The notes under the pieces are model-generated. The model was given only the letters and a program-made list of their open reading frames with translations. It had not been told where the DNA came from and did not search any database. From the IMG/VR virus record IMGVR_UViG_3300045988_005581: a stretch of DNA of 44,370 nucleotides, one strand, 5' to 3'. A program made the translations under genes and the position numbers. Of the stretch, positions 1 to 44,370 are shown one piece after another; position 1 is the first letter of the stretch; the number at the start of each line of letters is the position of its first letter. Source of the stretch: a virus. Lineage: Duplodnaviria; Heunggongvirae; Uroviricota; Caudoviricetes.

Positions 1-119
1 ATTTTTTTTATCTATTTTCTGTGATGACTAGTTGACTATTATCCTCGACCCTATTATATTTACTTCATCGACAACGAGAACGGAGTAGAGAGAAATGGGC
101 AACGTATCGACGATAGAAA
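1..119. repeat. Terminal duplication (copy 1), identical to 44252..44370
   Basis: Bases 1..119 match 44252..44370 exactly by eye; the junction lies in the T-run of the terminator at 44231..44260. Implies a unit length of 44,251 bp; the repeat touches both window edges so its true extent is unknown. Confidence 0.9.
32..60 (+). promoter_or_regulatory. sigma70-like promoter TTGACT-N17-TATATT
   Basis: TTGACT at 32-37, 17-bp spacer, TATATT at 55-60; about 35 nt upstream of the first ORF (ATG 95). Confidence 0.5.
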
Positions 120-295
120 TAACCGAAGAACTCGAAGTTAAATGTATCGCATCAGCTATAATAGGGAATGGTTCGGTGGAAAAACTACAGATGAGGGCTG
201 CTGCGGGCTACATACGCAGGGCTAATAGCGCGCAGACTGATGTTTTACGTAAACGTTACCTCGTGAAAGCGTTAGAAATACTGGAGAATAACTAA
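95..295 (+). CDS. hypothetical small protein (66 aa), first gene of a coupled small-ORF chain
   Basis: ATG at 95 with purine-rich RBS (GGAGTAGAGAGAA); stop overlaps next start (TAATG). No recognisable motif. Confidence 0.6.
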   Translation: MGNVSTIEITEELEVKCIASAIIGNGSVEKLQMRAAAGYIRRANSAQTDVLRKRYLVKALEILENN

Positions 296-444
296 TGAAA
301 ATCACAGATATCGAAGCATTCAAAGACGCGCAACTGATGGCGCGCATCGCAGTTAGTAACCTGAGCAACAGCATTCCAGCGGACGCGTTCTGGTTCGCTG
401 CGATGCAGACACTTAAAGCAGCTTATGCAGGAGAGAAGAAATGA
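295..444 (+). CDS. hypothetical small protein (49 aa)
   Basis: ATG at 295 overlaps the preceding stop (TAATG); ends TGA 442-444 overlapping the next ATG (441). Below the 60-aa cut-off of the ORF track; called from translational-coupling geometry. Confidence 0.45.
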   Translation: MKITDIEAFKDAQLMARIAVSNLSNSIPADAFWFAAMQTLKAAYAGEKK

Positions 445-638
445 AAGTTAAAGCCGCTAAAATTCTCTGGTTAGCCGCCCTTGACTATGTGACAGAGGGT
501 AAAGTGTACGATGTGTACAACCCGACAGCTACTGGTTTCGGTTATATAGACTCCGACGACGACTGCTGTATTTTCATAGACTTTGGTAACGATGAAGGTG
601 ATGGCTTCCACGGCGTTAAATGGGAGATTGTAGAATGA
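441..638 (+). CDS. hypothetical small protein (65 aa)
   Basis: ATGA start/stop coupling at both ends; acidic, Cys-containing; no recognised motif. Confidence 0.6.
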   Translation: MKVKAAKILWLAALDYVTEGKVYDVYNPTATGFGYIDSDDDCCIFIDFGNDEGDGFHGVKWEIVE

Positions 639-793
639 GCGAACAAGGTCAAGTAAGCCAACCACTACGGGTAGGCCGTAAAGTCAGCCACACCCCGTTC
701 CCGACACGCGAGGAACTGATGAAACGTAACAGTTTCCCTGGGCCGGACAAGAACAAGTATCTCAATCGCATGTGGGGAGAGCGTAAAGTATGA
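635..793 (+). CDS. hypothetical small protein (52 aa)
   Basis: ATG 635 overlaps upstream stop (ATGA); stop 791-793 overlaps ATG 790 of the next ORF. Not in the ORF track (<60 aa). Confidence 0.45.
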   Translation: MSEQGQVSQPLRVGRKVSHTPFPTREELMKRNSFPGPDKNKYLNRMWGERKV

Positions 794-1014
794 CTAATAA
801 CGAATATGAAAAAGCATGCGTCGAATCCGCGACCGGTGAATCTGAAATAGCGTGGATTGACACCCACATCGAACACCACTTACGGCAGGTGGATAATCTT
901 ATGGAACGCCGCCGTGAGCTGATTAGCCGCTTCAACATGAACAAGGGGCGCGCTATTTCTGACGATTTCGATGGGGATTACCGAAATGGCGATTTTTATG
1001 AGGGAGCCGAATAA
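790..1014 (+). CDS. hypothetical protein (74 aa)
   Basis: ORF-track ORF; ATGA coupling upstream, TAATG coupling downstream. Confidence 0.6.
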   Translation: MTNNEYEKACVESATGESEIAWIDTHIEHHLRQVDNLMERRRELISRFNMNKGRAISDDFDGDYRNGDFYEGAE

Positions 1015-1304
1015 TGCCTAAAATCACAATCGCGTCACTTGAGCGTCGTATTCTGGTCCTTGAGTCAGAGAAACAGACGTTAGGCGGGCAACTGTCAATT
1101 AACGGTGAGTTTCAACTGGAGGCGTTTAAGGAGTTACTGGCTATTAAGACGCAAGAACCGAACGTGTACGCGGGGTTGTTCGTCGGTGAAGACAGTTCTT
1201 CGCTGGCTTATTACAACACGGCAACCGCAGCTTCAAAGGATGGGGCTGATGTGATAATCCCGCTGTACGACAATGTTGTCGGACCAGAAGATGAAAGCGC
1301 CTGA
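1014..1304 (+). CDS. hypothetical protein (96 aa)
   Basis: ORF-track ORF, ATG 1014 overlapping the preceding stop. Confidence 0.6.
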   Translation: MPKITIASLERRILVLESEKQTLGGQLSINGEFQLEAFKELLAIKTQEPNVYAGLFVGEDSSSLAYYNTATAASKDGADVIIPLYDNVVGPEDESA

Positions 1305-1473
1305 ACCGGTAGTTATTGATGGCGTCCTGTGGAAACCATACTCGGTTAACCACATCGACGCCGACGGGAAGAAGTTTAGCTTCTACATTTTTGCAATTAG
1401 CCGTGAGCACGCCGCTTGCGTGGTTTCCGATATACGAGAAACGGCGTGGCTCGGTGATGAGATAGTGGGGTGA
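1291..1473 (+). CDS. hypothetical protein (about 60 aa; alternative start 1273)
   Basis: In-frame ATGs at 1273 and 1291; 1291 gives ATGA-type overlap with the end of the upstream ORF (stop 1302-1304). Start uncertain. Confidence 0.45.
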   Translation: MKAPEPVVIDGVLWKPYSVNHIDADGKKFSFYIFAISREHAACVVSDIRETAWLGDEIVG

Positions 1474-1477
1474 GAGT

Positions 1478-1570
1478 ATGAGTCTCGAGGTGGTTATTGG
1501 CCTTGTAGCAGCAGGTTATTTTATCGGCGTATTGATTGGGTTTATGTGGGGTAGAGACAGTGTTCAGTGA
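1478..1570 (+). CDS. possible 30-aa hydrophobic peptide
   Basis: ATG 1478 preceded by GGTGAGAG; translates to a single predicted TM-like segment (MSLEVVIGLVAAGYFIGVLIGFMWG...). Very short; speculative. Confidence 0.3.
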   Translation: MSLEVVIGLVAAGYFIGVLIGFMWGRDSVQ

Positions 1571-1730
1571 CATCAACGCAGCAATCGAAGAGGCAATCTG
1601 GCGCCGCTACAACGGAGAGCAGCAGCGGCACTTCTGCCTGGTGCAACGCGGCAACATGGTCGCCGTAGTGCAGGACCGCGATAACAAATATCCGAATGCG
1701 ATGTGGACGACGAGGAATTTCTTAAGATGA
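1536..1730 (+). CDS. hypothetical protein (start uncertain, non-ATG)
   Basis: ORF-track ORF; no ATG near the 5' end, candidate GTG at 1560; stop 1728-1730 overlaps ATG 1727 of the next ORF. Confidence 0.4.
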   Translation: MGLCGVETVFSDINAAIEEAIWRRYNGEQQRHFCLVQRGNMVAVVQDRDNKYPNAMWTTRNFLR

Positions 1731-1963
1731 TTACCAGCATTCCTAACCTTATTAAAGAATTTGGCACGATGGCGGAGACGTGCCGACAAACAGGCCTCAA
1801 CGAAATGACGATTGCGAAGTACAGCAAAGACGTGAAATGCGAGCGCCATGTAATTTATAATAACCGCCTTATGACGCACGTTAAGACAAGCCCGGTGTTA
1901 TTCACGCGCCGTGGTATCACTAAAACAGAGCAACGCATTGCGCGAGAGGAGAGCGGGGAATGA
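1727..1963 (+). CDS. hypothetical protein, possible HTH (78 aa)
   Basis: ATG 1727 in ATGA overlap with upstream stop; tool start 1703 is GTG. Segment TGLNEMTIAKYSKD is weakly HTH-like. Confidence 0.5.
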   Translation: MITSIPNLIKEFGTMAETCRQTGLNEMTIAKYSKDVKCERHVIYNNRLMTHVKTSPVLFTRRGITKTEQRIAREESGE

Positions 1964-2232
1964 TTGAATATGATAACTACCACATAAACCGGTGTGAGGC
2001 ACTTGAATTTTTGTCCAGAAACTTCCACGATTTCCCAGAACACATGCCTAATGTACGCGAAGTTGCGGAGGGTATTTCCGAGAACATATTCAAAGGCTGG
2101 CGATTCGTCGTTATTGATTCTGGTGAGTTGGTTTTCGCTGATTGCCTTTCACCATGTATTCGTAAAATAGACCTTGAGGAATTTAATGCAACTTTTAGTC
2201 TTTCCGAATGCCTGGGTTATAGCGGTAGCTAA
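1960..2232 (+). CDS. hypothetical protein (90 aa)
   Basis: ATG 1960 with GAGGAG RBS and ATGA overlap; followed by an intrinsic terminator. Confidence 0.55.
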   Translation: MIEYDNYHINRCEALEFLSRNFHDFPEHMPNVREVAEGISENIFKGWRFVVIDSGELVFADCLSPCIRKIDLEEFNATFSLSECLGYSGS

Positions 2233-2291
2233 CGACCATTACGGCGGCGACGGTAAACGAGCGCCACGCCACGGCCTATATAACTGATACA

Positions 2292-2314
2292 AGCCCTCTA
2301 CGGAGGGCTTTTCT
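2292..2314 (+). terminator. rho-independent terminator after the small-gene block
   Basis: Stem AGCCCTC (2292-2298) / GAGGGCT (2303-2309), 4-nt loop, then TTTTCT. Confidence 0.6.
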
Positions 2315-2343
2315 GTACATCCCGCCCAATCCCCTTATATAAT
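2314..2343 (+). promoter_or_regulatory. candidate promoter TGTACA-N18-TATAAT upstream of terminase genes
   Basis: Perfect TATAAT at 2338-2343; weak -35 (TGTACA 2314-2319). Followed by a perfect hairpin AGACGCG-TAGGG-CGCGTCT (2350-2368). Confidence 0.35.
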
Positions 2344-2408
2344 CCCTTTAGACGCGTAGGGCGCGTCTGGTGCGCTCTGATGGTCAGACGCATATGCAAG
2401 GGGATTCT

Positions 2409-2918
2409 ATGAAGCTGAAACTTAAGCAGCCATCGCCAGAGGTGGTACAAGCTGCACATGAAGAAGCTGTTAGCGCAAACCGTCGCCGTAAACGACCGCG
2501 CGGTAAACAGAGCCTTTATCAATCATCCCGTAATTCCGCCGCGTTGTGGGACCCGGGCTATTGCGATGCACTAATCGAGTTCTTCGACCGCACGTCGTGG
2601 GAGCTTGTGCCTACGTCTAAGGGTGACGAACGCCCGCTGATTCAGGATAAACCACCGTCACTGGCCCGCTTCGCCTTACACATCGGAGTCACTATCCCGA
2701 TTATTAAGCTTTGGCTGCGTGAGATTCCCGCATTTGCAGAAGCCTGGGAGACAGCACAGGCGCTGGAAGAGGCATACTTCACTGAAACGGGGGCCGCGGG
2801 CATCTCTGCTACGTTTGCTGCCGCGAAACTGGGCCTGAATAAAACAGTTGTCGCCGAAGAAGTACGCGACGAGCCAATCAGCGAAGTAACAATTAAGGTG
2901 GTGTCCGGTGAACGTTAA
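2409..2918 (+). CDS. terminase small subunit (putative)
   Basis: ATG 2409 with AAGGGG RBS (tool start 2370 lies upstream); basic N-terminal region; located immediately upstream of and overlapping the large terminase. Assignment by position and composition. Confidence 0.6.
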   Translation: MKLKLKQPSPEVVQAAHEEAVSANRRRKRPRGKQSLYQSSRNSAALWDPGYCDALIEFFDRTSWELVPTSKGDERPLIQDKPPSLARFALHIGVTIPIIKLWLREIPAFAEAWETAQALEEAYFTETGAAGISATFAAAKLGLNKTVVAEEVRDEPISEVTIKVVSGER

Positions 2919-4179
2919 TATCACGGCAACGGAGCCGCAAGGCGCGTTTCTCGGTATGCATTGCAAGTTTCCGGCATTCGTAGCTGGCTTCGGTACGGGT
3001 AAATCCGAAGTTATGTGCAACTCTGCACTACTCGACAGCATGGAAGGTGGTAGCGATTCTATCATCGCCATGTATGAGCCGACTTATGACCTGGTGCGCC
3101 TCATCCTTGCACCGCGTATGGAAGAAAAGCTCACCGACTGGGGTATCCGGTACAAATACAACAAGTCTGACAACATAATCTATACGTCTTCCGGACAATT
3201 TGGGGATTTTGTTCTGCGTACACTTGATAATCCAGCACGAATCGTTGGCTACGAATCGTTTCGTGCGAAAATCGACGAGTTGGACACCCTTAACATGGAG
3301 CACGCCGAGCACGCGTGGAACAAAGTCATCGCCCGTAACCGCCAGTTGCCGCGGACATATAAACCTATTACACCGAAACCTGCTAATACCGTTTCCGTGT
3401 TCACTACCCCGGAAGGATTCCGTTTCGTACATGACCGCTGGGTAGTCAAAAAGAATCCAGGCTACGAGATGATTCAGGCGTCCACCCTGTCTAACCCGTT
3501 CCTGCCAGAAGATTATGTGCAGTCGTTACGCGACACATACCCAGGTCAGTTGATTGACGCCTACATCAACGGCGAGTTCGTCAACCTGACGGCGGGGACT
3601 GTCTATTACGCCTATGACCGCAGGAAAAACAGCAGCCGCGAAACAATAAAACCAGGCGAGACTCTGTATATCGGGCAGGACTTTAACGTAGGCCACATGG
3701 CTAGTACAGTTTACGTGCAACGTGGCAAAGTCTGGCATGCAGTCGCCGAGTTGGTGGATATGTTCGATACGCCCGATGTGGTGAGAGCCGTAACAGAGCG
3801 CTGGAAAAGTAAGGGCCACTATATCGTTATGTACCCCGACGCAAGCGGTAAAAACCGTAAAAGTAACAACGCCAGCACATCTGATATCGCCCAGTTACAG
3901 CAGGCCGGCTTCGAAGTGCGCGCTAAATCGACAAACCCACCGGTTAAAGACCGCGTAGCGGCGATGAATAAGGCGCTTGAATCTGGTATGGTCATGATTA
4001 ATGAACAGGCTTGCCCTGTTACCGCACGATGCCTGGAGCAACAGGCTTACGACAAGAACGGCGAACCGGATAAATCAGGCGGTGTGGACCACCAGAATGA
4101 TGGAACCACATACCCTATCGCGTATGAAATGCCGATTCGCAAACCAGTTATTAACGTCCCGGTGACTTTCGCACTTTAA
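2908..4179 (+). CDS. terminase large subunit
   Basis: Walker A-like GFGTGKS near the N-terminus, 423 aa, followed by portal gene. Tool start is GTG 2908; alternative ATG at 2956. Confidence 0.85.
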   Translation: MNVNITATEPQGAFLGMHCKFPAFVAGFGTGKSEVMCNSALLDSMEGGSDSIIAMYEPTYDLVRLILAPRMEEKLTDWGIRYKYNKSDNIIYTSSGQFGDFVLRTLDNPARIVGYESFRAKIDELDTLNMEHAEHAWNKVIARNRQLPRTYKPITPKPANTVSVFTTPEGFRFVHDRWVVKKNPGYEMIQASTLSNPFLPEDYVQSLRDTYPGQLIDAYINGEFVNLTAGTVYYAYDRRKNSSRETIKPGETLYIGQDFNVGHMASTVYVQRGKVWHAVAELVDMFDTPDVVRAVTERWKSKGHYIVMYPDASGKNRKSNNASTSDIAQLQQAGFEVRAKSTNPPVKDRVAAMNKALESGMVMINEQACPVTARCLEQQAYDKNGEPDKSGGVDHQNDGTTYPIAYEMPIRKPVINVPVTFAL

Positions 4180-4191
4180 GAGGATTATTCA

Positions 4192-5673
4192 ATGTTAACT
4201 ATGAACGGTCAGAATCAGGGTGTTAAGACAAAACACCGGGAATGGCTGCATCACTTCGATAAATGGCAGAAGGTACGCCACGCTCTTGAAGGCGACCTTA
4301 TCCGCTATCTGCGCAACGTCGGGAAGAACGAGCCTGACCAGACCTACGCAGCACAGCGACAGGAAGAATACGAGAACGGCGCTATCTGCTACAATTTCAC
4401 CAAACGCACGCTGGCGGGGATGACGGGGTCAGTGATGCGCAAAGACCCTGAGCAGATTATCCCGCCTGAACTTGAGTACCTGTTGCACAACGCTGACGGT
4501 TCAGGTGTCGGGCTGTGGCAGCACGCGCAGGATACGCTGATGGAGATTAACTCGATAGGCCGTGGCGGGTTGCTGGTGGACGCCCCGGAAACAGCCGCAG
4601 CAACGGCGGCAGAGCAGAACGCGGGATTATTAAACCCGGTAATCGCATTCTATACCGCGGAGAACATTATCAACTGGAGACTCACCCGCATCGGTTCAGT
4701 GAACCGCGTGACGATGGTTGTATTGCGTGAGGCATGGGAATACTCGGAACCAGGCGCTGAGTTTGAAACAAAATTCGGCGAGCAATACCGCGTCCTTGAC
4801 CTGATTGACGGTCGCTACCGCCAGCGCATCTACCGCTTCGATGCCGAAGGTGGCGCACAGGATGAAGTAATCGAAATCTTCCCGGAACTCGGCGAACAGT
4901 TGCGCGGTAAAATCCCGTTCACGTTCATTGGCGCAAGCAACAACGACGCCACTATAGACGATGCGCCTTTACTGCCGTTAGCTGAGCTAAATATAGGACA
5001 CTTCAGAAATTCGGCCGATGTGGAAGAGGCCAGCTTTATAGTAGGTCAACCGACACTGTTCATTGCCCCCGGCGAGAACATGAGCATGGAGCAGTGGAAA
5101 GAAGCCAACCCACACGGCATACGCATGGGGTCGCGTTCAGGCCACAACATCGGCTCCGGCGGAAATGCGTTTCTGGTTCAGGCGGCGGAAACTAACCTCG
5201 CCAAACAGAACATGCTGGATAAAGAGAATCAGGCCATCCAGATTGGCGCGCAGCTTATCACCCCGACGCAGCAAATCACCGCGGAATCGGCCCGCCTGCA
5301 ACGCGGCGCCGACACGTCAGTCATGGCAACAATAGCACGTAATGTAAGCATGGCGTATACCGATGCGTTGCGCTGGGTTGCGGGTATGCTTGGGCTTAGT
5401 GAAGATACTGAGATTGAGTTCAAGCTGAATATGGAATTCTTCCTGCAACCGATGACCGCTCAGGACCGCGCTCAGTGGATGGCGGATATTAACGCTGGCC
5501 TGCTACCCGCCACCGCTTACTATGCTGCGTTGCGCAAGGCAGGTGTGACTGACTGGACAGATGAGGACATTCAGAACGCTATTGAAGACGCACCTCTGCC
5601 GTTGGGTTCTGTTGCTCAGGTAGCGGGAGAGATTCCGCAGTCGGCGCAGCAACAGGACACCACTCAGCAGTAA
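4192..5673 (+). CDS. portal protein
   Basis: 493 aa directly downstream of TerL, strong RBS AAGAGGA, acidic Gln-rich C-terminus; assignment by size and synteny. Confidence 0.8.
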   Translation: MLTMNGQNQGVKTKHREWLHHFDKWQKVRHALEGDLIRYLRNVGKNEPDQTYAAQRQEEYENGAICYNFTKRTLAGMTGSVMRKDPEQIIPPELEYLLHNADGSGVGLWQHAQDTLMEINSIGRGGLLVDAPETAAATAAEQNAGLLNPVIAFYTAENIINWRLTRIGSVNRVTMVVLREAWEYSEPGAEFETKFGEQYRVLDLIDGRYRQRIYRFDAEGGAQDEVIEIFPELGEQLRGKIPFTFIGASNNDATIDDAPLLPLAELNIGHFRNSADVEEASFIVGQPTLFIAPGENMSMEQWKEANPHGIRMGSRSGHNIGSGGNAFLVQAAETNLAKQNMLDKENQAIQIGAQLITPTQQITAESARLQRGADTSVMATIARNVSMAYTDALRWVAGMLGLSEDTEIEFKLNMEFFLQPMTAQDRAQWMADINAGLLPATAYYAALRKAGVTDWTDEDIQNAIEDAPLPLGSVAQVAGEIPQSAQQQDTTQQ

Positions 5674-5683
5674 GTTCACCTAT

Positions 5684-5704
5684 AGCCCCGAAAGGGGCTT
5701 TCTT
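5684..5704 (+). terminator. terminator-like hairpin between portal and head-morphogenesis genes
   Basis: AGCCCC-GAAA-GGGGCT then TTCTT; probably partial or stabilising. Confidence 0.4.
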
Positions 5705-5709
5705 ATAGT

Positions 5710-6786
5710 ATGCTATTAACTTTAGCGCCACAGGGTTTATCTATGAGCTTACTTACATCCCTAATCAGCCATCAGATATGGCTGCAACGCACCGCATCCG
5801 GTGAAGTGAAAGACCTCACGCCGTTCATTCAGGAGATAAGGGATGAAATCAAACGGCAGGTGCTGTTATTCGGTGACGACGGTCGCAGCACTGCGCGACT
5901 GAATAAACTGTTACGCGACCTGGAAGAAGCACTAACCGGTATTACGGGTGACTGGCAAACAAAGCTAACAGACGACCTTAAGGAACTGGCGGCGTACGAG
6001 GCTGAGTGGAACGTAAAGACACTGACCGCCAACGTAGACGCGGAATTTGTTACGCCTACCGCTGAGCAGGTATGGGCCGCTGCCGAGTTTCAACCATTAT
6101 CATTGAGCGACAAGCCCGTTGATTTCACCAAGCTGATGTCTGGATGGGGCGAAACGGAAGTAGCACGTCTTGTAACTGGAGTTAAGATGGGCTTTGTGCA
6201 AGGTCAAACCACACGGCAGATTGTTAAGAATGTTGTTGGCGCTGGTGGACTAGCCGACATCTCAGAACGTAACGCGACTACGGTAATCCGCACCGCGCTG
6301 TCCCACGTATCCAACGAGGCCCGTAACGAGACGTACCGCCAGAACGACGACATCATCGAGAAATATGAGTGGGTGTCAACTTTGGACAGCCGTACCAGCA
6401 CGATTTGCAGGGCCAGAGACGGAATGACGTGGGAAATCGGTAAAGGTCCGATGCCACCAGCCCATCCTAATTGCCGAAGTACCACTGCACCGGTAATCAG
6501 TTCAGAGTTCGACTTCCTTGATAAAGGCGCAAAACGTGCGGCTAAGGGTGCGTACGGCGGTACTCAGGTAAGCGCAGACACCACCTATTACGAGTTCCTG
6601 AAACAACAACCAGCATGGTTTCAGGACCAGGCGATCGGTCCTGTTCGTGGTAAGATTTTCCGTAACAGCGGTATATCGCCGGAAGAGTTTCGCGTAAAAT
6701 CTGTAGATGGTTTCGGGAATCCGCTTACGCTTAAGCAGATGGCGGAACTCGATAAACGTGTTGCTGATTATCTGAAAGGGGATTAA
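5710..6786 (+). CDS. head morphogenesis protein (Mu F / SPP1 gp7-like)
   Basis: Contains TLDSRTSTICRARDGMTWE, matching the conserved D-x-R-T...C...DG signature of Mu F-like minor head proteins as I recall it; sits after the portal gene. Start could be 5710 or 5740. Confidence 0.8.
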   Translation: MLLTLAPQGLSMSLLTSLISHQIWLQRTASGEVKDLTPFIQEIRDEIKRQVLLFGDDGRSTARLNKLLRDLEEALTGITGDWQTKLTDDLKELAAYEAEWNVKTLTANVDAEFVTPTAEQVWAAAEFQPLSLSDKPVDFTKLMSGWGETEVARLVTGVKMGFVQGQTTRQIVKNVVGAGGLADISERNATTVIRTALSHVSNEARNETYRQNDDIIEKYEWVSTLDSRTSTICRARDGMTWEIGKGPMPPAHPNCRSTTAPVISSEFDFLDKGAKRAAKGAYGGTQVSADTTYYEFLKQQPAWFQDQAIGPVRGKIFRNSGISPEEFRVKSVDGFGNPLTLKQMAELDKRVADYLKGD

Positions 6787-7247
6787 TGATGGGCTTTTTC
6801 AAAGTAACTGATGTGCCGTCACGTCGCGTAGTCCAGTACGCTCGGGTGTCTGGCTCTGGTGAGAACGTGGTGTTTATTGAGGATGAAAGTGTACTGGGTA
6901 CACCGGTAGACGACATGCCGTTTGCGGATAAAACCGGCATTGCGCTGCCTGCGGCCGGTATGCTCTATGAGATTCCGTATCTGGCGGACGCAGGCGATGT
7001 GTATTTCTCTGTGCAACCAAAAGACGCTGAACTGGCCGACGGCAGCGCGACTATCACTGTCGAAGTTAAAGCAGGTGAAGCGCCGTATGCACTGACCTGG
7101 TACAAAGACGGTAAGGAAGTTGTCAACGCCCCGGAAGAGGCACTTTCCTTGACGGTTAACGCAGTGGGTGAATACTTCGTTAAAGTTACCGATGCTGATG
7201 GTGTAGAGGCTGTCAGTAAAGCTGCGAAGGTCACTAAGCCCGAATGA
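6786..7247 (+). CDS. Ig-like domain protein (possible head decoration)
   Basis: C-terminal segment YALTWYKDGKEVV...GEYFVKVTDADG resembles Ig-like/BIG-type domains; shares the motif with ORF 10559..10909. Confidence 0.6.
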   Translation: MMGFFKVTDVPSRRVVQYARVSGSGENVVFIEDESVLGTPVDDMPFADKTGIALPAAGMLYEIPYLADAGDVYFSVQPKDAELADGSATITVEVKAGEAPYALTWYKDGKEVVNAPEEALSLTVNAVGEYFVKVTDADGVEAVSKAAKVTKPE

Positions 7248-7251
7248 TAAA

Positions 7252-7278
7252 AGGCCCCATTAAGGGGCCTTAGTTTTC
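7252..7278. terminator. bidirectional intrinsic terminator
   Basis: AGGCCCC (7252-7258) / GGGGCCT (7264-7270) with 5-nt loop; T-runs on both strands. Lies between convergent genes. Confidence 0.65.
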
Positions 7279-7480
7279 AACGGAATCTTGTGTTTAAATC
7301 CTGCTCGTGGACGACCCTCAGAACAGTGTCATAATCCCCGTATCTTCCAGGTTCAAATACATCTAATGCCTTGTAAGCAGACATTGCGTCAGGGAAAACC
7401 TGCAGAACCTTTTTAACACGGCACAAGTCACCGTCGAACTCTTCATCGAACTCTTGAACTACTTCGCAAATTGCATACAT
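7277..7480 (-). CDS. hypothetical acidic protein (67 aa), solitary antisense gene
   Basis: ATG at 7480 (minus) preceded by GGGGGTG RBS and a sigma70-like promoter; terminated by the bidirectional terminator. Confidence 0.5.
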   Translation of the reverse strand: MYAICEVVQEFDEEFDGDLCRVKKVLQVFPDAMSAYKALDVFEPGRYGDYDTVLRVVHEQDLNTRFR

Positions 7481-7507
7481 TTTTCACCCCCTGCTTAAGT
7501 TAACTGA

Positions 7508-7536
7508 ATAGTACCCTATTATATTGGGGTGTGCAA
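7508..7536 (-). promoter_or_regulatory. sigma70-like promoter TTGCAC-N17-TACTAT (minus strand) with embedded dyad
   Basis: On the minus strand: TTGCAC (7531-7536), 17 bp, TACTAT (7508-7513); dyad AATAG-N4-CTATT at 7507-7520. About 25 bp upstream of the ATG at 7480. Confidence 0.5.
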
Positions 7537-7602
7537 ACTATTTATTTACTTATTCCAGTTATTCCGCTCAATTGTAAATGTTGGAATAAACTATTCGAAT
7601 AG

Positions 7603-7631
7603 TTGACTTTTCACTAAAAATATGATAAGCT
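7603..7631 (+). promoter_or_regulatory. promoter P_A: TTGACT-N17-TGnTAAGCT (extended -10)
   Basis: TTGACT 7603-7608, 17-bp spacer, TG 7623-7624, TAAGCT 7626-7631. Identical core promoter at 39890..39918. Preceded by the perfect palindrome ACTATTCGAATAGT (7590-7603). Confidence 0.6.
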
Positions 7632-7637
7632 CCACCT

Positions 7638-7838
7638 GAGCTTGTGAAGTATGAACAAGCGACCGCGGCGCGGGCAGGTAACGGAGCGGGACGTAAGTCC
7701 TGAGTGTAGTTACGCTGACGCGTTCGGAAGGGCCATACTCTATTGCTTGTGTAAAAAGTAACAGGTTTACTTAGATTACGCCGTTTCTATGTTTAAATGA
7801 TAAGGACTAGCGCCCTGCTTTAAGGCAGGGCTTTACTT
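7638..7838 (+). ncRNA. candidate short terminated transcript / structured leader (element A)
   Basis: Region between P_A and the terminator at 7812..7838; shares a 43-nt identical 5' arm (7626-7668) and a 23-nt identical 3' arm (7723-7745) with element B at 39913-40032. Not shown to be transcribed. Confidence 0.35.
7812..7838 (+). terminator. intrinsic terminator 18 nt upstream of the spanin start
   Basis: GCCCTGC (7812-7818) / GCAGGGC (7825-7831), loop TTTAAG, then TTTACTT. Confidence 0.6.
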
Positions 7839-7855
7839 ATCGAGAAAGGGGAAAC

Positions 7856-8242
7856 ATGAATCTTAAAGCAACCGTCGTAGCAGGAGCATGTTTCATCATC
7901 CTGGCTTACACACACGGCATTTATCAGTACCGCAGCGGCTGGCACGAAGGCCGCGCTAATCTCGTTTCGCAGCAACAGCAGAAAGCACAGGCCGAGTTAG
8001 CGAAGAAAACACAACGGCAGCAGCAAGATGAATCAAAGGCCGCCGCCGCTGACAACGAAGGCAAGACGAAATCAGAGGTGATCACCCGTGAAGTCGTTAA
8101 GTACATTAAAACTCCTGGTCGCAGCGTGTGCACTTTCGACCCTGAGCGCGTGCAGCTCAAGTCCCGCGCCGTCGCAAACGCCAATTCCATCCCCGGATAC
8201 GACGATGATGCAGCCGCCGTGCAAGCTGGCACCGCCGAGTAG
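7856..8242 (+). CDS. i-spanin (Rz-like inner-membrane spanin)
   Basis: N-terminal TM segment (VVAGACFIILAY), charged Gln/Ala/Lys-rich coiled-coil-like middle region, and an out-of-frame lipoprotein ORF overlapping its 3' half. Confidence 0.7.
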   Translation: MNLKATVVAGACFIILAYTHGIYQYRSGWHEGRANLVSQQQQKAQAELAKKTQRQQQDESKAAAADNEGKTKSEVITREVVKYIKTPGRSVCTFDPERVQLKSRAVANANSIPGYDDDAAAVQAGTAE

Positions 8243-8351
8243 CGACGCTGACGAGGATTTAGCTATCGACGTTCAGAACGCTGAATGCGTACGGCAGCTG
8301 CGGCTGAAAGTGTTCATGTTGCAGGATTACGTGAGGAATATTCTGGAATAG
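8088..8351 (+). CDS. o-spanin (Rz1-like outer-membrane lipoprotein), overlapped architecture
   Basis: GTG start at 8088 with GAGGTGA RBS; signal peptide plus lipobox LSAC; proline-rich mature region; +1-frame overlap with the i-spanin extending beyond its stop. Confidence 0.75.
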   Translation: MKSLSTLKLLVAACALSTLSACSSSPAPSQTPIPSPDTTMMQPPCKLAPPSSDADEDLAIDVQNAECVRQLRLKVFMLQDYVRNILE

Positions 8352-8433
8352 TTGCCTTGCATGTTGGAATAATTTATTCTTGACATGTAAATCCGGGTGG
8401 CCCGGGTTCCAACGTCCAGGGGACATACTGACT

Positions 8434-9138
8434 ATGAATCGTTTTTTACGTTATCCGTTCCAGGAAGAAGCTGGGGCAGAAGATAAAGCTGGTGGCGGTG
8501 ACGCGCCGAAAATGTTCACCGCTGAAGAAGTTCAGGCGCTGATTGAGAAAGAAGTTGCCGGGCTTAAGGCTAATCAGGAAGCATTGTTGGCGGAGAAGAA
8601 AGAAGCCGCTCGCAAAGCAAAAGAGGCCGAAGAAGAACGGCAGCGCGCGCACCAGGAGGCGTTAAAAGCCGCTGGTAAGATGGATGAGTTCGAAAAGACG
8701 ATTCGTAGCCAGTATGACCCGGTGTTAGCCGAGAAAGACGGTCGCATCTCCAGAATGGCAGAGCGTATCCTCGGCAGCGAACGTAAAGCGGTGCTAGGCT
8801 CTTTCGCGGGTGACTTTATTACCCCAGAAGCAGTGGACATTCTTGCGCCGTTCGTTAAGACTGAGTTCGAAGGCGATGATGTGGTTACTAAGTTTGTTGG
8901 CGCAGACGGCAACGTAATCACGACTGACCCGGAACAGTTCCGCAAATACTTGCGAGAACACAAAGCGTTTTCACATTTGATTAAAGCAAATGCAGCTTCC
9001 GGCGGCGGGGCTTCCGGTAGCAAAGGCGGCGGGGCCGCACCAGCGTTTAAAGACATGAGTGAAGCGGAGCGTATCGCTCTGTACGAATCGAACCCTGCCG
9101 AATTTGAACGGCAACTTAAAGCCCTGAGGAAAAAATAA
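8434..9138 (+). CDS. scaffolding protein (putative)
   Basis: ATG 8434 (tool start 8380 is TTG); Glu/Ala/Lys-rich predicted coiled coil; immediately upstream of the major capsid gene. Confidence 0.6.
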   Translation: MNRFLRYPFQEEAGAEDKAGGGDAPKMFTAEEVQALIEKEVAGLKANQEALLAEKKEAARKAKEAEEERQRAHQEALKAAGKMDEFEKTIRSQYDPVLAEKDGRISRMAERILGSERKAVLGSFAGDFITPEAVDILAPFVKTEFEGDDVVTKFVGADGNVITTDPEQFRKYLREHKAFSHLIKANAASGGGASGSKGGGAAPAFKDMSEAERIALYESNPAEFERQLKALRKK

Positions 9139-10187
9139 TGGCAATTACTACTATCGGCGACATCGTAACTGGTAAAGAATCGGTAATCCTGTCCTACATG
9201 ACAGAGGACCCGGTAGAGAAAACCGCGTTCTTCCAGTCCGGTATCCTTACCTCGACTCCGTATGCCGCCGCTATCGCAAACGGCCCGTCCAACAAAGCGG
9301 TCCTGCCGTACTGGAAAGCTATTGATACCTCTATCGAGCCGAACTACTCGAACGACGTATATCAGGACGTCGCCACCCCGCGTAACGTGCAAACCGGTGA
9401 GATGGATGTTCGCGTAGCTTACCTGAACGAAGGTTTTGGTCAGGCTGACCTGACGGTAGAACTGACCAGCCAGAATCCGCTGCAATCCGTGGCTTCCCGT
9501 CTGGATAACTTCTGGCAGCGTCAGGCACAACGCCGTCTTATTGCTACCGCGCTCGGTCTGTACAATGATAACGTAGCGGCTACCGATGCGTACCACGAGC
9601 AGAACGACATGGTTATTGACGTGTCCGCTACTCTGGGCTTCGACTCCGGCGCGTTCATCGATGCTACCCAGACTATGGGCGATGCGCTGATGGGTAACGG
9701 TGGTGAAGTGCTTGGCGCTATCGCGATGCACAGCTTCGTTTATGCGCAGGCGCGTAAGCAGCAGCTTATCGACTTCATTCGCGACGCTGACAACAACACC
9801 ATGTTCGCCACCTACCAGGGCTATCGTGTGATTGTTGACGACAGCATGACCGTAGTCGGAACTGGCAACAGCCGTAAGTTCATCTCCATCATCTTCGGCA
9901 ACGGTGCTATCGGTTACGGCGAAGGTTCTCCGTCAAACCCGCTGGAATACGAGCGCGAAGCGTCTCGCGGTAACGGTGGTGGTGTCGAAACCCTGTGGAC
10001 CCGTAAGACCTGGTTGCTGCATCCGTTTGGTTACAGTTTCACCAGCACTGTAATCACCGGCAACGGCACCGAGACTATCGCCCGCTCTGCTTCCTGGCAG
10101 GACCTGGCGAACGCTTCCAACTGGAACCGTGTGGTTGACCGTAAGCATGTACCGATTGCCTTCCTGGTAACTGGTGTCGGGGCTTAA
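9138..10187 (+). CDS. major capsid protein
   Basis: 349 aa, strong RBS GAGGA, follows scaffold and is followed by a strong intrinsic terminator (typical for highly expressed capsid genes). Assignment by synteny and size. Confidence 0.8.
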   Translation: MAITTIGDIVTGKESVILSYMTEDPVEKTAFFQSGILTSTPYAAAIANGPSNKAVLPYWKAIDTSIEPNYSNDVYQDVATPRNVQTGEMDVRVAYLNEGFGQADLTVELTSQNPLQSVASRLDNFWQRQAQRRLIATALGLYNDNVAATDAYHEQNDMVIDVSATLGFDSGAFIDATQTMGDALMGNGGEVLGAIAMHSFVYAQARKQQLIDFIRDADNNTMFATYQGYRVIVDDSMTVVGTGNSRKFISIIFGNGAIGYGEGSPSNPLEYEREASRGNGGGVETLWTRKTWLLHPFGYSFTSTVITGNGTETIARSASWQDLANASNWNRVVDRKHVPIAFLVTGVGA

Positions 10188-10203
10188 GGTTAAGATATAA
10201 TCG

Positions 10204-10230
10204 AGAGGGACTTCGGTCCCTCTTTTCATT
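10204..10230 (+). terminator. intrinsic terminator after the capsid gene
   Basis: AGAGGGA (10204-10210) / TCCCTCT (10217-10223), loop CTTCGG, then TTTTCATT. Confidence 0.6.
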
Positions 10231-10246
10231 TACTAAGAGGTAAATT

Positions 10247-10546
10247 ATGGCTAAGACCGGAAAAGGCTTGCCTCGCAGCCTTCAGAATGTCGACTTCGGC
10301 GACTTTGACATCCCAGTAACGCCGGCTACTACCAGCGTAGTTGGTGGGGTTAAAAAGTCAGCTACTGTAGCCGCCCCCGCGGCCATTACCGCTGCCGCCG
10401 GGTCGCAGTCCGCTGCGGACCCGACTAAGACCGAGTTCGATGCCCTTGTAGCCGAGTACAACAAACTTCGAACTGATGTAACCACGCTGCGCACTACCGT
10501 AGCAAATCTGTTGACTGCGCTTAAAAATGCAGGAACTGTAAGCTAA
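10247..10546 (+). CDS. hypothetical Ala/Thr-rich protein (99 aa; possible head decoration/fibre)
   Basis: RBS AAGAGGT; low-complexity Ala/Thr-rich centre and C-terminal coiled-coil-like segment. Confidence 0.5.
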   Translation: MAKTGKGLPRSLQNVDFGDFDIPVTPATTSVVGGVKKSATVAAPAAITAAAGSQSAADPTKTEFDALVAEYNKLRTDVTTLRTTVANLLTALKNAGTVS

Positions 10547-10558
10547 AGGAGCTTAAAA

Positions 10559-10909
10559 ATGGTTGATGTAATCAAACGTCGTATTACTGGTGTTTCTGAT
10601 GATTCTCCTGCCGATGGTCAGGTTGAAATCGATATGGCGAATATCTCGCCCGCATCTTTTTCTACCGCACTTGCCGCTACCACTACCAAGTCTACGGGGC
10701 AGACGATGACTCTTACCGTAGCCGTAACTGGCGGTCTGGCCCCGTACACATACCAGTGGTACAAAGATAACAACGCTATCCCAGGCGCTACCGCCGCCAC
10801 CTACGAGAAAACTTCGCTCGCTACTACCGATTCCGGTACGTATAAAGTGGTTGTCCACGATGTATATGGTAATATTATCTCCAGCAGCACCGTAGCAACT
10901 GTATCTTAA
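10559..10909 (+). CDS. Ig-like domain protein (116 aa)
   Basis: YTYQWYKDNNAIPGA...GTYKVVVHDVYGN resembles Ig-like domains; paralogous motif to 6786..7247. Confidence 0.6.
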   Translation: MVDVIKRRITGVSDDSPADGQVEIDMANISPASFSTALAATTTKSTGQTMTLTVAVTGGLAPYTYQWYKDNNAIPGATAATYEKTSLATTDSGTYKVVVHDVYGNIISSSTVATVS

Positions 10910-10945
10910 TACCGCAGCCCTTCGGGGCCGTAATAAGGAAAGGTC

Positions 10946-11125
10946 ATGGCAGATAATTATGTAATCCGCGAAAAGTACACCCACGTTGATGTTGTTGACG
11001 GTCAGGTTATGCCCGTTCGCGGTGTTGTAGAAGCGGATGAACTGGTAGCGGTTCAACCGGACAACGAAGAAGCGCACAACAACGGCGGTGGCACTAAGCG
11101 TCGCCGCCGTAAGTCAGAGGAATAA
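10946..11125 (+). CDS. hypothetical small protein (59 aa) with basic C-terminus
   Basis: ATG 10946, stop 11123-11125; not in ORF track (<60 aa); C-terminal KRRRRK. Confidence 0.4.
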   Translation: MADNYVIREKYTHVDVVDGQVMPVRGVVEADELVAVQPDNEEAHNNGGGTKRRRRKSEE

Positions 11126-11128
11126 TTT

Positions 11129-11641
11129 ATGCCGCTAATCGTGGAAACTGGGGCAATCGTCCCGAATGCCGACAGTTACGTTAGTCTGGCTGACGCCCGC
11201 GCGTTAGCGGCTAATTATGGCCTGGAGCTACCGGAAGACGATACTGCCACCGAAGTAGCCTTGCGCAACGGCGCTACTTATGTCGGGCTTGCAGAACCGC
11301 AGATGTGCGGCCGCCGTGTGTCCGCCGAGCAGTCCCTGGCGTACCCACGTACGGGAACAACACTAAACGGCTTCACCGTAGCTGATAATGTTATCCCACC
11401 GCAGTTAATCCGGGCGCAGGTAATCGCCGCTGTTACGTATGGAGCGGGCACTGATGTTCGGGCTAACTCCGATGGACGTTCCGTGCAGACCGAGCGTGTA
11501 GAGGGTGCGGTAACAGTGACCTACTTCAACAATGGCAACAGTGGCGCTACGACCGCGATTACCGCTGCTGACGACGCTTTACGCCCGTTATTGTGTGGCG
11601 GTCTTAACAATGGTTTCTCGTTTAACGTGTACCGGGGTTAA
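11129..11641 (+). CDS. head-tail connector / head completion protein (putative)
   Basis: 170 aa with RBS GAGGAA; assigned only by position between capsid and tail genes. Confidence 0.5.
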   Translation: MPLIVETGAIVPNADSYVSLADARALAANYGLELPEDDTATEVALRNGATYVGLAEPQMCGRRVSAEQSLAYPRTGTTLNGFTVADNVIPPQLIRAQVIAAVTYGAGTDVRANSDGRSVQTERVEGAVTVTYFNNGNSGATTAITAADDALRPLLCGGLNNGFSFNVYRG

Positions 11642-11643
11642 AA

Positions 11644-12258
11644 ATGGCGAAGACTAAATCAGAGATATTCACGCTAATCGGTTCCGAGCTACCGGACAAC
11701 ACGACCGGACTTATTACGCCTGCGAAGTTGCGCGGGGTATTAACCCAGATGGCTGACTCACCTATTTACGCCACTCCGGGTGTTAAAGAGGTTGAAGTTC
11801 TACGCGCTGCGTCGACAGTAGCGCAAGCGCCTACCGCAGTAGATACGGCGTTGCAGGTATCGTTCGGCTCTGCTCAGGGTAGTGCATCTGACCCGGTAAT
11901 GATTAATGCTGCGGGGCTGGTTACATTCAACACCGCGGGTAACTATGCCGTTCGCATCAAGTTACAGGCCGGTCGCTCCGGCGCTAGCGGAACGTCTATC
12001 CTGTTGTCGCGTATCCTCATTAACGGCGCTCAGTACGGCTCACCAGCAGCTACGAAACTTGTTAGCTCGGAAACCACCATCCCTATTGAATCCCGTGTAG
12101 TGATTAACCCAACCGCCGGGCAAACATTCGCCGTTCAGATTATGCGAGATAGCGCCGGGACTAACTTCGGAGGCGTATACCCGCAGGTGGCTACTGTAAC
12201 TGCATGGGGCACGGCACCGTCCGCGCTACTGGTTATTTCGAGACTGGAGGCTGCCTGA
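11644..12258 (+). CDS. structural protein (putative head-tail joining)
   Basis: 204 aa, tightly packed in the head-to-tail block; no motif identified. Confidence 0.5.
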   Translation: MAKTKSEIFTLIGSELPDNTTGLITPAKLRGVLTQMADSPIYATPGVKEVEVLRAASTVAQAPTAVDTALQVSFGSAQGSASDPVMINAAGLVTFNTAGNYAVRIKLQAGRSGASGTSILLSRILINGAQYGSPAATKLVSSETTIPIESRVVINPTAGQTFAVQIMRDSAGTNFGGVYPQVATVTAWGTAPSALLVISRLEAA

Positions 12259-12617
12259 TGAGCACTGCTTTCAGTAAACGTATGCAAGGCGTGGGTACAC
12301 GCCTGCTAACCAAATTCGGCAGCACGGTATCTTTGGTTCGCGCTGGCTCGAAAGTGTGGGACGAAGTTCTCGGTGAGTACATCTGGTCCGCCGATGAAGT
12401 TCTGCCGTTGAAAGCCGTGCCTGTTCCGGTTAACGCAGGTTTGGTTAACGGCACAACCATTCAGGCCGGAGACATGATTGTCAAAGCCGATTGCAGCGTC
12501 GTTCCGAAGATGGAGGACAAGGTGCAATTCGGCGGCGAGCAATGGTCCGTCGTAGCCATTGAGAAGAAGGTGGTTAACGATGATGTTGTGGCCTACTTTA
12601 TTCAGGTGAGAAAATGA
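12258..12617 (+). CDS. head-tail joining protein (putative)
   Basis: ATG 12258 overlapping the upstream stop (TGATG); tool start 12204 is upstream in the same frame. Confidence 0.55.
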   Translation: MSTAFSKRMQGVGTRLLTKFGSTVSLVRAGSKVWDEVLGEYIWSADEVLPLKAVPVPVNAGLVNGTTIQAGDMIVKADCSVVPKMEDKVQFGGEQWSVVAIEKKVVNDDVVAYFIQVRK

Positions 12618-13009
12618 GTTTCGCGCTGGACGTCTCTAAGTTCGTGGAAAAGGCGAAGAAGAACCCTGAGAAGGTGATGCGTCAGGTGTCTATCAAGCTG
12701 TTTTCCGCTATTATAAAGGCGAGTCCGGTAGATACTGGTCGGTTTCGCATGAACTGGATGGCATCTGGCGGTACTCCTGCTTCCGGGATTACGGATGCTA
12801 CGGATAAATCAGGAAACACAGCAACCGGAAACGCTACAAGTTTCGTGCTGAAAGCCACCGACTGGCATGAGTTCACGCTGACAAATAACCTGCCGTATGC
12901 ACAACGGCTGGAGTATGGCTGGTCGCAACAGGCCCCGCAAGGATTCGTCAGGACTAACGTGTCCCGCTTCCAGCAACTCATTAACGAAGAAGCTAGCAAG
13001 GTGAGATGA
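12614..13009 (+). CDS. neck / tail completion protein (putative)
   Basis: 131 aa, ATGA-coupled to neighbours; assignment by synteny only. Confidence 0.5.
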   Translation: MSFALDVSKFVEKAKKNPEKVMRQVSIKLFSAIIKASPVDTGRFRMNWMASGGTPASGITDATDKSGNTATGNATSFVLKATDWHEFTLTNNLPYAQRLEYGWSQQAPQGFVRTNVSRFQQLINEEASKVR

Positions 13010-13422
13010 TGGGCTACTTTGAGGACTTAACAAAAGCGTTTGATGTGCCGCTGGTAGCCTTCGGAACCACCAACGGAATCAAGGTAGCGCTTGAAAACAT
13101 CGACGCGCCGACGTCAACAGATACGCCGTATCTGGCAAGTTACATGTTGCTGGCGGATACCGAGCAGGCTGACTTATTCTTCACGGAACAACGCGCCGGT
13201 GTCTATCAGATAGACATTAACTACGCATCGGTGAAAGGTAGCGCGCCAATCAATAAAATGGCAGACTTACTTAACACGGCGTTTAAATCAGGTAAGGCAT
13301 TTTCGCGTAACGACATCTGCGCCGAGGTTCAATCGGTTAGCCTGGGGCCGCTGATTGTAGAAAACGGATGGGCCAAACGACCATTGTCAATTAACTTTAT
13401 TGCATTCACCAAGAGGCTGTGA
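13006..13422 (+). CDS. tail terminator protein (putative)
   Basis: 138 aa directly upstream of the major tail protein gene; assignment by synteny. Confidence 0.5.
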   Translation: MMGYFEDLTKAFDVPLVAFGTTNGIKVALENIDAPTSTDTPYLASYMLLADTEQADLFFTEQRAGVYQIDINYASVKGSAPINKMADLLNTAFKSGKAFSRNDICAEVQSVSLGPLIVENGWAKRPLSINFIAFTKRL

Positions 13423-13424
13423 AT

Positions 13425-14591
13425 ATGGCTACAACTCCTTTTAAGGGCGCGAATACCGCGCAATTCTATGTGGCGGAAACTACCCCTGGCGTAACACCGA
13501 CTAACCCGGTATGGTCGCCGTTGCGTAACACGGGCGGCGTTCCCGCTGTAACCCGCGATGCACTGACTTCCAACGAACTGGACGGCAGCCGTGAAACTAC
13601 ATCCATCCGAACCGGTAACAAGCAGGTTAGCGGGGAGTATGCCATCGAACTTAGCTCTCGTAGCCAGGATGATTTCCTTGCGGGAGCGATGACTTCTACG
13701 TGGCAAGCTGGGGTAGAGATTACTGGCGCCGAAATTACGGTCGCCCCAGCAGGTAAAACATTCACCCGCGCTGCTGGTAGCTTCATTACTGGCGGTGTAG
13801 AAGTTGGCGACCTTATTGCGTTCACCGACTTAACCGGCGACAACGCAAAACCGTTTATCGTGACCGCGGTTTCCGCTCTGGTAGTTACGGGCGCAGGTAT
13901 TCAGCACACGCTGACAGCAGAGACAGTAACCACTGACGCAAAAACTGGCGACAAGCTGGAAACCGGTAACGCGTGTAAGACGTTCTCCATCCTGACGTGG
14001 TTCAAGGGCCAGTGTGGTAACCCGGACGCGTACATGCTGACCAAAGGTGTGGAAATCTCTGGCTTTACCGTAGAGCAGGCGGTTAACGCCATGGTCACCG
14101 GCAGCTTCCCGTTCATCGGCCTTAGTCAGGAGATTCTTACCGCGCCGCCGTCTGGCTCTGATTTCTCTCAGGTTACGTTCACCGATGAGCCGTTCTCGTC
14201 GGTAGATGTGTCGGTGTTCGATGGCTCCACGCCGTTGCGTTGCGATACTCTCACCATCACCAACGACAACGGAGCTTCCGCGCAGTTCGAACTCGGTAAC
14301 AGTAGCGTGGCGTTCGTCGAACGTGGACGCGCAGCTAACACATTCTCTATCTCTGGCAAGCTGTACGACATGGCGATGATTCAGAAGTTTATCAACGAGC
14401 AGCAGGTAGAGATTAACTCTATTCTGGCAGGGGTAAACGGGGCTATGTCTTTCAGTTTGAAACGTGCAGAGCTTACGGCGGTTACACCTGAGATTGGTGG
14501 GCCTGAGTCAATCACTCAGTCCATTGAAGGCCAGGCTACCGGCAATCGGTACCAGTCGTCTATCGTAATTCAACGTATCACCTACGCATAA
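13425..14591 (+). CDS. major tail (tube) protein
   Basis: ATG 13425 with AAGAGG RBS (tool start 13419 is GTG); about 388 aa, Thr/Gly/Ser-rich; followed by a strong terminator and precedes the chaperone/tape-measure genes. Confidence 0.7.
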   Translation: MATTPFKGANTAQFYVAETTPGVTPTNPVWSPLRNTGGVPAVTRDALTSNELDGSRETTSIRTGNKQVSGEYAIELSSRSQDDFLAGAMTSTWQAGVEITGAEITVAPAGKTFTRAAGSFITGGVEVGDLIAFTDLTGDNAKPFIVTAVSALVVTGAGIQHTLTAETVTTDAKTGDKLETGNACKTFSILTWFKGQCGNPDAYMLTKGVEISGFTVEQAVNAMVTGSFPFIGLSQEILTAPPSGSDFSQVTFTDEPFSSVDVSVFDGSTPLRCDTLTITNDNGASAQFELGNSSVAFVERGRAANTFSISGKLYDMAMIQKFINEQQVEINSILAGVNGAMSFSLKRAELTAVTPEIGGPESITQSIEGQATGNRYQSSIVIQRITYA

Positions 14592-14596
14592 AACTA

Positions 14597-14620
14597 AGGC
14601 CCCTTTCGGGGCCTTTTTCT
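14597..14620. terminator. bidirectional intrinsic terminator
   Basis: AGGCCCC (14597-14603) / GGGGCCT (14608-14614), loop TTTC, T-runs on both strands; separates the tail-shaft operon from the convergent minus-strand cassette. Confidence 0.7.
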
Positions 14621-15174
14621 TACAAACCTAATTTTAAAGCAATGTCTATAACGTTCGATTTAACGTCACCCGGTATGATGTAGGTGTCGTAATCTTTTAC
14701 ACCACTAACATCGTACAGATAGCCACGGCTATCGCAGATGAACGTATAGCCGTCACGATGGAGGCGGACGATTCGCACGTCATGCCCCGCGGCGACGATA
14801 GGGGCAACTTCACTGGCGAATCCACCATCGGACACTACAAAAACTTCGTCGCCGTCAGGCAAGTTTTCAGCAAGATACTTACCGAAATAATCATCGCCGA
14901 ATACCGGTTTAATGAATTGCTCAGAAATGGCAATCATTAACCGGCGGCGGGACAACCCATTAAGAAAACCCTCGGGTTTTTCTTTCCGCGCCCGGTCGTC
15001 GTAGCCGTCGAGAAATTCGTGGTAAGCATCCTGGCCTAACGCTGCCAAAGCAATATTGAACATTGGATTCTTGAAACTGGTAGTTCCTTTCGCAAAGCCC
15101 ATTTCTACCAGCGCCATAGCAAGCGTGTCTTTCCCGCAACCCGCAGGGCCATTAAGAATAATTACCTTAGCCAT
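14620..15174 (-). CDS. deoxynucleoside monophosphate kinase-like P-loop kinase
   Basis: P-loop GPAGCGKDT near the N-terminus; the GKDT variant and overall spacing resemble T4 gp1-type dNMP kinases (recalled, not aligned). 184 aa. Confidence 0.65.
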   Translation of the reverse strand: MAKVIILNGPAGCGKDTLAMALVEMGFAKGTTSFKNPMFNIALAALGQDAYHEFLDGYDDRARKEKPEGFLNGLSRRRLMIAISEQFIKPVFGDDYFGKYLAENLPDGDEVFVVSDGGFASEVAPIVAAGHDVRIVRLHRDGYTFICDSRGYLYDVSGVKDYDTYIIPGDVKSNVIDIALKLGL

Positions 15175-15662
15175 TATTTATCGCTCCCGTGTGGTTTTAA
15201 GTGTGTAGAGTTCCCGTTACAGTCGTATTCGGTAACTGCGTGTGCGGTTATGCCGAGGTCACGGAAATGCTTTATTACCGCTGGAGAGTCGTCGAACGCA
15301 CACAAGATTCTTTCCAGTCCGAAAGCACGCAACACCTCTTCTTTAATTACGATGTCTTTTCTGTTGTCGTGTTTGCTGCGCATGATTAGCGTGTCAAACC
15401 TAACGTTATTCTCTCGTAACCATTCGCGAGTCTCCTCCTCAGCGTCATCACTTCGCCCGGTAAGGATAATTATAGTAAGTCCGGAATGCCACAGTACGCT
15501 ACACAAATGGATATTGTCGTATATCGGAGCGTCATCTTTGCAGGCCATGTTAAATGGCTTCCACGCCCACGTTTCTCCGTAGTTATCTTTTGGTAACAGG
15601 TGTAAGCGATGGGTACCGTCAGCCAATGTCCCGTCTAAATCGAAAATTACAATATCTTTCAT
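15174..15662 (-). CDS. HAD-superfamily phosphatase
   Basis: N-terminal DLDGTL (HAD motif I, DxDxT); 162 aa; TAATG-coupled to the kinase gene. Confidence 0.7.
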   Translation of the reverse strand: MKDIVIFDLDGTLADGTHRLHLLPKDNYGETWAWKPFNMACKDDAPIYDNIHLCSVLWHSGLTIIILTGRSDDAEEETREWLRENNVRFDTLIMRSKHDNRKDIVIKEEVLRAFGLERILCAFDDSPAVIKHFRDLGITAHAVTEYDCNGNSTHLKPHGSDK

Positions 15663-16789
15663 CCCAGCATCTCCGGTGAAATAGTTAAACGTGCGACCTC
15701 GCCATATTCGGCGCTATAAGTAATTACATTTGCACTGCGGCCCGACATCCATCCGCCGCGAGAGGCGTAGGCGTCTTTAGCCGCTAAGGTGCGGTGTTGC
15801 TCAACAATCATGTTACGGCTTTCTACAATCTTCTGGTGGTGCAGATGGCCTACGTGGGCGTAGCTGTAAACACTCTCGCCGAACGCTTTACGGAACTTGG
15901 CAATCATAACCGGTTCGATAGCGTCGAATCGTGCTTTATGCCCGTGATGGAAGAACAGCGTCGTTTTGCCGTGTTGCACCATCTTGTAAACATCCGGCGA
16001 CGTATCGACGAACACGCGCGGCTCATTGTCGTACAGCGTACTGAACATCTCAGCCAACCAAATCATACCCGATTCGTCGTGATTCCCTTGCACGATAAGC
16101 AAGCGAACATTTTTATGCTTAACCAACGCCATATCAACGACACGGCGGACCATACGAATCATGTAACGGACCAGTTTCTGATAGCGCGTGTCAGCGTCAA
16201 GGACATGACCGCTTGCGGGCGTAACGGCATCAAGACTATCGAAGTGCGCTAAGTCGCCAAGAAGATTGATAACCCCAGTACCGGCATCCGGTGCTTTCTG
16301 GAATGCTGCATCGAACCAACGAGAGAACAGGTCTTCCGCAATCTTCATGTCCCAGTCGTCGCCGCTCTCGTCGGCCCAGGCCAGCATACCGAGATGGAAA
16401 TCGGATACAGTGTAAAGATTGAGCAGCTTATCGTCCCGTTTGGCACGAACGGCTTTAACAGGTGCAACGGGCGTAATCTCCGATTTCATGCCTTCGATCA
16501 CGGCTTTCATCAATTCAACCTGACGTTCGGCGTCAGTGTCGGTCTTAACCCATTGCAACTTAGTGTTGCCGAACTCATCCACCAGTGACGACGTTCCTTT
16601 AATCTTATAGCCGTCCGGGACAAGGTGGCTAACATCACGTCCGTGACCTACACCTTTCTTAGCCAGCTTCGCTTTACGGATACGAATTACGCGGTCTGAG
16701 ATGCCGTATTTACGGGCGATGTCTACATTCTTCATTCCGGCGTTCAATTCTTCCTGTAACTGTTCGTCGGTTATTTTCTTCCGGGCCAT
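15659..16789 (-). CDS. calcineurin-like metallophosphoesterase with N-terminal HTH-like domain
   Basis: Motifs SDFH, GDLAHFD, GNHDE, HHGH and GHLHH match metallophosphoesterase signatures; N-terminal NVDIARKYGISDRVIR is HTH-like. RBS GAGGAAG. Confidence 0.75.
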   Translation of the reverse strand: MARKKITDEQLQEELNAGMKNVDIARKYGISDRVIRIRKAKLAKKGVGHGRDVSHLVPDGYKIKGTSSLVDEFGNTKLQWVKTDTDAERQVELMKAVIEGMKSEITPVAPVKAVRAKRDDKLLNLYTVSDFHLGMLAWADESGDDWDMKIAEDLFSRWFDAAFQKAPDAGTGVINLLGDLAHFDSLDAVTPASGHVLDADTRYQKLVRYMIRMVRRVVDMALVKHKNVRLLIVQGNHDESGMIWLAEMFSTLYDNEPRVFVDTSPDVYKMVQHGKTTLFFHHGHKARFDAIEPVMIAKFRKAFGESVYSYAHVGHLHHQKIVESRNMIVEQHRTLAAKDAYASRGGWMSGRSANVITYSAEYGEVARLTISPEMLG

Positions 16790-16827
16790 GCTTACTTCCT
16801 CGTGTTTAGGATTTGTCTTATAGTAGC

Positions 16828-17019
16828 CTACTTCTCTTTCACGTTCGAGTTACAAGCCCAGATTAAAATGAATACCCACGGCAACAGAACCCACCCGAGA
16901 AATAAGTTAGCCATGAATATCGCTAGCTTTGCTTTATGGTTTCGCATATGGGCCACAAAAAACGGGATAAAATAAACGCCTACAACAATAATTAAAAAGA
17001 ACATAGCGATACCGGTCAT
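16828..17019 (-). CDS. superinfection-immunity-like small membrane protein
   Basis: Two TM segments with YFIPFFVAHMRNH...LFLGWVLLPWVFILIWA, resembling the Imm_superinfect family signature from memory. ATG 17019 with AGGAG RBS (tool start 17046 upstream). Confidence 0.6.
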   Translation of the reverse strand: MTGIAMFFLIIVVGVYFIPFFVAHMRNHKAKLAIFMANLFLGWVLLPWVFILIWACNSNVKEK

Positions 17020-17061
17020 AACATAACTCCTGATTTGAGATAACATCGTTGGTGTAAGTGA

Positions 17062-17090
17062 ATAGTACGCTATTATATCAGGGTGTGCAA
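17062..17090 (-). promoter_or_regulatory. sigma70-like promoter TTGCAC-N17-TACTAT (minus strand) with embedded dyad
   Basis: TTGCAC = 17085-17090, TACTAT = 17062-17067 on the minus strand; dyad AATAG-N4-CTATT 17061-17074; near-identical to the element at 7505-7540. Confidence 0.5.
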
Positions 17091-17197
17091 GTAGTATGTT
17101 AGAATAATTTTGCGCCTAGTGTCGCACACGAAAAGCGGGTGGTTCCCGTCTGGCGCATTTCCTTTAACCAGTAACCTCTTAACCAAAGGATTAAAGA

Positions 17198-17614
17198 ATG
17201 AAACTTTCTGATTTTTATTACGAAGCTGAAGCTGAAAAGGGTGCACGTATGCCGATACCATTAAAAGACGGTACCGATTCCGGGGAATGGCTTAATGTTG
17301 TTTCTCCTGAGGCAGACGTTGCCGTTAAGGCTATGCGCGCGTTCACCCTTGCATACCGGGCAGTGTTAGGGAAATTAAAACCGCTTCGTGATAAGTGCGA
17401 AGAGATGAAAGATTTCTCTGAATACAACCTGAAGATGGAAGACGCGGCGACGGACCTTAACCGTCAGTTAGCGGTTGAATTGGTTAACGGGTGGAGCCTT
17501 GACGACGAATTCAATAAAGAGAATCTGAACACACTCCTGACGCAATATAAACGACTCGCGGAACTTGTTGTTGTGTTTCATAACGAACAACTGCACCAGC
17601 TACAGGAAAAGTAG
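17198..17614 (+). CDS. tail assembly chaperone (G-like)
   Basis: 138 aa immediately upstream of the tape-measure gene, RBS AAGGA; the -1 frame stays open through its 3' end. Confidence 0.6.
   Translation: MKLSDFYYEAEAEKGARMPIPLKDGTDSGEWLNVVSPEADVAVKAMRAFTLAYRAVLGKLKPLRDKCEEMKDFSEYNLKMEDAATDLNRQLAVELVNGWSLDDEFNKENLNTLLTQYKRLAELVVVFHNEQLHQLQEK
17605..17611 (+). promoter_or_regulatory. putative -1 programmed ribosomal frameshift site (G GAA AAG)
   Basis: Heptamer GGAAAAG ends one codon before the chaperone stop (TAG 17612-17614); the -1 frame is open from 17584 to 17979. Analogous to the lambda G/GT site GGGAAAG. Confidence 0.35.
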
Positions 17615-17619
17615 ACGCG

Positions 17620-17979
17620 TTGCTCCAGTTCGCCCGTTGGAACTTCATAACCCGCCACAAACGGCGGGAATTTGACAGTATCGCCGATGGGCATAAAGCC
17701 GCGCTAATTGCTATGGGGGTTATGCAAGACGCGCCGGACGCAACGCAGGCCACTGGGCCGGAATGCCCCCCTGAACTACTAACCACATTTGAGAAGTACA
17801 GGGAAATTAAATTCACCCGCCGAGTGGACGACGACGGCATCAAGATGTACCCGCGCGAGCAATTACGATGGTCAGATTTAGTGGCGTACAGCACCGTTTC
17901 AGGCCAGAATATAGGGATGTTCGAATCTGACATCATCATGAGCTTAGACGCTATTTTCGAGGGTAGAAACGATGGCTGA
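17620..17979 (+). CDS. tail assembly chaperone frameshift extension (T-like)
   Basis: ORF in the -1 frame relative to 17198..17614, no convincing independent start (tool start is TTG); ends overlapping the tape-measure start. Confidence 0.45.
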   Translation: MLQFARWNFITRHKRREFDSIADGHKAALIAMGVMQDAPDATQATGPECPPELLTTFEKYREIKFTRRVDDDGIKMYPREQLRWSDLVAYSTVSGQNIGMFESDIIMSLDAIFEGRNDG

Positions 17980-20311
17980 TGTAGCTAGTTTAGTCGTAAA
18001 AGTATCAGAGCAAGGCGCGAAAGCCACATCAGACCGTCTTGATAATCTTTCAAAGTCCGCAAAAGTAGCGGGGGCCGCCGTAGCAGGCCTCGCTTCTATC
18101 GTAGCGGCTACCGCGTATAAAGCCGCCCAAGAACTAGTTGACTCACAGCGGCAACTGGACAAGATGTCCGCCAGTTTGAAGACCTTAACCGGAAGTACCC
18201 AAGGTGCTAAACAGGCGCTAAGTATCCTGCAAGATTTTGCACGCGACACCCCATACGGACTGGAGCAGGCGGTGGAAGGCTTCCGTAAGCTGGTGGCCCT
18301 TGGCCTTACCCCATCCGAGGAGGCGTTGCGGTCCTACGGCAATACCGCATCGGCTATGGGTAAGGACCTTAATCAGATGATTGAGGCGGTAGCCGACGCC
18401 AGTACGTTTGAGTTCGAACGCCTCAAAGAATTCGGCATCAAAGCCAAGCAGAACAAAACCGACGTAGAGTTTACGTTCCAGGGAACGACAACCGTAGTTA
18501 AGAAAAGCGCTGCCGATATTGAGCAGTATTTACTTAACATTGGTAACGTAAATTTTGCGGGGGCTATGGCTGACCAGGCCAACACCCTTAACGGCGCTAT
18601 CGCGAGTGCCAGTGACTCATGGTCGCAGCTAAAAATGACGCTTGCCACCAGTCTTGATGTTGGCGCACTTGCTGAACCTATCAGGTATATCGATGACTTG
18701 ATTCAGGAATTAAACGCGTCTGTTGCTTCCGGTGAATTAGCCGCTGAAATGCAGATGTGGGGGAACATCGCGTCGGAAGTAGGAAGCGCTATCGAGATGT
18801 CATTCGACGCTGCGTTTGGCTTTGTTGGCGATGCCATCAACGGGCTTAATGAACTGTGGGATTTCAGCAGCAAGAGTATTACGGATAGCGGAGAACAAAC
18901 GGCTACTACCATCGCTGAATCCGCCGCCGATGCGCTTGACTTCATCGCGGAAGAGTTCACCGCGATGGAGAGATTCTTTGAAGATATGGTTAAAGGCGCG
19001 CAGGACGCGGGCCGTCTTGTACGAGCCGCTTTTACCCCCGGGGAATCAGTAGACGTAGCTAAAAATATCAACTTCCAGCTTGGCCTGGCTTTGGATACCC
19101 AGCGCGATGTCGCCGACGTTACGCGTAAAAGTTTCCGCGAACAGGTAGAAGCTCAACAGGATATTGTAGCGTTAAAACGCGCGGCGTATGACATCGATAA
19201 GGAGTCCGCAAAAGCTGAGGGGTTAAACAAATTTAAGGTAACCGGAACTGGCGGCGGTTCTGACGATGACGGGTCAGCCGCAAAAGCCGCTAAGAAAGCG
19301 GCGGACGCGTTCGAGCGCCAGAAAAAAGCGGCGGAAGACTTCTACTATCAGTCAATCCATCTTAATGATGACGTATTTCAGAAAATAGAAGCTAACCAGG
19401 AAGAGCAACTGTCTAAGTTGCAGGACTTCTATAGCAATAAGCTTCTTAGCGACCAACAGTACGAAAACGCCAAGACGCAGATTATGTTATCCGCGGAACA
19501 GGCCCGCCAGGAAGAACTGGATAAGAAAAGGAAGGAGGCCCAGGAGAATCGGCAGAAAGGCGAGGATTTCATGGCTCAGATTATGGGTCAGAACGCCACC
19601 GAGCTTGAGCTTCTGGATATTCAGGAACAGCAGAAACTGGCAGTAGCCGATAAGTACCGTGAACAGGGTCTTATTAGCGAGAAGCAGTATCAGGCCACGC
19701 TTAACGCCATCAACGAGCAGTACGCAACCAAGCGAGCCGATGCAACGGCAACCGCTTTCGGCAACATGGCGTCCAATATTGGGTCCGCGTTAGGGGAGGC
19801 ATCCGGGGCTTATAAGGCGTTCGCTATTGTACAGGCCACTATCGCTACGTACACTGCAGCTATTGAGGCGTACAAATCTACAGCGGCTATCCCGGTTGTC
19901 GGGCCGTTCCTCGCACCGGTAGCCGCTGCCGCTGCCGTTGGCGCAGGCATGGCGCAGGTTTCCGCTATCCGGTCTGCGCGAGAGCAGGGCGGTCAGTTAT
20001 CCGCAGGGCAGGCATCGACCATCGCAGAACGTGGTAAACCAGAAGTTATCATGCCGGCTGGCGCATCTCGTGTACGAACTGCGCAGCAGATGAAAGAAAT
20101 TATGGGGCAAAACGGGTCTTCTTCCGGCCCGTCTAATGTTACCATCGTAAACAACACGAGTTCTCAAATCGGCAACGTATCCACTGAACAGGATGATGAA
20201 GGCCGTCTACGCATCATCATAGAAGAGCAAGTTGCTGCATCTTTGCAGAACAGCAACAGTAAGATTAGCAAGGCCCGCAAGGCCACAAGAAATGCGCCGG
20301 GGTTCAAATAA
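17972..20311 (+). CDS. tail tape measure protein
   Basis: 779 aa, longest gene of the tail block, Ala/Gln/Glu-rich with coiled-coil character and a hydrophobic Gly/Ala-rich segment (AAIPVVGPFLAPVAAAAAVGAGMA). Confidence 0.8.
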   Translation: MADVASLVVKVSEQGAKATSDRLDNLSKSAKVAGAAVAGLASIVAATAYKAAQELVDSQRQLDKMSASLKTLTGSTQGAKQALSILQDFARDTPYGLEQAVEGFRKLVALGLTPSEEALRSYGNTASAMGKDLNQMIEAVADASTFEFERLKEFGIKAKQNKTDVEFTFQGTTTVVKKSAADIEQYLLNIGNVNFAGAMADQANTLNGAIASASDSWSQLKMTLATSLDVGALAEPIRYIDDLIQELNASVASGELAAEMQMWGNIASEVGSAIEMSFDAAFGFVGDAINGLNELWDFSSKSITDSGEQTATTIAESAADALDFIAEEFTAMERFFEDMVKGAQDAGRLVRAAFTPGESVDVAKNINFQLGLALDTQRDVADVTRKSFREQVEAQQDIVALKRAAYDIDKESAKAEGLNKFKVTGTGGGSDDDGSAAKAAKKAADAFERQKKAAEDFYYQSIHLNDDVFQKIEANQEEQLSKLQDFYSNKLLSDQQYENAKTQIMLSAEQARQEELDKKRKEAQENRQKGEDFMAQIMGQNATELELLDIQEQQKLAVADKYREQGLISEKQYQATLNAINEQYATKRADATATAFGNMASNIGSALGEASGAYKAFAIVQATIATYTAAIEAYKSTAAIPVVGPFLAPVAAAAAVGAGMAQVSAIRSAREQGGQLSAGQASTIAERGKPEVIMPAGASRVRTAQQMKEIMGQNGSSSGPSNVTIVNNTSSQIGNVSTEQDDEGRLRIIIEEQVAASLQNSNSKISKARKATRNAPGFK

Positions 20312-21720
20312 TGACTGACTTATATTTCCCACGTAGCCTTAAGCCCATCGTATCAAAAGGCTACTCAATGACCAGACGTAACAACGTCTGGAGTGTTGAT
20401 TTAGCCGGTGGCGGGGTGCGTCAGGGCCGTGACACGTATTACGACGTGTTCCCTGTTAGCGTAACCCTGATTACATCCGCGCTTGGGCGGCAGGCGTTTC
20501 TGTCGTTCCTAGAAAAAGTAGACGGCGGTGCGTCAAGTTTCTGGATGGCTCACGATTTCGGCATGGGTATCGAGGACTATCAGGTCACCATCACGTCCAC
20601 CATCGCTGAGTCCACCGAAGACGGGATTAACTGGACGATTACTTTCACGGCAACCGCCGAGAAATCCCCGTTCCAGGACCTTGAGAACCAGTGCCTGATT
20701 AACAATCTGCCAGATTTGTATGGCTGTTACGGGGATTGTCTGGGTAGTTTCCTGAAAATATACGCGAACTATGAGACTACGTTCCCGCGCATCTGGAACA
20801 ATGAAGGGCCAGCCGGCTATCCACCGATCAACCTTCTGGCGCTCACGCTGGATAGTCGCATTGTGTATGACGGGCCGCGATTATTCTACATAGACAAAAC
20901 CGGCGACTTGGTCAGAACTGATGCGAACGAGTGGCCTCTTACGTTTATCGACGGGGTTGCAGTTGGGCGTGTACCACCTGAATTAGCCGCAACTAATCTA
21001 CTGTTCCGGTCAGGTCAAATGGATTACTCAGAATGGGTTAAATCTAGAGTTACTGTTGTAACGGACGCTGCGGACTTTCCCACTACGATAACCTCAGCCG
21101 AAAAAATAGTAGAGACAACGGATAATAACACGCACTTTATACAGCAGACCATAACTCCCGCCGGAGCGACGACTTACACATTCAGTGTGTTCCTTAAAGC
21201 AGAGGAGCGTTCGTCCGCTCGTGTTTATTTTGGTATTTTTGGCAGCCAGCAAGCAGCAAATATCGTAACTGTTGACATATCTGGGCAAACGATAACATCC
21301 GCTACAGACACTTCAAGATGTGGGATAATGCGAGTTAACGACGACTGGGTTCGGGTATACACGACAATAACGACCGTCGAAGCGCCAACAACAACAATAA
21401 ACGGCACCATCCAACTGTTATCACCGACAGGCAGCACCAGTTACGCCGGTGACGGGACCAGCGGTTTTTATGCATTTGGCGCACAAATGGAACTGGGCAG
21501 CAAACCAACATCATACATATCAACCCCGTCGGCAGCCCTGACTCGCGGCGCTGCAACAGCAAAAGTAGCAATGAATGGTGCAACAAGCATCGACATTACC
21601 TACTCCGACGGCTCTACCGTAAACGTGCCTGCAGTAGATAACTTCGCTGTTATCCCGCGGGCGGACTCCGCGTGGGGTAGTAAATATATCACTCGTATCG
21701 ACTTTAATGTGGACGGTTAA
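20311..21720 (+). CDS. minor tail protein (distal tail protein-like)
   Basis: 469 aa, ATGA-coupled to the tape-measure gene; assignment by position. Confidence 0.6.
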   Translation: MTDLYFPRSLKPIVSKGYSMTRRNNVWSVDLAGGGVRQGRDTYYDVFPVSVTLITSALGRQAFLSFLEKVDGGASSFWMAHDFGMGIEDYQVTITSTIAESTEDGINWTITFTATAEKSPFQDLENQCLINNLPDLYGCYGDCLGSFLKIYANYETTFPRIWNNEGPAGYPPINLLALTLDSRIVYDGPRLFYIDKTGDLVRTDANEWPLTFIDGVAVGRVPPELAATNLLFRSGQMDYSEWVKSRVTVVTDAADFPTTITSAEKIVETTDNNTHFIQQTITPAGATTYTFSVFLKAEERSSARVYFGIFGSQQAANIVTVDISGQTITSATDTSRCGIMRVNDDWVRVYTTITTVEAPTTTINGTIQLLSPTGSTSYAGDGTSGFYAFGAQMELGSKPTSYISTPSAALTRGAATAKVAMNGATSIDITYSDGSTVNVPAVDNFAVIPRADSAWGSKYITRIDFNVDG

Positions 21721-21723
21721 TTT

Positions 21724-22239
21724 ATGAGCCAGGAATCAGTAGAAGCCGCCTATCGCCGTAAGCTGGCCTCCAACCCCGACGGCGAGATGGACTACATCAC
21801 GTTGCAAATCAGCCACCCGTTGTTGTCGAAGACGTACTATCTTGTGCGCGGGCTACAGGAACTTACTGCAACACTGGAGACAGGCGAAATTATCACGTTC
21901 GAGCCAACCCCGATGGAGGCGTCGGGAGCCGCTAACAACAGTGATATGGACCAGACGACGACATTTACTTTACCGGATATTCTCAATCAACTTGACGATG
22001 AGATGGATAAAATCCCGATGAGCAATACCGAGTTGCCGAAGTTCGTCTTCCGCCGTTACGTCAGCACCGACCTGTCTTACCCGGCGGATGGCCCTGTCGT
22101 GTACGAGTTACAGGCCATCAACCAGGAGAAGGGCGAGTTCTCTGCGGATGTCGGTACACCTATGCTGAACCAACGAAGCACTGGTATACTGATGACACCT
22201 AAAGAGATACCGTTATTACGCGGCCTGTTGACTACATGA
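21724..22239 (+). CDS. minor tail protein
   Basis: 171 aa; position equivalent to lambda M/L-type minor tail proteins. Confidence 0.55.
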   Translation: MSQESVEAAYRRKLASNPDGEMDYITLQISHPLLSKTYYLVRGLQELTATLETGEIITFEPTPMEASGAANNSDMDQTTTFTLPDILNQLDDEMDKIPMSNTELPKFVFRRYVSTDLSYPADGPVVYELQAINQEKGEFSADVGTPMLNQRSTGILMTPKEIPLLRGLLTT

Positions 22240-22601
22240 ATATTAACGACTACACGGGAATACCTTACGACTTTCGCAAACGTAATTGCTGGCATCACGT
22301 GCGCATTGTCCGCGCGGATGCCGGGTTAGAAACCCCAGCGTTCGACGTTGCAAGCCCAACGGCGATTAACGAAGCGTTCGACGAAGGACATCGCAACACG
22401 AAGGGACTTACAAAAATTGATAAGCCTGAAAACTTCTGTGCGGTGCTTATGGGGTATCGCCGCGGCGGTCGTATCGTGTGGCACGCAGGAGTTTACTTCG
22501 ACGGGATGGTGAGCCATTGCGAGCTTGCGTCCCGTCAGGTACGGCTTGACAGGCTGGCGGATCTCAGAGACACGTACACGGAGATTGAATTTTGGCGATA
22601 A
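22236..22601 (+). CDS. tail assembly protein (possible NlpC/P60-like)
   Basis: 121 aa with a Cys...His...His pattern (NCWHHV ... VWHAGVYF ... SHCE) resembling lambda K-type tail assembly proteins; tentative. Confidence 0.45.
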   Translation: MNINDYTGIPYDFRKRNCWHHVRIVRADAGLETPAFDVASPTAINEAFDEGHRNTKGLTKIDKPENFCAVLMGYRRGGRIVWHAGVYFDGMVSHCELASRQVRLDRLADLRDTYTEIEFWR

Positions 22602-25159
22602 TCCTGCACTACACGCGAAACGCTGATGGCGCTTTCAACCGTACAAAACACGTCGGGATGCCGATGGAGTTTGTCGTTAACCGTATCCCGGGCGGCGTTC
22701 CGGTACGCGTCTATCTTGGCGAGATTGGTGATGATACTGATGTTACAGACGACTTCGACGCGCTCAAAGACGAGGACGCCGTGTACCACATTATTGAGGG
22801 CGCTGGCGGCGGCATTGGCGACGCCATCGGGAGTGTATTCAGTTTCATCCTTAAGCCAATCGCCAAATTGTTCGGGCTAAACACAGCGGCTAACGCTAAT
22901 TATTCCGCTACCAACAATCAGGCTACGTCGCCTAACAACAGTCTCACCGACCGCTCAAACAAGCCACGACCTTATGAGCGTTCCTATGATATCTGCGGGA
23001 CAGTGCAGACTATACCCAATGACCTGATGCAGACGTATAAGGTGTTTAACGCCACGGGGGCGCTTATTGAATATGCGTACTATGACGCCGGTCGAGGGTA
23101 TCTGCATATTGAGGAAGACGGTGTAACTGAGGCAGATACCCGAATCAGCGAGATAACTGGCTCGTCGGTGACGGTGTATTCTCCTTACACTTCGCCGAAT
23201 AACACCAGCACACCACAATTGCATATCGGCGACCCTATAGACCAGAAATTGTACGTTACATTTAAAAACGCCGATGTCGATGGCGCTGTTCTTCCCGCCC
23301 CTAATGATATCGCTATAGACGTGCAGGACTACACTGTCCAGCGGCAGGGAACAACCGGCGTTGTAGTAGGCGATGACGCTGGTTTCGATGAGTTTTTGGC
23401 GGTCGGGGACCTGGCATACTTCGATAACGTATATGCAGATACAACCCCAGGGTCTTTGGGTAATGAGGTTAACCTGGACGGGAGGTACACGGTTCTTTCT
23501 GTTAGTGAAACGACCCTTATTGTGGACGTCAGTACAAATCAATCAATATGGAACCAGCTAGGAACATCTGTATGGTTTATAGGTGAAGAGGGCAACCATC
23601 TTATAGGCCCGGCGGATACTTACGCGGCTTCCCTCTCTGAATGGGCGTACATCACCCGCGGAACCGTCGACCGTGTTGTAGCCAATGTGGCTGCCAGCAA
23701 CGGCATGTACAAATACAACGGCGACTATAACCGCGCTTCAGTGACAGTCGAACTGCAATACCAGATGGTAGATGAATTGAAACAGCCTGTAGGTGACATA
23801 TTTACCGTACGAGGAACCGTAACAGGCCGGAACACGGATTACACAGGGATTACTCTTTACGGAAGTTTACCAACTGCTTCCAGATTCCGCGCCCGTATGC
23901 GTCGTGTTTCGGACACCGATAAAGATTTTGAAGGTACTGTTAGCGACGAGGTTACTTTCACTAATCTGTATGGGCAGTCGCTGGACACAACCCCCCACTA
24001 CGGCAACCGTACTACCGTACACTGCGCCCGTAAACAAACCCCACGTGCAGCCGAGGTGTCCGAACCGGAACTGCGCATGATTGCAACCGAGATGTGCTAC
24101 AAATACTTAGGTAACGGCGTATTCGATACGGTAATGACACCGAACACTCAGGCCGTGCAGTCGCTAATCAGGCTGGCGCGTGACCCTGTGGTGGGTAATC
24201 TGGAACTGACAACGGCAAATATGGACAAGTTACTTGCCGTGCAGGAAGAAATTGAGTCGTATTTTGACAGTGAATTAGCCGGGCAGTTCTGCTACACATT
24301 CGACGACTACGACACAACCATGCAAGACATCGTTCAGACCATCGCGGAAGCCGTGTTTTGTACGGCATACCGTAAAGGTGCTGATATTATGCTGCGATTC
24401 GACCGTCCTGTTGCGGGGCCTGAGATGGTTTTCACCCACCGCAGCAAAACGACCGGTACGGAGAAATGGACGCGCACGTTCAACGATTCGACAACCTACG
24501 ATAGCCTGTCGTTCTCGTACATTGACCCGGATACAAACGTACAGGAGACGATTTATATCCCGGAAGAACTCGGCGCGAACACCGAGGAGTACGAATCGAA
24601 GGGTGTACGTAACTATCAGCAAGCGTACTGGCTGGCGTGGCGTCGCTACCAGCGCAACACGTTAAGTAAAGTTGTCGTAGAGTTCGAAGCTACCGAAGAA
24701 GGCGCTCTCGCTACTCCCGGCGGCGTAATCAGTGTGGTTAAAGGCTCGCGTATCGCGCCGCAGGATGGTTATGTTGTTGCCGTCAATGGCCTTACGCTGA
24801 CGCTGTCTCAGCCTGTTACGTTTACTCCTGGTGATGACCATTCCATCATTCTTAAGAAGCGCGACGGCTCTGTGCAGAGTATTTCTGTTATCAAAGGAAG
24901 CCACGACCGCGAAGTGATTATGCTCTCCGCGCCGGAGGAGGCAATCTACACGGGGAATAGCGCACTAAAAACTGAGTTTTCATTCGGCAACGAAGCAAGG
25001 CATAATGCTCAGAAGATAGTTGTTTCTTCAATCGACCCCGGCGACGACCGCACGGTCAAGATTACGGGCTACAACTATGACGACGGATTCTATAAATACG
25101 ACGGCGTCGCGCCATACGGCAGCAGCTTCTCCGACGGATTCAGCAATGGTTTTAATTAA
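22592..25159 (+). CDS. tail tip / central tail fibre protein (J-like)
   Basis: 855 aa, largest tail-tip gene, follows the K-like gene. Tool start is TTG; first in-frame ATGs at 22658 and 22664, so the start is uncertain. Confidence 0.7.
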   Translation: MAIILHYTRNADGAFNRTKHVGMPMEFVVNRIPGGVPVRVYLGEIGDDTDVTDDFDALKDEDAVYHIIEGAGGGIGDAIGSVFSFILKPIAKLFGLNTAANANYSATNNQATSPNNSLTDRSNKPRPYERSYDICGTVQTIPNDLMQTYKVFNATGALIEYAYYDAGRGYLHIEEDGVTEADTRISEITGSSVTVYSPYTSPNNTSTPQLHIGDPIDQKLYVTFKNADVDGAVLPAPNDIAIDVQDYTVQRQGTTGVVVGDDAGFDEFLAVGDLAYFDNVYADTTPGSLGNEVNLDGRYTVLSVSETTLIVDVSTNQSIWNQLGTSVWFIGEEGNHLIGPADTYAASLSEWAYITRGTVDRVVANVAASNGMYKYNGDYNRASVTVELQYQMVDELKQPVGDIFTVRGTVTGRNTDYTGITLYGSLPTASRFRARMRRVSDTDKDFEGTVSDEVTFTNLYGQSLDTTPHYGNRTTVHCARKQTPRAAEVSEPELRMIATEMCYKYLGNGVFDTVMTPNTQAVQSLIRLARDPVVGNLELTTANMDKLLAVQEEIESYFDSELAGQFCYTFDDYDTTMQDIVQTIAEAVFCTAYRKGADIMLRFDRPVAGPEMVFTHRSKTTGTEKWTRTFNDSTTYDSLSFSYIDPDTNVQETIYIPEELGANTEEYESKGVRNYQQAYWLAWRRYQRNTLSKVVVEFEATEEGALATPGGVISVVKGSRIAPQDGYVVAVNGLTLTLSQPVTFTPGDDHSIILKKRDGSVQSISVIKGSHDREVIMLSAPEEAIYTGNSALKTEFSFGNEARHNAQKIVVSSIDPGDDRTVKITGYNYDDGFYKYDGVAPYGSSFSDGFSNGFN

Positions 25160-25171
25160 AGAGGACTCTAT

Positions 25172-27157
25172 ATGTCAAGCGGATGCGGTGACGTTTTAAG
25201 CCTGGCGGATTTACAGACCGCCAAGAAACATCAGATTTTCGAGGCCGAGGTTATCACTGGCAAATCCTGCGGTGTAGCTACGGGTGCAGACATTGATTAC
25301 GCAACAAATCAGGTTACCGGGCAGACGCAGAAGACGCTTCCTGCCGTGTTGCGCGACGCGGGTTTTTCTCCTGTGTCATGGGATTTCTCCACAGGCGGCA
25401 CGTTAACCGTTAACGACCGGGACAAGGTGGTGTATGACCCTGTTAGCAAAACATGGTACTCGTACGCAGGTACGTTACCAGTTGTTGTCCCTGCATCGTT
25501 TAATCCAGTCGGTAACGCTAACTGGAAGCCGCAGACAGACCCAAATTTGCGTAATGATTTGGCGTCAAGTACCGCCGGTTTAGGGGCTTCACTGGTGTCT
25601 TTTTCCAACGGTAACACCGTTGAAACATTATCTGACGCGGAAGGTGCCAAGAACATAGGCAGTGGCGAAAGGAGTTTGCTTGCACGTAACAATGATATTA
25701 AGCATTCTGGCGACTTTTCTACCCTTCAAGCCGCGGTAGATGCGTCGTTAACTAAAAACGACTTAATTGTTTCTCCGGGTGAGTATACAGAAGCAATCAC
25801 TCTGGGTAGTAAGCAGATAAAAGGTGTAGGTGGTGCTGCAATATTAAAACCATCGGCAAACTATGCAAATACTGTACAGGTTAATTTATCCACCCCGCAC
25901 TGGCAGTTTCGACACAGCGGTGGTTTTGCCGTAGATGGTACAGGTACAACTGGGGCCGTAGGTATTAGTTTTGACCCGTCAGACCAATATTCCGGACGTC
26001 ATAATTTTAGTGATTTATACATCCACAACATCAACAAGGCCATTCAGAAGCCTTCCGGGAACATCGGTAATACATGGAGAAATATTGGGGTATCTACGTG
26101 TGATTGGGGGTATTACGCGATTAGTGGCTCAGAGATGCATTGCGGGGCCGATACCCTCTACAATATCCACTTCGACGGCATCTCCACCTATGCCGTCTAC
26201 CTAAACGGCACTGTCGATAACGGCGGGATAGGCGGATGGTGGCTTAAAGACTCCATTATTGAGGCTTCCGGAGGCGGCGGGATATATTTAAAAAGCAAAT
26301 CAGGTGACTGCCCTACATCTCCATGCGGGGTATCCAATGTATGGACGGACGCGATTGCAACATCATCGGCTGTTCAGGTAGACGGCGTGGCGCAAAAACC
26401 GCGAGTTCTCAAGTTGGTAGACACCGCGATATTCTTTGCTGAGTATTCTTATCTCAACAACATCGAGCTATCCAACTCCAACTTAGTAACTTATGGTTGC
26501 CGTTTTGACAACGCCGATGGTAATCAGGATATTGTAGTGGATGCACAAAGCACCATCGTAGCCCACGACGTGTATTTAAACGGCAGCTCTGGAAAGGACG
26601 TTATTGTAGAGTCTGTCGCGTCGCAATCCGCAACGATAGCCACTACAAACTTGTCTCTACGAGGAAATTTAACAAGGGGACGAGTGTTTAATACGCCGAC
26701 GGGGAATAAGTTAAAAGCTATCACATTTGACTCAGGTAGCTGTAATTTTTCTGGTAGCGGTACCGTTAACGGTTCGACTGTATCTGACGGACTTCACGCC
26801 GCTACATGTACCGAATTTTCATTCCCTGGGTCCGGTTTATATGAAATGGTAGCGTCAAGAACGACACTTACATCCGGTAGATGGTACGTGTGGGGCGTCA
26901 ACTCTCGCCTCCAATCAGGAACAGCAGATGTGAGTATAACGTCAGGTATTACTATGGGTAGCGTTTATACTAAGTCTGGTGAGTGGATTAGCACATTTGG
27001 GGTGGGTAAAGCTTCCGCTAACGGTACTGTAGGTCTGTACGTCTCTACTGGGGGAGGTTCAGGTGCTGTTATCAGATTTAGTGACTTCTTCATCGCTGAG
27101 TTTACGACGCAGGCTCAGGCTTTAGCTTTCGCTAACTCCCGAATGTCGTTGGCTTAA
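25172..27157 (+). CDS. tail fibre / tailspike with beta-helix-like receptor-binding domain
   Basis: 661 aa; RBS AAGAGGA; N-terminal anchor-like region followed by Gly/Asn/Ser/Thr/Val-rich repeats typical of right-handed beta-helix folds; last gene of the tail operon, followed by a terminator. Confidence 0.75.
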   Translation: MSSGCGDVLSLADLQTAKKHQIFEAEVITGKSCGVATGADIDYATNQVTGQTQKTLPAVLRDAGFSPVSWDFSTGGTLTVNDRDKVVYDPVSKTWYSYAGTLPVVVPASFNPVGNANWKPQTDPNLRNDLASSTAGLGASLVSFSNGNTVETLSDAEGAKNIGSGERSLLARNNDIKHSGDFSTLQAAVDASLTKNDLIVSPGEYTEAITLGSKQIKGVGGAAILKPSANYANTVQVNLSTPHWQFRHSGGFAVDGTGTTGAVGISFDPSDQYSGRHNFSDLYIHNINKAIQKPSGNIGNTWRNIGVSTCDWGYYAISGSEMHCGADTLYNIHFDGISTYAVYLNGTVDNGGIGGWWLKDSIIEASGGGGIYLKSKSGDCPTSPCGVSNVWTDAIATSSAVQVDGVAQKPRVLKLVDTAIFFAEYSYLNNIELSNSNLVTYGCRFDNADGNQDIVVDAQSTIVAHDVYLNGSSGKDVIVESVASQSATIATTNLSLRGNLTRGRVFNTPTGNKLKAITFDSGSCNFSGSGTVNGSTVSDGLHAATCTEFSFPGSGLYEMVASRTTLTSGRWYVWGVNSRLQSGTADVSITSGITMGSVYTKSGEWISTFGVGKASANGTVGLYVSTGGGSGAVIRFSDFFIAEFTTQAQALAFANSRMSLA

Positions 27158-27162
27158 AACTA

Positions 27163-27185
27163 AGGCCCCAAACGGGGCCTTTTCT
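27163..27185. terminator. intrinsic terminator closing the tail operon (bidirectional-looking)
   Basis: AGGCCCC (27163-27169) / GGGGCCT (27174-27180), loop AAAC, then TTTTCT. Confidence 0.7.
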
Positions 27186-27323
27186 CTACTCTTCTGATAA
27201 CTTCTCCAGTACAAACGCCAGTTGCGCATTAGCGGCGTCTCTTTGCTGACGTAGCCGCAGAACCTCTTCTTCGAGTTCCTTGATACGTTTTTGCAATGCC
27301 GGAATTGGGGCTATGATGTTCAT
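27186..27323 (-). CDS. possible 45-aa coiled-coil peptide
   Basis: ATG at 27323 overlaps the stop of the upstream Toprim gene (ATGA); RBS-like GAGGAAA; predicted helical (KRIKELEEEVLRLRQQ). Speculative. Confidence 0.3.
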   Translation of the reverse strand: MNIIAPIPALQKRIKELEEEVLRLRQQRDAANAQLAFVLEKLSEE

Positions 27324-27835
27324 CTGGTAAATTTCCTCGCAAGATACGTTATTTCTTCTTCACAAAGTTCATCAAGGTCGTTAGATACAAATCCTCTGGT
27401 GAATGTTTTGCTGAACTTTAATCCAGCTTTATCATTGTCGCCAGCGCACACCCAGTCATACGGCAAAAGTGACATTTGCTGCCGTAGGTCTGTTGATATA
27501 TTTGACCCCAGTGCGCTTACAGCATTGAACCCGCAATTCATCAAGGCTACGGCTTTGAATATGCTTTCGGTAACAAATACCACCCCGCTTTCCGGCAAAT
27601 ACTCAAGCCCCCATAAACACGGCCTTGTTGTTCTGGTAAAGTACCGCGCGTCTTTAGGGTTTTTACAGTTCTTTTCGGCATGTGGTTTGTAATGCTGGTA
27701 TCCGCGAAGCCTACCGTCAAACCCCCACAGGTAAAACGTAGCTACTCCAGGGGCTAAGACTACCTGGAGACGGTCAGCGTCAAACCCACGCGCCAGCAGA
27801 TGAGCTTTAAGTAGAAACTCTTCGAAATCCATCAT
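27320..27835 (-). CDS. Toprim-like domain protein
   Basis: VFVTESIFKAV...DWVCAGDNDKAG carries a conserved Glu and a DxD motif in the spacing of Toprim domains; ATGA-coupled to the helicase gene. Confidence 0.5.
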   Translation of the reverse strand: MMDFEEFLLKAHLLARGFDADRLQVVLAPGVATFYLWGFDGRLRGYQHYKPHAEKNCKNPKDARYFTRTTRPCLWGLEYLPESGVVFVTESIFKAVALMNCGFNAVSALGSNISTDLRQQMSLLPYDWVCAGDNDKAGLKFSKTFTRGFVSNDLDELCEEEITYLARKFTR

Positions 27836-29256
27836 TTCTTACCTCGTCTCTTCATGTAATTAAGCAACTCTTCCTGTACCGATTTCTTCTCGTCGGTACG
27901 CGCGGCGACAACCTCGTCCAGAGTGTCTTTAGCAACGATGTGATAAAGGAACACCGGGCGCTCGTGACCCGCCTGTTTCTGGCGGACTGGGCCTATGCGC
28001 TCAACAACCTGCAAATAGTGCTCAAGGTTCCAGCCTTGCGAGATGAACGCCAGATGATGACCCCCGTCCTGTAAATTCAAACCATGCCCGGCTGACGCAG
28101 GATGCACGCATAAAATCTCGATTTCCCCACGGTTCCACGCTTCCATCTGCTTGTTCCCCCTAGCGCCTTTGGCGAACGCCTGTGCCTGTGGGAATCGCTT
28201 AAGGATACGCTCCAGTTCGTGTTTAAACTGATAGGCTACCAGCAACGGCGCACCCTGCAACTCCTCAACAATCGACTCGAGCGCATCCAGTTTCGTGTCG
28301 TGCACTTTCTCCCAGTCTTTGGTCGCTTCGCCATCCGGCCCTGACACATACACGGCACCAGATGCAATCTGCAAGCACTTTGAGGTCTTCGCCGCAGCGT
28401 TAGCCGCTTCAACTTCCCCGCTCTCCAGTTCTGCGAATAACTTCTCCTCCATATCTATGTACGCCTGACGCGCTTTCTTCGGCAGGTCTATTTCCACCGG
28501 TACGATAACAGGCGCTTCACAACCAAACCACTCGGCGGGGTCTATGGTCAGGCTGATGTCTTTCATCTTCTGATGAATCTCATTATCCGCACCCGGTCGT
28601 GCATGATACTCGCGGGCCATAGCCGATTTACCTTTCTGTACCGAGTTAAACCAGCGGTCGGTGAATGCTGTGTACGAAGAGCCGAGGCGCTCGCCAGCGT
28701 CGATAAACCAGTTCTGACCCCACAAGTCTTTGAGGCCGTTTGGCGACGGTGTGCCTGTCAGGTTGATGAAACGCTTAACCTTTCCGAACGCAACCTTGCT
28801 GAGCGCCTTTGCCCGCTTGCTACCACCCGAACGGCTGCGGAACGATTTAAGCTTCGTGCTTTCATCGGCAACGATAACCGTAAAAGGCCAGTCGTCTTTG
28901 CCGTAGTAGTCAATTAGCCACTCGATAACTTCGTAGTTAGTGCACACCACGTTAGCATCTGACTCCAGCGCTGCGATGCGGCGCTTCTCCGAACCAGTTG
29001 CATCTACGACACGCAGACAAGGGAATTGCCATTTCTCTTGTTCAGCGGGCCACGTACCGGACGCAACACGTAACGGGGCAAGGATTAACACGCGGTCCTC
29101 TTCCGTAAGCTGCCCGTTGCGGAACAGGCGGTTGAGCACCCACATAGTGGAGGAGGTTTTACCTCCCCCCATTCCGCACCAGATATTACAGCGCGGGTGT
29201 TGCAGCATGAACGAGGTCATGAGCTTCTGGTACTCGCGTCTTTGAAACTTAGACAT
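27832..29256 (-). CDS. SF2 (SNF2-like) helicase
   Basis: Motif I GMGGGKT, motif II VIVADEST, C-terminal helicase motifs (HPASAGHGLNLQ). ATG 29256 with GAGG RBS; tool start 29379 would overlap the upstream gene by 130 nt. Confidence 0.8.
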   Translation of the reverse strand: MSKFQRREYQKLMTSFMLQHPRCNIWCGMGGGKTSSTMWVLNRLFRNGQLTEEDRVLILAPLRVASGTWPAEQEKWQFPCLRVVDATGSEKRRIAALESDANVVCTNYEVIEWLIDYYGKDDWPFTVIVADESTKLKSFRSRSGGSKRAKALSKVAFGKVKRFINLTGTPSPNGLKDLWGQNWFIDAGERLGSSYTAFTDRWFNSVQKGKSAMAREYHARPGADNEIHQKMKDISLTIDPAEWFGCEAPVIVPVEIDLPKKARQAYIDMEEKLFAELESGEVEAANAAAKTSKCLQIASGAVYVSGPDGEATKDWEKVHDTKLDALESIVEELQGAPLLVAYQFKHELERILKRFPQAQAFAKGARGNKQMEAWNRGEIEILCVHPASAGHGLNLQDGGHHLAFISQGWNLEHYLQVVERIGPVRQKQAGHERPVFLYHIVAKDTLDEVVAARTDEKKSVQEELLNYMKRRGKK

Positions 29257-29932
29257 GATTAGCCTCGTAAACTGCTTTTGCGAAACCCCGAGGAGTAAGG
29301 CTGCGGATTGTTTTTGTCCGCACTGATTTACCGCCAAGTTTGTTGTGCTGGTCAGAATACCCATCACCCACGGCAACACCTGACTTAACCGGCATTACGA
29401 AACCATTACCCGTCCAAAGACATGTCTTTTTAGGGTACGCGTCTCGGGGTTTTATGTATTCAGGGAACATTGGATGCGTATCGTCTTCCGGTAGATAGCC
29501 GCCGTATTCGTAAGGATTGAACACATAATCGGGCTTACGCCACAAAGACGAGAGGACGCTAACTGGGTTCTCAATCATATAAGGTACGTTATACCTTTTA
29601 GCCAGGCGTGCCGCCACTTTGCATGTGATAACAGCCTCTACCTGAAACGTTGGGTTCTTCTTACGCTTCGTTTCGAAATGCGCCGCACCACTAACGGCTA
29701 AATCTGTGCAAGGAGGGAACGCAAAAATAATATCTGGCGAAACCTCGAAGTCGAACTTATTATCAATCCACGCGTTTATATAGTGGATGTTCTCGTGTTC
29801 AACTTTTGCGCCCAATCGCGCGTAGTCGCCGTGGTCGGCACCGTCGTAGTTGAAACAATAGCAAGTATGGCCCGCTTCTGCCCACGGTTGGGCCATAAGG
29901 CCCGAACCGTCAAACAATGACCAGACAATCAT
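29249..29932 (-). CDS. short DNA (cytosine-5)-methyltransferase-like protein
   Basis: LFDGSG (motif I-like FxGxG), FPPC...SG (motif IV-like PC), ENP (motif VI-like ENV); only 227 aa, so a full target-recognition domain is unlikely. Confidence 0.55.
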   Translation of the reverse strand: MIVWSLFDGSGLMAQPWAEAGHTCYCFNYDGADHGDYARLGAKVEHENIHYINAWIDNKFDFEVSPDIIFAFPPCTDLAVSGAAHFETKRKKNPTFQVEAVITCKVAARLAKRYNVPYMIENPVSVLSSLWRKPDYVFNPYEYGGYLPEDDTHPMFPEYIKPRDAYPKKTCLWTGNGFVMPVKSGVAVGDGYSDQHNKLGGKSVRTKTIRSLTPRGFAKAVYEANHV

Positions 29933-30063
29933 TTTGCCACCAGCACCAGCTCTTTACACCCGAACGCCGTATCAACGGCAACAGGGCGACGTGTCTTAAC
30001 GTTGAAAATCATGTCGCCAGGTACGATGTCACGTGCTGGTTTACGGTCATATTCGTGTTTCAT
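29929..30063 (-). CDS. hypothetical small protein (44 aa)
   Basis: ATG 30063 with AAGGA RBS just downstream of the minus-strand promoter; stop overlaps the methyltransferase-like start (ATGA). Not in the ORF track. Confidence 0.35.
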   Translation of the reverse strand: MKHEYDRKPARDIVPGDMIFNVKTRRPVAVDTAFGCKELVLVAK

Positions 30064-30093
30064 TTCTCAATTCCTTATATTGTTGGTGTATGG

Positions 30094-30381
30094 CTAACTA
30101 TAATAGTTTGCTATTAGGTCGTCAACCTGTTTAAACGAACCAACGACAAAAACATTTGCACCGCGTTTACGCATCCGCTCATGCTCACGTAACTGGTGCG
30201 GGTCTGGCTTCGTGTTTTCGTCTTTCTTAACCTCGACAAACCAGATGATACCGCCAGGGAGAATTACCAGCAGGTCGGGAGCGCCGGAACGTCCTTCGTA
30301 GGAGAGCTTGCGAACGAGGCCGCCGAGGGCCTCGAATCGCTCTTTTGCGTATTTCTGTATGCGCCCCTCAGGCGTACTCAT
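30094..30381 (-). CDS. VRR-NUC domain nuclease
   Basis: 95 aa with PDLLVILP...VEVKK, the PD-(D/E)xK-type signature typical of VRR-NUC proteins. Confidence 0.7.
   Translation of the reverse strand: MSTPEGRIQKYAKERFEALGGLVRKLSYEGRSGAPDLLVILPGGIIWFVEVKKDENTKPDPHQLREHERMRKRGANVFVVGSFKQVDDLIANYYS
30097..30125 (-). promoter_or_regulatory. sigma70-like promoter TTGACG-N17-TATAGT (minus strand) with embedded dyad
   Basis: On the minus strand: TTGACG = 30120-30125, TATAGT = 30097-30102; dyad AATAG-N4-CTATT 30102-30115. Confidence 0.5.
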
Positions 30382-30583
30382 CTATACACCCCTCACGTTT
30401 CGTATGCTCAATACCGCAGCGCGGACAGATTCGGCAGTCTTCCTCATAAAACCAGTAAATTTTCATTCCAGCACCCACAGATAAATTGCTACTAACATAC
30501 CCAATACGGCGACCATCATGCCGTATTGGCCCTCGTGACAGTAGACAACTGCGGCGAATCCCGCCAGTACCGCGATAATCAGT

Positions 30584-32764
30584 TTACTTAGCATAGCGCT
30601 TCATCTCCGCACCTTCCGCCACAAGAGGGAACCCCTCCGCCCATTCCGGTAATTCACACATCAACCGCTCAAGCTCTGCAACATTGTATTCCGGTAAATC
30701 AGGTGTCTCGCAGATAATCTCATCGTGTACATGAAGCACAATAGGGTAGCCGTTTGCCTCTACGTTCAGCAGGGCGTTAGCCAGCAAATCACGGCACAGC
30801 GCCTGAGTGCAGTTTTCCACCAGTTTACCGGAGTAGGTGTACTGGAAGCCCCACTGCCTGGTTAACTGATTTTCACCCTGATACTTGATGCGCACGTTAG
30901 TAGAAACTTTTCCGTCTTCGTCTGTCTCTTTTGACACGCTCAACCCGACGCCCGGGTATGACATAACGCGACCTGACGGCAACGTCATGCGCAACCACCA
31001 ACCAGCGACTTTGTTGCCGTTGTTGTCTGTTTCTACGTTGCGAGAAAACTTAACCCCGCGAGGGCCAGCGGTGAACTCTTTCCCCGGATTACGGATTGCT
31101 GCCATAGCTGCGTCTTCAATATCACGCCAGAAAGCTACTGTTTCCGGGTGGGACTCCCGCCACATACGCTTAATTGCGTCGCATGTACGCCAGACTTTCT
31201 TATCAAGAATATATGATGGTCGGTCATCCTTTTCACCCGGACGCGGTGGTAGCTTGGCTTCCTGAATACGCGCCCACTCGTACCCGCGCGCGGTAGCGGC
31301 CCAGATGTGGTCAGGGAAAGTCCCATCCATTGTTTTTGCCATATCTACAAGGTCAAGGCCGAGGTTCTTGGCGAACTGAACGAAAGCACCGACACCGCCC
31401 GCGTATCCGAGGCCCAATTCGCAGGCTTTACCAATCTGGCGTAAGTCTTTACGTTCTTTCTTAATGTAATCCGGCTCCATGCCAAACATCTTACCTGCTG
31501 TTACGCAGTAAATATCCAGTCCGGCGCGGAACGTATCTAGCGCGGTTTCTTCGCCTGCCAGCCACGCAAGCCCGCGACCCTCAACGTTAGAGTAATCGGC
31601 GACGACAAACTTATGCCCAGCTTCCGGTATAATGCAGCTACGAACGGTAGATGCCGTCAGCTTGGCTACGTCAAATCGGCGGTGCGCCCGGCCCTTAAGT
31701 AACGCTGAAATGCCTTTATCCAGTTCATCATCGTGATAGTACCCACGCGCCAGGTTCTGTGGCTGGAAGCCTTTACCCGCGAACCGTAACGTACGCTTTG
31801 CCCCACCGTACTGGATACAACCGCGGCGTCGGTCGTCCGACGAGCGGCCTAACAGCAGCGGGTTATATTTCGTGGACGCTGTTGACGCGGCCCCGAGGCG
31901 CATTTCGATAATCATCCGGGCGTCGTCCGGTAAATCATCATCTGCCAACAGGTCGTTAAGCGTCGACTTCTGTGCATTGTGTATGCGGTGCGCGGGCGCA
32001 AGTTCACGCAGAATCGGAAGGAAGTCTTTACCGGTAAGCGAGCCGCCGTATTTACGTTGAGCTTCTTCCTGTAACTGTGCCTTGTGCTTCTCTACGGCTT
32101 CAATCGCGGCTTCCGCCAGTGCGACGTCAACCTTAAATCCGCGGTCGTTGATTAACTGGTCAAGTTCCAGTACACGGTCTTCGAACTCGGAGTTACCCCA
32201 ACGCGGCAGCTTATGGAAGACTTCACGCATCGCAGTGATGTCGCTCACGGCGTACCTGATGAACATCGCCCACTCGTCAGGGTGAGTTTCTGCGGTGTAG
32301 CGGCGGATTTTGTAGTTCTTCGGCGTCGGTTTAGAGAAACGCTTAATCAGAGCCTTGCCGCGTTTATCTTTCGCGTTGTCTGCAGACACGCCCAGCACTT
32401 CGCACAGCGCATCAAGAGAACCCGGCAGCGCGTGACGGAACGCCCAAATCATAGTATCAATGGTGTTACTTACCGGAATATCAAAGTCCCAGCAGTGTTT
32501 CATGATTAGGCGATCGAAAAGTCCACCGTTGTGCCACACCATCTTGATGCGGCTGTTGGGCTTAACAAGGCGGCGCAGTGCGCGGTGTAAATCCCCCGGC
32601 ATGTCGCTGCCGTCGGTGCAATCCCATACCCGCACAGGTTCGTCGTCAAAAGCATATGTACAGATAAGCACTTCGGTTGACGGGTGTTCGGCGTAAGCGT
32701 AAGAACCGACTTTCTTCAAATCGGCTTCTGAGAATGTTTCAAAGTCTAAGAACAGGTAACTCAT
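30584..32764 (-). CDS. DNA polymerase, family A, with 3'-5' exonuclease domain
   Basis: Exo I-like LFLDFETFS; Pol motif A ADYSNVEGR; motif B-like KACELGLGYAGG; motif C HVHDEI. 726 aa. Confidence 0.9.
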   Translation of the reverse strand: MSYLFLDFETFSEADLKKVGSYAYAEHPSTEVLICTYAFDDEPVRVWDCTDGSDMPGDLHRALRRLVKPNSRIKMVWHNGGLFDRLIMKHCWDFDIPVSNTIDTMIWAFRHALPGSLDALCEVLGVSADNAKDKRGKALIKRFSKPTPKNYKIRRYTAETHPDEWAMFIRYAVSDITAMREVFHKLPRWGNSEFEDRVLELDQLINDRGFKVDVALAEAAIEAVEKHKAQLQEEAQRKYGGSLTGKDFLPILRELAPAHRIHNAQKSTLNDLLADDDLPDDARMIIEMRLGAASTASTKYNPLLLGRSSDDRRRGCIQYGGAKRTLRFAGKGFQPQNLARGYYHDDELDKGISALLKGRAHRRFDVAKLTASTVRSCIIPEAGHKFVVADYSNVEGRGLAWLAGEETALDTFRAGLDIYCVTAGKMFGMEPDYIKKERKDLRQIGKACELGLGYAGGVGAFVQFAKNLGLDLVDMAKTMDGTFPDHIWAATARGYEWARIQEAKLPPRPGEKDDRPSYILDKKVWRTCDAIKRMWRESHPETVAFWRDIEDAAMAAIRNPGKEFTAGPRGVKFSRNVETDNNGNKVAGWWLRMTLPSGRVMSYPGVGLSVSKETDEDGKVSTNVRIKYQGENQLTRQWGFQYTYSGKLVENCTQALCRDLLANALLNVEANGYPIVLHVHDEIICETPDLPEYNVAELERLMCELPEWAEGFPLVAEGAEMKRYAK

Positions 32765-32780
32765 TATTTTTGACCCCTAG

Positions 32781-32803
32781 TAAAAAGGCCCAATGAAGGG
32801 CCT
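32781..32803 (-). terminator. intrinsic terminator (minus strand) between SSB and polymerase genes
   Basis: On the minus strand: AAGGCCC / GGGCCTT stem with 6-nt loop followed by TTTTTA. Confidence 0.45.
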
Positions 32804-32823
32804 TAGTTAAATTGATTCAGATA

Positions 32824-33450
32824 TTAGCGGCGGCGACGTTCGCGGCGCGGTGCTTCATCTTCTTCGTCGTCTTCCAGGTCATTGACGCTCGCAGCGACTT
32901 TAGAACCGCCGAACGCTTTGCCTTCGCCAACGTATTTAATCGCCAGCAGGTTAACGCCGAGGACTTTGTATTTCTGGCTGAACCAGATTTCAACGCTTAC
33001 GTTAGCTAAGCACCCGCTGTAAACCTGTTCACCTTCAATCTGTTCACCGTCTACATTGAAGTCCTGTTCTACCTGAGTCTCACCTTTTTTAGAGGTTACA
33101 ATCAGCGGCTGCTTCTGTGCCTTCGCTTTGAAGTAGAAGCCTTCCGGGAAGTCTTCAAACGGATTGTCACGCTCGGCAATGTCTTTAATCGCACATTTAT
33201 CCATGTGCTTACCTTCGCCGTAGTTGGACTTCATCCACTTCTCGGCGGCGGCTGCACCTAACGCTTCTTCAACTACAGCGTAAACGGTGTCGTAGAGCGC
33301 GTCGATTTGCGCGTGGTCGGACGGCAGGATAATAGTCGCGCTGTACTGACCTTTAGTGATTGAACCATCATCATTTTCACGGTCTTTTTCGCGTTCGAAT
33401 ACGTTAACCCAAGCAGTGTTTACTTTACGCAGATTTAATTTCAGTCCCAT
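32824..33450 (-). CDS. single-stranded DNA-binding protein (DUF2815-like, putative)
   Basis: 208 aa with strongly acidic C-terminal tail (DLEDDEEDE) then basic end; partnered with a Cas4-like nuclease as in phage recombination/replication modules. RBS GAGGA. Confidence 0.6.
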   Translation of the reverse strand: MGLKLNLRKVNTAWVNVFEREKDRENDDGSITKGQYSATIILPSDHAQIDALYDTVYAVVEEALGAAAAEKWMKSNYGEGKHMDKCAIKDIAERDNPFEDFPEGFYFKAKAQKQPLIVTSKKGETQVEQDFNVDGEQIEGEQVYSGCLANVSVEIWFSQKYKVLGVNLLAIKYVGEGKAFGGSKVAASVNDLEDDEEDEAPRRERRRR

Positions 33451-33505
33451 TTCTCGATTCCTCAGTTTTCAGTTTACTCCGGGAGCTGCCCGGCCAGTGA
33501 TTAGA

Positions 33506-33534
33506 ACTATAATAGCTAACTATTCAGGTGTCAA
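33506..33534 (-). promoter_or_regulatory. sigma70-like promoter TTGACA-N17-TATAGT (minus strand) with embedded dyad
   Basis: On the minus strand: TTGACA = 33529-33534, TATAGT = 33506-33511; dyad AATAG-N4-CTATT 33511-33524. Confidence 0.55.
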
Positions 33535-33723
33535 ATAAAATTTCGCAATACGGACTATGTTCTCGAAATCATTCATATCAACGGGTTCGAATTCATCCTC
33601 CACATGGTTGTATCGCACCATCGTGCCGTTCAGGAACGTAAACGATTCCGAATGGATATAACCGCCCCAGCGCCATATCATCACAAAATCTTTATCTGTG
33701 GGCATTTCATTTACTTGAATCAT
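33520..33723 (-). CDS. hypothetical protein (67 aa)
   Basis: ORF-track ORF; start overlaps the nuclease gene stop; 3' end overlaps the promoter of the SSB gene. Confidence 0.5.
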   Translation of the reverse strand: MIQVNEMPTDKDFVMIWRWGGYIHSESFTFLNGTMVRYNHVEDEFEPVDMNDFENIVRIAKFYLTPE

Positions 33724-34961
33724 TATAAATCCTCCTCTGTTACCCTATTCCACTCAGGACGTTTGTCGTCTGCCGTTGCAACACATGGTGCGCCGGGCTT
33801 ACGGGTAATGAAGTCTTTCAGTTCTTCTTCCGGTATGACTTTAACCGCTTCGGTTGGCGTCATGAGCACTTGCTTCATTAGCGCTATGCCATACTTGCCA
33901 GCCACTTTCTCTGCATCTTTCCACGCACGATTACCCGGGCGGCCTTCAACCAGCTTGTACCCCGGCACTTTCTTACCGGAATGCAACGCGGCAGCCATCG
34001 CTTTCTCAACCTTGTCGATGTGCTGGCGCAACAACGGCAACTTCTCATACTCAGCTACGAGTTGCTCCGGCGTAAGTTCCAGGGCAAAGTCGTCCTCCAG
34101 TTCTTCCGCCAGCACAGAGTTAACCGTCTTTGTACGCGCGGCGCACTGTTCAGAGAACCGGCACCACTGACAACCATCAACCGACGGCTTGAAGTCTGAC
34201 GCTTTCAGGTTCTTCTTGCCACGGTGATAAGCATCAAGCGCTAACAGTGCGCGTTTCTGTGCGAACTTAGCGAACAGCTCCATACCTTCAACCGAGATGT
34301 CCCACTCCGACGCGCCGCCAGTGTACGGCTGGAAGATTACCAGACGAACAACTGTTATGTTATAACGTCTCTTGAGTCGGCGATAAACACCGAGAGCGTA
34401 AAGCATAAGCTGCTTGTTTTCTTTCGCTTCGACGCGATGCCGCCCGGTTTTCAGGTCGCCGATAATGAGCATGTGCTCGTCGGTGTTTGCCAGTTCCTGG
34501 ACAGCAACGAGGTCAGCGGTTCCGAACGTCTCAACGCCTTCATACCCCGGATGCAATACCTCAGTAAGATTGACACGCATTTCCAGCTTGGCGTAAGTCG
34601 CTACGTCTATAATCGCTTTGCAGTAGTCGGTGTACTTGCGCACCTGCTCAATCATGTCCGCCGTAATCAGTACCGCGCCTTTCATCGGGCTGATTAGCGC
34701 CTTAATCTGACCTTTGCCTTCATCCAGTACGTAAGCGCCGACTTCACGCTCCAACGGCAACGCAGTGCCGCGTATATAGGCGTTGAGATGGACCTCAGCT
34801 ATGGTGTGCATGGCGGTTCCTAATACAGCGGCTTTACCCGACGTGTTAGGGGTATCTTTTTCACACGCCAGCGACGCAGCGCATGACAGCCACTTTTTAG
34901 CGCCTGACGGTGACAGTAAGGCGTGTACATCATTATTGCCGCCTCGTTCTTTTAGAATCAT
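33723..34961 (-). CDS. Cas4/RecB-like PD-(D/E)xK exonuclease (DUF2800-like)
   Basis: 412 aa with a C-terminal Cys cluster CQWCRFSEQC plus an N-terminal Cys (WLSCAASLAC), the arrangement seen in Cas4-type Fe-S nucleases. Confidence 0.7.
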   Translation of the reverse strand: MILKERGGNNDVHALLSPSGAKKWLSCAASLACEKDTPNTSGKAAVLGTAMHTIAEVHLNAYIRGTALPLEREVGAYVLDEGKGQIKALISPMKGAVLITADMIEQVRKYTDYCKAIIDVATYAKLEMRVNLTEVLHPGYEGVETFGTADLVAVQELANTDEHMLIIGDLKTGRHRVEAKENKQLMLYALGVYRRLKRRYNITVVRLVIFQPYTGGASEWDISVEGMELFAKFAQKRALLALDAYHRGKKNLKASDFKPSVDGCQWCRFSEQCAARTKTVNSVLAEELEDDFALELTPEQLVAEYEKLPLLRQHIDKVEKAMAAALHSGKKVPGYKLVEGRPGNRAWKDAEKVAGKYGIALMKQVLMTPTEAVKVIPEEELKDFITRKPGAPCVATADDKRPEWNRVTEEDL

Positions 34962-35218
34962 TATTTAGCCTCCTCCGGTAGTTCTGGTAAATACATCCAG
35001 TGTGTTATACCCATCTCGATATACCGTTTCGTATATAACTGATTTCCGTTTTCATCCAGCCCAGCAGTAATGTCGTCGAAATAGTCCTGTATATGCACAA
35101 AATCAATTCCGCCTTCCGGGAACCCATTATCGTCACATTTACTTCCGTCTACTGAGCAAACTAAAACAGAATCATCTTTTGACTCTGGTAGTGCTTCGTT
35201 TACGCTAACCCAATTCAT
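34961..35218 (-). CDS. DUF551-like protein
   Basis: C-terminal ITHWMYLPELPEE, matching the conserved THWMPLPEPP-type DUF551 end; paralogue at 40990..41175. Confidence 0.6.
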   Translation of the reverse strand: MNWVSVNEALPESKDDSVLVCSVDGSKCDDNGFPEGGIDFVHIQDYFDDITAGLDENGNQLYTKRYIEMGITHWMYLPELPEEAK

Positions 35219-35487
35219 ACCCTGTTATCCCACTGGTCAATTAAATGTCGTGTCTTATGGTCGCAGTGCATGGCCCACCCATACATCGACTCGAAGACAT
35301 AAAAGTCAGGCTTGGCGAAAGTTGTGCGCTTAATCTGTGACACGTGACGGCCTATATCTTTAGGCCGTGGTACTTTTCCTAAGTACGCCATCTCTTCCAT
35401 CTGGTGCGCACCGGACGGAGCACGCAATAGCCATAGCGCCTCTGTGTTATCCCGCCTGTCGACGGCTCGGTAGAGTTGGTAAATCAT
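35215..35487 (-). CDS. hypothetical protein (90 aa)
   Basis: ORF-track ORF coupled to the downstream gene; no motif recognised. Confidence 0.5.
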   Translation of the reverse strand: MIYQLYRAVDRRDNTEALWLLRAPSGAHQMEEMAYLGKVPRPKDIGRHVSQIKRTTFAKPDFYVFESMYGWAMHCDHKTRHLIDQWDNRV

Positions 35488-35500
35488 AATTCCGACCCTC

Positions 35501-35523
35501 AGTTAAAGCGGCCCGAAGGCCGC
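35501..35523 (-). terminator. terminator-like hairpin (minus strand)
   Basis: GCGGCC / GGCCGC stem (35508-35523) followed on the minus strand by TTTAACT; weak U-tract. Confidence 0.35.
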
Positions 35524-35530
35524 GAGATAG

Positions 35531-36031
35531 TTATTCTTCTTCGAAATACTTGTTCTTGATTGCTGTCAGGCGTTCCAGGTACTCAACCAGGTCTTCGTCT
35601 TTAATCGCGGCAATCTTCATCTTCTTACCTGTGAACTCTTCCAGCAGTTCATCAGAATCATCGCACGCGGCATCGCTAGGACCTTCATTAATTGCATCGT
35701 CGATGGCCTGAATCTGGTCACGCAGAGACTTGTAATCGACTTCTTCTTTCTCTTCTTCCGGTTCTGGCGCAGGTTCCTCTACTTTAGCTTTACGCGGCTT
35801 GAGTTTTGGCTTCTCTTCCTCCGCCGGTTTAGTGTCAACTACGTCTTCACCTTCAACCGGGATTTCTTTTGTTGCTTCTTCAGCGCACTCAGCTACCGCT
35901 TCTTTGGTGTACGATACCGTCTCTACTTCCGGCGGCGTGGCAACCTGAACAACTTGTTTCGCACTGTTCGCGGCAATCAGTTCGTGCGCAACTACGAAAC
36001 GTTCCAGTAATACTAAGAATTTCTCTAACAT
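35531..36031 (-). CDS. hypothetical acidic protein (166 aa)
   Basis: Glu/Asp/Lys-rich low-complexity middle region; ATG 36031. Confidence 0.5.
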   Translation of the reverse strand: MLEKFLVLLERFVVAHELIAANSAKQVVQVATPPEVETVSYTKEAVAECAEEATKEIPVEGEDVVDTKPAEEEKPKLKPRKAKVEEPAPEPEEEKEEVDYKSLRDQIQAIDDAINEGPSDAACDDSDELLEEFTGKKMKIAAIKDEDLVEYLERLTAIKNKYFEEE

Positions 36032-36055
36032 TATTTATTCTCCTGTTTATTTGGG

Positions 36056-36283
36056 TTACTCGCCGTCGCCTTCTGTAAGGCTATCGTCTATTAATTCAAA
36101 TTTACCGTTTGGGTGTTGAATAGCTTCTTGCCCGCAATGGTCGCAGACAACAAGTTTATCGAACCCATCAAACTCGTCCCCGACTACGCAAGAAAGTACA
36201 AATTTATGTTTTGTGCACACTTCCTGCGATTCTCCGAAAATTGCTAGAAAACCTTTAGCTATGGCTCCCGTTATTGTGTTCAT
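36056..36283 (-). CDS. hypothetical zinc-ribbon-like protein (75 aa)
   Basis: Two Cys pairs (C..C ... CDHC); first gene downstream of the minus-strand promoter at 36312..36340. Confidence 0.5.
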   Translation of the reverse strand: MNTITGAIAKGFLAIFGESQEVCTKHKFVLSCVVGDEFDGFDKLVVCDHCGQEAIQHPNGKFELIDDSLTEGDGE

Positions 36284-36311
36284 ATCCGCCCCTCTCGTTT
36301 GGTATGGGCTA

Positions 36312-36340
36312 ACTATAATAGCGAACTATTCACATGTCAA
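36312..36340 (-). promoter_or_regulatory. sigma70-like promoter TTGACA-N17-TATAGT (minus strand) with embedded dyad
   Basis: On the minus strand: TTGACA = 36335-36340, TATAGT = 36312-36317; dyad AATAG-N4-CTATT 36317-36330. A second imperfect dyad AATAT-N4-CTATT lies at 36361-36374. Confidence 0.55.
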
Positions 36341-36404
36341 TGGGCTTTTCTAAAATAATTAATATGGTACTATTCACATATCAACTGACTAAGGAGTAAT
36401 TGAC

Positions 36405-36620
36405 ATGCAACCATCTGAACTAGGTATCCGTGTAGAACAACGCCGTAAAGAACTCGGCATCTCCCAGCGCAGTTTGGCGGCCCTGACCGGCGTTTCCCAG
36501 GGCGTGATTAACCAACTGGCACTTGGAGTAACTCAGGACGTCCGCTCGGCAACGCTGTTCAAACTGGCGGAAGTTCTGGAAGTAGACGCCAAGTGGCTGG
36601 CGTTAGGTGAAGGGGCTTAA
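36405..36620 (+). CDS. Cro/CI-type HTH transcriptional regulator (XRE family)
   Basis: 71 aa with LGISQRSLAALTGVSQGVINQL helix-turn-helix; RBS AAGGAG; the only rightward gene inside the leftward replication module, divergent from it. Confidence 0.75.
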   Translation: MQPSELGIRVEQRRKELGISQRSLAALTGVSQGVINQLALGVTQDVRSATLFKLAEVLEVDAKWLALGEGA

Positions 36621-36635
36621 AGCCCCTTTCTTTTT
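36611..36635. terminator. intrinsic terminator overlapping the HTH gene stop
   Basis: AGGGGCT (36611-36617) / AGCCCCT (36621-36627), loop TAA (which is the stop codon), then TTCTTTTT. Confidence 0.6.
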
Positions 36636-36948
36636 ATAGCAACTTATCGAGTTCTTCCAAATTCTTAATAGTGTGTTGCACGTTCAGGTACTGAATCCAG
36701 GCGAGAAACCACGCACTTACAGGAAAACTTATAACAATAGTTATCGATATAATTAATTTGAAAAGGCACTTTATAATCTCTGCCAGCGTCATGTCTAAAA
36801 TGTCTTTAAACTCCGCAAAAATCCCCGCTGCATACACACAAAAAGTCCACCAGTTGTTGCTTACAGCGGAAACACATGTCAGGTATGACGGGCGGTATCC
36901 TGCCTTCACTGCTTTAAACGGGTTATCTATAAAATCGTAAATATTCAT
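36634..36948 (-). CDS. hypothetical membrane protein (104 aa)
   Basis: Two or three hydrophobic segments; ATGA-coupled to the end of the primase-helicase gene. Confidence 0.5.
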   Translation of the reverse strand: MNIYDFIDNPFKAVKAGYRPSYLTCVSAVSNNWWTFCVYAAGIFAEFKDILDMTLAEIIKCLFKLIISITIVISFPVSAWFLAWIQYLNVQHTIKNLEELDKLL

Positions 36949-39197
36949 TCCAAATCCTCCTCGGTCACTGTCAGCATTTCATTCGGCTCGTATATTGTCT
37001 TCGGAATCTTGTTATCTGTTATCATGGTGTTCAGTCTGTAACGGCCTGGGATTATCTGATTGTTTTCGTCAGTACCCGGAACAAGATACCCAGCCTCAAC
37101 CATTTTCTTAATCTTCCCGCGTTCTATGGCTTCTTTGGAGTTAAACGCCTTTGCGTTGGGGTCAGACTGCGCGAGCTTATTCGCTGCGGATACCGTGATG
37201 CCCTCGTTGCCGTTGTAGGTCCCCTCCGCCAGTTCAAACGCCGCGAGTATCGTGGCCTCGGAACTGTTGACGGCGTTCTCTATGGTTTTACGTACATTTT
37301 GTTTACCTTCGTTAGTTAACCCTTCTTCCCTCTCTTTCTCCTCGTCGGTCTTGAATGGCTCGAAGCCCCACGGCATCAATACAAGCGCCTTGTGCGGCTC
37401 AGGCAGGTCGAGGTTTACTATTGTGCCGTATTCCTCTGTGCTACCGAGGAACTCAACCGCGCGGTACTCTTTCGGCGGCGGTGCTTCACGGAACTGTACA
37501 GACTCCAGTACCATGCCAACCGTCTTCTGTTGCGGACCGTGCTTAAATTTAGAGTGGTATACGTTTATCTGACGGTCGGTAGCGCGTTCGATTGTCAGTT
37601 CCACGTCGACACCCGCATACAATGCTCCACTGCCGCGGGCTTTCTTTCCGCCCTTCGGAGTATGGTGAACGACACCGACAGCGGCTTTAGTTGCATCGCG
37701 CACTTCTTTCAGGATGGCGATAACTTTACCCATACCGATTGCCGTTGATGAACTGTTCTCGTCGAACTTATCAATCGTCAGGGCCAGCGTCTGGTTAAGG
37801 GTGTCGAAGGCAACCATGCCAATAGGTTCATCCCCCGCGGTTTCGCGCATCCTGCGGATTAGAGCTGGAATTTTTTTATCACCATGCGTAGCGAGTATTT
37901 CGCCCATATCGATGACATGTACATAATCTTTACCTTCCTCGCCATATTTAGCCGCGAGTGCATCAATACGTGTTCGTGTAGCTGCACCACCCTCGCCGTC
38001 AATATAGAAATGGTGGCAACGTTGGGTGTCAGCCCCCGCAAACCGGTACCCGGCGGCGCTCAGGTACATCATCCCCAGCGTATAGAATGATTTGTACGTG
38101 CCGGATTCCCCGACAATATCCCAGATACAATCCGACGGCATGTACCCCTCAACGACGAAATCAGCCTTTACCGGTTCTGGTAACTCGTCCTCTTCTTCAA
38201 GGTCTTCCAGCGTGCAAGTTACAGGCTCCTCGTTCTCTGTGCGGTGCAGTTCTTCAATCTCTTCATCCGGTAAATCAGGCAGAGCCGCACGAATGCTGTT
38301 AATACTGATAGGTTGCTTGTCTACGTTAAGCTCGTCTGGCAGGCCGCACATACGCAGGGCCAAATGCTGTCGGCGGTTAAGCTCGGTGCAAGCGCCGTTG
38401 TTTGTATGCTGGCACACAAAGCGCACTTCTTTACCATCAAGCATGATGCTTGTGGAGCCTTTGCCTGTATGCAGATGTTCGTTAGGGCATGGGACTTCGT
38501 ACCCGCGCCCGGAAGATAAAGCGTCAAGGCCAAGCTCGGCTTCGCAGAAATGCGCTATATCAGCATTAAGCCCATACTCATCGGCGGCAAGTGTCTTAAC
38601 TTCACGTTTACTCAACCCCATCTCTTCGGCTTTCTTGATGTACCGCTCGGCACGGATAACACGCCCTTCTGTAACCGTTATCTTTGACTCTCTATGTGGC
38701 AGATAGATAAGGCGGTTGCCGTCTTCCGTGCAGTGGTCACGCAAGGCTTCATCTATTTCTAACTCTGCACAAATAGCCCGTTGGACCATCCACGCGTCGT
38801 TAGAGTTAAACGGCGTGCGAGCCGGAACCAGAACGCGGAAGGCGTAATCACCGTTTTTACACACATGCTGATGCGATGCCGTTGTATGCAGAATATTGAA
38901 GAACGGTGCGTTCTTGAATTTGCGGGTAAGGTCGCGGTACTGAGTACGGTTGAGATGGTCAAAATCGAACTTAACCACACTGTCTTCCAGGATAGCGTTT
39001 TTACGGCGACCCCCAACAGGCGCAATAGCTTTCTGCTTAATCTTGGCAGCGTCGTACTCTTCCTTAGACCACGACGGATCCACGGATAAACGCTTCGATG
39101 TATCGCAGACATACTCCACAAACTGCTCGAGCGGCATCTCACGCGCTACAGGGTTTTTATCGAATGTGTTGCGCAGCGTTGCAAAAACAATATTCAT
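36945..39197 (-). CDS. primase-polymerase / replicative helicase fusion protein
   Basis: 750 aa; N-terminal region with AEP-like VVKFDFDH and Cys/His cluster; C-terminal RecA-like domain with Walker A GESGTYKS and Walker B-like VAFDTLNQ. Confidence 0.8.
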   Translation of the reverse strand: MNIVFATLRNTFDKNPVAREMPLEQFVEYVCDTSKRLSVDPSWSKEEYDAAKIKQKAIAPVGGRRKNAILEDSVVKFDFDHLNRTQYRDLTRKFKNAPFFNILHTTASHQHVCKNGDYAFRVLVPARTPFNSNDAWMVQRAICAELEIDEALRDHCTEDGNRLIYLPHRESKITVTEGRVIRAERYIKKAEEMGLSKREVKTLAADEYGLNADIAHFCEAELGLDALSSGRGYEVPCPNEHLHTGKGSTSIMLDGKEVRFVCQHTNNGACTELNRRQHLALRMCGLPDELNVDKQPISINSIRAALPDLPDEEIEELHRTENEEPVTCTLEDLEEEDELPEPVKADFVVEGYMPSDCIWDIVGESGTYKSFYTLGMMYLSAAGYRFAGADTQRCHHFYIDGEGGAATRTRIDALAAKYGEEGKDYVHVIDMGEILATHGDKKIPALIRRMRETAGDEPIGMVAFDTLNQTLALTIDKFDENSSSTAIGMGKVIAILKEVRDATKAAVGVVHHTPKGGKKARGSGALYAGVDVELTIERATDRQINVYHSKFKHGPQQKTVGMVLESVQFREAPPPKEYRAVEFLGSTEEYGTIVNLDLPEPHKALVLMPWGFEPFKTDEEKEREEGLTNEGKQNVRKTIENAVNSSEATILAAFELAEGTYNGNEGITVSAANKLAQSDPNAKAFNSKEAIERGKIKKMVEAGYLVPGTDENNQIIPGRYRLNTMITDNKIPKTIYEPNEMLTVTEEDLE

Positions 39198-39322
39198 TTC
39201 TTTTTCTCCGCACGTTCTAAGGCTTCCTGCATACGGCGCATTGCGCGGTTCATCTTTACCGGTGCGAAGAAGTCAGCGCCGTGTTTCTGGCGGCGTAGCT
39301 GTGGAACTATTAACTTTGTCAT
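39194..39322 (-). CDS. possible 42-aa basic peptide
   Basis: ATG 39322 with AAGGA RBS; stop overlaps the primase-helicase ATG (ATGA). Not in ORF track; speculative. Confidence 0.3.
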   Translation of the reverse strand: MTKLIVPQLRRQKHGADFFAPVKMNRAMRRMQEALERAEKKK

Positions 39323-39390
39323 TGTATAATCCTTATGCTTACTTTGATGATTTGTACTTTAGCCCCGACGTTCTGGCGTTGGGGTTTCTT

Positions 39391-39603
39391 TTACTTAACG
39401 CCCGCAATCCACGCACGCTCCGAAGCGTAGAAACGACACTTACTTAAAGCCTCGATTGGCATCTTAATAATGCGTGTCGGTTCCAACAAATGATTAGGCT
39501 TACATATTTCCGCATAGAATCCGCTGTCAGTAATTTCCGGCGCAAACTTAAACCGGTATTTAACTTTACAGTTTTCAAAGTAACAACCCATACGCCCAAT
39601 CAT
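39391..39603 (-). CDS. hypothetical protein (70 aa)
   Basis: ORF-track ORF, ATGA-coupled to the upstream HTH gene. Confidence 0.5.
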   Translation of the reverse strand: MIGRMGCYFENCKVKYRFKFAPEITDSGFYAEICKPNHLLEPTRIIKMPIEALSKCRFYASERAWIAGVK

Positions 39604-39782
39604 TTCACGTTCTCCTTAATCCATGCTTCAACTTTATTACGGTCAAATGTTCCTGGTAAACGGCGACCCATAACCTTAATACAGCAATCAGGGAATTTAC
39701 CGCTGCGCAACCAGTTATTAATTGTTTGACGTGTCACCCCGATACGTTCAGCCACTTCATTCTGTGTCATGTAATGCTGCAT
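39600..39782 (-). CDS. AlpA-like HTH DNA-binding protein
   Basis: MTQNEVAERIGVTRQTINNWLRSGKFP resembles AlpA/excisionase-type HTH proteins; ATG 39782 with AGGAG RBS (tool start 39854 upstream). First gene of the leftward module. Confidence 0.6.
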   Translation of the reverse strand: MQHYMTQNEVAERIGVTRQTINNWLRSGKFPDCCIKVMGRRLPGTFDRNKVEAWIKENVK

Positions 39783-39813
39783 TTTTATATCTCCTGTTTG
39801 TTTGGTGAAAACG

Positions 39814-39842
39814 AGTATAGGATAGCGTGAATGTAAAAGCAA
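39814..39842 (-). promoter_or_regulatory. candidate promoter TTGCTT-N17-TATACT (minus strand) for the leftward module
   Basis: On the minus strand: TTGCTT = 39837-39842, TATACT = 39814-39819; about 30 nt upstream of ATG 39782. Confidence 0.4.
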
Positions 39843-39889
39843 CCAAAACACCACACAAAGTTACTGATATACAAAAGATGCTAATGGTA

Positions 39890-39918
39890 TTGACTTTTAC
39901 TAAGAAATGTGCTAAGCT
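39890..39918 (+). promoter_or_regulatory. promoter P_B: TTGACT-N17-TGnTAAGCT (extended -10)
   Basis: TTGACT 39890-39895, 17-bp spacer, TG 39910-39911, TAAGCT 39913-39918; same hexamers and spacing as P_A at 7603..7631. Confidence 0.6.
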
Positions 39919-39924
39919 CCACCT

Positions 39925-40160
39925 GAGCTTGTGAAGTATGAACAAGCGACCGCGGTGCGGCAGGAAACGGAGCGGTGCGTCAGCACTGAGTGTAGTGTCG
40001 CTGCCTGCATTCGGAAGGGCCATACTCTATTGTAAATCCCGTCTAAATAACCCAAGTCACTAATAATTAAAAGTTTCTATAGTTGCCGTAAGCAAGGTAG
40101 AGAGTACTTCACTCCGCTGGGGTGGGCTAAAGCCCACCCGCTGCGTTGCGTACTCTTTAA
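39925..40160 (+). ncRNA. candidate short terminated transcript / structured leader (element B)
   Basis: Paralogue of element A: identical 43-nt and 23-nt arms flanking a 54-nt core with about 12 substitutions and one indel; followed by GC hairpin GGTGGGC-TAAA-GCCCACC (40121-40138) and a U-rich stretch. Not shown to be transcribed. Confidence 0.35.
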
Positions 40161-40198
40161 AGAAACAAAAGAATCACAACGGCAACGTAACTATTATC

Positions 40199-40227
40199 TC
40201 GCACACCCCAACATAATAGGATACTAT
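40199..40227 (+). promoter_or_regulatory. sigma70-like promoter TCGCAC-N17-TACTAT with embedded dyad
   Basis: TCGCAC 40199-40204, TACTAT 40222-40227; dyad AATAG-N4-CTATT 40215-40228; same element as 7505-7540 in reverse orientation. Confidence 0.5.
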
Positions 40228-40261
40228 TCACTTATCGGAACGAGACAGAGGAGTGATGGTT

Positions 40262-40447
40262 ATGTTTAAGAAGGGTCAGTTGGTTAAAACAAAACGCGGC
40301 GGACAGTACGTAATAGTTACCCAGAATGAGGATGAATATAGTACCGCTGTAGACGTATGGGGTCTTGTACGAAAGAAACATGGTTACGCTTTCAGAGATA
40401 ATTTAACACTCATCGGCAACAATTTTAAATTCAAAGGGGTGAAGTGA
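40262..40447 (+). CDS. hypothetical small protein (61 aa)
   Basis: ATG 40262 with GAGGAG RBS at correct spacing (tool start 40253 is GTG); first ORF of a translationally coupled chain. Confidence 0.55.
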   Translation: MFKKGQLVKTKRGGQYVIVTQNEDEYSTAVDVWGLVRKKHGYAFRDNLTLIGNNFKFKGVK

Positions 40448-40680
40448 TGCAAATCATAATTACAGATAACACCGTTATCTACGAAGAAGATGGTGATACT
40501 CTCGAGAAAATAGGCGTAAATGTGGGTGATGTTTTCAATGTACTGGATTCCTGTGAGGATGGCTGGTGGATTAAGACAGGAAGATACACAATCCCGGTAA
40601 CTAAGGCAGAAGCGAAGGTATACACAACGGCATCTAATCATGATGCTCGTGCCGACGACTCTGAGGGAGGTTGCCGTTAA
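40447..40680 (+). CDS. hypothetical acidic protein (77 aa)
   Basis: ATG 40447 overlapping upstream stop (TGATG), RBS AGGGGTG. Confidence 0.55.
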   Translation: MQIIITDNTVIYEEDGDTLEKIGVNVGDVFNVLDSCEDGWWIKTGRYTIPVTKAEAKVYTTASNHDARADDSEGGCR

Positions 40681-40835
40681 TGAAAATTCGAATAACTGAC
40701 CGCAGGCTTATAGATTTCGGTATCTCGGTAGGTGATGTTTTTCTGGCGTTCAGCAGCAACCATTATGGTTTTATGATTGAGTACAAAGGGTCATTATTGT
40801 TCGTGTATCGGGATGAATGCGAGGTTCTGGTATGA
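40680..40835 (+). CDS. hypothetical small protein (51 aa)
   Basis: TAATG coupling upstream and ATGA coupling downstream; not in ORF track. Confidence 0.4.
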   Translation: MKIRITDRRLIDFGISVGDVFLAFSSNHYGFMIEYKGSLLFVYRDECEVLV

Positions 40836-40993
40836 GAGAAGCATTCGAACGGTGGGCCATCGTCGAGGGTCTGCCGGTTAATAAGGGTTCGAAGAAAGAG
40901 TACCTGAACGTTAAGACGCGTCTCGCGTGGCGGGCGTGGAAAGCTGGTGCGAATGTAATGGCTGGCGCATTTGAGAAGAGAGGCGATTTATGA
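40832..40993 (+). CDS. hypothetical small protein (53 aa)
   Basis: ATGA coupling at both ends; not in ORF track. Confidence 0.4.
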   Translation: MREAFERWAIVEGLPVNKGSKKEYLNVKTRLAWRAWKAGANVMAGAFEKRGDL

Positions 40994-41175
40994 GCAAGTG
41001 GATTAAGTGTAGTGAGCGGATGCCGGAGCCTTATGAATACGTTCTTGTAACTGATTGTTTTGTTGGCTGTGAGGTTATGCGTGTTAATTCAGATGGCTAC
41101 TGGGGGCCTGCAAAGAGTTTATATCACGGTGATATAACGCACTGGATGCCGTTACCTGAGCCGCCGGAGGTGTGA
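40990..41175 (+). CDS. DUF551-like protein
   Basis: C-terminal ITHWMPLPEPPE matches the DUF551 signature; paralogue of 34961..35218. Confidence 0.6.
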   Translation: MSKWIKCSERMPEPYEYVLVTDCFVGCEVMRVNSDGYWGPAKSLYHGDITHWMPLPEPPEV

Positions 41176-41333
41176 TGTTCAATAGTTTGGGATTTTACTG
41201 AGTGACTTACGCTGCTACACAGCAGCGTACAACTTTAACTTAGTGTCGTCAAAAAGCGACACTTCCCTAAAACACTGTTGGTGCTGGAATAAAGTGTCTC
41301 CGATTAGCGACACTAAGCACCAATAAAATTTAC

Positions 41334-41362
41334 TTGCACACTGGGATAGAATAGACTACTAT
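41334..41362 (+). promoter_or_regulatory. sigma70-like promoter TTGCAC-N17-TACTAT with embedded dyad
   Basis: TTGCAC 41334-41339, TACTAT 41357-41362; perfect dyad GAATAG-N4-CTATTC at 41349-41364. Confidence 0.55.
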
Positions 41363-41392
41363 TCATTTACACAGACGGGAGGAGAGACAGAG

Positions 41393-41542
41393 ATGGTTAC
41401 TTTGATGGTTATGGAATTCGAAAACAGCGCAGCAACTTACCGTGAGATGACTATGGCGCAGGCATATCACCTGGCCTCAAACGGCAACTTCTACAAGGCT
41501 CAAATCATCAATGAGTTCGGGGTAATTGACTATGAATTTTAG
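41393..41542 (+). CDS. hypothetical small protein (49 aa)
   Basis: ATG 41393 with GGGAGGAGAG RBS; not in ORF track. Confidence 0.4.
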   Translation: MVTLMVMEFENSAATYREMTMAQAYHLASNGNFYKAQIINEFGVIDYEF

Positions 41543-41810
41543 CAGCTACACCGTGACTGTTGATTTTGAGGGGCTGGAGTTGCCCCTCCCTAACAACTAC
41601 CGGTACATAACTCGCGATAGTAACGGGTTTATTCAGGGGTGGCGGAACAAACCGACAGACACCGAGTTCGGGATGTCAGGAGGAGGAGAAGAGTTGCCGA
41701 TCACGTTCGGGCACCAAAGTAGTAATGAAGAACTTAAAACTGTGATTCGTAAGTACCGCCGCCGCCGCGGCAACACGGGGCTTATCGCAATAACAGGCGC
41801 TGTTGAATAA
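41532..41810 (+). CDS. hypothetical protein (92 aa)
   Basis: ATG 41532 overlapping the preceding ORF (tool start 41526 is TTG); basic C-terminus RKYRRRRGNTG. Confidence 0.5.
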   Translation: MNFSSYTVTVDFEGLELPLPNNYRYITRDSNGFIQGWRNKPTDTEFGMSGGGEELPITFGHQSSNEELKTVIRKYRRRRGNTGLIAITGAVE

Positions 41811-41828
41811 ACGAGAGGAGAGGCAGAG

Positions 41829-41942
41829 ATGTACAGCGAATTTGATTTGTGGGACGTGGTTCTTATGTGGGCCTCCGGGGAAGATGTTGTTTGCGACTGC
41901 GACACGTTAAGTATCATATGCGAGGAGCCAGAAGATGAGTAA
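41829..41942 (+). CDS. possible 37-aa acidic peptide
   Basis: ATG 41829 with GAGAGGAGAGG RBS; stop overlaps next start. Speculative. Confidence 0.3.
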   Translation: MYSEFDLWDVVLMWASGEDVVCDCDTLSIICEEPEDE

Positions 41943-42372
41943 CAAAAACGAAGTATTCGAGTACCTGATTGACCAACTACGGCAGCAGCTAAATAACAAC
42001 CCATACAAGCAACAGTGCGAAGACCTGGCCCATGAGGTGCCGTCACTCAAGAACCAGTTACGTGATGCGTCGGCGCAGATTAAGGAGTTGCATACGGCTC
42101 TGGTCAAAGCTACGGGTGACGTGGAGGCGTACAAACTTATCCGCAATGGTGAACATGGACCTGAGCAATCTGGCTGCCGTAAAGAAGACGTGCAGGAATG
42201 CAGGCATGATTGGGTTCTGGACGAAAAAGGGGACTACTTCGTTTGCTATAAGCGCGGTAAGCAAGAAGCGGAATTGAGCGATTGCCCACACGCTAATACC
42301 GTCGGTTTGCGCAAAGGCTTTGCGCCGGGTTTTACTAAAAAGTGTCTTGATTGCGGGGCTAAACTGAAATGA
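41935..42372 (+). CDS. hypothetical protein with C-terminal zinc-ribbon-like motif (145 aa)
   Basis: Coiled-coil-like N-terminus; C-terminal CPH...C..CG. Confidence 0.55.
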   Translation: MSNKNEVFEYLIDQLRQQLNNNPYKQQCEDLAHEVPSLKNQLRDASAQIKELHTALVKATGDVEAYKLIRNGEHGPEQSGCRKEDVQECRHDWVLDEKGDYFVCYKRGKQEAELSDCPHANTVGLRKGFAPGFTKKCLDCGAKLK

Positions 42373-42572
42373 CCAGCATCTTATTTATCTGGGTATTGTC
42401 GGCGGGCCAGATGCAACTAGCGGCATCAGAAACGTTTTACTCGATGGAGGCGTGCCCGTCAGCGGCACGCGCCGCAGAGAACGCGCACTTTCTGTTTCAG
42501 GGTGACAAGCCCAACGATTCAGAGGTACGCGCTATCTGCTCACCTAAGCGACTTGGTAAACAGGAGAAATAA
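42369..42572 (+). CDS. small secreted/periplasmic protein (signal-peptide-like N-terminus)
   Basis: N-terminal hydrophobic segment ILFIWVLSAGQMQLAAS resembling a signal peptide; ATGA-coupled. Confidence 0.5.
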   Translation: MTSILFIWVLSAGQMQLAASETFYSMEACPSAARAAENAHFLFQGDKPNDSEVRAICSPKRLGKQEK

Positions 42573-42573
42573 C

Positions 42574-42756
42574 ATGGTACAGAGATATACCTACGACCAG
42601 ATATTCGGGTTTACTCCTGATGTTGAGGGCGTGTTAGTGCTTTACGAAGATTACGCGAAACTCGAAGCCGAGTTACAGAAATACAAGGACCAGTTTCCTG
42701 ATTACGTTGAGTGCGCGAACTGTGGGTCAGTTACACATGTGGAGGGGGTGGAGTGA
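42574..42756 (+). CDS. hypothetical protein (60 aa)
   Basis: ATG 42574 with AGGAG RBS (tool start 42502 upstream); C-terminal C..C pair. Confidence 0.5.
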   Translation: MVQRYTYDQIFGFTPDVEGVLVLYEDYAKLEAELQKYKDQFPDYVECANCGSVTHVEGVE

Positions 42757-43049
42757 TGTCTCTTGCAACTGACATCCTGAAACGAAGCGGCCTTGCGCCG
42801 CTGTCACCGAGAACGAACACCCGAATATACAAGCGCCGCCGTAACGCGCTGTACCCTGAGATTCAAGCCAGACGCAAAGCCATCCGCGCCTGCGGATTCC
42901 AGAGCGGGAAGGCCGTTAATCTAGGCGAGTTTAAGACGAAGGAACGCGCAGCAATCGCTAATCGGTTATTTAATTACTGGAAATCGCTGGGGTATGAGGA
43001 TATTCCGACGAAACCGCAGAGACGACAATACATCTGGCGTCATAAATAA
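42756..43049 (+). CDS. hypothetical basic protein (97 aa)
   Basis: ATG 42756 overlapping upstream stop (TGATG); Arg/Lys-rich; last gene before the lysis cassette. Confidence 0.5.
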   Translation: MSLATDILKRSGLAPLSPRTNTRIYKRRRNALYPEIQARRKAIRACGFQSGKAVNLGEFKTKERAAIANRLFNYWKSLGYEDIPTKPQRRQYIWRHK

Positions 43050-43079
43050 ACCGTTATTAAGATAATTCCTAACCGTGCT

Positions 43080-43119
43080 ATCCTCCAGTTACTGCATACT
43101 TAATACGCACCTGGAGGAT
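43080..43119 (+). promoter_or_regulatory. RNA hairpin sequestering the holin Shine-Dalgarno sequence
   Basis: Perfect 9-bp inverted repeat ATCCTCCAG (43080-43088) / CTGGAGGAT (43111-43119); the 3' arm contains the GGAGGA RBS of the holin gene, which starts with TTG at 43125. Confidence 0.4.
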
Positions 43120-43124
43120 TCATC

Positions 43125-43433
43125 TTGGATAAATTTACTGAAACAGTGACGGGGTGGCTTCTCGCTGCCGCATTAGCTGGTGGGGTAATAGGCTTACGGC
43201 AACACAAAGCCACTATTACCGGCCCTGTCGATGCTCTCTGTTTTCTCGCCACTGGCTTTGCGTGCGCCGTATTCGGTGCGCCTCTCGCCGCTCAATGGTT
43301 CGGTATCGCAGGTGAACGCGAAATAGCGGGCCTTGGATTCATCATTGCTATTCTCTGGATGCCAATTTATTCCCGTCTCTCTGGCATTGTCGCCGGAGAA
43401 TACATCGCACGTCGCGGAGGTGGTAATGAATGA
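43125..43433 (+). CDS. holin (putative)
   Basis: 102 aa with at least two hydrophobic TM-like segments and a charged C-terminus; TTG start 6 nt after GGAGGA; directly upstream of the endolysin gene. Confidence 0.6.
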   Translation: MDKFTETVTGWLLAAALAGGVIGLRQHKATITGPVDALCFLATGFACAVFGAPLAAQWFGIAGEREIAGLGFIIAILWMPIYSRLSGIVAGEYIARRGGGNE

Positions 43434-43698
43434 GTTATTCTGGTTTGGTGGTATGCTCGCAATCGGGAGCACATCGCTGTTTAACGTATACCACCCCAGC
43501 GTAGATGATGGGCTGTTCGGGCGTGTGCTTTATATTCTGACTGCTATTGTCTGCGCCGCCGGTTGTATCCACTTGTTACAGGGCAGCATGTCACCTACGC
43601 TGCCTGAGACATTAATCACATTAGTTGCGCTGCGTCAGATTCGCCAGGCGTGGCTGTCATACGGAGGACATAAGCGTGTCTCGAAACATTTCAGATAA
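43426..43698 (+). CDS. second membrane protein of the lysis cassette (holin/antiholin-like)
   Basis: ATG 43426 overlapping the holin stop; two hydrophobic segments; 3' end overlaps the endolysin start. Confidence 0.5.
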   Translation: MNELFWFGGMLAIGSTSLFNVYHPSVDDGLFGRVLYILTAIVCAAGCIHLLQGSMSPTLPETLITLVALRQIRQAWLSYGGHKRVSKHFR

Positions 43699-44164
43699 TG
43701 GGTTGCATTTCACCGCAGCATTTGAGGGATTCCGCGGAACCGCGTATCGCGCTACGCCAAATGAGAAGTACCTGACTATTGGGTACGGTCATTATGGGCC
43801 AGACGTAACGCCAGGCAAGACCATCACCCCGGGACAAGGCCTCCTGTTACTGAATCGTGATATGGCTAAGGCCGTAGCTGCGGTTGACGCAGCAGCACAC
43901 CATTCATTGACACAGGCACAGTTCGATGCAGTGTGCGACCTGGTATACAACGCAGGTGCTGGTGTGATTGCTGCTACTACCGGCACGGGTAAGGCACTGC
44001 GTTCTGGTGATATTGCAACGCTGCGGGCTAAGCTGGCGCTGTTCATCAACCAGAACGGCAAACCGATACTTGGACTGCGTCGTCGTACCGCCGGTCGTCT
44101 GGCGCTGTTCGACGGTAAACCGTGGCAGGAGGCTGAGGCTATCGGGCGCGCGGTGAAAGGTTGA
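43676..44164 (+). CDS. endolysin, lysozyme-like (GH24-type)
   Basis: GTG start 43676 with GGAGGA RBS; FEGFRGTAY...TIGYGH resembles the catalytic region of T4/lambda-type lysozymes (recalled). Confidence 0.8.
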   Translation: MSRNISDNGLHFTAAFEGFRGTAYRATPNEKYLTIGYGHYGPDVTPGKTITPGQGLLLLNRDMAKAVAAVDAAAHHSLTQAQFDAVCDLVYNAGAGVIAATTGTGKALRSGDIATLRAKLALFINQNGKPILGLRRRTAGRLALFDGKPWQEAEAIGRAVKG

Positions 44165-44230
44165 CACATAAGACTAATCCGACGATACTTAAATCACCTC
44201 CTGCTCCATCCCTCTGCTCTCCAGTTTTAT

Positions 44231-44260
44231 CCCGGCCCTGACCCAGCCGGGATTTTTTTT
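44231..44260 (+). terminator. strong intrinsic terminator after the lysis cassette
   Basis: CCCGGC (44231-44236) / GCCGGG (44246-44251), 9-nt loop, then eight consecutive T (44253-44260). Confidence 0.75.
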
Positions 44261-44370
44261 ATCTATTTTCTGTGATGACTAGTTGACTATTATCCTCGAC
44301 CCTATTATATTTACTTCATCGACAACGAGAACGGAGTAGAGAGAAATGGGCAACGTATCGACGATAGAAA
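44252..44370. repeat. Terminal duplication (copy 2), identical to 1..119
   Basis: Exact repeat of the window start, including the promoter at 32..60 and the first 25 nt of the first ORF. Confidence 0.9.

Follow-up and report, generated by a model that had tools for sequence, protein, structure and literature searches.

In some pac phages, SPP1 among them, the terS promoter and the beginning of that gene lie partly within the pac region. The put RNAs of phage HK022 consist of two adjacent stem-loops in the nascent RNA at the head of a long, terminator-containing operon. In Escherichia coli, the 5' untranslated region (UTR) of ompA, the subject of work by Emory, Bouvet and Belasco in 1992, reportedly acts as a 5'-terminal stem-loop that stabilizes the mRNA. 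Outside of a few model phages, how terminase expression is controlled is poorly understood. In the T4 genes e, soc, 49, and I-TevI, RNA initiated upstream hides the ribosome-binding site (PMC3014915), and the same arrangement may exist at the locus described here.

Our subject is the region preceding the terminase genes of a complete, circularly closed phage genome. The window, i.e., the whole 44,370-nucleotide stretch of DNA that was analyzed, carries bases 1–119 again at 44252–44370, giving a unit length of 44,251 bp. The phage belongs to the genus Kagunavirus (Guernseyvirinae), and it is 99.9% identical to Escherichia phage vB_EcoS-22664BS2 over 1900–3000. Our preferred reading, to which we give a probability of about 0.6, is that the region controls the operon for DNA packaging (terS, terL, and portal) from its 5' end and is made up of a terminator, a promoter, a two-hairpin leader, and possibly a gate. 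The features are the following.

2291..2314, + strand: predicted intrinsic terminator of the upstream small-gene unit; stem AAGCCCUC/GAGGGCUU, UACG tetraloop, U-tract UUUUCU
2314..2319, + strand: -35-like hexamer TGTACA, 4/6 matches, 18 nt upstream of the -10
2328..2336, + strand: upstream anti-Shine–Dalgarno (anti-SD) copy AATCCCCTT, a perfect 9-nt complement of 2398–2406
2338..2343, + strand: -10 hexamer TATAAT of the predicted sigma-70 promoter of the terS-terL-portal operon
2338..2349, + strand: 5' strand of pairing P1, TATAATCCCTTT, comprising the -10 and the linker and complementary to the SD-to-AUG stretch
2349..2369, + strand: hairpin P2, 8–9 bp with an AGG triloop
2350, + strand: predicted transcription start, an A, the seventh base after the -10, placed by sigma-70 geometry
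2370..2393, + strand: hairpin P3, five outer bp, bulged C2375, five inner bp, and a UGG triloop, with the apex GAUGGUC
2398..2410, + strand: 3' strand of P1, comprising the terS Shine–Dalgarno (SD) sequence AAGGGGA (2398–2404), the spacer, and the first two bases of the AUG
2409..2918, + strand: terS, small terminase subunit, with its true start at ATG 2409 and its stop, TAA, at 2916–2918
2908–4179, + strand: terL, with Pfam Terminase_6N/6C
4192–5673, + strand: portal gene, downstream of terL, with head genes beyond

Ten small ORFs, one of them a weak NinH match, occupy 95–2232 upstream of the terminator, the last spanning 1960–2232. A strong sigma-70 promoter-like site (32–60, TTGACT-17-TATATT) precedes them. 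A sequence-only reading of this DNA had called an intrinsic terminator at 2292..2314, and that call stands: AGCCCTC-TACG-GAGGGCT occupies 2292–2309 and is followed by TTTCT to 2314. With the flanking A-T pair included, the stem has 8 bp (2291–2310), and the fold has an energy of -14.8 kcal/mol (z = -4.3). Our terminator scan missed 2291–2314 by counting the T run only after the longest possible stem. Here, a G+C-rich stem-loop runs into a U-tract at the end of a co-directional unit, and the structure is kept in relatives. Specifically, in Jerseyvirus a T-A pair of the terminator stem is replaced by G-C, a compensatory change; one G-U variant also occurs, and the loops vary. An equivalent GCCCGC/GCGGGC terminator occupies the same place in phiEap-2, St162, ZS, and VLCpiS11a, and Dhillonvirus also has one. 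In most of the distant lineages, though not in eiAU, a terminator lies directly before the -10. We consider it very likely that 2291–2314 is a functional terminator. In the Kagunavirus phage fBC-Eco01, the identical hairpin, AAGCCCTCTACGGAGGGCTTTTCTGTACAT, located just upstream of terS, was earlier predicted as terminator T23 (PMC9825357, Supplementary Table S2); that paper predicted neither a promoter nor a leader structure at the T23 site.

The terminator is also a mosaic joint, since the homology of many relatives begins only at about 2277–2291. By itself, the terminator–promoter junction is ordinary. The junction had also been labeled the early/late boundary, and the label is plausible because the promoter at 32–60 is predicted to drive the upstream small genes and the terminator to end that unit. 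The only time-course RNA-seq study of a Kagunavirus, phage K1B4, places the genes on either side in one “middle” class, at coarse resolution (PMC12645636).

The candidate promoter with TATAAT at 2338–2343, likewise proposed from the window's sequence, gains support from comparison. All ten lineages examined have TATAAT or TACAAT as their -10, always 5–9 nt upstream of hairpin P2, and no hexamer of the region is better conserved. In the window, TGTACA-18-TATAAT has 10 of 12 consensus matches, its -35 is weak (4/6, with an 18-nt spacer), and the promoter scan overall finds no more sites than are found in shuffled sequence. TGTACA is invariant in Kagunavirus and Jerseyvirus although the 18-nt spacer diverges. 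Read by eye, the -35-like hexamers of relatives occupy the same position (TTGCCT-17, TTGCGC-16, and TTGGTG-17), and most lineages have TTGnnn 16–18 nt upstream of the -10 with differing spacers. In Dhillonvirus, the -10 is extended to TGnTATAAT; this holds also for the divergent L218 with its wholly different P2 stem. Because the -10 is kept in ten lineages, with a -35-like hexamer 16–18 nt upstream and a divergent spacer, a sigma-70 promoter at 2314–2343 is likely. Transcription would then start at A2350, which is also the first paired base of P2. We found no transcription-start data for Guernseyvirinae or Dhillonvirus in the literature. Most other promoters of the genome are marked by a TGAATAGT-N3-CTATTAT motif that the terS promoter does not have. 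A consensus -10 could also be active early, which would weaken an early/late gating logic.

Downstream of the promoter, the sequence-only reading had described a perfect hairpin, AGACGCG-TAGGG-CGCGTCT at 2350–2368, and a second, short one, TCTGA-TGG-TCAGA at 2376–2388. Both are present, and both had been drawn too small. As RNA, the first has nine pairs and an AGG triloop and spans 2349–2369 (P2), and the second is only the tip of a ten-pair, one-bulge hairpin at 2370–2393 (P3). P2 folds with -12.0 kcal/mol (z = -4.0) and P3 with -10.3 kcal/mol (z = -2.5); the segment 2280–2425 as a whole folds with z = -3.9. The genome contains two WGG-triloop hairpins in tandem at one place only, compared to 0.025 such pairs expected per strand. 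A search of 1500–3500 against Rfam 15, at E values up to 10, gave no match other than nos_TCE, which is a chance match since its 18.8 bits fall short of the gathering score (60). The two-hairpin leader is uncatalogued in Rfam.

The repeat of AGACGC at 2350 and 2386 was also confirmed. We rejected AGACGCG as a repeated recognition word, the 7-mer not being enriched in the genome (14 found versus 8.7 expected). The repeat allows an alternative hairpin, 2363–2369 with 2385–2391; by eye, it is not kept outside Kagunavirus and Jerseyvirus and was set aside. The loops of P2 and P3 do not fit the GGA motif of CsrA, so CsrA-type loops were rejected. By our own reading, P3 contains a boxA-like CGCUCU restricted to Kagunavirus; we rejected it as a functional element because it is not conserved.

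Among 50 IMG/VR relatives within Kagunavirus, the leader region is almost invariant. Jerseyvirus shows compensatory changes in both hairpins and in the SD pairing, with the -35 and -10 hexamers kept. In distant lineages, the same layout recurs before terS: a -10, 5–9 nt, a hairpin with an (A/U)GG loop, a hairpin with a UGG loop, an SD, and an ATG. These lineages are phiEap-2, St162, vB_STM-ZS, Klebsiella VLCpiS11a, the IMG/VR contig L184, the Edwardsiella phage eiAU (Eiauvirus), and Dhillonvirus (Pandora71 and L204–L218). The motif is thus found in enterobacterial phages of three groups: Guernseyvirinae (Kagunavirus, Jerseyvirus, and the phiEap-2, St162, and VLCpiS11a lineages), Dhillonvirus, and Eiauvirus. 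TerS relatives at a greater distance, namely Klebsiella phiKp_7-1, VLCpiS8a, and the IMG/VR loci L185–L196, do not carry it. In phiEap-2, the blastn match is limited to 2336–2414 of the window, at 78.6% identity, and TerS shares 29% identity at the protein level; conservation is higher in the leader than in TerS. Scanning viral contigs for the 14-mer GGCTTTTCTGTACA was of little use, most matches being due to chance.

A covariance model was built from nine Kagunavirus and Jerseyvirus sequences only, and the Infernal alignment to it was used for the statistics on P2 and P3. The model gives a single match in the window, at 72.9 bits. In each locus from the other lineages, the motif is the top match and lies at the expected place, scoring 52–60 bits in phiEap-2, St162, and ZS and 15–20 bits in eiAU, L184, VLCpiS11a, and Pandora71, with noise at or below 11.6 bits. 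In the resulting alignment, which is fitted to the model and so favors the structure, 97.6% of cells pair and 12 of 18 pairs are changed on both sides; a hand alignment gives the same picture. P2 accounts for five such pairs out of eight (96.9% of cells paired) and P3 for seven out of ten (98.1%). None of 500 shuffles reaches any of five measures, and slid-partner controls give 19–52% pairing. P2 and the inner portion of P3 are also recovered by RNAalifold from a MAFFT alignment made without supervision. The loops, C(A/U)GGG and GAUGGUC, change little or not at all on stems that are largely rewritten, in phages whose TerS identity falls to 29%.

The kind of imperfect pair is telling. In the hand alignment, the non-Watson–Crick cells of P2 and P3 comprise 27 G-U and 2 A-C, which points to a folded + strand RNA (or single-stranded DNA) and is unlike a palindromic duplex DNA site or an antisense RNA. 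An antisense promoter on the - strand (TAGAAT, 2408–2403) is likewise not a likely explanation of the hairpins, since every G-U pair would turn into an A-C mismatch there. On this comparative evidence, P2 and P3 almost certainly constitute a functional + strand RNA structure.

The third pairing, P1, concerns the RNA that comes from upstream. There are two copies of AATCCC(C/T)TT, at 2328 and 2341, and each is complementary to AAGGGGATT, the ribosome-binding region of terS at 2398–2406. The minimum-energy fold of 2316–2420 uses the copy at 2328–2336, where high complementarity is specific to Kagunavirus. The 5' strand of P1 contains the -10 and thus would occur only in transcripts that come from upstream through the terminator. 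For an RNA starting at the -10, the minimum-energy fold is a three-way junction of P1, P2, and P3 in 10 of 12 sequences; in the predicted fold of an RNA starting at P2, the SD is unpaired. The SD-to-AUG stretch has a predicted accessibility of 0.15–0.55 in read-through RNA versus 0.55–0.71 in promoter-initiated RNA, and the value is lower in the read-through form in 8 of 10 lineages.

From the computed structures, their conservation, and their covariation, we infer the following course of events. The terminator at 2291–2314 would stop transcription from the small-gene unit driven by the 32–60 promoter. Right after the U-tract, a host sigma-70 promoter with a weak -35 and a consensus -10 would start the packaging mRNA at about A2350. 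That mRNA would open with the adjacent hairpins P2 and P3 and leave the terS ribosome-binding site free, 5 nt after P3. Its base-paired 5' end may protect it from 5'-end-dependent decay, and a putative factor may read the invariant loops. P2 follows the -10 by 5–9 nt in ten lineages, placing a stem within a few nucleotides of the predicted 5' end, as expected of a stabilizer. In RNA that reads through the terminator, 2338–2349 (or the second copy, 2328–2336) would pair with 2398–2410 and hide the terS start. The notion is that only promoter-initiated RNA would be translated well, following the logic of T4 genes e, soc, 49, and I-TevI. A plain stabilizer would not call for two hairpins with invariant loops, so stabilization would account for only part of the function.

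Several alternatives compete with all or part of this reading. The sequence-only reading had offered either a packaging-recognition (pac) region or a regulatory 5' UTR, and the comparative evidence, i.e., a terminator, a promoter, and covarying hairpins across lineages, favors the UTR. Were the region a pac site, the hairpin DNA would be double-stranded and bound by TerS, and packaging series would start here. Its position directly upstream of terS, the headful packaging of these phages (PMC10783031, PMC9022532, PMC13348001), and the invariance of the loop sequences would suit such a site. Moreover, by our own reading, the most conserved stretch of TerS (PPSLARFALHIGV..W) may be a helix-turn-helix, and a conserved DNA target is conceivable. 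Duplex DNA, however, would conserve bases and not pairing; at this locus, the stem sequences change freely with their pairing kept, the covariation is strand-specific and RNA-like, and the hairpins persist while TerS diverges. In ten lineages, moreover, the motif lies precisely where a conserved promoter is predicted to have its +1, and PhageTerm detected no termini in Kagunavirus fBC-Eco01. We therefore regard a pac site here as very improbable. Our literature search returned no coordinate for pac or the packaging start in these phages. Ends of database records were rejected as physical termini: those at 2369/2370, 2393, and 2398 (Bas70, UTI-CM001, MET_P1_001_43, and the Kenya-K series) coincide with an annotated terS start codon or lie about 10 nt before it. 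Many Dhillonvirus records begin exactly at TATAAT, a start probably copied from the first deposited genomes. Another view, that the hairpin region is coding and TerS starts at GTG 2370 or ATG 2394, follows the annotation of several database records; the frame is open from 2370, and in the closest relative the annotated start corresponds to 2394. Yet substitutions between Kagunavirus and Jerseyvirus alter amino acids and keep base pairs (e.g., TCT/CAG to TAT/CAT), in-frame stops lie upstream in VLCpiS11a and L184 (read by eye), and the SD stands before 2409, where the conserved TerS N-terminus, MKLKLKQP or MKIGKAKEP, begins. A coding role for the hairpin region is accordingly very hard to sustain, and the start at 2409 corrects the terS start codon of many database records.

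Two further alternatives accept the promoter and the hairpins. One holds that the leader is promoter plus 5' hairpins only, with the complementarity between the -10/linker and the SD a functionless by-product of composition. Specifically, a C-rich discriminator faces a G-rich SD, and TATAAT faces an AT-rich spacer. Uncompensated linker changes are frequent in both Kagunavirus and Dhillonvirus. They occur in about one-quarter of Kagunavirus genomes (CCATTT, CTATTT), where they weaken the duplex from -10.3 to between -5 and -3 kcal/mol, and the linker is the most variable piece of the region in Dhillonvirus. P1 is also weak or absent in eiAU, St162, Pandora71, and L218. On the other side, in 7 of 10 lineages the P1 duplex has a better energy than shuffled sequences (p <= 0.02), and cognate strands are better partners for each other than non-cognate strands are (permutation p = 0.0026). 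In a manual alignment evaluated in Python, 70% of P1 cells are paired versus 58.5 +/- 2% after permutation, counts that are inflated because the registers were picked manually for each lineage. Every lineage has partner sequences of its own (AATCCCTTT/AAGGGGATT, AATCCTT/GAGGATT, AATCTCCT/AGGAGATT, GAACCT/AGGTTC, and TATAATCCC/GGGGGTTATA), and Kagunavirus has the second, perfect 9-nt anti-SD copy. In general, C-rich linkers and G-rich SDs are complementary by composition alone. We hold the gating of terS translation by P1 as a tentative proposal and a pure by-product as rather unlikely. The other alternative, which partly overlaps our preferred reading, is that P2 and P3 serve mainly as a binding platform for a trans-acting factor and not for 5'-end protection. 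The factor could be a phage or host protein, TerS as an autorepressor, the 30S subunit, or RNA polymerase (as in put-type processive antitermination). This idea draws on the near-invariance of the loops across lineages with rewritten stems and 29%-identical TerS, on the use of two hairpins where one would do for protection, and on the position of the single genome copy at the head of a long + strand operon with internal terminators at 5684, 7812, 10203, and 14596. It is countered by the absence of an Rfam match, by the misfit of the loops to CsrA, and by the confinement of the boxA-like CGCUCU to Kagunavirus. We judge a platform as the main function to be unlikely.

A more far-reaching idea, less likely still, is that P2–P3 is an undescribed cross-genus RNA motif with a role beyond end protection, i.e., a split or mimic ribosome-binding site, a standby site, a mini-ORF start, or a protein dock, that sets the amount of small terminase. 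The P2 triloop displays the SD-like C(A/U)GGG, and the neighboring P3 triloop displays an AUG (in GAUGGUC). This AUG, at 2380, opens a 10-codon mini-ORF (2380–2412, MVRRICKGIL) whose stop overlaps the terS ATG (ATGA). In the other lineages, by reading of the sequences, the mini-ORF either stops close to where terS begins or shares its reading frame. For the loops, a role linked to the ribosome or a partner protein is possible.

This leader is carried by common phages, coliphages and those of Salmonella, that find use in therapy and biocontrol. For them, the leader offers a specific and easily testable cis-element for the dosage or timing of the packaging genes, and promoter and leader together make a compact part with which these small phages could be engineered. 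Should a factor bind the invariant loops, it would count as a new regulator of phage assembly.

Each of the systems introduced at the outset resembles this control region in part. Like an SPP1-type pac region, it lies at the 5' end of terS in a siphovirus that packages by the headful mechanism; unlike it, what is conserved here has the pattern of a folded RNA and not that of protein-bound duplex DNA. With the HK022 put RNAs, it shares two adjacent stem-loops heading a terminator-containing operon, a likeness of layout. As in an ompA-type stabilizer, a hairpin begins no more than about 2 nt from the predicted 5' end; unlike such a stabilizer, there are two hairpins, and triloops that are invariant across genera imply more constraint than 5'-end protection requires. 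The T4 gene e type offers the closest parallel for the proposed gate. In both, the -10 lies inside the sequence that pairs, or here may pair, with the SD and AUG, so the promoter's own transcript, here from its predicted start, would not carry the 5' strand, and in both the regulated gene, here terS, is one whose premature expression could plausibly be harmful. The two differ in that a terminator precedes the promoter here and the helix closes a three-way junction holding two further conserved hairpins. The predicted inhibitory helix of the present locus is only moderately conserved. Finally, the promoter is of the host sigma-70 type and not a gp55-dependent T4 late promoter (TATAAATA). Thus, the terS leader would be a mechanistic analogue of the T4 gene e type rather than a member of that family.

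The first 119 bp of the window are identical to the last (1-119 and 44252-44370). The window is therefore the complete genome, circularly assembled, of 44,251 bp plus an assembly overlap. Dispersed through it is a partly palindromic motif, TGAATAGT-N3-CTATTAT, with 12 matches in the window versus 0.66 expected.

Positions of the motif TGAATAGT-N3-CTATTAT
25-42 (= 44276-44293), + strand
7505-7522, + strand
17059-17076, + strand
7596-7613, - strand
30100-30117, - strand
33509-33526, - strand
36315-36332, - strand
36359-36376, - strand
40213-40230, - strand
41348-41365, - strand

On the - strand, the motif overlaps the -10 regions of strong promoters (TTGACA-17-TATAGT). On the + strand, it likewise overlaps sites without a good -35, located upstream of two operons that begin at 7856 and 17198. 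A study of Kagunavirus fBC-Eco01 reported the same consensus under the name "phage RNA polymerase promoter" (PMC9825357). We favor a different assignment: it seems more likely that the motif is a regulator binding site within sigma-70 promoters. The motif search of the window found no copy at the promoter of terS, the small terminase subunit gene.

Database records place the start of terS itself at three different positions.

Annotated starts of terS
2370, GTG, inside P3, the second hairpin of the terS leader
2394, ATG, inside P3
2409, ATG, with a Shine-Dalgarno sequence and the conserved N-terminus

The annotated start in Dhillonvirus Pandora71 (position 283 of its locus, L201) also falls inside P3, and the true start there is likely position 304. 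The AUG in the P3 loop opens a predicted mini-ORF (2380-2412; peptide MVRRICKGIL). Its stop codon, TGA, and the start codon of terS overlap as ATGA. The predicted mini-ORF of other lineages, beginning AUG-GUC or AUG-GUA, stops 5-15 codons on, near the terS Shine-Dalgarno sequence or AUG, or shares the reading frame of terS, as in the Klebsiella phage lineage VLCpiS11a.

Five relatives (loci L016, L031, L034, L039, and L047) carry an extra ~170-330 nt between positions corresponding to 2288 and 2289, exactly 5' of the terminator that precedes terS and after the last upstream gene. The insert, in all likelihood a small accessory gene, marks a recombination joint.

A second predicted terminator, similar in style to that upstream of terS, separates the portal gene from the head-morphogenesis gene, which starts at 5710:
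5684-5704, terminator, AGCCCCGAAAGGGGCTTTCTT
The gap that follows is too small for a promoter, so expression of the head-morphogenesis gene would depend on read-through.

Finally, we compared positions 2314-2349 of the window with their counterparts in relatives. This region includes the linker between the terS -10 and P2, the first leader hairpin. The first base of the linker is always C, and in most lineages the linker is C-rich (CCCTTT, CCCCCTT, CCCATTAAC). Within each genus, it varies more than any other stretch. C-rich discriminators are typical of promoters with short-lived open complexes that respond to growth rate or ppGpp, for example, rrnB P1. Such promoter behavior could offer another explanation for the base composition of the linker.

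Follow-up and report, generated by a model that had tools for sequence, protein, structure and literature searches.

The minus-strand gene and its surroundings

We analyzed the whole stretch of DNA recovered for this virus (44,370 nucleotides, hereafter the window), with emphasis on the interval between a head gene and the spanin genes. The first 119 bases of the window are identical to its last 119 bases, and the window therefore represents one complete 44,251-bp genome plus an assembly overlap. Positions 6700-8400 are 99.3% identical to Escherichia phage vB_EcoS-phiEc3 and share 92-96% identity with many other Kagunavirus genomes (Guernseyvirinae). The preliminary description of this DNA had proposed a solitary, self-contained antisense gene for a 67-aa acidic protein between the head and spanin operons, driven by a dyad-containing promoter and closed by a bidirectional terminator. 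Each of these elements was recovered. The minus-strand ORF is present and its product has a pI of 4.5; the flanks are a Hoc-like gene on the left and the Rz/Rz1 genes on the right; a predicted promoter with the dyad lies at exactly 7508..7536; and a predicted hairpin at 7251-7271 is accompanied by a U-tract on both strands. At the sequence level, the gene thus appears to be a self-contained unit that has a promoter to itself and shares a two-way terminator with its neighbour. The features of the interval are listed in Table 1.

The ORF runs from an ATG start to a TGA stop and is annotated as a hypothetical protein in several relatives. Its 67-aa product (7.9 kDa) contains 14 D/E residues against 8 K/R residues and has a net charge of -6.4. 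Many ORFs of 60-90 aa occur by chance in the window, including numerous spurious ones of similar size, so the length of this ORF alone is not beyond chance. The dN/dS of the gene was 0.19-0.23 against a relative with 85% protein identity; the copy in SHAK7858, which is at this level of identity, differs by 14 synonymous and 13 non-synonymous changes (dN/dS = 0.19). Synonymous sites were saturated in comparisons with homologues that keep 44-65% protein identity; for those of Jerseyvirus VSt10, Jedunavirus Geezett, Cornellvirus Shemara and Klebsiella phage vB_Kpn2-P2, the share of residues kept is 44-61%. Because it is conserved under purifying selection, 7277..7480 is a real protein-coding gene. 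The G+C content of the gene is 44.1%, compared to 52.4% for the Hoc-like gene, 55.6% for Rz and 50.6% for the genome.

Table 1. Positions of the genes and predicted elements at the locus, and of related promoter copies elsewhere in the window.
Feature	Position	Strand	Basis or remark
Hoc-like head decoration protein, left flank	6786..7247	+	phrog_3945 E = 8.5e-86; Bas75 annotation
Hypervariable accessory slot, from the Hoc-like stop codon to the conserved TTATTCCAGTTATTCC	7248..7559		48-locus comparison
Two-way intrinsic terminator hairpin, AAGGCCCC-loop-GGGGCCTT, 8-bp, G+C-rich	7251..7271		predicted fold
Coding sequence of the 67-aa acidic protein (cassette cargo)	7277..7480, stop included	-	ORF, conservation
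Shine-Dalgarno GGGGGTG	7485..7491	-	4 nt upstream of ATG; read from sequence
AATAG-N4-CTATT dyad, which overlaps the -10 element; putative operator for a core phage regulator	7507..7520		motif counts
Sigma70-like promoter: -35 TTGCAC (7536..7531), 17-nt spacer, -10 TACTAT (7513..7508)	7508..7536	-	predicted
Perfect palindrome AACTATTCGAATAGTT, before the rightward promoter	7589-7604		kept in nearly every locus
Rightward promoter TTGACT-N17 (with TGn)-TAAGCT, facing away from that of the cassette	7603..7631	+	predicted; nearly all 48 loci
Conserved structured RNA candidate (leader or sRNA), ~119 nt	7632..7750	+	right boundary of the slot, outside the cassette
Terminator-like hairpin, followed by TTTACTTATC	7812..7831	+	just upstream of the spanin gene
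Rz-like i-spanin, right flank, with embedded o-spanin overlapping to 8351	7856..8242	+	phrog_2536 E = 1.1e-56; phrog_5672 E = 4.4e-30
Class A promoter copy, in front of the second antisense island, which holds an exonuclease gene	17060	-	recurrence of the 31-nt sequence
Class A promoter copy, ahead of a rightward small-gene run	40199	+	recurrence of the 31-nt sequence
Class A promoter copy, ahead of a rightward small-gene run	41334	+	recurrence of the 31-nt sequence

Promoter, dyad and terminator of the gene

The predicted promoter of the 67-aa gene was not listed by a strict consensus promoter scan, which missed it because only 7-8 of the 12 consensus positions match. Its 31-nt sequence occurs four times in the genome, compared to an expectation of 0. 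The dyad AATAG-N4-CTATT has eight exact copies in the genome, and allowing one mismatch gave 12 matches versus 1.1 expected. The dyad-bearing promoters fall into two classes. In the four class A promoters, one of which is positioned in front of the 67-aa gene at 7506(-), the dyad overlaps the -10 element. The class B promoters (TTGACA-17-TATAGT, near-consensus) carry the dyad in the spacer; they are located at 30102, 33511 and 36317, all point leftward and all lie within the leftward replication module.

We infer that the dyad marks eight promoters of non-structural genes and that these may be expressed early and under common control. The 67-aa gene would belong to this early, non-structural regulon by virtue of the dyad that it shares with the replication and small-gene promoters. 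Expression independent of the surrounding late genes, as had been suggested for the gene, is therefore plausible, since its predicted promoter belongs to a dyad-bearing family that otherwise appears to drive replication and small early-type genes. A published time-course transcriptome of a Kagunavirus (PMC12645636) gives coarse timing and nothing on the 67-aa gene; ST20 and XY1, the named close relatives of the phage in that study, are not among the 33 records that encode the 67-aa protein.

In phage fBC-Eco01, PHIRE found the same motif seven times and it was called a phage-RNA-polymerase promoter (PMC9825357). No such polymerase gene is annotated in these genomes, and the dyad fits better as a shared operator at which a core phage regulator would act on host-type promoters. 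Such a regulator must be encoded by a core gene, because the dyad persists in phages that lack the 67-aa gene.

The predicted terminator hairpin is followed by TTTTATCATT on the minus strand and by AGTTTT on the plus strand; the T-tracts span 7241-7250 on the minus strand and 7274-7277 on the plus strand. For the 46-nt context of the terminator, the folding energies were -19.8 and -19.4 kcal/mol, with z-scores of -4.6 and -4.3. The element would serve both the Hoc-like gene on the plus strand and the 67-aa gene on the minus strand. Four near-identical copies of this two-way terminator are present in the genome (7249, 14590, 27156 and 32781), each at a place where transcription converges.

A conserved frame with exchangeable cargo

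The comparison drew on 48 loci in which the Hoc-like gene and the conserved non-coding stretch corresponding to 7481-7855 were both present. The non-coding stretch is present in 182 records, almost all at >= 90% identity, compared to 33 records with the 67-aa protein. The length of the slot across the 48 loci ranges from 46 bp, the empty state, to 874 bp. Eleven loci, those of the type phage K1G and Salmonella phage FSL SP-101 among them, show the empty 46-bp junction. In the remaining 37 the minus strand carries cargo, which falls into at least 13 unrelated sets. The cargos comprise the 67-aa protein (7 loci), a 173-aa protein with weak clamp-like matches (9 loci), an N6_N4 DNA methyltransferase (3 loci; Pfam E = 1.7e-29), a 114-aa lipobox protein together with a 33-aa membrane peptide (3 loci), an EndoVII/HNH-like 179-aa protein (3 loci) and, at various loci, several other small unknowns. 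The methyltransferase, which occupies the slot as an orphan in Salmonella phage S102 and others, is the only slot cargo with a recognisable candidate counter-defence role; the others are unknown, nuclease-like or clamp-like. Because the cargos are this heterogeneous (an EndoVII/HNH-like nuclease, a clamp-like 173-aa protein and unknowns), location alone gives no anti-defence reading.

The two edges of the slot are the same in all 37 occupied loci. The left edge is the terminator, AAAAGGCCCC-loop-GGGGCCTTAGTTTT, and the right edge, TGAATAGTACCCTATTATRTTGGKGTSTGCAAACTATTT, is the promoter with its dyad. A 5'UTR with a ribosome-binding site of the type CCTGTTTAAGTTAAC is common to several unrelated cargos. 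Where the slot is empty, the leftward promoter is missing and another terminator is present. The earlier reading of the gene as a moron is borne out by K1G, FSL SP-101 and nine further loci, which contain neither the gene nor the leftward promoter, as well as by other relatives that carry unrelated genes at the same place. In its sequence features the 67-aa gene is a moron: it is absent from relatives, has its own predicted promoter and terminator, and deviates in base composition. By the same kind of evidence, the slot is a phage accessory region, with variable genes between conserved core flanks, and what occupies it is a predicted promoter-cargo-terminator cassette in which the frame is conserved and the cargo is exchanged.

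A second slot is located between the portal and MuF genes. This second slot has no cargo in the window (5674-5709); its repertoire in other phages matches that of the first slot and comprises the 173-aa protein, the methyltransferase and a set of three genes. The second slot of VSt10 contains a homologue of the 67-aa protein with 61% identity.

The conserved elements to the right of the cassette

The conserved non-coding stretch to the right of the cassette contains a second predicted promoter, which points toward the spanin genes. The palindrome AACTATTCGAATAGTT has the half-sites of the dyad in the opposite order, and its centre lies near -42 relative to the predicted start. The structured RNA candidate that follows is 95-97% conserved across Kagunavirus and Jerseyvirus and has a paralogue at 39919-40037. 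From 17 distinct sequences, we derived a structure of 31 pairs, with a small hairpin and a long hairpin, in which 97.9% of cells are paired. Sixteen doubly changed cells were counted, compared to 3.3 in shuffles and 0-2 in slid controls. The covariance model gave scores of 143.9 and 129.6 bits. The RNA element had no match in Rfam at gathering or E-value thresholds. A 36-aa ORF annotated at 7651..7761, within this region, was judged spurious because the paralogue differs by frame-shifting indels.

The order of promoter, structured leader, terminator and late genes resembles lambda PR'-tR' or HK022 put, a likeness that we offer as an idea only. A relationship to the put RNAs was rejected, as the covariance model of the RNA element had no match in phage HK022. 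Separately, the corresponding location next to the second antisense island contains a match to the Rfam motif int-alpA (17109-17173; 36.6 bits, threshold 35.8).

Distribution of the gene

The 67-aa protein is encoded in only 33 phage records. The BASEL phages Bas70-76 all encode it at 97-98.5% identity. Neither 5,426 complete E. coli genomes nor 72,556 plasmids contained the gene, and a prophage or plasmid origin was rejected on these grounds; the sole host-labelled database entry of the gene lies on a 43-kb contig of phage size. No integrase gene is annotated in Bas75, in which one small product is labelled 'excisionase and transcriptional regulator'. The 67-aa gene belongs to virulent phages.

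Distant members of the family occur in varied settings. One lies among consecutive small early genes, four genes downstream of a KilR homologue, another follows lysis genes and heads a run of small genes, further members are situated in antisense islands inside structural modules, and others are located in replication regions. We found no neighbour conserved across these contexts, which suggests that the protein acts alone. A possible two-gene module, proposed from a gene of ~170 aa located after the homologue in both Geezett and vB_Kpn2-P2, was rejected since the two neighbours are unrelated.

The protein family and its predicted fold

A profile search of 1.84 billion cluster representatives with the 67-aa family returned 22 matches. 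Three of these are long proteins that each match in five separate stretches, and the one that we inspected (P0028) has an internal tandem repeat; the other matches are 51-130 aa long, mostly 63-75 aa. The family is thus rare (~20 representatives) and confined to phages. Homologues at 33-65% identity are present in several other phage groups. Among 24 aligned members, down to 33% identity, D16, V22, A35, F66 and R67 are invariant and C5, V7, F11, L26, Q27, F29, R55 and V57 are nearly so; all 24 members end in Phe-Arg.

The AlphaFold2 model of the protein (pLDDT 89.4, pTM 0.70) consists of a hairpin of two strands (residues 2-12 and 17-29), two helices (32-42 and 44-47) and a third strand (53-58). 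No signal peptide or membrane segment was found in the sequence, and the protein is predicted to be a soluble, acidic single domain made of a beta-hairpin, a helix and a strand. The homology and structure searches recommended in the preliminary description recovered phage homologues and no match of known function. Searches with the 67-aa protein against Pfam, NCBIfam and PADLOC gave no match, nor did a Pfam scan of the 24 family members. The family profile gave chance matches only among PDB sequences (E >= 0.1). Foldseek listed 112 PDB hits with E <= 10, and no solved structure matched among the top 50 shown (best E = 0.83, TM <= 0.35); in BFVD it found uncharacterised phage proteins only. A weak full-length match linked residues 2-67 of the protein to positions 4-65 of the 65 in PHROG 27256 (E = 0.001, 20.1 bits). 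PHROG 27256 probably represents distant members of the family; however, the match is borderline and this PHROG has no annotated function, so it adds no functional clue.

Possible functions of the 67-aa protein

We evaluated several alternatives to the inhibition of a host protein. The 67-aa protein might serve in competition between phages and not in countering host immunity, either by excluding superinfection or by interfering with satellites or with phages that infect the same cell. The early-type promoter and the patchy distribution of this accessory gene are consistent with such a role, as is the presence in the same slot of other phages of a lipobox lipoprotein with a small membrane peptide, which is typical exclusion-type cargo. 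Exclusion proteins of the lipoprotein or membrane kind usually act at the envelope, however, and the 67-aa protein is acidic and, judging from its sequence, soluble, with neither a signal peptide nor a membrane segment. Our PHROG and Foldseek searches found no homology to exclusion proteins. We consider a role in phage competition unlikely.

The small size and low pI (4.5) of the protein are also reminiscent of a DNA mimic or an anti-restriction protein of the Ocr/ArdA type, and the occurrence of a DNA methyltransferase, a classical anti-restriction cargo, in the same slot of Salmonella phage S102 and others is in keeping with this. Bas70-76 were reported to be highly sensitive to restriction-modification systems and variably sensitive to Old (PMC11990801). 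These phages carry the 67-aa gene and are nevertheless restriction-sensitive, which makes a broad anti-restriction role unlikely; the protein is probably not a broad anti-restriction factor. The seven carriers showed no unusual resistance in the published panel (PMC11990801). In addition, the net charge of the protein is only -6.4 and the predicted fold is a mixed beta/alpha one without a solved match (best Foldseek E = 0.83 among the 50 hits shown). Together, these observations make the DNA-mimic explanation improbable.

T7 Gp2 is a small acidic inhibitor of RNA polymerase with a beta-beta-alpha-beta order of elements, which binds the jaw of the beta' subunit. The 67-aa protein is similar in size (67 versus 64 aa), acidic and modelled with the same order of elements, and it could in principle be an RNA-polymerase-binding factor that shuts off the host in the manner of Gp2. 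A sequence relationship to Gp2, considered for size, charge and topology, was rejected on the basis of an hhalign profile-sequence comparison, which gave a probability of 0.3% over 4 aligned columns. No Gp2 chain was present among the 50 Foldseek PDB hits shown (of 112 with E <= 10). Most close relatives lack the gene, which would be surprising for a takeover factor of such importance; the 67-aa gene is accessory, whereas Gp2 is a core protein. A Gp2-like shut-off function is thus hardly more than a long shot.

The location of the gene directly behind a dyad-bearing promoter raises the question of whether its product binds AATAG-N4-CTATT in an autoregulatory manner or is some other phage-internal regulatory protein. 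The dyad promoter frame, however, is kept in relatives that have unrelated cargo and no 67-aa gene, and fBC-Eco01 carries another cargo yet has the motif genome-wide (PMC9825357). The protein is acidic, with no DNA-binding motif and no Pfam match, and helix-turn-helix regulators are annotated elsewhere in the genome. We regard the regulator explanation as very improbable. Lastly, despite the abundance of chance ORFs of 60-90 aa in the window, it is extremely doubtful that the 67-aa ORF is spurious or a functionless, decaying remnant, given the purifying selection, the fact that members from unrelated phage groups keep the length, termini and core residues at identities as low as 33%, the confident compact model and the strong ribosome-binding site.

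Discussion

Our analysis suggests that the 67-aa gene is a one-gene accessory cassette, or moron, of a virulent Kagunavirus, whose product would be an early, dispensable binder of a host protein; we hold this composite reading to be rather probable. The cassette is built on a fixed frame, a conserved, predicted leftward sigma70-type promoter and two-way terminator between the Hoc-like gene and the RNA leader, in which the cargo is probably swapped by recombination within the conserved sequence, and the same cargos reappear in the second frame between the portal and MuF genes. The host RNA polymerase would transcribe the 67-aa gene early, a core phage regulator would later shut it off, and expression would be independent of the surrounding structural genes. 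The 67-aa protein may then bind and neutralise, stoichiometrically, a host protein that is conserved in Enterobacteriaceae and is either a defence component or a target of host takeover; the protein would be dispensable for the basic lytic cycle. The stoichiometric inhibition of a host protein is the most likely mechanism, to which we give roughly an even chance, since the protein is small, soluble, acidic, probably dispensable, horizontally mobile and confined to phages of Enterobacteriaceae, and its gene has a predicted early-type promoter. For host interaction or anti-defence in particular, the evidence is the type of locus and the alternative cargos, and only these would point that way.

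The cassette resembles the morons of lambdoid phages (the Juhala/Hendrix concept, HK97/HK022) as an extra gene between two core genes of the late region, with its own predicted promoter and terminator, a lower G+C content than its surroundings and no counterpart in close relatives. Antisense morons are also annotated in the tail region of HK022. Unlike in the lambdoid case, the phage that carries the cassette is virulent and forms no lysogen from which the 67-aa gene could be expressed. Furthermore, a classical moron is a one-off, whereas the frame described here is conserved and reused for many cargos at two sites.

The slot is also similar to the phage accessory regions of Silas et al. (bioRxiv 10.1101/2023.04.06.535777) in being a hotspot that is flanked by conserved core genes and filled with highly variable small genes exchanged horizontally; in the slot, a DNA methyltransferase is one of these. 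Those accessory regions hold counter-defence genes (bioRxiv 10.1101/2023.04.06.535777), whereas the slot cargos described here are candidates for such a role. The supplementary files of that study do not list the 67-aa protein. Compared to T7 Gp2, the likeness is limited to a small acidic protein with a modelled beta-beta-alpha-beta order, and no relationship is detectable by sequence or profile.

Taken by itself, the 67-aa gene is one more uncharacterised phage accessory protein, of a kind that specialists would expect. Because the protein is short, has a confident model, is restricted to phages and is encoded by seven BASEL phages, deletion, expression in trans and pull-down are straightforward. 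The cargos of the slot provide a ready list of candidate host-interaction genes for a group of phages that is used in therapy and is also represented in the BASEL collection, and the slot is a natural place for inserting a payload, with the late operons undisturbed. The shared dyad points to a single regulator of all non-structural promoters in these phages. The slot itself is a clean natural cassette site: its promoter and terminator are fixed, at least 13 cargos use it, and it occurs at two positions. We also put forward, as a tentative proposal with the odds against it, that the 67-aa protein may found a new family of phage inhibitors, with a fold that has no solved relative, directed against a so far unlinked defence or host factor of Enterobacteriaceae, and that plug-and-play cassettes with an operator-controlled early promoter and a two-way terminator would let the Guernseyvirinae use two fixed sites in their structural gene module to swap counter-measures.

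Structured RNA candidate in two copies

We identified a structured-RNA candidate in two paralogous copies in the window, each lying immediately downstream of its own predicted promoter of the form TTGACT-N17(TGn)-TAAGCT. The candidate is conserved at 95-97% across Kagunavirus and Jerseyvirus and carries compensatory changes, with 16 doubly changed cells over 31 pairs compared to 3.3 in shuffles. The related BASEL phage Bas75 has a single copy, whereas the window has two. An Rfam search with the candidate gave no match, and kinship with the put RNA of phage HK022 was rejected at the level of covariance models. As to its role, the candidate could serve as a leader of the late operon, as an antitermination element or as an sRNA.

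Within the candidate lies a 36-aa ORF that several relatives list as a hypothetical protein. Compared with this ORF, the paralogous copy keeps the nucleotides and carries -1/+1 indels that shift the reading frame; because of these indels, the ORF is unlikely to be a real gene.

Features of the window
Feature	Position	Strand	Basis or content
Structured-RNA candidate, copy 1	7632-7750	+	conservation and compensatory base changes
Structured-RNA candidate, paralogous copy 2	39919-40037	+	conservation and compensatory base changes
Predicted promoter ahead of copy 1	7603-7631	+	sequence
Predicted promoter ahead of copy 2	39890-39918	+	sequence
36-aa ORF	7651-7761	+	
Palindrome AACTATTCGAATAGTT	7589-7604		
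Second antisense island (within the block of tail genes)	14620-17046	-	ORFs of 184, 162, 376 and 72 aa
Class A promoter of the second island	17060-17090		
int-alpA RNA match (RF02996)	17109-17173	+	Rfam
AATAG-N4-CTATT dyads, exact	7507, 17061, 30102, 33511, 36317, 40215, 41350		sequence
AATAG-N4-CTATT dyad, one mismatch	36361		sequence
Two-way terminator, four copies	7249-7277, 14590-14618, 27156-27183, 32781-32808		AAAACTAAGGCCCC-loop-GGGGCCTTTT
Portal/MuF slot	5674-5709		empty in the window
Direct repeat	1-119, 44252-44370		119 bp, identical

A perfect 16-bp palindrome, AACTATTCGAATAGTT, adjoins the -35 element of the rightward promoter ahead of copy 1 and has the half-sites of the AATAG-N4-CTATT dyad in reversed order. 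Its centre lies at about -42 from the predicted start, a placement like that of a class II activator site. The palindrome is kept in nearly all of the 48 loci compared at the Hoc/spanin slot and is missing at copy 2.

Antisense islands and exchangeable cargo

The second antisense island is served by a predicted class A promoter and closed off by a two-way terminator (the second copy of it in the table), and the 376-aa ORF of the island is an exonuclease. In the interval that separates the island's leftward promoter from the gene for the tail assembly chaperone, the int-alpA RNA motif of Rfam matches with 36.6 bits, against a gathering score of 35.8; the match is placed relative to this island as the structured RNA is relative to the first antisense cassette. 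All four terminator copies stand at points of convergent transcription. The window, which carries the same direct repeat at both ends, is a whole genome of 44,251 bp plus the overlap, circularly closed or terminally redundant.

The portal and MuF genes flank another antisense slot of hypervariable content, as noted for the related phage loci L023, L025, L028, L032, L040 and further loci. It has a promoter frame in common with the Hoc/spanin slot, and the two slots share as cargo a methyltransferase, a 173-aa protein and a three-gene set; in one locus the portal/MuF slot spans 1.4 kb with three additional ORFs. The 173-aa protein is the commonest alternative slot cargo (L009, L030-L052). GenBank labels it 'DNA polymerase III sliding clamp', but its weak Pfam match covers no more than part of the central domain of the clamp (E = 0.008), and it also matches a PHROG labelled RusA-like resolvase.

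Dyad-containing promoters

Throughout the genome, the AATAG-N4-CTATT dyads sit inside sigma70-like promoters, overlapping the -10 element in class A and lying within the spacer in class B (TTGACA-17-TATAGT). The motif has been ascribed to a phage RNA polymerase (PMC9825357), and no gene for such a polymerase is annotated in these phage genomes. The embedding of the dyad family in sigma70-like promoters suggests, at the sequence level, that all non-structural promoters are under one regulator.

Follow-up and report, generated by a model that had tools for sequence, protein, structure and literature searches.

Operator half-sites at a structural-gene promoter of a Kagunavirus phage: a putative operator over the -35 hexamer that the twin promoter lacks

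The stretch of DNA analyzed here (44,370 nucleotides, referred to as the window) comes from a virulent siphophage of the genus Kagunavirus (Guernseyvirinae) and covers essentially its complete genome; over the 2 kb tested it is 99.9% identical to Escherichia phage vB_EcoS-phiEc3. The 119 nucleotides at its start return at its end, an overlap left by assembly of a genome that is circular or circularly permuted. Neither a CI-type repressor nor an integrase or immunity region was found in the window, and Guernseyvirinae genomes contain no gene for an RNA polymerase or a sigma factor. The palindrome that is the subject of this study sits, according to the annotation taken from a close relative, in the intergenic region (7481-7855) that separates a small minus-strand gene (7277-7480) from a plus-strand operon (7856-14591) encoding spanins, the scaffold, the major head protein, connectors, and the major tail protein. 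The coordinates of the main features are collected in Table 1.

Table 1. Features of the P_A region and related sites in the window
Feature	Position	Strand	Remarks
Dyad GACTAG-TTGA-CTATTA	24-43		16.1 bits; over the -35 of the putative promoter TTGACT(32)-17-TATATT(55-60)
Strong operator-family dyad CTGAATAG-TACC-CTATTATA	7504-7523		23.6 bits; promoter of the divergent 67-aa gene 7277-7480 (-)
Conserved P_A upstream module, five GAATA/TATTC boxes	7550-7603		Homology with relatives commonly starts at 7550
GAATA-AAC-TATTC inverted repeat, 3-nt spacer	7584-7596		Shares the left arm of the palindrome; recurs at 8367-8379
16-bp perfect palindrome AACTATTC/GAATAGTT	7589-7604		Two outward-facing copies of the operator half-site
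Operator-family dyad TCGAATAG-TTGA-CTTTTCAC	7595-7614		Centre 7604.5, over the P_A -35; proposed operator
P_A -35 hexamer TTGACT	7603-7608	+	Nearly invariant in relatives
P_A extended -10, TGaTAAGCT	7623-7631	+	17-nt spacer; TG and TAAGCT invariant in 48 unique relatives
Structured leader RNA from P_A	7638-7745	+	Paralogue at 39925-40032 (+), after P_B
71-aa HTH_3 (Xre/Cro-type) protein	36405-36620	+	Pfam HTH_3, E = 5e-12; candidate regulator
60-aa HTH_17 excisionase-like protein	39600-39782	divergent from P_B	Profile match
Paralogous promoter P_B, TTGACT-17 nt-TGcTAAGCT	39890-39918	+	Without palindrome and without dyad

P_A is a predicted promoter of the extended -10 type, with a start site probably at about G7638. 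A simple sigma-70 scan did not call P_A, since its TAAGCT matches only three of six positions. Among 48 unique relatives, the TG and TAAGCT elements are invariant and base 7625 between them is free, which is the signature of an extended -10 promoter, and the P_A orthologue was predicted as host promoter HP1 in phage fBC-Eco01 (PMC9825357, Supplementary Table S2). The homology between P_A and the paralogous promoter P_B runs from the -35 onward for about 145 nt, into the structured leader RNA. This leader is about 110 nt long and its P_A and P_B copies are 88% alike; RNAalifold applied to 12 diverse copies revealed eight pairs with compensatory double changes. It matched no Rfam family, and in Jerseyviruses it is present at P_A only. 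A 36-aa open reading frame annotated within it in relatives (7651-7761) is probably not translated into a protein, because indels shift its frame, and our guess is that the leader RNA could be a cis-acting element of the transcript. A conserved G+C-rich hairpin (7812-7831, plus strand) stands roughly 25 nt ahead of the P_A operon's first gene, and in one relative (locus L054) it shows a compensatory change from CCCTGC/GCAGGG to CCCCGC/GCGGGG. With its poor T run, it may act as a weak terminator or contribute to RNA stability. The operon behind P_B begins with small genes of unknown function and also contains lysis, terminase, and portal genes. On the minus strand at 39793-39890, the sequence TTGCTT-17-TATACT stands back to back with P_B; it has no dyad and is likely the leftward early promoter of the HTH_17 gene.

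An earlier note on this DNA, made from the sequence alone, described a perfect 14-bp palindrome abutting the -35 hexamer of P_A and overlapping its first base. The 14-mer ACTATTCGAATAGT at 7590-7603 is indeed perfectly palindromic and unique in the window, and it adjoins the -35 as described; the symmetry, however, continues for one more base on each side, giving a 16-bp palindrome (AACTATTCGAATAGTT) that reaches position 7604 and thus takes in the first two bases of the -35 hexamer. The same note recognized in it the half-sites of the promoter dyads found elsewhere in the genome, placed in inverted order with zero spacer, and this is borne out by the fact that both arms are the 8-mer AACTATTC. 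The absence of the palindrome from P_B is likewise confirmed; the homology between the two promoters begins exactly at the -35.

The symmetry by itself is within chance. When the window was simulated 200 times with a first-order Markov model, perfect 14-bp palindromes occurred 3.0 times on average, with at least one in 95% of simulations (two are present in the window), and perfect 16-bp palindromes 0.83 times, with at least one in 55% (one is present). Perfect 12-bp palindromes are depleted in the window as a whole (4 observed vs 12 +/- 3.4 expected). What lies beyond chance is the content, as both arms are exact copies of the half-site of the promoter dyads. The 8-mer is found five times in the window vs 1.35 expected, all five copies lie in promoter regions, and two of them are half-sites of the dyads at 33511 and 36317. 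It is extremely improbable that the palindrome acts as a nucleic-acid hairpin, that is, as a cruciform, an RNA hairpin, or a terminator for upstream transcripts. Although the inverted repeat is followed by TTGACTTTTC, which speaks for such a role, its single-stranded DNA fold reaches only -2.4 kcal/mol (z = -1.2; 31 of 200 shuffled sequences do equally well), it contains two G-C pairs in eight and no loop, it was not called by a terminator scan, and it is missing from the J-type cassettes described below.

To assess conservation, 48 unique upstream sequences from IMG/VR, metagenomes, and GenBank were compared; an IMG/VR scan with TTATTCCAGTTATTCC, which among the matches listed returned mostly unrelated AT-rich sequences, was used after filtering. 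The cassette 7550-7855 shows 93-99% identity across some 180 phage records; about 65 of these are Salmonella phages, in which the genes flanking the cassette are only about 80% identical. The perfect 16-mer is intact in 41 of the 48 unique relatives, and the seven variants carry one or two substitutions, none of them compensated. Each column of the palindrome and of the overlapping dyad (7595-7614) varies in at most two unique sequences (n = 48), compared with 7-9 or more at the free cassette positions 7565-7571, 7615, 7616, 7622, and 7625, which argues that the segment is under constraint. The conserved block stops at 7614, the right edge of the dyad, and the adjacent spacer positions 7615 and 7616 vary in 7-9 sequences. 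Between phages of E. coli and of Salmonella, the promoter-leader cassette as a whole (7481-7855) has about 95% identity, against about 80% for the adjacent genes. It has also been swapped as a block between near-isogenic Jerseyviruses (L170, dunkel, 11706-12653), with a right-hand breakpoint inside the leader RNA.

Most Jerseyviruses carry, instead of the cassette found here (K-type), a diverged J-type module of equal length, which keeps the landmarks TTATTCC-AG-TTATTCC, TGTAAAT, and GGAATA but has CTTTATTCAAAAAGT in place of the palindrome and TAGACT in place of the -35, and which retains only three of the seven symmetric pairs of the palindrome. The phages dunkel (K-type) and Ent3 (J-type) are otherwise 91-95% identical, with essentially the same HTH regulators, so the palindrome is not indispensable. 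That the J-type cassette works in phages almost isogenic to K-type carriers also counts against reading the element as an operator.

The segment might have no specific binder at all and serve as upstream promoter DNA (through alpha-subunit contacts or DNA shape), or it might merely have spread recently with the cassette, the palindrome being accidental in both cases. A 16-bp palindrome is expected 0.8 times per window, the whole 300-bp cassette moves as a unit with the high identity given above, and the AAAAAG that replaces the right arm in J-type modules resembles, when read against the published consensus, a proximal UP-element subsite. We consider this improbable, as the palindrome columns vary far less than the free positions, both arms are exact operator half-sites, and the directional changes at 7597 and 7612 described below appear to indicate selection. 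The UP-element consensus nnAAAWWTWTTTTnnnAAAnnn is, moreover, poorly matched on inspection, with TGTTGGAATAAACTATTCGAAT at 7579-7600 agreeing at few positions.

The half-sites gain a different meaning when the dyads are considered together. From seven strong dyads in the window we built a symmetrised matrix with the consensus GTGAATAG-N4-CTATTCAC. On scanning the window, the seven training sites scored 20-24 bits, five further sites 16-18 bits, and the rest at most 10.6 bits. Among the five is the dyad at 7595-7614, formed by the right arm of the palindrome and CTTTTCAC, with 15.9-16.1 bits and rank 12 of 44,351 positions; the maximum in random 44-kb sequences had a mean of 12.2 bits and a 95th percentile of 15.7 bits, and the score corresponds to P = 1.65e-6 per random 20-mer, or 0.07 expected per window. 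Its core, GAATAG-TTGA-CTTTTC, has the form GAATAG-N4-CTTTTC, with a spacing identical to that of all seven strong dyads and half-site centres about 10 bp apart, an arrangement which the 14-mer, with zero spacer and outward-facing halves, fails to provide. The centre of the dyad falls inside the predicted -35 hexamer. The left arm has no canonical partner (0.7 bits at 7579), and the J-type cassette, at 7.1 bits under the window matrix and -25 under a Jerseyvirus matrix, contains no such dyad. The dyad is weaker than the training dyads (15.9 vs 20-24 bits), which counts against its reading as an operator, and its two halves are not fully independent evidence, since the right half is partly common to the P_B core promoter.

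These results modify two further claims of the earlier note. The palindrome, which it treated as the functional unit, is real and conserved, but the evidence favours the canonical dyad, which includes only its right arm. Differential control of two late operons is supported in outline, in that P_A has an operator-family site and P_B does not (15.9 vs -14.9 bits in the equivalent register), whereas the term 'late' is not established for both.

A similar layout recurs elsewhere in the genome. The promoter at 32-60 is the strongest sigma-70 match in the first 20 kb, and together with its dyad (24-60, also 44275-44311) it is conserved in Jerseyvirus genomes; the site at 24-43 is thus a second predicted example of a dyad placed over a -35, conserved across genera. 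At 5684-5720 a terminator-like hairpin is immediately followed by the dyad CTTATAG-TATG-CTATTAAC (17.8 bits), whose spacer contains the start codon of a head-morphogenesis gene, and this arrangement is kept in LSPA1.

Further evidence comes from K-type cassettes residing in a Jerseyvirus backbone, where the operator half-site is GTTAATAG, vs GTGAATAG here. In the six distinct phages of this kind, G7597T is present in S102 and dunkel and C7612A in LSPA1, ER10, and L026, while SE479 is unchanged. One or the other substitution is found in 5 of 6 phages with the Jerseyvirus background vs 0 of about 48 with the Kagunavirus background (Fisher p = 2e-6, although only two independent events are involved), and both occur only in Jerseyvirus or other non-Kagunavirus backgrounds, with G7597T fixed in a Salmonella-phage clade. 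Both are G-to-T changes at position 3 of the half-site, toward the resident Jerseyvirus consensus, and both are among only three single substitutions of 60 that give the maximal gain of +5.7 bits under the Jerseyvirus matrix. Positions 7597 and 7612 mirror each other exactly about 7604.5, and not about 7596.5, as an operator centred at 7604.5 predicts and a site centred on the palindrome does not; G7597T destroys the central pair of the palindrome, and C7612A falls outside it. The substitutions that track the background represent two evolutionary events and may include lineage effects. Two observations from the same phages count against the operator reading, namely that even after adaptation the sites score no more than 6.3 bits with the Jerseyvirus matrix and that SE479 keeps the unmodified site.

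The symmetry of these changes bears directly on the possibility that a dimeric protein recognises the 16-bp palindrome as its site, in a class II activator or repressor position at about -41.5, which we regard as unlikely. Its symmetry is perfect over 16 bp, it is intact in most relatives with no column varying in more than two, its centre (7596.5) would lie at -41.5 if transcription starts at 7638, as predicted, and the putative scaffold promoter has a similar outward-facing ATATTC-TG-GAATAG directly before its -35. Yet all seven variants break the symmetry, none restoring it by compensation; palindrome-breaking variants such as G7597T in Salmonella phages are fixed in whole clades; the J-type cassette keeps three of seven symmetric pairs; the background-tracking substitutions are symmetric about the other centre; and in Cornellvirus VSiP the repeat that precedes GGAATAGTTGCCT is direct rather than inverted. 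In addition, the centres of the outward-facing hexamers are 6 bp apart, and established knowledge of 434 Cro-operator complexes indicates that a Cro-like dimer could not bind them in the same manner. Like the class II sites of CRP and FNR at -41.5, the palindrome is a dyad of 16 bp reaching into the upstream edge of the -35, with its centre at about -41.5 from the predicted start. The CRP consensus is TGTGA-N6-TCACA and that of FNR is TTGAT-N4-ATCAA, and on inspection AACTATTCGAATAGTT matches neither. Class II promoters typically have a poor -35, whereas P_A combines a near-consensus -35 (TTGACT, 5 of 6) with an extended -10, and the symmetry is not maintained in relatives.

The arms also belong to a wider array of boxes in the upstream module, comprising TTATTCC at 7550 and 7559, GGAATAA at 7583, and the two palindrome arms. 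Only two 60-bp intervals in the genome contain five such boxes, 7551-7610 and 8336-8395 (0.145 boxes expected per interval); both precede structural genes and have the 12-mer ATGTTGGAATAA in common. Four of the five boxes are retained in the J-type cassette, and the GAATA-N3-TATTC repeat is conserved in K-type and J-type cassettes alike. The second cluster, 8336-8395, precedes the scaffold gene and contains the putative promoter TTGCCT(8352)-17-TATTCT(8375). It also shares GAATAGTTG(A/C)CT with P_A, its GGAATAGTTGCCTT and GGAATAATTTATTC are conserved even in Cornellvirus VSiP, and it is followed by the conserved hairpin CCGGGTGGCCCGG.

The two arms could accordingly be two of five array boxes bound by another factor, either the HTH_17 protein or a host protein, which would boost or time P_A and the scaffold promoter. 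In favour of this reading, boxes as dense as these are found elsewhere only before the scaffold gene, and four of five are kept in the J-type along with the GAATA-N3-TATTC spacing; the conservation of the HTH_17 protein (82% between genera and identical in dunkel and Ent3) also fits cassettes that can be exchanged between these phages. It nevertheless appears decidedly unlikely. The HTH_17 protein has no known binding motif, the orientations and spacings of the boxes are irregular, and the symmetric background-linked changes at 7597 and 7612 are not predicted by it. Moreover, the boxes are operator half-sites, and array and operator may share one reader protein.

Two DNA-binding proteins are recognisable in the genome, the HTH_3 and HTH_17 proteins. 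The HTH_3 protein belongs to PHROGs families of transcriptional regulators or repressors and matches 434 Cro over its full length, as well as the DNA-binding domain of the 434 repressor (E ~1e-4). Two dyads, 36314-36333 and 36358-36377, lie upstream of its gene. Both are situated in the region 36284-36404, between this Cro-like gene (plus strand) and a divergent minus-strand gene, and the region looks like an autoregulated divergent promoter pair. The HTH_3 protein is 48-49% identical to its Jerseyvirus counterparts, with a changed recognition helix, and this divergence fits the change in the half-site. It is the best candidate, and the protein that binds the dyads is likely this 434-Cro-like product of 36405-36620. 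Between Kagunavirus and Jerseyvirus the HTH_17 protein, in turn, shows 82% conservation, and dunkel and Ent3 have identical copies.

Several other candidates were considered and rejected. The presence of the palindrome is not tied to a variant of either HTH protein, as the variants in dunkel and Ent3 are 98-100% identical. A 90-aa protein (35215-35487) that tracked the palindrome in a comparison of the window, dunkel, and Ent3 was dismissed because SE2 has both this protein and a J-type promoter (L116). The annotation of the HTH_17 protein as 'excisionase/AlpA-like' and an Rfam int-alpA RNA prompted the idea of a loading site for an AlpA/Q-like antiterminator. In Pseudomonas aeruginosa, the AlpA element is located between the promoter's -35 and -10, and the HTH residues that make contact are 128-142 (PMC7969949, PMC9371919), numbering which makes AlpA much longer than 60 aa. 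The idea was rejected, since the palindrome lies upstream of the -35 and the protein has only 60 aa. The int-alpA match itself (RF02996, 17109-17173, plus strand, 36.6 bits vs a gathering score of 35.8) sits in the leader of the tail operon, after an extended -10-like TGtTAGAAT, and a similar sequence seems to be present on the minus strand near 41250-41330. Comparison by eye with the consensus sequences of host regulators (CRP, FNR, Fis, IHF, ArgR, DeoR, the LacI family, CpxR, PhoP, and RcsB) revealed no convincing match.

Based on sequence comparison, we propose that the element is a composite of half-sites, the right arm of which, together with CTTTTCAC, would form an operator of P_A for a Cro-like protein, with P_B being spared; we rate this reading as having slightly better than an even chance. 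The palindrome would consist of two abutting and oppositely oriented 8-bp copies of the half-site, of which the right arm (GAATAGTT, 7597-7604) would pair with CTTTTCAC four bases downstream to give the canonical operator. This operator would be bound by a dimer of a Cro-like HTH protein, for which the product of 36405-36620 is the most likely candidate, and binding would compete with sigma region 4 for the -35, so that P_A would be turned down or tuned. P_B, which shares the core promoter, would be unaffected, as it has no left half-site. The left arm AACTATTC would then be an extra half-site in the conserved upstream GAATA/TATTC cluster. The spacing of about 10 bp between half-site centres fits a 434-Cro-like dimer by analogy, and repression is the direction of effect that we infer from the position of the site. 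Two further points count against this proposal: the left arm is conserved as strictly as the right, which the model does not account for, and the rationale for repressing a structural-gene promoter with a protein of the early promoters is not obvious.

The proposed operator resembles the lambdoid Cro/CI operators (434 OR/OL, lambda OR, P22) in several respects. In both cases, short inverted repeats with half-sites about one helical turn apart recur many times, and every copy lies over the -35, the spacer, or the -10 of a sigma-70 promoter. A small HTH_3 protein, here with a full-length match to 434 Cro, is encoded beside what are (here putatively) its own operators, and operator variants follow the specificity of the resident repressor, here in two events. 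In contrast, the phage studied here is virulent, its at least 12 sites are scattered over the genome without a tripartite OR/OL, its half-site GTGAATAG is unrelated to the 434 or lambda sites, and an extra outward-facing half-site creates a zero-spacer palindrome, for which we know of no counterpart in lambdoid systems. As with phi29 p4 and lambda CI at PR/PRM, regulators that each repress early promoters and activate late ones, one recognition sequence occurs both in early core promoters and upstream of a structural-gene promoter; here, however, nothing points to activation, and the site with the best support at P_A covers the -35, where binding would repress. The box arrays of P2 Cox and 186 Apl likewise comprise several short AT-rich boxes about 9-10 bp apart beside a promoter, and an HTH_17 excisionase-like protein is encoded in this genome as well. 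Unlike those arrays, the boxes here are of mixed orientation and irregular spacing and are identical to the dyad half-sites, and nothing ties them to the HTH_17 protein.

Taken together, the element is best described as a set of operator half-sites at a promoter, with the putative operator proper straddling the -35 and providing P_A with a control input that is absent at P_B. The kind of element is ordinary and well known, and this instance is newly described. The literature on transcriptome and promoter studies of Guernseyvirinae yielded in-silico predictions only, and published genome papers list the dyads merely as 'phage promoters' from a repeat finder. They can now be read as forming a regulon of 12 or more operator sites, probably governed by a Cro-like protein, into which P_A would be wired and its twin P_B would not. 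We also considered that one Cro-like protein might act through two geometries, inward-facing pairs repressing early promoters and outward-facing or clustered copies activating or protecting the structural promoters (P_A at -41.5 and the scaffold promoter). This is a speculative and rather improbable extension; if true, a single regulator would drive the early-to-late switch of Guernseyvirinae. Phages of this subfamily (Kagunavirus, Jerseyvirus) rank among those isolated most frequently for use in therapy and food safety, and the symmetric adaptation of the site after transfer between genera would represent a natural experiment on the co-evolution of operator and repressor.

Follow-up and report, generated by a model that had tools for sequence, protein, structure and literature searches.

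A conserved, covarying structured RNA in the leader of the spanin genes of Guernseyvirinae phages

The spanin leader and its transcription signals

The window analysed here, meaning the whole stretch of 44,370 nucleotides, is the circular genome of a Kagunavirus of the subfamily Guernseyvirinae. Phages of this subfamily (Jerseyvirus, Kagunavirus) are among those most often isolated on Salmonella and E. coli, and are candidates for therapy and biocontrol. The spanin genes of the window are preceded by a module that consists, in order, of a promoter, a structured RNA core, a spacer and a terminator-like hairpin. The features of this locus are as follows.

7251..7271, no strand assigned: hairpin ending the upstream terminase-to-Hoc unit, found by scan; the equivalent site in Ent1 is annotated as a terminator
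7552..7602, no strand assigned: conserved upstream DNA, a probable regulator-binding region, nearly invariant in 33 unique copy-1 leaders
7603..7631, plus strand: leader promoter (-35 TTGACT, 17-nt spacer, TGa, -10 TAAGCT), read directly and conserved
7638..7745, plus strand: structured RNA core, copy 1 (covariance model, covariation, concordant folds)
7651..7761, plus strand: 36-codon ORF, probably not a gene
7746..7811, plus strand: A+T-rich spacer, no less conserved than the core and 97-98% identical to Salmonella phage S123
7812..7838, plus strand: terminator-like hairpin, GCCCUGCU-UUAA-GGCAGGGC and then UUUACUUAUC (scan, energy, covariation)
7856..8351, plus strand: spanin genes, Rz-like (7856-8242) and embedded Rz1-like (8088-8351), from the ORFs and the annotation of Rz-like spanins in relatives
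8352..8380, plus strand: second promoter, TTGCCT-N17-TATTCT, preceded by GAATAG, between Rz1 and the scaffold gene

Judged by comparison of the deposited genomes, the order, spacing and position of the module are kept across the Guernseyvirinae. The Kagunavirus type is found directly 5' of the spanin genes in ~182 records, and the Jerseyvirus type, with a diverged core and from Salmonella phages, in the same position in ~269; the diverged form is recognised by the family covariance model (35.2 bits, E = 1e-6). This defines a conserved, covarying RNA element that heads the spanin and structural genes in ~450 deposited genomes. Between the window, which is an E. coli phage, and S123 the leader is 96-98% identical, whereas neighbouring genes reach 63-88%. 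The leader is inherited jointly with the 5' portion of the spanin gene, as the most conserved block, and conservation spans the entire 300-nt leader, beyond any element of ~70 nt. When IMG/VR was scanned with a degenerate two-block pattern, true matches were confined to Guernseyvirinae-like contigs of 40-45 kb; the remaining matches fell in G+C-rich coding sequence and were roughly as many as estimated for chance. In Serratia phage Smarc3 the intergenic region ahead of the spanin gene is structured too, yet gave no match to the covariance model. Our literature search did not link Jerseyvirus or Kagunavirus to any non-coding RNA or to antitermination, and an RNA-seq study of a Kagunavirus leaves the intergenic reads unanalysed (PMC12645636).

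The leader promoter consists of TTGACT (7603-7608), TGa (7623-7625) and TAAGCT (7626-7631). The initial annotation had described a near-consensus extended -10 promoter. Its coordinates, 17-nt spacing and TG motif stand and are conserved, but "near-consensus" is too strong, as the -10 hexamer agrees with TATAAT at three of six positions (T1, A2 and T6), which is also why a consensus scan did not list it. TTGACT is present in 53 of 54 Kagunavirus-type loci and TGn and TAAGCT in all 54, and each of the 16 Jerseyvirus-type loci carries TAGACT or TAGATT, N17 and TGnTACGCT. The -10 is embedded, as had been described, in the inverted repeat AAGCTC/GAGCTT (7627-7643).

Variability per position was taken from the 33 unique copy-1 leaders. 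The nearly invariant DNA at 7552..7602 contains the inverted repeat TTATTCC...GGAATAA, and a perfect palindrome, CTATTCGAATAG, at 7590-7601 abuts the -35. Since ~85 bp 5' of the -35 are conserved, perfect palindrome included, the leader promoter is probably regulated rather than constitutive. A GAATAG-TTGNCT junction is common to this promoter and to the promoters at 8346-8357 and 26-37. From the conserved promoter elements, transcription would start near 7638.

The arrangement originally proposed, a promoter followed by a leader of ~200 nt, a hairpin (7812..7838) and then the spanin, holds, with 17 nt and not 18 between the end of the hairpin and the spanin ATG (7856). The stem (7812-7831) has eight pairs, six of them G-C, with the tail TTTACTTATC in the scan and a folding energy of -15.7 kcal/mol. 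It is, by the pattern of its changes, selected for pairing: pair 7816-7827 covaries within the Kagunavirus type and forms U-A, G-C and A-U across types, and the hairpin is retained even where the U-tract is poor. Termination here is predicted from the fold. In the window the U-tract is interrupted (UUUACUUAUC), and that of the Jerseyvirus form is poor (UUAGCGUAU), so termination at this hairpin may be weak or even absent.

A sequence scan found no promoter between 7838 and 7856, in agreement with the initial annotation. The wider claim, that no other rightward sigma70-like promoter precedes 7856, needs the qualification that two plus-strand promoter-like matches lie 5' of the leader promoter (7149-7176 and 7308-7335), both at chance level. 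Similarly, of the "bidirectional terminator at 7252..7278" the hairpin is present (7251-7271), but the scan scored it on the minus strand only, the plus-strand tail AGTTTTCA being one T under the threshold.

One claim did not survive, namely that ~6.7 kb of spanin, scaffold, capsid and tail-shaft genes depend on read-through. The scaffold and capsid genes have a conserved promoter of their own at 8352-8380. This promoter aligns with the leader promoter region; between the window, Ent1 and S123 its hexamers do not change but its spacer does. A promoter of the same GAATAG class, at 32-60, serves the terminase-to-Hoc unit. With this conserved promoter before the scaffold gene, and with no promoter between the hairpin and the spanin ATG, a clear need for read-through of the hairpin at 7812-7838 appears to be confined to the spanins. 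Further hairpins follow the capsid gene (10203-10224) and end the unit (14596-14615), and several terminators are annotated in the late operon of Ent1.

Structure and covariation of the RNA core

The core is ~108 nt long and begins 6 nt after TGnTAAGCT in both of its copies (the second is described below). It opens with a 5' hairpin, P1, in which 7640-7645 pair with 7655-7660 across a 9-nt loop; this is the leader stem-loop GCTTG/CAAGC of the initial annotation, present at 7640-7660 as the slightly longer inverted repeat GCTTGT/ACAAGC. A GA linker (7661-7662) leads to P2, a long irregular hairpin (7663-7727) with an apical hairpin at 7688-7701 and the internal loops GGAGC and GAGUGUA. The core ends in a single-stranded, purine-rich tail, AAGGGCCAUACUCUAUUG, at 7728-7745, i.e. 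GGAAGGGCC...CUAUUG.

The initial annotation had suggested covariance modelling across related phages as a check, and such modelling reveals the leader to be a conserved, covarying structured RNA. In 25 distinct variants, standard pairs occupy 95.4% of pair cells, against 86.3% in shuffled controls, and the covariation score is 0.270 against 0.102; in neither measure did any of 500 shuffles reach the observed value. Both sides change in nine pairs among these variants, slid controls score at most 0.045, and P2 in particular shows strong compensatory changes across the family. RNAalifold, run on an unedited MAFFT alignment, returned the same P1, P2 base and apical hairpin, and single-sequence folds of copy 1, copy 2 and the Golestan type agree on the P1/P2 architecture. 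The sequence of P1 varies between genera but the hairpin is always kept. G-U pairs in the core, and the A-to-G changes of P1, are tolerated on the plus strand only. These comparisons indicate that the core is a real RNA structure and specific to the plus strand.

Two other pairings were considered. A pseudoknot between the P1 loop and the tail (AGUAUG/CAUACU) would have six perfect pairs in the window; it was dropped because the central tail position is free to be C, G, A or U while the loop is fixed, and the Jerseyvirus type has no counterpart. A local hairpin, CCGC-GGY-GCGG, could form in place of the long-range base of P2, for example as CCGU/ACGG in L033. It is disfavoured, since the long-range helix shows C-G to U-A covariation (17 versus 8 sequences) and its pairing persists across insertions and deletions in Golestan-type variants. 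A co-transcriptional switch between the two forms is possible.

No family in Rfam 15 matched the region at gathering thresholds, and at E ≤ 10 there were only chance matches with E > 2; ARAGORN detected no tRNA or tmRNA in the region. The element of ~108 nt is a conserved, covarying RNA absent from Rfam 15.

A second copy at the early locus

The promoter and the 108 nt of the core recur at 39890-40032 with 89% identity (blastn), where the replication-gene and early operons diverge. The features found there are as follows.

39890..39918, plus strand: copy-2 promoter, TTGACT-N17-TGcTAAGCT, from the copy comparison
39925..40032, plus strand: structured RNA core, copy 2 (89% identity, family model, compensatory differences from copy 1)
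40119..40139, plus strand: G+C-rich hairpin (fold -22.2 kcal/mol), without a U-tract and unconvincing as a terminator
40199..40228, plus strand: proximal early promoter, TCGCAC-N17-TACTAT, with the palindromic operator AATAGGATACTATT, just before the gene at 40253

The family covariance model scores the two cores at 134.7 bits (copy 1) and 124.8 bits (copy 2). Homology between the copies starts exactly at the -35 and stops at CUAUUG, and the promoter and RNA core seem to behave as one unit. A distance of more than 200 nt, which includes another promoter, separates copy 2 from the next gene. The early-locus copy is missing in Jerseyvirus, K1H and Ent1, and many relatives are without a second copy. 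The locus nevertheless always carries a unit of promoter plus non-coding sequence, whose 5' modules are interchangeable. The early locus of Ent1 has a strong terminator but no RNA core, whereas an antiterminator model would predict the reverse. The idea of a lysis regulon, in which both copies would license lysis genes, is left as speculation because no terminator was found between the early and lysis genes in the window.

Possible functions of the leader

Our preferred explanation, which we hold tentatively, is that the region is a cis-acting leader that sets the level of read-through into the spanins, possibly in a put-like or a factor-dependent manner. It would be the promoter-proximal leader module of the late lysis and structural transcription unit. 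Host sigma-70 RNA polymerase would start at about G7638 from TTGACT-N17-TGaTAAGCT, probably under the control of the conserved upstream sites, and the first 108 nt would fold into the 5' hairpin P1, the long hairpin P2 and the purine-rich single-stranded tail. About 65 nt past the core the polymerase would reach the hairpin at 7812-7838, whose U-tract is weak and which ends 17 nt short of the spanin genes. The core is envisaged to act in cis on its own transcript and to set the passage of this hairpin and of later ones, either by binding the elongating polymerase directly, as put does, or by recruiting a phage or host factor by a nut-like or Q-like logic. Where termination does occur, a by-product of ~200 nt of RNA would be released. 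An effect of the core by direct anti-terminator pairing, between AGGGC in the tail and GCCCU in the 5' arm of the terminator, was rejected: only five pairs would form and covariation gives them no support. The tail does not follow the changes at the variable pair of the terminator, and the hairpin after copy 2 is unrelated.

The comparison with the lambda PR' and put systems, made in the initial annotation, is borne out in the order of promoter, leader, hairpin and spanin, in the conservation and in the duplication; put sequence similarity, a boxA and a Q or N homologue were not found. The order resembles that of lambda PR'-6S RNA-tR', where a sigma-70 promoter, a leader of ~200 nt and a hairpin precede the lysis, head and tail genes, but the hairpin here has a weak U-tract, poor in the Jerseyvirus type. 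GAGCTT at +1 to +6 has A2 and T6 and may be a -10-like pause-inducing element of the Q/AlpA type, whose position has been described (PMC9371919); the Jerseyvirus type repeats its -10, TACGCT, exactly, 3 nt downstream, at the corresponding position. So short a pattern often arises by chance. The leader promoter region offers no nameable Q-binding element, and the leader RNA is conserved and covarying, which Q systems do not require. Homologues of Q, 21Q, 82Q, N or AlpA were not found in the annotated Ent1 genome or among the neighbouring small ORFs of the window, where the one Pfam match was a generic HTH_17 protein. The product of this divergent HTH gene was dismissed as a candidate AlpA-like factor, with no AlpA match among solved structures; the genome may still encode a factor of an unrecognised kind. 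The occurrence of paired RNA elements after two promoters, each with a hairpin, recalls lambda nut and N; however, the 9-nt loop of P1 is not a pentaloop of the boxB type, no N-like protein was identified, and boxA (CGCUCUUA) is absent from 7638-7855, where the nearest sequence is ACUCUAUUG, with a freely variable second position.

The put RNA of HK022 acts in cis through the beta' zinc-binding domain of RNA polymerase, which then resists terminators with no help from protein factors. The putL and putR elements consist of two adjacent stem-loops directly after a strong promoter and form two paralogous copies (PMC9378689). The present core is likewise a cis-encoded structured RNA of two adjacent stem-loops, directly 3' of a sigma-70 promoter, with two paralogous copies in the window genome, 5' of terminators and long operons. 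It differs in its length (~108 nt versus ~70 nt), in having a long irregular hairpin as P2, in residing in a virulent siphovirus and not a lambdoid phage, and in that the second copy is missing in many relatives. Homology to put was dismissed: putL from HK022 shared only 7-mers with the two cores in blastn (E > 0.7), and the family covariance model found no match in the HK022 PL-PR region. The core could still be an independently arisen, RNA-only processive antiterminator, a functional analogue of put, though we regard this specific form as unlikely. Such an RNA would ride the E. coli or Salmonella RNA polymerase from the leader promoter and let only transcripts from its own promoter pass the hairpins before and inside the lysis and structural genes, and its duplication at the early locus in Kagunavirus would do the same for the rightward operon, whose last genes encode holin and endolysin. 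If the core does control read-through, it would be only the second RNA-based antitermination family known in enterobacterial phages, and a compact part for synthetic transcription control.

The alternative raised in the initial annotation, a stand-alone small RNA of ~200 nt, is possible, if on the unlikely side. Such an RNA would have its targets in trans, either a protein or RNAs of the host or the phage, and any transcription that leaks on into the spanins would be incidental. The unit has its own strong promoter, a 5' hairpin of the RNA-stabilising type, a conserved purine-rich tail and a 3' hairpin, and conservation covers all 200 nt and not a short element. An identical leader works in phages of E. 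coli and Salmonella, pointing to a conserved host partner, and the early-locus unit of Ent1 ends in a strong terminator, much like a small-RNA gene. A second copy would then raise the dosage or bring expression forward. However, the unit is always co-oriented with, and immediately 5' of, the genes it precedes, and the spanins are without any other promoter. The U-tail of the terminator is also poor for a small RNA of the Hfq type, and the conserved tail has no complementary target elsewhere in the phage genome. The RNA core has no chromosomal homologue in 5,426 complete E. coli genomes, a result on which host origin or mimicry was also dismissed. As a compact non-coding unit in a phage intergenic region, the leader resembles phage and prophage small RNAs and the int-alpA motif (RF02996); unlike those, it has no Rfam match at any threshold, and no trans target was identified. 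If this reading were correct, the RNA would be a highly conserved and probably abundant product of virulent phages, with a host target to find.

Less probable again is that the core works within the 5' untranslated region of the spanin mRNA, controlling stability, processing or translation and leaving transcription alone, for example by protection from RNase E, as an RNase III site, or as a ribosome decoy or standby site through the Shine-Dalgarno-like GGAAGG or GGGAGG of the tail. P1 begins within 3 nt of the predicted 5' end and is always a hairpin despite the sequence differences between genera, and the tail is similar to AAAGGGGA, the ribosome-binding site of the spanin. The most conserved block, inherited as a whole, joins the leader to the 5' portion of the spanin gene, and the hairpin at 7812-7831 is kept even with a poor U-tract. 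On the other hand, this hairpin does not overlap the ribosome-binding site, copy 2 is followed by a further promoter and its next gene is over 200 nt away, and P2 is more elaborate, and covaries more, than a stabiliser would need.

It is very improbable that the transcript activates or primes DNA replication in the style of T4 oriF or ColE1 RNA II, with the structured RNA leading into an A+T-rich unwinding region: A+T-rich sequence does follow both cores, and copy 2 sits between the replication-gene and early operons, the usual place of an origin, but the universally conserved copy is the one within the structural gene cluster, the early-locus copy is dispensable (K1H, Ent1), and no iterons or other origin features were seen.

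To the reading of 7651-7761 as a gene for a 36-residue protein, so annotated (hypothetical protein) in Bas75 and other records, we give almost no credence, because the frame is not conserved among relatives: it ranges from 9 to 41 codons across variants with internal frameshifts, the two copies read the central part of the peptide in different frames, the ATG is missing in the Jerseyvirus type, and the substitutions keep base pairing instead. Annotation pipelines mislabel part of the RNA element as a hypothetical protein.

Elsewhere in the window genome, a match to the int-alpA RNA motif (RF02996) corresponds to the leader of the tail operon.

A structured leader RNA upstream of the spanin genes

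The window represents the complete genome of a Kagunavirus, subfamily Guernseyvirinae, and is 99.7% identical to Escherichia phage vB_EcoS-phiEc3 across the queried 701-bp stretch (7200-7900). Its ends are identical over 120 nt (1-120 = 44251-44370), and the genome is therefore circular or circularly permuted, with a length of ~44,250 bp. The leader sits in a gap of 375 nt, with a small ORF on the minus strand (7277-7480) on one side and the gene for the Rz-like spanin (7856) on the other; scaffold, capsid and tail-shaft genes follow the spanin region, ending at 14591. The slot directly upstream (7277-7480, minus strand) is a mosaic insertion site, holding a small unknown ORF in the window, an adenine methyltransferase or genes annotated as sliding clamp or RusA elsewhere, and nothing in phage Ent1. 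The promoter, the GCTTGT/ACAAGC arms at 7640-7660 and the terminator-like hairpin of the initial annotation are all present in the sequence:

7603-7631, plus strand: leader promoter, read from the sequence, with -35 TTGACT (7603-7608), 17-nt spacer, TGa and -10 TAAGCT (7626-7631)
7640-7645 paired with 7655-7660: helix P1, arms GCTTGT/ACAAGC, 9-nt loop
7661-7662: linker, GA
7663-7727: P2, with internal loops GGAGC and GAGUGUA and apical hairpin 7688-7701
7728-7745: single-stranded tail AAGGGCCAUACUCUAUUG
7746-7811: conserved A+T-rich spacer
7812-7838, plus strand: terminator-like hairpin (arms 7812-7831), listed by the consensus scan, with a weak U-tract in its tail TTTACTTATC

Self-comparison of the window places a second copy of 7626-7745 at 39913-40032 (89% identity). 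The similarity begins exactly at the -35 and ends at CUAUUG. The same ~108-nt segment, predicted to be transcribed, follows a promoter of the same form:

39890-39918, plus strand: copy-2 promoter, TTGACT-N17-TGcTAAGCT

Between the two copies and among relatives, the core differs by compensatory changes. The apical hairpin occurs as GGGAC/GUCCU, GGUGC/GCACU, GGGGC/GCCCU, CGGAC/GUCCG or CACGU/ACGUG, a P2 base pair alternates between C-G (17 sequences) and U-A (8), and the helix GUAAC/GUUAC is replaced by GAAAC/GUUUC or CGAG/CUCG. In an alignment of 25 distinct variants, registered by hand and fitted by eye and thus biased in favour of structure, 95.4% of pairs in the 29-pair structure are standard, vs 86.3% in shuffles (reached by 0/500); the covariation score is 0.270, vs 0.102 in shuffles (0/500) and at most 0.045 in slid controls, and nine pairs changed on both sides. 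As independent checks, RNAalifold on an unedited MAFFT alignment recovers P1, the base of P2 and the apical hairpin, and the same architecture results when copy 1, copy 2 and the Golestan type, a variant group of the core, are each folded alone to minimum energy. The G-U pairs and the A-to-G changes in the P1 3' arm are acceptable on the plus strand only, consistent with the promoter direction. The core is a structured RNA and is not protein-coding.

Of 182 phage records with the Kagunavirus-type leader, 102 are Escherichia phages, 65 Salmonella phages and the rest others; a diverged form occupies the same position in 269 more records, almost all Salmonella Jerseyvirus. The latter has a different P1 hairpin (ACGCU-UUC-AGCGU), keeps the P2 base and tail (ACCGCGGUGCGG...GCAUUCGGAAGGGCC...CUAUAUUG), and has compensatory changes of its own in both apical hairpin and terminator stem. 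A covariance model trained on 15 sequences of the Kagunavirus type picks out two copies in the window and no more (134.7 and 124.8 bits) and matches the Ent1 leader (35.2 bits, E = 1e-6), whereas the put region of HK022, the early locus of Ent1 and a Serratia relative give no match. True matches of a degenerate pattern scan of IMG/VR were confined to 40-45 kb contigs of Guernseyvirinae; neither 5,426 complete E. coli genomes nor any Rfam family gave a match. The leader is also the locally best-conserved segment, 96-98% identical between the window and Salmonella phage S123 where adjacent genes are at 63-88%. The observation is confirmed and far from chance. The element is a structured leader RNA specific to this family, with a conserved promoter of its own and a conserved downstream hairpin, undescribed in the literature and databases searched.

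A 36-codon ORF within the core was rejected as a gene; across variants its length ranges from 9 to 41 codons, the two copies differ by a frameshift, and the Jerseyvirus form lacks the ATG. In Serratia phage Smarc3, a relative at greater distance, the region before the spanin genes (1805-2029) contains a long hairpin of another kind (GGUUAUGCUCG...CGAGCAUACC) and carries the annotation of a 45-codon ORF. It has the short string GCCCUAGCG in common with the Jerseyvirus leader and may be a very diverged homologue below model detection.

Promoters, hairpin and the extent of read-through

Among public phages and viral contigs, TTGACT is present in 53 of 54 Kagunavirus-type loci and TGn and TAAGCT in all 54, while all 16 Jerseyvirus-type loci have TAGACT or TAGATT, N17 and TGnTACGCT. 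This conservation supports the promoter. "Near-consensus", as it had been called, was too strong, since TAAGCT and TATAAT agree at just three positions; for the same reason the consensus scan missed it.

The U-tract of the 7812-7838 hairpin is interrupted in the window and poor in Jerseyvirus (UUAGCGUAU), yet the stem is maintained through compensatory change. In 33 unique copy-1 leaders, nearly all positions from ~7552 to 7870 are fixed, the main exception being the covarying terminator pair 7816-7827. An upstream hairpin (7251-7271) qualifies as a terminator in the scan on the minus strand only; the equivalent site is annotated as a plus-strand terminator in Ent1.

In the initial annotation, ~6.7 kb of genes appeared to need read-through of the 7812-7838 hairpin. 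No promoter fits the 17-nt stretch separating it from the spanin start. The sequence separating Rz1 from the scaffold gene can be aligned with the region of the leader promoter and carries a conserved promoter of its own, preceded by GAATAG, the same motif that abuts the leader -35. Only the spanins, then, clearly depend on passing the hairpin. Two further promoters belong to this class:

8352-8380, plus strand: scaffold promoter, TTGCCT-N17-TATTCT; hexamers identical across the window, Ent1 and S123, spacer different
26-60, plus strand: third promoter, GACTAG-TTGACT-N17-TATATT, serving the terminase-to-Hoc unit, after terminator 44232-44258

At the window junction, that strong terminator (stem CCCGGC/GCCGGG, then T8) is followed by a promoter at 44283-44311, the same as 32-60.

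On one side of copy 2 lies a helix-turn-helix gene in divergent orientation (39600-39854, minus strand), on the other are the rightward early genes with their own proximal promoter (40199-40228); the hairpin after copy 2 has no U-tract. A strong rightward promoter and a 200-270-nt non-coding unit 5' of the proximal early promoter are constant in the window (39856-40252), phage K1H (430-800) and Ent1 (37430-37950). The 3' part of this unit is common (GUUUCUAUAGUUGCCGUAAG... and a hairpin) and its 5' module interchangeable, being the copy-2 core in the window and unrelated RNA in K1H and Ent1. Ent1, without the core at this locus, is the one where a strong terminator closes the unit.

Possible roles of the leader

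The second promoter, the poor U-tract, the pattern at copy 2 and the early locus, and a conserved upstream palindrome all weaken the reading as a gate for 6.7 kb. We lean, tentatively, towards a cis-acting leader that would set how much transcription continues into the spanin genes and past them, whether by the RNA alone or with a factor. Transcription would start at the leader promoter, some of it would terminate at the 7812-7838 hairpin, and the core would affect how much reads through. A stand-alone RNA of ~200 nt is somewhat less likely, and a stability or translation element of the spanin message is improbable.

The leader has partial parallels in known systems. The put RNAs are ~70 nt with two stem-loops (PMC9378689); the core resembles them in its two adjacent stem-loops, promoter-proximal position and two paralogous copies, but is longer and has no sequence relation to put. 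Q and AlpA systems depend on three parts: a binding element within the promoter, a pause element resembling a -10 close to +1, and a terminator (PMC9371919). The hexamer at the predicted +1 to +6 of the leader has the two key positions of a putative pause element, and in the Jerseyvirus type an exact repeat of the -10 lies 3 nt downstream of it; the annotated Ent1 genome and the neighbouring small ORFs yielded no homologue of Q or AlpA. Unlike nut, the leader has no boxA.

Operator-like palindromes and other leaders

About 85 bp 5' of the leader -35 are conserved and contain the perfect palindrome CTATTCGAATAG, which suggests that the leader promoter is regulated. The 14-bp palindrome AATAG-N4-CTATT occurs seven times in the window (0.26 expected):

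7507-7520, 17061-17074, 30102-30115, 33511-33524, 36317-36330, 40215-40228, 41350-41363

Four of the sites overlap the -10 in promoters of the TTGCAC-N17-TACTAT type, located 25-50 nt upstream of gene starts (7480 and 17018, minus strand; 40253 and 41393, plus strand). The palindrome looks like the operator of a phage regulator, for which the early HTH protein (39600-39854) is a candidate. GA(A/C)TAG, which corresponds to the AATAG half-site of this operator, directly abuts the TTGNCT -35 of three rightward promoters (26-60, 7590-7631 and 8346-8380, for packaging, spanin and scaffold), with the full palindrome CTATTCGAATAG in the leader promoter. Given this common half-site, a single protein might act as repressor at early promoters and as activator at late ones.

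Two more promoter-proximal structures were noted. The predicted transcript from the scaffold promoter starts with a hairpin conserved between genera (CCGGGUGGCCCGG, 8387-8410), annotated as a terminator in Ent1. At 17109-17173 (plus strand), a match to the Rfam int-alpA RNA motif (RF02996) scores 36.6 bits, where the gathering score is 35.8, and heads the tail operon (17198-27157) of what is a virulent phage. With a U-rich run behind it, the outer stem of this match resembles a terminator, and the genome thus has a second structured leader close to a promoter.

Follow-up and report, generated by a model that had tools for sequence, protein, structure and literature searches.

The curated "Jersey" family of overlapped spanins has a 155-bp overlap between the two genes and a constant Cys45 and Cys67 in the o-spanin; its members include Jersey, SETP3, SE2, K1G, K1H, K1ind1-3, HK578, EP23 and others (Kongari 2018, PMC6139136). 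A literature search did not find a published function test of Jersey-family spanins. A gene layout in which the spanins lie apart from the holin and endolysin genes is already in print for the Guernseyvirinae phage Schulenberg (2019, PMC6763661), and a further published source is PMC7203180. In T4-like phages the lysis genes are likewise scattered rather than clustered (Kongari 2018, PMC6139136). Hence, linkage of spanins to a lysis cassette is not required.

The window analyzed here, a stretch of 44,370 nucleotides, is a complete circular genome of a K1G-like Kagunavirus. Both window ends carry an exact 119-bp direct repeat; counting it once gives a unique genome of 44,251 bp. The spanin pair lies within the head-morphogenesis region, with a decoration gene before it and a scaffold gene after it. 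The pair comprises the following features:

Positions 7856..8242, plus strand: i-spanin gene, 128 aa, with a predicted N-terminal membrane helix (about residues 5-23) and a periplasmic domain with Cys92.
Positions 8075..8080, plus strand: Shine-Dalgarno-like GAGGTG, 7 nt 5' of the o-spanin GTG.
Positions 8088..8351, plus strand: o-spanin gene, 87-aa precursor with GTG start and lipobox LSAC, Cys22 being encoded at 8151-8153.

The i-spanin gene starts with ATG, 5' of which a Shine-Dalgarno-like aaagggga is found. Hydropathy (KD-19) peaks over residues 5-23 with a value of 1.59, and the rest of the protein has no hydrophobic segment. The predicted topology, a single N-terminal transmembrane helix with the remainder in the periplasm, is that of an i-spanin. 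A single-sequence AF2 model places a helix over residues 3-64 (pLDDT about 75-88) and is informative for residues 1-64 only, the C-terminal half being of low confidence. The protein matches the Rz-like spanin family phrog_2536 (E 1e-56) and is 93.8% identical to the "putative spanin" of K1ind3 and 66% identical to a protein of the Jerseyvirus PVP-SE2. A 39%-identical homologue is encoded directly 3' of the lysozyme gene in a lambdoid Klebsiella phage, which ties this spanin family to lysis.

The o-spanin is read in the +1 frame relative to the i-spanin. The two genes overlap by 155 nt and the o-spanin gene ends 109 nt past the end of the i-spanin gene. An in-frame stop codon at 8079-8081 leaves the frame open from 8082, making GTG 8088 the earliest possible start; the next start codons in this frame, ATG 8205 and ATG 8208, are located downstream of the lipobox. 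A GGAGG(T/C) element is present at equal spacing from the o-spanin start in Kagunavirus and Jerseyvirus relatives. These data bear out the GTG start that a sequence-only reading of this DNA had proposed. That reading would have been given up had 8088..8351 lacked a lipoprotein signal. The PROSITE PS51257 lipobox rule fits, with K2, LSAC and Cys22 within the permitted 15-35, and residue +2 of the lipoprotein is Ser rather than Asp, as expected for sorting to the outer membrane. The lipoprotein and transmembrane calls were made with the PROSITE rule and hydropathy, respectively. The mature o-spanin of 66 aa would contain nine prolines together with Cys45 and Cys67; cysteines are thus present in both subunits. 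Two Rz-like spanin families were matched, phrog_1267 (E 3e-20) and phrog_5672 (E 4e-30), and the o-spanin of K1ind3 is 89.7% identical.

Many GenBank records shorten the o-spanin to 41-47 aa or exchange the i- and o-spanin labels. Conceivably, the second gene is only this short reading frame, starting at ATG 8205 or 8208. Its product has no signal peptide, therefore it would not be an outer-membrane lipoprotein and there would be no two-component spanin. The short frame is the only form annotated in Bas75, S119, LSPA1, PVP-SE2 and EnJE6, and phrog_5672 was itself built from 47-aa calls. However, the frame is open from 8082 and the GTG is preceded by a correctly spaced GAGG. Four genera (Kagunavirus, Jerseyvirus, Cornellvirus and Dhillonvirus) retain the signal peptide and lipobox cysteine in this frame despite differing start codons, the start being ATG in Cornellvirus, PSDA-2 and HK578. 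Moreover, the long form is annotated in K1ind3, XY2 and others, and o-spanin starts are known to be mis-called often (Kongari 2018, PMC6139136). The short reading frame as the true gene is thus highly improbable; the GTG start is the right call and a better one than that of many GenBank records. This is of value for annotation, as many public records of therapy-relevant E. coli and Salmonella phages shorten or mislabel the correct 87-aa o-spanin.

Sequence variation was analyzed separately for the two parts of the o-spanin gene. In the part outside the overlap (8243-8348), codon variability in the o-frame is 0.67 at position 3 versus 0.14 at position 2. Within the overlap, variation follows the i-frame. 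Hence, the signal peptide and linker of the o-spanin are constrained in their features only and not in their sequence.

Taken together, the ORFs at 7856..8242 and 8088..8351 and the PHROG matches of both products to Rz-like spanins confirm the out-of-frame overlapped i-spanin/o-spanin pair with lipobox LSAC as real, in agreement with the sequence-only reading. Searches of the two spanins against Pfam and NCBIfam gave nothing over the cut-off (DUF2514, 16 bits versus 26; lipo_LppU, 22 versus 135), and tblastn found both spanins in 665 phage records. The pair agrees with the Jersey family in the 155-bp overlap, the 128-aa i-spanin, the 87-aa o-spanin and Cys22, Cys45 and Cys67, and its genome position is the same as in other Guernseyvirinae. 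No substantive differences were seen, making it another member of the family. Both pair and layout are already known, and the finding is an ordinary one because gene family and layout are documented and common to hundreds of related phages.

The holin and endolysin genes are found at the other end of the window:

Positions 43125..43433, plus strand: holin, 102 aa (phrog_2359 holin, E 4e-29).
Positions 43426..43698, plus strand: second holin or antiholin-like membrane protein, 90 aa from ATG 43426 (phrog_2508 holin, E 5e-33).
Positions 43676..44164, plus strand: soluble endolysin, 162 aa from GTG 43676 (PF00959 Phage_lysozyme, 94.4 bits; phrog_7).

The first of these proteins has two overlapping clusters of hydrophobic windows, roughly at residues 31-56 and 67-90, and the endolysin has no hydrophobic segment by hydropathy. 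The homologous pair of membrane proteins was named holin/antiholin in Schulenberg (PMC6763661). The PHROG holin matches and PF00959 agree with the earlier assignment of a holin, a second membrane protein and an endolysin to 43125..44164.

On the circular map these three genes lie upstream of the spanins, with 7,942 nt between the endolysin stop and the spanin ATG. The distance of about 8 kb given previously is therefore correct on the circle only; in linear coordinates of the window, spanins and cassette are about 35 kb apart. Small genes and the terminase, portal, head-morphogenesis and decoration genes occupy the interval, for which the sequence-only reading had named packaging and head genes. 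Predicted terminators between the cassette and spanin units are a hairpin at 44231-44251 with a T8 run, 3' of the endolysin gene, and a hairpin at 7251-7271. A location in the lysis cassette next to holin and endolysin, a common and non-defining trait of spanins, is thus absent here. The same split, with a gap of between 6.7 and 8.0 kb, is present in Bas75, PVP-SE2, FSL SP-031 and HK578. It occurs in Kagunavirus, Jerseyvirus, Cornellvirus and Dhillonvirus and is the norm for Guernseyvirinae and Dhillonvirus. The view that such a split is uncommon is not supported: the layout is lineage-wide and published (PMC6763661, PMC7203180), and T4-like phages scatter their lysis genes too (PMC6139136).

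The position outside the lysis cassette raises the question of whether the membrane protein and the lipoprotein have some other role in the envelope, such as superinfection exclusion. Phage lipoproteins such as Cor and Llp act in exclusion. However, overlapping genes for a type-II membrane protein and for a small lipoprotein that is rich in Pro, with periplasmic cysteines conserved, are the signature of spanins (PMC6139136), and the homologue in the lambdoid phage adjoins a lysozyme gene. Furthermore, whole-genome annotations of the close relative Bas75 and of the other Guernseyvirinae and Dhillonvirus genomes compared here list no further gene annotated as a spanin, despite a canonical holin, an endolysin and a Gram-negative host. 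We consider another envelope role very unlikely.

Function as a spanin can be outlined by analogy with the lambda Rz/Rz1 paradigm. The N-terminal helix of the i-spanin would anchor it in the inner membrane, with the remainder extending into the periplasm. Cys22 of the o-spanin precursor would receive the lipid, signal peptidase II would cleave the precursor, and the Ser at residue +2 would direct the lipoprotein to the outer membrane. The C-terminal parts of both proteins would then bind each other, giving a complex that spans the periplasm and is kept inactive by intact peptidoglycan. Once the canonical holin had freed the soluble endolysin and the wall was degraded, the complex would disrupt or fuse the outer membrane and complete lysis. 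Since spanins would be gated by peptidoglycan and not by their own timing, they need not sit in the lysis cassette; the complex would only need to accumulate ahead of holin triggering.

To describe expression of the pair, signals in the flanking DNA were compiled; promoters and terminators are given as pattern matches:

Positions 7603..7631, plus strand: predicted sigma-70 promoter with extended -10 (TTGACT, 17 nt, TG-n-TAAGCT), read from the sequence.
Positions 7812..7831, plus strand: GC-rich hairpin of terminator pattern with the tail TTTACTTAT, directly 5' of the i-spanin ribosome-binding site.
Positions 8352..8405, plus strand: conserved spanin-scaffold spacer, nearly invariant in an alignment of 10 distinct relatives.
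Positions 8352-8380, plus strand: conserved promoter-like TTGCCT-17-TATTCT, just before the scaffold gene.
Positions 8367-8379, plus strand: palindrome GAATAA-T-TTATTC in the spacer.
Positions 8393-8405, plus strand: small hairpin CCGGG-TGG-CCCGG in the spacer.

The predicted promoter has counterparts in Jerseyvirus (TAGACT..TGtTACGCT) and Cornellvirus (TGGATT..TGaTAACCT), and the annotators of PVP-SE2 predicted a promoter at the equivalent place. A leader of roughly 218 nt separates it from the spanin pair. The stem of the 7812..7831 hairpin is kept across genera by compensatory changes (CG/GC/UA at columns 275/286, and others). Strong termination at this hairpin is doubtful, because the U-tract is not conserved in Jerseyvirus and Cornellvirus; in the phage studied here it could halt a good part of the transcripts. 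The spanin-scaffold spacer shares a repeat with 7578-7596.

Two other candidate promoter elements were rejected. A 31-nt motif at 7506-7536, considered as spanin promoter, is present only in genomes with a minus-strand insert. On the complementary strand, the copies at 7506-7536 and 17060-17090 contain a perfect TATAAT and the copy at 40199-40229 contains CATAAT; in all three, this strand is directed at the neighboring divergent gene. TTGACA at 8380-8385, considered as -35 element of the scaffold gene, lacks a -10 partner, and Jerseyvirus does not conserve it.

A sequence pattern search between the o-spanin and scaffold genes found no terminator, and the next predicted plus-strand terminators are at 10203-10224 (after the capsid gene) and 14596-14615 (after the major tail gene). 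Transcription is thus predicted to start at the extended -10 promoter, pass through the structured leader into the spanin genes and run on into the scaffold and capsid genes, with a second promoter-like site before the scaffold gene. The pair had been described as heading the scaffold-capsid-tail operon, and judged by the predicted signals this is plausible: promoter, leader and the lack of a following terminator favor it, and the second promoter-like site and the arrangements in FSL SP-031, PSDA-2 and HK578 do not. In FSL SP-031 and PSDA-2 a minus-strand ORF separates the spanins from the scaffold gene. In HK578 the spanins close the upstream packaging operon and are followed by annotated terminators; hence, the operon position of the spanins is not conserved. 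The same observations could mean that the pair is a self-contained, moron-like transcription unit between head-gene blocks, neither first cistron nor tied in its expression to the structural genes. Such a unit would have its own conserved promoter and leader, and the scaffold gene has the second conserved site immediately before it. Both flanks are, in addition, hot spots at which minus-strand genes insert (here, a 67-aa ORF; methyltransferase, PAPS reductase and hypothetical genes elsewhere). However, only 82-84 nt without a terminator-like site lie between the o-spanin stop and the scaffold ATG in Kagunavirus and Jerseyvirus, so that any transcript crossing the spanins must run on into the scaffold gene. 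We regard an independent unit as possible, though somewhat unlikely.

The leader preceding the spanins was analyzed for RNA structure. It contains a structured element, a second copy of which was found together with a promoter elsewhere in the genome:

Positions 7640..7734, plus strand: structured leader RNA with stem I (7640-7660), a long irregular stem II (7662-7727) and then a conserved GGAAGGG.
Positions 39890..40032, plus strand: second copy of the promoter and leader-RNA module, 5' of the rightward operon that ends in the holins and endolysin.

RNAalifold on a plain MAFFT alignment of the leader recovered the terminator-like hairpin and a long-range 5'/3' helix but nothing else, because the core was misaligned between genera. 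The plain alignment was replaced by folds of single variants and an alignment fitted to a covariance model (R1). When the variants of Kagunavirus, Jerseyvirus and Cornellvirus were each folded by MFE, all had the same stem II architecture. Of the cells in the model-fitted alignment, 95% are paired, and 10 of the 23 pairs have changes on both sides, a level reached by none of 500 shuffles. The region 7200-8500 had no Rfam match at E ≤ 1. The covarying RNA structure is real and has no Rfam family. A 36-aa ORF at 7651..7761 was rejected as a small protein; its ATG is deleted in Jerseyvirus, no PHROG match was found, and differences between this region and the second module copy are compensatory changes independent of frame.

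R1 matches the second copy at 39949-40021 (74 bits, E 5e-15). Many Kagunavirus records contain two to three matching places, and several relatives have one module copy only; the R1 search did not detect a second copy in the Bas75, PVP-SE2 and FSL SP-031 genomes. The two lysis units had been described as differently controlled. This is not supported: in this genome the same promoter and leader-RNA module precedes both, and the only Kagunavirus RNA-seq places the lysozyme and capsid genes in one temporal class, the spanin and holin genes being outside its data (PMC12645636).

The put element of HK022 is an RNA of about 70 nt with two stems that closely follows a promoter and has two genome copies (PMC9378689). 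By description the architecture here is similar: stem I, the long bulged stem II and GGAAGGG cover about 95 nt, beginning about 2-3 nt after the predicted transcription start, in two copies. HK022 put allows RNA polymerase to read through downstream terminators without phage proteins via the beta' zinc-binding domain. No RNA or antitermination element of Guernseyvirinae came up in the literature searched. The leader might be a cis-acting control, for example a put-like antiterminator or a switch of translation or stability, that sets transcription into the spanin, scaffold and capsid genes. Because the module is duplicated at 39890-40032, before the holin/endolysin operon, a single RNA device could coordinate the two halves of the split lysis functions. 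We consider such a role doubtful; this unannotated leader RNA is nevertheless the sole part of the locus that could lead further.

We are thus largely confident that the locus encodes a genuine Jersey-family two-component spanin of a K1G-like Kagunavirus, with a lambda-type role in lysis, the layout of its lineage and the transcription predicted above. As a clean case from nature, the layout illustrates that spanins do not have to be encoded next to holin and endolysin, and the split fits the view that they are gated by intact peptidoglycan rather than by transcription timing.

Lambda Rz/Rz1 shares the two-component topology of this pair, in which a type-II protein of the inner membrane is combined with a small, Pro-rich lipoprotein of the outer membrane and cysteines lie in the periplasm; the presumed role, to complete lysis once holin and endolysin have acted, is also the same. 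However, sequence similarity is not detectable, and the link is by PHROG annotation at family level only. Rz1 is fully embedded in Rz, whereas the genes here are overlapped; Rz/Rz1 come last in the S-R-Rz/Rz1 cassette, with which the late operon begins, whereas the pair here is about 8 kb from holin and endolysin. As in the present phage, spanin genes are unlinked to the endolysin gene in T4 (PseT.3/PseT.2) and T7 (gp18.5/gp18.7), but T4 has the separated and T7 the embedded type, and both sequence families differ from this one. The T7 genes 17.5 and 18.5/18.7 lie among packaging genes, a long way from lysozyme 3.5. The LysB and LysC genes of P2 are found within the lysis cassette. They are overlapped like the pair here, the o-spanin gene starting inside the i-spanin gene and extending past it (class in PMC6139136), and belong to a different sequence family. 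The Schulenberg report (PMC6763661) concerns a different isolate and contains no analysis of regulation, but it states the same split.

Both ORFs of the overlapped spanin pair called by a sequence-only reading of the window are present:

7856..8242, plus strand: i-spanin ORF, 128 aa, ATG start with aaagggga upstream
8088..8351, plus strand: o-spanin ORF, 87 aa, +1 frame relative to the i-spanin, 155-nt overlap

The GTG start of the o-spanin was likewise borne out: its frame opens past a stop at 8079-8081, GTG 8088 is the first possible start and has GAGGTG 7 nt upstream, and the next in-frame starts (ATG 8205 and 8208) fall beyond the lipobox. The o-spanin N-terminus, MKSLSTLKLLVAACALSTLSAC, satisfies the PROSITE lipoprotein rule (Cys22, Ser at residue +2), and thus the lipoprotein signal claimed for 8088..8351 is indeed predicted. 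The mature o-spanin has 66 aa with nine prolines, Cys45 and Cys67. Hydropathy gave the i-spanin a single hydrophobic segment at about residues 5-23; membrane-helix and lipoprotein assignments are rule-based calls. A single-sequence AlphaFold model of the i-spanin consists of one long helix (residues 3-64) of moderate confidence, with nothing reliable beyond it. The products of the two overlapping genes are a membrane protein of type II and a small, proline-rich lipoprotein with conserved cysteines. Codon-position variability was computed across 19 distinct sequences. Past the end of the i-gene, variation lies mostly at o-frame third positions (0.67 vs 0.14 at second positions), and therefore indicates protein-level selection in the o-frame; within the overlap, variation tracks the i-frame. 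For the o-spanin signal peptide and linker, this suggests constraint on features, not on sequence. The lipoprotein ORF is retained in four genera despite differing start codons (GTG in Kagunavirus and Jerseyvirus, ATG in Cornellvirus and PSDA-2, TTG or ATG in HK578).

The i-spanin/o-spanin identity was confirmed by database matches. Both proteins hit Rz-like spanin families in PHROGs (phrog_2536, E 1e-56; phrog_1267, E 3e-20; phrog_5672, E 4e-30, the last made up of a truncated 47-aa o-spanin form); Pfam and NCBIfam yielded no match above cut-off for either. By tblastn, each was found in 665 phage records, mostly of Salmonella and Escherichia phages. In the K1ind3 record, the same overlapping pair, of 387 nt and 264 nt, bears the annotation "putative spanin; overlapping gene"; its products share 93.8% and 89.7% identity with the window proteins. 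Kongari et al. (2018; PMC6139136) describe a curated overlapped spanin family, "Jersey", with 27 member phages, K1G, K1H and K1ind1-3 among them, in which the overlap is 155 bp and the o-spanin has invariant cysteines at residues 45 and 67; all three features are seen in the window pair. The pair is already known as a member of this described family, and its genome place is the usual one. The o-spanin is often misannotated in public phage records (L001 5839-5982; L002 35962-36457; L007 1653-1796; L008 1671-1796; L011 1301-1796): Bas75, S119 and LSPA1 carry a 41-47-aa ORF without signal peptide as o-spanin, and in PVP-SE2 and EnJE6 the label "o-spanin" was put on the i-spanin ORF. The lipobox-bearing o-spanin is the 87-aa GTG-start form, as in K1ind3; many database entries annotate these genes less well than the earlier calls did.

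At its two ends the window carries an exact terminal direct repeat of 119 bp (1-119 and 44252-44370); hence, it is a circularly closed assembly of 44,251 unique bases. Over 7000-9200, Escherichia phages vB_EcoS-phiEc3 and vB_Eco_K-01 are 99.9% identical to it and many other K1G-like coliphages 94-98%; the record lines place these relatives in genus Kagunavirus, subfamily Guernseyvirinae. In agreement with the annotated relative Bas75, the gene order is terminase, portal, head morphogenesis, Hoc-like decoration, a small minus-strand ORF, spanins, scaffold, major capsid and tail genes, followed by leftward replication genes and a rightward small-gene block ending in two holins and the endolysin. 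The tail operon on the plus strand is broken, after the major tail gene and before the genes for the tail chaperones, by a minus-strand block of three to four genes (14620-17046) that is bracketed by a predicted bidirectional terminator at 14596-14615; the Bas75 counterpart of the block contains a DNA repair exonuclease. The lysis cassette proved real, with holin PHROG matches for two genes and a Pfam match for the third:

43125..43433, plus strand: holin, phrog_2359 match
43426..43698, plus strand: second holin, phrog_2508 match
43676..44164, plus strand: endolysin, GTG start, PF00959 (Phage_lysozyme)
44231-44251, plus strand: predicted terminator hairpin and T8 run, 3' of the endolysin
44283-44311 (= window 32-60): good sigma-70-like site after this terminator

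The terminator crosses the circle junction. Since the endolysin is a PF00959 protein without hydrophobic segment, it is a soluble enzyme that needs a canonical holin. The claimed separation of about 8 kb holds around the circle, where 7,942 nt filled by small ORFs, terminase, portal, head morphogenesis and decoration genes lie between endolysin stop and spanin ATG, but not in the linear window, where it appears as about 35 kb.

Separation of spanins from the cassette had been considered uncommon; within this lineage it is the rule.

Table. Endolysin-spanin gap in the window and compared phages
Window, Kagunavirus: 7,942 nt
Bas75, Kagunavirus-like (no genus in record; 98% identical over 7000-9200): 7,958 nt
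PVP-SE2, Jerseyvirus: 7,634 nt
FSL SP-031, Cornellvirus: 8,048 nt
HK578, Dhillonvirus: 6,672 nt
Klebsiella phage 2 LV-2017, lambdoid: no gap

In Bas75, PVP-SE2, FSL SP-031 and HK578 the pair always lies 3' of head-morphogenesis/decoration genes and 5' of the scaffold gene. The split is already in print for phage Schulenberg (2019; PMC6763661), and is implicit in the Golestan paper, with spanins as ORF7/8 and holins and endolysin as ORF66-68 (PMC7203180). In the temperate Klebsiella phage 2 LV-2017, the gene for a 39%-identical i-spanin lies directly downstream of the lysozyme gene (L004 24064-24905). Thus, the same spanin family occurs inside and outside lysis cassettes, and this arrangement ties it to lysis.

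The transcription context was read from predicted signals only. Past the end of the decoration gene (7247) come a GC hairpin (7251-7271) and a 67-aa ORF on the minus strand, and then:

7603-7631, plus strand: predicted, conserved extended -10 promoter (TTGACT, 17 nt, TG-n-TAAGCT), from an alignment of 25 relatives
7812-7831, plus strand: GC hairpin kept by compensatory changes, followed by the i-spanin ribosome-binding site and gene

Jerseyvirus and Cornellvirus versions of the promoter retain the TG and T-A---T positions, and the PVP-SE2 annotation likewise has a predicted promoter in this position. Next comes a leader of some 218 nt. The hairpin at 7812-7831 fits the terminator pattern in the window phage; its U-tract is not conserved. 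From the o-spanin stop to the scaffold ATG (8434 in the window) there are 82-84 nt, a spacer in which no terminator-like site was found; the next plus-strand ones are at 10203-10224 (after the capsid gene) and 14596-14615 (after the major tail gene). With a predicted promoter of their own and no terminator-like site before the scaffold gene, the spanins could fairly be read as heading a scaffold-capsid-tail operon. However, the spacer holds a near-invariant block, TTGCCT-17-TATTCT (8352-8380), with the palindrome GAATAA-T-TTATTC and a small hairpin, and a separate promoter for the scaffold gene is probable. Moreover, FSL SP-031 and PSDA-2 carry a minus-strand ORF between spanins and scaffold gene. 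The HK578 spanins, which overlap the end of the head-morphogenesis gene and have annotated terminators behind them, end an operon. Different control of the two units, as had been proposed, is unsupported, because in the sole Kagunavirus RNA-seq study the genes for lysozyme, Mu-F-like protein, capsid and tail share one "middle" class, and spanins go unmentioned (PMC12645636).

A 31-nt motif, GAATAGTACNCTATTATATNNGGGTGTGCAA, occurs in three copies (0 expected):

7506-7536, plus strand
17060-17090, plus strand
40199-40229, minus strand

Its complement carries TATAAT (CATAAT in the third copy) and in each case faces the first gene of a divergent block: in order, the 67-aa ORF on the minus strand, the block of minus-strand genes that ends at 17046, and the rightward operon from about 40253. 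The three copies probably represent one strong promoter shared by these blocks, and contain the inverted repeat AATAG-N4-CTATT. Half-sites of the type GGAATA/TATTCC are found immediately upstream of the predicted spanin promoter (7551-7596), as TATTCC-AGT-TATTCC and as GGAATAAACTATTC then GAATAG, and again over the predicted scaffold promoter (8352-8405), as GGAATAATTTATTC. Exact copies of ATGTTGGAATAA are present at 7578 and 8361, and a copy with a single mismatch at 17096. A phage regulator of late genes may bind at these half-sites. Both flanks of the pair are hot spots of minus-strand inserts varying among relatives: the 67-aa ORF in the window (7277-7480, no PHROG match), and PAPS reductase, adenine methyltransferase and hypothetical genes elsewhere:

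L003 24473-25327 and 26333-26512
L007 197-925
L010 1820-2335

When variants of the leader were folded separately, one long, bulged hairpin (7662-7727) with GGAAGGG after it came out alike for Kagunavirus, Jerseyvirus and the very different Cornellvirus sequence. A short hairpin, stem I, precedes it, read from the sequences as GCUUGU/ACAAGC in the window (7640-7660), ACGCU/AGCGU in Jerseyvirus and UUCGU/ACGAA in Cornellvirus, for which a competing longer fold was also predicted. A covariance model built from seven Kagunavirus variants recovered the Jerseyvirus copies at 39-48 bits. In the alignment, which is fitted to this model, 95% of cells were paired (25-41% in slid controls) and 10 of 23 pairs changed on both sides, values reached by 0 of 500 shuffles. 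Rfam gave no match over the leader. A 36-aa ORF overlapping the RNA was rejected as a small protein, as it is not conserved. A second window site, 39949-40021, was also hit by the model (74 bits, E 5e-15). The duplication, at 39890-40032, extends over the whole module from -35 hexamer to CTATTG; it lies upstream of the rightward operon running to holins and endolysin, and the differences fall at compensating stem positions. The conserved region at the spanin locus (7603-7845) comprises extended -10 promoter, two-stem RNA and the covarying hairpin, the promoter/RNA part being the one duplicated. Many Kagunavirus records contain two to three matching places; model searches of the Bas75, PVP-SE2 and FSL SP-031 genomes found the spanin-locus copy only. 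The HK022 put RNAs are about 70 nt long, with two bulged stem-loops, lie in two copies downstream of two promoters and act in terminator read-through (PMC9378689). The leader resembles them in layout, by description only, and by this analogy could be a put-like antitermination element; an sRNA or a translational or stability (5'-UTR) element would fit equally well.

In the phage, the pair is accompanied by two holin-like proteins and a soluble lysozyme. The spanin mechanism of lambda Rz/Rz1 is well established. By analogy, i-spanin and o-spanin would form a periplasm-spanning complex, restrained by the peptidoglycan mesh, which would fuse or disrupt the outer membrane after holin triggering and endolysin action. 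As the peptidoglycan would do the gating, the genes would need expression only before triggering, and placement among late structural genes would therefore be workable. T7 is another phage in which lysis genes are not clustered. The same holds for T4-like phages, according to Kongari et al. (PMC6139136).

Follow-up and report, generated by a model that had tools for sequence, protein, structure and literature searches.

We asked what a 376-residue protein that joins a helix-turn-helix (HTH) segment to a calcineurin-like metallophosphoesterase (MPE) might do for the phage that carries it. The window, the whole 44,370-nucleotide stretch analyzed here, is a Kagunavirus-type Escherichia coli siphophage, and this phage is virulent. 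The initial annotation, made from the letters of the window, had presented the protein as an unusual fusion whose N-terminal domain could direct the enzyme to nucleic acid or make it a bifunctional regulator. The open reading frame that it described holds up, with an ATG start on the minus strand (Table 1).

The gene lies in a moron-like cassette of the tail module, as seen in the window and in the annotation of a close relative that is 95.5% identical across a 2.9-kb cassette query and whose whole-genome annotation we examined. At both junctions the downstream start codon overlaps the stop codon before it, as ATGA between MPE and HAD and as TAATG between HAD and kinase. HAD and kinase are co-transcribed with the MPE gene, which is translationally coupled to both. 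The true start of the Imm-like gene is likely the ATG at 17019, preceded by AGGAG; the protein is annotated as 63 aa in the close relative. For the Imm–MPE–HAD–kinase unit, the extended −10 element in Table 1 is a candidate promoter. A consensus sigma-70 scan, whose sites were no more numerous than in shuffled sequence, missed this element because a good −35 element is absent. At the distal end, one hairpin terminates the minus-strand cassette from one side and, from the other, the tail-tube gene on the plus strand.

Table 1. Coordinates of the cassette genes, protein modules, and candidate transcription signals in the window
Feature	Coordinates	Strand	Basis
Bidirectional intrinsic-terminator-like hairpin, AAGGCCCC-loop-GGGGCCTT	14596..14615		Sequence scan
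P-loop kinase, 184 aa, nearest phage deoxynucleoside monophosphate (dNMP) kinases	14620..15174	minus	PHROG 139 (dNMP kinase family), E 3e-44
HAD phosphatase, 162 aa, polynucleotide-kinase-phosphatase type	15174..15662	minus	Pfam HAD_PNKP, E 3.3e-20; PHROG 415, E 3e-64
HTH-MPE gene, 376 aa, PHROG 704 member	15659..16789	minus	ATG-started ORF; PHROG 704 match; AF2 model
MPE catalytic core, residues 119–376 plus stop codon	15659..16435	minus	Motifs D130xH, GD179xxH182xD, GNH237D, HH282GH, GH315xH317
Family-specific β-hairpin (61–70 + 76–85; KGxS..G....QWVK), helix 87–103, and linker; residues 51–118	16436..16639	minus	Conservation
Basic three-helix HTH, residues 1–50	16640..16789	minus	Helices 8–16, 21–28, 32–44
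Superinfection-immunity (Imm-like) membrane protein, first cassette gene	16828..17046	minus	Pfam Imm_superinfect, E 1.6e-13
Candidate extended −10 promoter element TGaTATAAT for the Imm–MPE–HAD–kinase unit	17072..17080	minus	Read by eye

The fusion proved to be anything but unusual. The protein matches PHROG 704 ("DNA repair exonuclease") at E 3.5e-167, well outside chance expectation, residues 4–375 aligning with positions 2–389 of the 390-position profile, which spans the N-terminal region and makes it family-defining. At E ≤ 1e-3, 4,624 clusters at 50% identity match the protein; full-length relatives come from about 2,000 GenBank phage genomes (>1,100 clusters at 50% identity) and span T1-like, Jersey-like, Vibrio, and Rhodobacter phages as well as prophages of proteobacteria. 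Temperate prophages account for many of the carriers, and in these wholesale degradation of host DNA is not expected, a point against a nuclease. The HTH–hairpin–MPE architecture is shared throughout the ~2,000 phage genomes; it is the family norm and the gene here an ordinary, already catalogued member; identical or near-identical proteins have already been deposited. The initial annotation had itself allowed that the N-terminal region might turn out to be an ordinary part of a known phosphoesterase family lacking DNA-binding function, and the first half of that alternative is what the searches returned.

Record names in the family range over "DNA repair exonuclease", "phosphoesterase", and "winged helix-turn-helix domain-containing protein"; T1-like (Drexlerviridae), Jersey-like, and Kagunavirus members are recorded as "putative phosphoesterase". 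"DNA repair exonuclease" is an annotation by similarity, and literature searches on Drexlerviridae, Guernseyvirinae, phosphoesterases, and anti-defense returned no characterized family member. Few phage proteins with an evident enzymatic core and a putative function are as widespread as this family, whose carriers include the classical T1 group.

In an AF2 model of the 376-aa protein (pLDDT 84.4, pTM 0.74), the core adopts the α/β sandwich fold of the superfamily. All metal-ligand motifs are present, as had been claimed: D130-F-H132, G178-D179-L-A-H182-F-D184, G235-N-H-D238, H281-H-G-H284, and G314-H-L-H317. The literal GDxxD given earlier for motif II was misassigned, however: it matches GDDWD (residues 143–147), a separate conserved loop, whereas the canonical metal-binding motif, GDxxH(x)D, stands at the end of modeled strand 169–177. 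The metal-ligand motifs are invariant or nearly so across 62–123 homologues. Among 62 diverse homologues, D130, H132, D179, N236, H237, H282, and H317 are invariant, H315 is nearly so, and H182 of motif II (GDxxH) is at least 90% conserved; core loop 185–200 is conserved yet flexible. All three parts of the protein are under purifying selection (dN/dS = 0.15 for the HTH, 0.05 for the hairpin-helix, and 0.03 for the core). An intact, invariant active site together with the core dN/dS of 0.03 marks the protein, on sequence grounds, as an active enzyme, a point for a nuclease.

Profile scores place its clade as a divergent one within the calcineurin-like metallophosphoesterase superfamily. Pfam gathering thresholds were missed (Metallophos, 21.6 vs. 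27 bits; Metallophos_2, 18.9 vs. 21.5), and 37 of 123 homologues matched Metallophos at E ≤ 0.01. PDB sequence searches with the single protein and with the 123-sequence profile found no metallophosphoesterase relative and returned weak GerE, FixJ, and sigma HTH matches alone.

By structure, the top Foldseek match was the cAMP phosphodiesterase Rv0805, with GpdQ and YfcE next. This ranking would suit a small-molecule nucleotide phosphodiesterase—acting on cyclic mono-, di-, or oligonucleotide immune signals, Ap4A, NAD/ADP-ribose, or dNTPs—that serves counter-defense or reshapes nucleotide pools, with the HTH in a regulatory or scaffolding role. Calcineurin-like domains of defense systems cleave NAD+ or dNTPs (bioRxiv 10.1101/2025.11.05.686725; 10.64898/2026.01.15.699771), mononucleotide-acting neighbors of the family are frequent (MazG-like proteins, dNMP kinases, 5′-deoxynucleotidase, and deoxyribosyltransferase-like proteins), and an Acb2/Tad1-like sponge gene lies near the homologue on one contig. 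We nevertheless consider such an activity improbable: A family-wide HTH of DNA-binding type is hard to square with a soluble hydrolase, PADLOC defense-system models gave zero matches for all four cassette proteins, and many Arg, Trp, and His residues outside the metal site are invariant among the 123 homologues, which would suggest an extended polymer-binding surface.

The motifs also bear on a rival reading, a Ser/Thr/Tyr protein phosphatase that would be the counterpart of lambda NinI (lambda-PPase). NinI shares the metallophosphoesterase superfamily and, in lambdoid phages, the same slot, ahead of Q where the nin region ends: The lambda order is ninG-ninH-ninI-Q, and family members in lambdoid contigs stand between NinB/NinG-type genes and Q. 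In place of the PPP signatures GDxHG, GDxVDRG, and GNHE, however, the protein carries SDFHLG, GDLAHFD, and GNHD, and lambda phosphatase is not its closest fold. NinI itself lacks both the HTH and the hairpin module, and a protein phosphatase would have no obvious use for an HTH; we regard this equivalence as highly improbable.

The N-terminal region had been described as a single domain of about 110 residues with an HTH-like segment. The HTH is real, but the region comprises two modules, a variable HTH (1–50) and a far more conserved hairpin-helix (51–118). Sequence-profile and fold matches both assign residues 1–50 to the tri-helical resolvase/LuxR-GerE/sigma-region-4 class, and the segment quoted in the initial annotation (residues 21–41) falls on the second and third predicted helices. 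HTH matches in Pfam vary among the 123 homologues (HTH_1 in 48, HTH_50 in 24, HTH_8 in 15, and others too). The conservation across the family of an HTH with a DNA-binding fold speaks for a nuclease. In the hairpin, G65, S67, W80, and K82 are invariant (123 homologues); a structure search with the N-terminal region gave no match beyond the HTH, leaving residues 51–118 unmatched. The HTH is missing in Campylobacter and Flavobacterium phage homologues, and the β-hairpin is retained in the Campylobacter one. Because the HTH is real and basic (net charge +7 here; family mean +3.6), set against an acidic catalytic core, targeting of the enzyme to nucleic acid is the natural reading of its sequence.

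An HTH of LuxR/sigma-region-4 type, with a weak match of residues 3–36 to PHROG 836 ("late transcriptional activator"), could instead belong to a bifunctional transcription factor that binds specific phage operators or promoters as a late-gene regulator or autoregulator, its enzyme domain serving to sense a signal or to supply a second activity, on the pattern of BirA or NadR. Many phages do carry the gene where early genes give way to lysis or terminase genes; here, it sits in the tail-module cassette rather than at a regulatory junction. A role as late-gene regulator in the "Q slot", suggested by lambdoid contigs and phage tunus in which the gene directly precedes the lysis genes, was rejected on finding a separate, true Q antiterminator (Pfam Phage_antitermQ) directly downstream of the homologue in 8 of 37 loci, where the late-regulator slot is already filled. 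The recognition helix is also the least conserved part, and some homologues dispense with the HTH altogether. The bifunctional-regulator proposal of the initial annotation was therefore not borne out, and we now consider it very unlikely.

Across relatives, family genes are located in replication or nin-type regions, with NinB, NinG, Q, and lysis genes as frequent neighbors. Upstream genes encode NinB/Orf, NinG/Rap, an exonuclease, and nucleotide kinases; downstream genes encode MazG-like dNTP pyrophosphohydrolases and HAD phosphatases. That neighbors on both sides are DNA or nucleotide enzymes is a point for a nuclease. In 9 of 40 prophage loci the downstream gene is nucleoside-deoxyribosyltransferase-like (DUF1937/DUF4406), one having instead a weak YfbR-like 5′-deoxynucleotidase match. 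The neighborhood signal as a whole, taken from raw counts, could stem simply from the gene's place at the end of replication and nucleotide-metabolism modules, which weighs against a nuclease. Enzymes acting on dNMPs or dNTPs thus recur beside the family, represented here by the HAD phosphatase and the dNMP-kinase-like protein. The three genes do not form an obligatory unit: Many relatives with an MPE at least 93% identical carry a 76-aa ORF in place of HAD and kinase, and most diverse loci lack both genes as well. Their dispensability as partners counts against a nuclease.

The same neighbors raise the possibility of a nucleic-acid end-healing enzyme, a 2′,3′-cyclic phosphodiesterase or 3′-phosphatase of the type of lambda phosphatase or the Clostridium thermocellum Pnkp MPE module, which with the HAD 3′-phosphatase and kinase would mend RNA or DNA broken by host defense nucleases. 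The HAD_PNKP score exceeds the Pfam cut-off, the MPE gene is translationally coupled to this phosphatase and to a P-loop kinase, and MPE is again followed by HAD in six loci with MPE just 50–56% identical. A ligase adjoins the Campylobacter phage homologue, and lambda phosphatase and CthPnkp offer a precedent, being metallophosphoesterases with 2′,3′-cyclic phosphodiesterase activity (PMC2190708). Of the components of a T4-type Pnkp system, however, the cassette supplies the HAD 3′-phosphatase and neither the polynucleotide 5′-kinase nor the ligase partner. The kinase has weak P-loop matches in Pfam and NCBIfam and resembles dNMP kinases (PHROG 139), with no polynucleotide kinase family matched among PHROG profiles; the close relative's whole-genome annotation contains no ligase. 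Lambda-phosphatase-like folds ranked low in the structure comparison, HAD and kinase are lacking from many near-identical relatives and most of the family, and the MPE would be redundant beside a T4-type HAD phosphatase, which already handles 2′,3′-cyclic ends (PMC3592404). We consider end healing improbable.

We tentatively favor, as a reading that falls somewhat short of probable, an HTH-tethered, Mn-dependent DNA nuclease analogous to T5 A1/A2; its DNA binding, nuclease activity, substrate, and biological role are all predicted. The basic resolvase/LuxR-type HTH would tether the enzyme to DNA, the conserved hairpin-helix would pack against or enlarge the substrate surface, and the Mre11/SbcD-like binuclear core would cleave phosphodiester bonds with a divalent metal, probably Mn2+, acting without a Rad50-type partner. 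Transcribed from its own minus-strand cassette with the HAD phosphatase and dNMP-kinase-like protein, the MPE would degrade host or damaged DNA to ends or mononucleotides that the neighboring enzymes then process, an arrangement that would compress the T5 set of A1 (metallophosphatase), A2 (DNA-binding protein), and Dmp into a fused, shorter form. Where the gene lies among recombination genes, as it does in temperate relatives, the enzyme may instead process DNA ends.

The core resembles that of Mre11/SbcD, including the His in motif II, at which position Mre11 carries GDLFH; the likeness is a point for a nuclease. Identity to Mre11, SbcD, and PolD-DP1 is only 11–18%, and those families have no N-terminal HTH or hairpin. 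Unlike Mre11/SbcD, the protein stops with the core and has no C-terminal capping domain; this and the lack of a Rad50/SbcC gene in the close relative's whole-genome annotation argue against a nuclease. Neighbors in 77 surveyed loci likewise included no Rad50/SbcC gene. A DNA-tethered nuclease could account for the breakdown or processing of DNA by T1-like and Jersey-like phages in the absence of an Mre11–Rad50 complex, with a possible link to host systems that sense DNA-degradation products.

Phage metallophosphoesterases that degrade host DNA have precedents in T5 A1 and mycobacteriophage A10ZJ24 Gp48. Chromosome degradation by T5 requires A1, and A1 is enough to bring it about; the protein acts beside the DNA-binding A2 and is encoded near dmp (bioRxiv 10.64898/2026.04.02.716235). 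The shared logic is a metallophosphoesterase, a DNA-binding module, and a dNMP-processing enzyme in one early unit, and the two enzymes have an extended motif III (NHD..S.WL) in common. T5 A1 differs in length (556 aa), in its unrelated N-terminal half of ~300 aa, and in having its DNA-binding partner as a separate protein. An hhalign comparison of the 123-sequence profile with an 8-sequence T5 A1 profile (PHROG 1745) aligned no more than 39 columns, those around motif III, at 62% probability and E 7.6e-5. PHROG 704 and PHROG 1745 showed no cross-matches, the T5 A2 profile did not match the HTH profile, and tblastn of T5 Dmp against the fetched loci gave zero matches, the 5′-deoxynucleotidase-like neighbors belonging to another family. 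T5 A1 is best treated as an analog, with profile similarity confined to the motif III stretch. Gp48, also a metallophosphoesterase, has phosphodiesterase activity, damages host DNA, and promotes infection (PMC12287305); with its motif I already at residue 10, it lacks an N-terminal HTH or hairpin, and the likeness is at the superfamily level.

A bolder version, which we think unlikely, would have T1-like, Jersey-like, and Kagunavirus siphophages use this protein as the nuclease that degrades the host chromosome, one chain in effect doing the work of T5 A1+A2. Its dNMP products would be handled by the variable neighbors (dNMP kinase, HAD/HD phosphatases, deoxyribosyltransferase-like, and MazG-like proteins), which would also remove methylated dAMP, the danger signal to which the Metis and PUA-Cal-HAD defense systems respond. 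The cassette would then be both a salvage unit and a counter-defense unit.

A stand-alone, Mn-dependent, Rad50-independent enzyme offers a further comparison: Pseudomonas putida MPE (PdeM) is a ligase-associated ssDNA endonuclease (PMC7826289). The protein scores below the NCBIfam cut-off for the corresponding profile, TIGR04123, and one database record names a homologue after PdeM/P. putida MPE. In a further point for a nuclease, the HTH-less homologue of Campylobacter T4-like phages is likewise ligase-adjacent, coming after a DNA ligase and a Holliday-junction resolvase.

The HTH-MPE gene is a genuine ORF, and its 376-aa product does join a DNA-binding-type domain to an intact metallophosphoesterase (MPE). 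The initial annotation had credited the protein with a complete MPE motif set, and that set is intact: D130-x-H132, G178-D179-x-x-H182-x-D184, G235-N-H-D238, H281-H-G-H284, and G314-H-x-H317 are all present, with metal ligands invariant or nearly so when 62 and 123 diverse homologues are aligned. Its GDxxD motif needs reassignment: A literal match exists at residues 143–147 but forms a separate conserved loop, whereas canonical motif II lies at the end of strand 169–177 and carries His at its fourth position. The loop after motif II (residues 185–200; window 16190–16237, minus strand) ranks among the family's best-conserved stretches, with T190, P191, L197, D198, D200, and R202 invariant in or near it. 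It also has the lowest confidence (pLDDT 50–60) in an AlphaFold2 model built from 123 homologues (pLDDT 84.4, pTM 0.74), and may become ordered upon meeting a substrate or partner.

The N-terminal region of roughly 110 residues, previously described as one domain, exists but comprises two modules, because the model places three short helices (8–16, 21–28, and 32–44) before a β-hairpin (61–70 and 76–85) and a helix (87–103). We refer to these modules as the HTH (residues 1–50) and the hairpin-helix (51–118); the MPE sandwich runs from residue 119 to the C terminus. The hairpin-helix (dN/dS 0.05) is almost as constrained as the MPE core (0.03), with G65, S67, W80, and K82 invariant, and had no match in the PDB. 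The fastest-evolving part is the HTH (dN/dS 0.15), a basic module with a net charge of +7 here and a family mean of +3.6. Evidence for it from the single protein is weak (GerE, E 0.026; FixJ or GerE in a PDB search at E 0.4–1.2 only). Family-level Pfam matches clearly argue for a genuine HTH: HTH_1 in 48 of 123 homologues, HTH_50 in 24, HTH_8 and HTH_28 in 15 each, HTH_23 in 11, and Sigma70_r4_2 and GerE in 8 each. The pattern GS..AA..LG....T... is retained even where homologue N termini are too divergent to align, and the HTH-like segment originally singled out corresponds to helices 2 and 3.

The fusion had been thought unusual. Its supposed rarity is not real, since a very large, catalogued, and uncharacterized phage family is built this way as a rule. 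The profile of PHROG 704 (“DNA repair exonuclease,” also the gene's name in a close annotated relative) spans the N-terminal region, aligning positions 2–389 of 390 to residues 4–375 (E 3.5e-167). Tblastn against GenBank phages matched 2,051 records, 1,959 of which cover at least 80% of the protein; carriers include Guernseyvirinae, T1-like Drexlerviridae (“putative phosphoesterase”), Klebsiella T1-like phages, many Vibrio phages, Rhodobacter phages, and one cyanophage. An exhaustive search yielded 4,624 clusters at 50% identity (1,148 with E ≤ 1e-30, mostly 370–420 aa). Prophage carriers occur in Pseudomonas, Xanthomonadales, Rhizobiales, Burkholderiales, and others. Only some lineages, in Campylobacter T4-like and Flavobacterium phages, have no HTH, and these keep the hairpin. 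Members already go under “winged helix-turn-helix domain-containing protein” or “metallophosphoesterase” in the NCBI pipeline; our literature search found no paper characterizing any of them. Proteins identical to HTH-MPE are already in databases, and it is the family at large, not this one copy, that is of value.

Sequence libraries place the core at superfamily level only, below Pfam thresholds; a PDB sequence search found no solved MPE structure; and the top Foldseek matches (the cAMP phosphodiesterase Rv0805, Mre11, and GpdQ) have low TM-scores. The clade is therefore distinct, and it leans, though not decisively, toward the nuclease branch. Unlike Mre11/SbcD, HTH-MPE lacks a capping domain, and the annotation of a close relative's genome includes no Rad50/SbcC gene. 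In lambda, the nin-region slot just before Q is occupied by NinI, and HTH-MPE genes can take the same slot; a NinI-like protein phosphatase is nevertheless contradicted by both the motifs and the fold ranking.

We infer, tentatively and with a little less than even confidence, that HTH-MPE is a DNA nuclease. On the simplest reading, it would be a metal-dependent nuclease or phosphodiesterase tethered to DNA: the basic HTH would supply DNA binding, the conserved hairpin-helix would form part of the surface that receives the substrate, and cutting would fall to the Mre11-like core. Phage precedents exist. In T5, degradation of the host chromosome requires the predicted metallophosphatase A1, which also suffices for it; A1 acts with the DNA-binding protein A2, and its gene lies close to dmp, which encodes a dNMP phosphatase (bioRxiv 10.64898/2026.04.02.716235). 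In mycobacteriophage A10ZJ24, the phosphodiesterase Gp48 damages the DNA of the host (PMC12287305). By analogy, HTH-MPE looks like the T5 logic packed into one chain, with dNMP-handling neighbors. Profile–profile comparison with A1 aligned 39 columns only, around extended motif III (NHD..S.WL; 62% probability), and the A2 profile did not match the HTH. The T1-like (Tunavirinae) phage Bas12 is restricted by a PUA-Cal-HAD defense system whose signal is methylated dAMP derived from degraded host DNA (bioRxiv 10.64898/2026.01.15.699771), a finding that fits host-DNA degradation by T1-like phages without indicating the responsible gene.

The immediate context of the gene is not fixed. In the T1-like phage tunus it follows helicase, VRR-NUC, and Dam genes and precedes a holin gene; in one Vibrio phage its neighbors are lysis genes on one side and head genes on the other. 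Across 37 diverse loci, of which 33 are viral contigs from IMG/VR, the most frequent upstream matches were NinB/Orf, NinG/Rap, exonuclease, nucleotide kinases, DNA polymerase, and DnaB. Downstream, a Q-like antiterminator occurred in 8 loci (confirmed with Pfam Phage_antitermQ), alongside endolysin and holin, terminase, dATP/dGTP pyrophosphohydrolase (5 loci), and polynucleotide-kinase-type phosphatases. Q genes adjoining the gene in some loci, together with the HTH-less homologues, contradict the earlier idea of a bifunctional regulator. Among 40 prophage loci, 9 had a related gene within three ORFs downstream: DUF1937/DUF4406 (nucleoside-deoxyribosyltransferase-like) in five and no Pfam match in four, with a weak YfbR-like 5'-deoxynucleotidase match in one of the nine. 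In Campylobacter T4-like phages, DNA ligase and Holliday-junction resolvase genes precede the HTH-less homologue. Recurring partners in these neighborhoods thus act on DNA or deoxynucleotides, although this signal may partly reflect just the module housing the gene. If the enzyme were instead a phosphodiesterase of small molecules, with immune signals or nucleotide pools as its targets, some of these neighbors and some fold matches would fit, but the conserved HTH would be left unexplained.

Within the window, the gene sits in a minus-strand cassette.

Features of the cassette carrying the HTH-MPE gene
Feature	Coordinates	Strand	Remarks
Candidate extended -10 element, TGaTATAAT	17080-17072	-	Read from sequence; heads the cassette
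Imm-type superinfection-immunity gene	16828-17046	-	Pfam E 1.6e-13; directly before HTH-MPE gene
HTH-MPE gene	15659-16789	-	Between Imm-type and HAD phosphatase genes
HAD phosphatase, Pnkp type	within 14620-15662	-	ATG overlaps HTH-MPE stop codon (ATGA)
P-loop kinase, nearest phage dNMP kinases	within 14620-15662	-	Start overlaps HAD stop by one base (TAATG)
Terminator-like hairpin, bidirectional	14596-14615	both	Last element of the cassette

The Pnkp-type HAD phosphatase and the kinase make end-healing by HTH-MPE with these two enzymes attractive for this window, yet three points weaken this reading: the kinase belongs to the dNMP-kinase type, the annotation of a close relative's genome shows no ligase, and both partners are dispensable. 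Six loci whose MPEs are only 50–56% identical have a HAD gene after the MPE gene, and two of the six have the kinase as well. Among Kagunavirus relatives whose MPEs are at least 93% identical (compare loci L013 and L016–L025), about half carry both genes and the others lack them. In one locus that lacks them, L017, direct reading of 7128–7358 revealed a 76-aa ORF in their place. The pair behaves as a swappable module. The closing hairpin, a perfect 8-bp GC-rich stem with T-runs on both strands between the converging tail-tube (+) and kinase (-) genes, is likely a bidirectional terminator.

The 2.9-kb cassette region (14400–17300) shares ~99% identity with Escherichia phages BEU33 and BEU35 and 94–96% with annotated Kagunavirus-type (K1G-like) siphophages; in a close relative, the short minus-strand cassette is flanked by the tail-tube gene on one side and by the genes for the tail chaperone and tape measure on the other. 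The Imm-like ORF as called begins at 17046; an AGGAG at 17031–17027 precedes an in-frame ATG at 17019, which would give a 63-aa product, as annotated in a relative.

Several database loci merit separate mention. Homologue-bearing metagenomic lambdoid contigs (L004 10565–10927; L005 5105–5629) encode, immediately after the lysis genes, an Acb2/Tad1-hairpin-type protein, a candidate immune-signal sponge; one of them has an additional small 174-aa metallophosphoesterase in its nin-like region. In Flavobacterium phage elemoA_8-3A (L152 1–1392), the gene for an A1-like metallophosphatase overlaps the start of one annotated “phosphoribosyl-ATP pyrophosphohydrolase,” presumably a MazG-like enzyme judging by its name; such pairing of an MPE with a nucleotide pyrophosphohydrolase recurs beside several PHROG 704 genes. 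The taxonomy line of phage vB_EcoM_SHAK7858 (OR594183.1; L003 and L153) reads Autographiviridae/Kayfunavirus, which looks wrong, since its tape-measure, tail-tube, and other genes and its 95.5% identity to the window's cassette indicate a Kagunavirus-type siphophage. The same relative has an HNH endonuclease gene (L153 7487–8002) inserted between its holin genes and its endolysin gene, probably a homing endonuclease within the lysis cassette.
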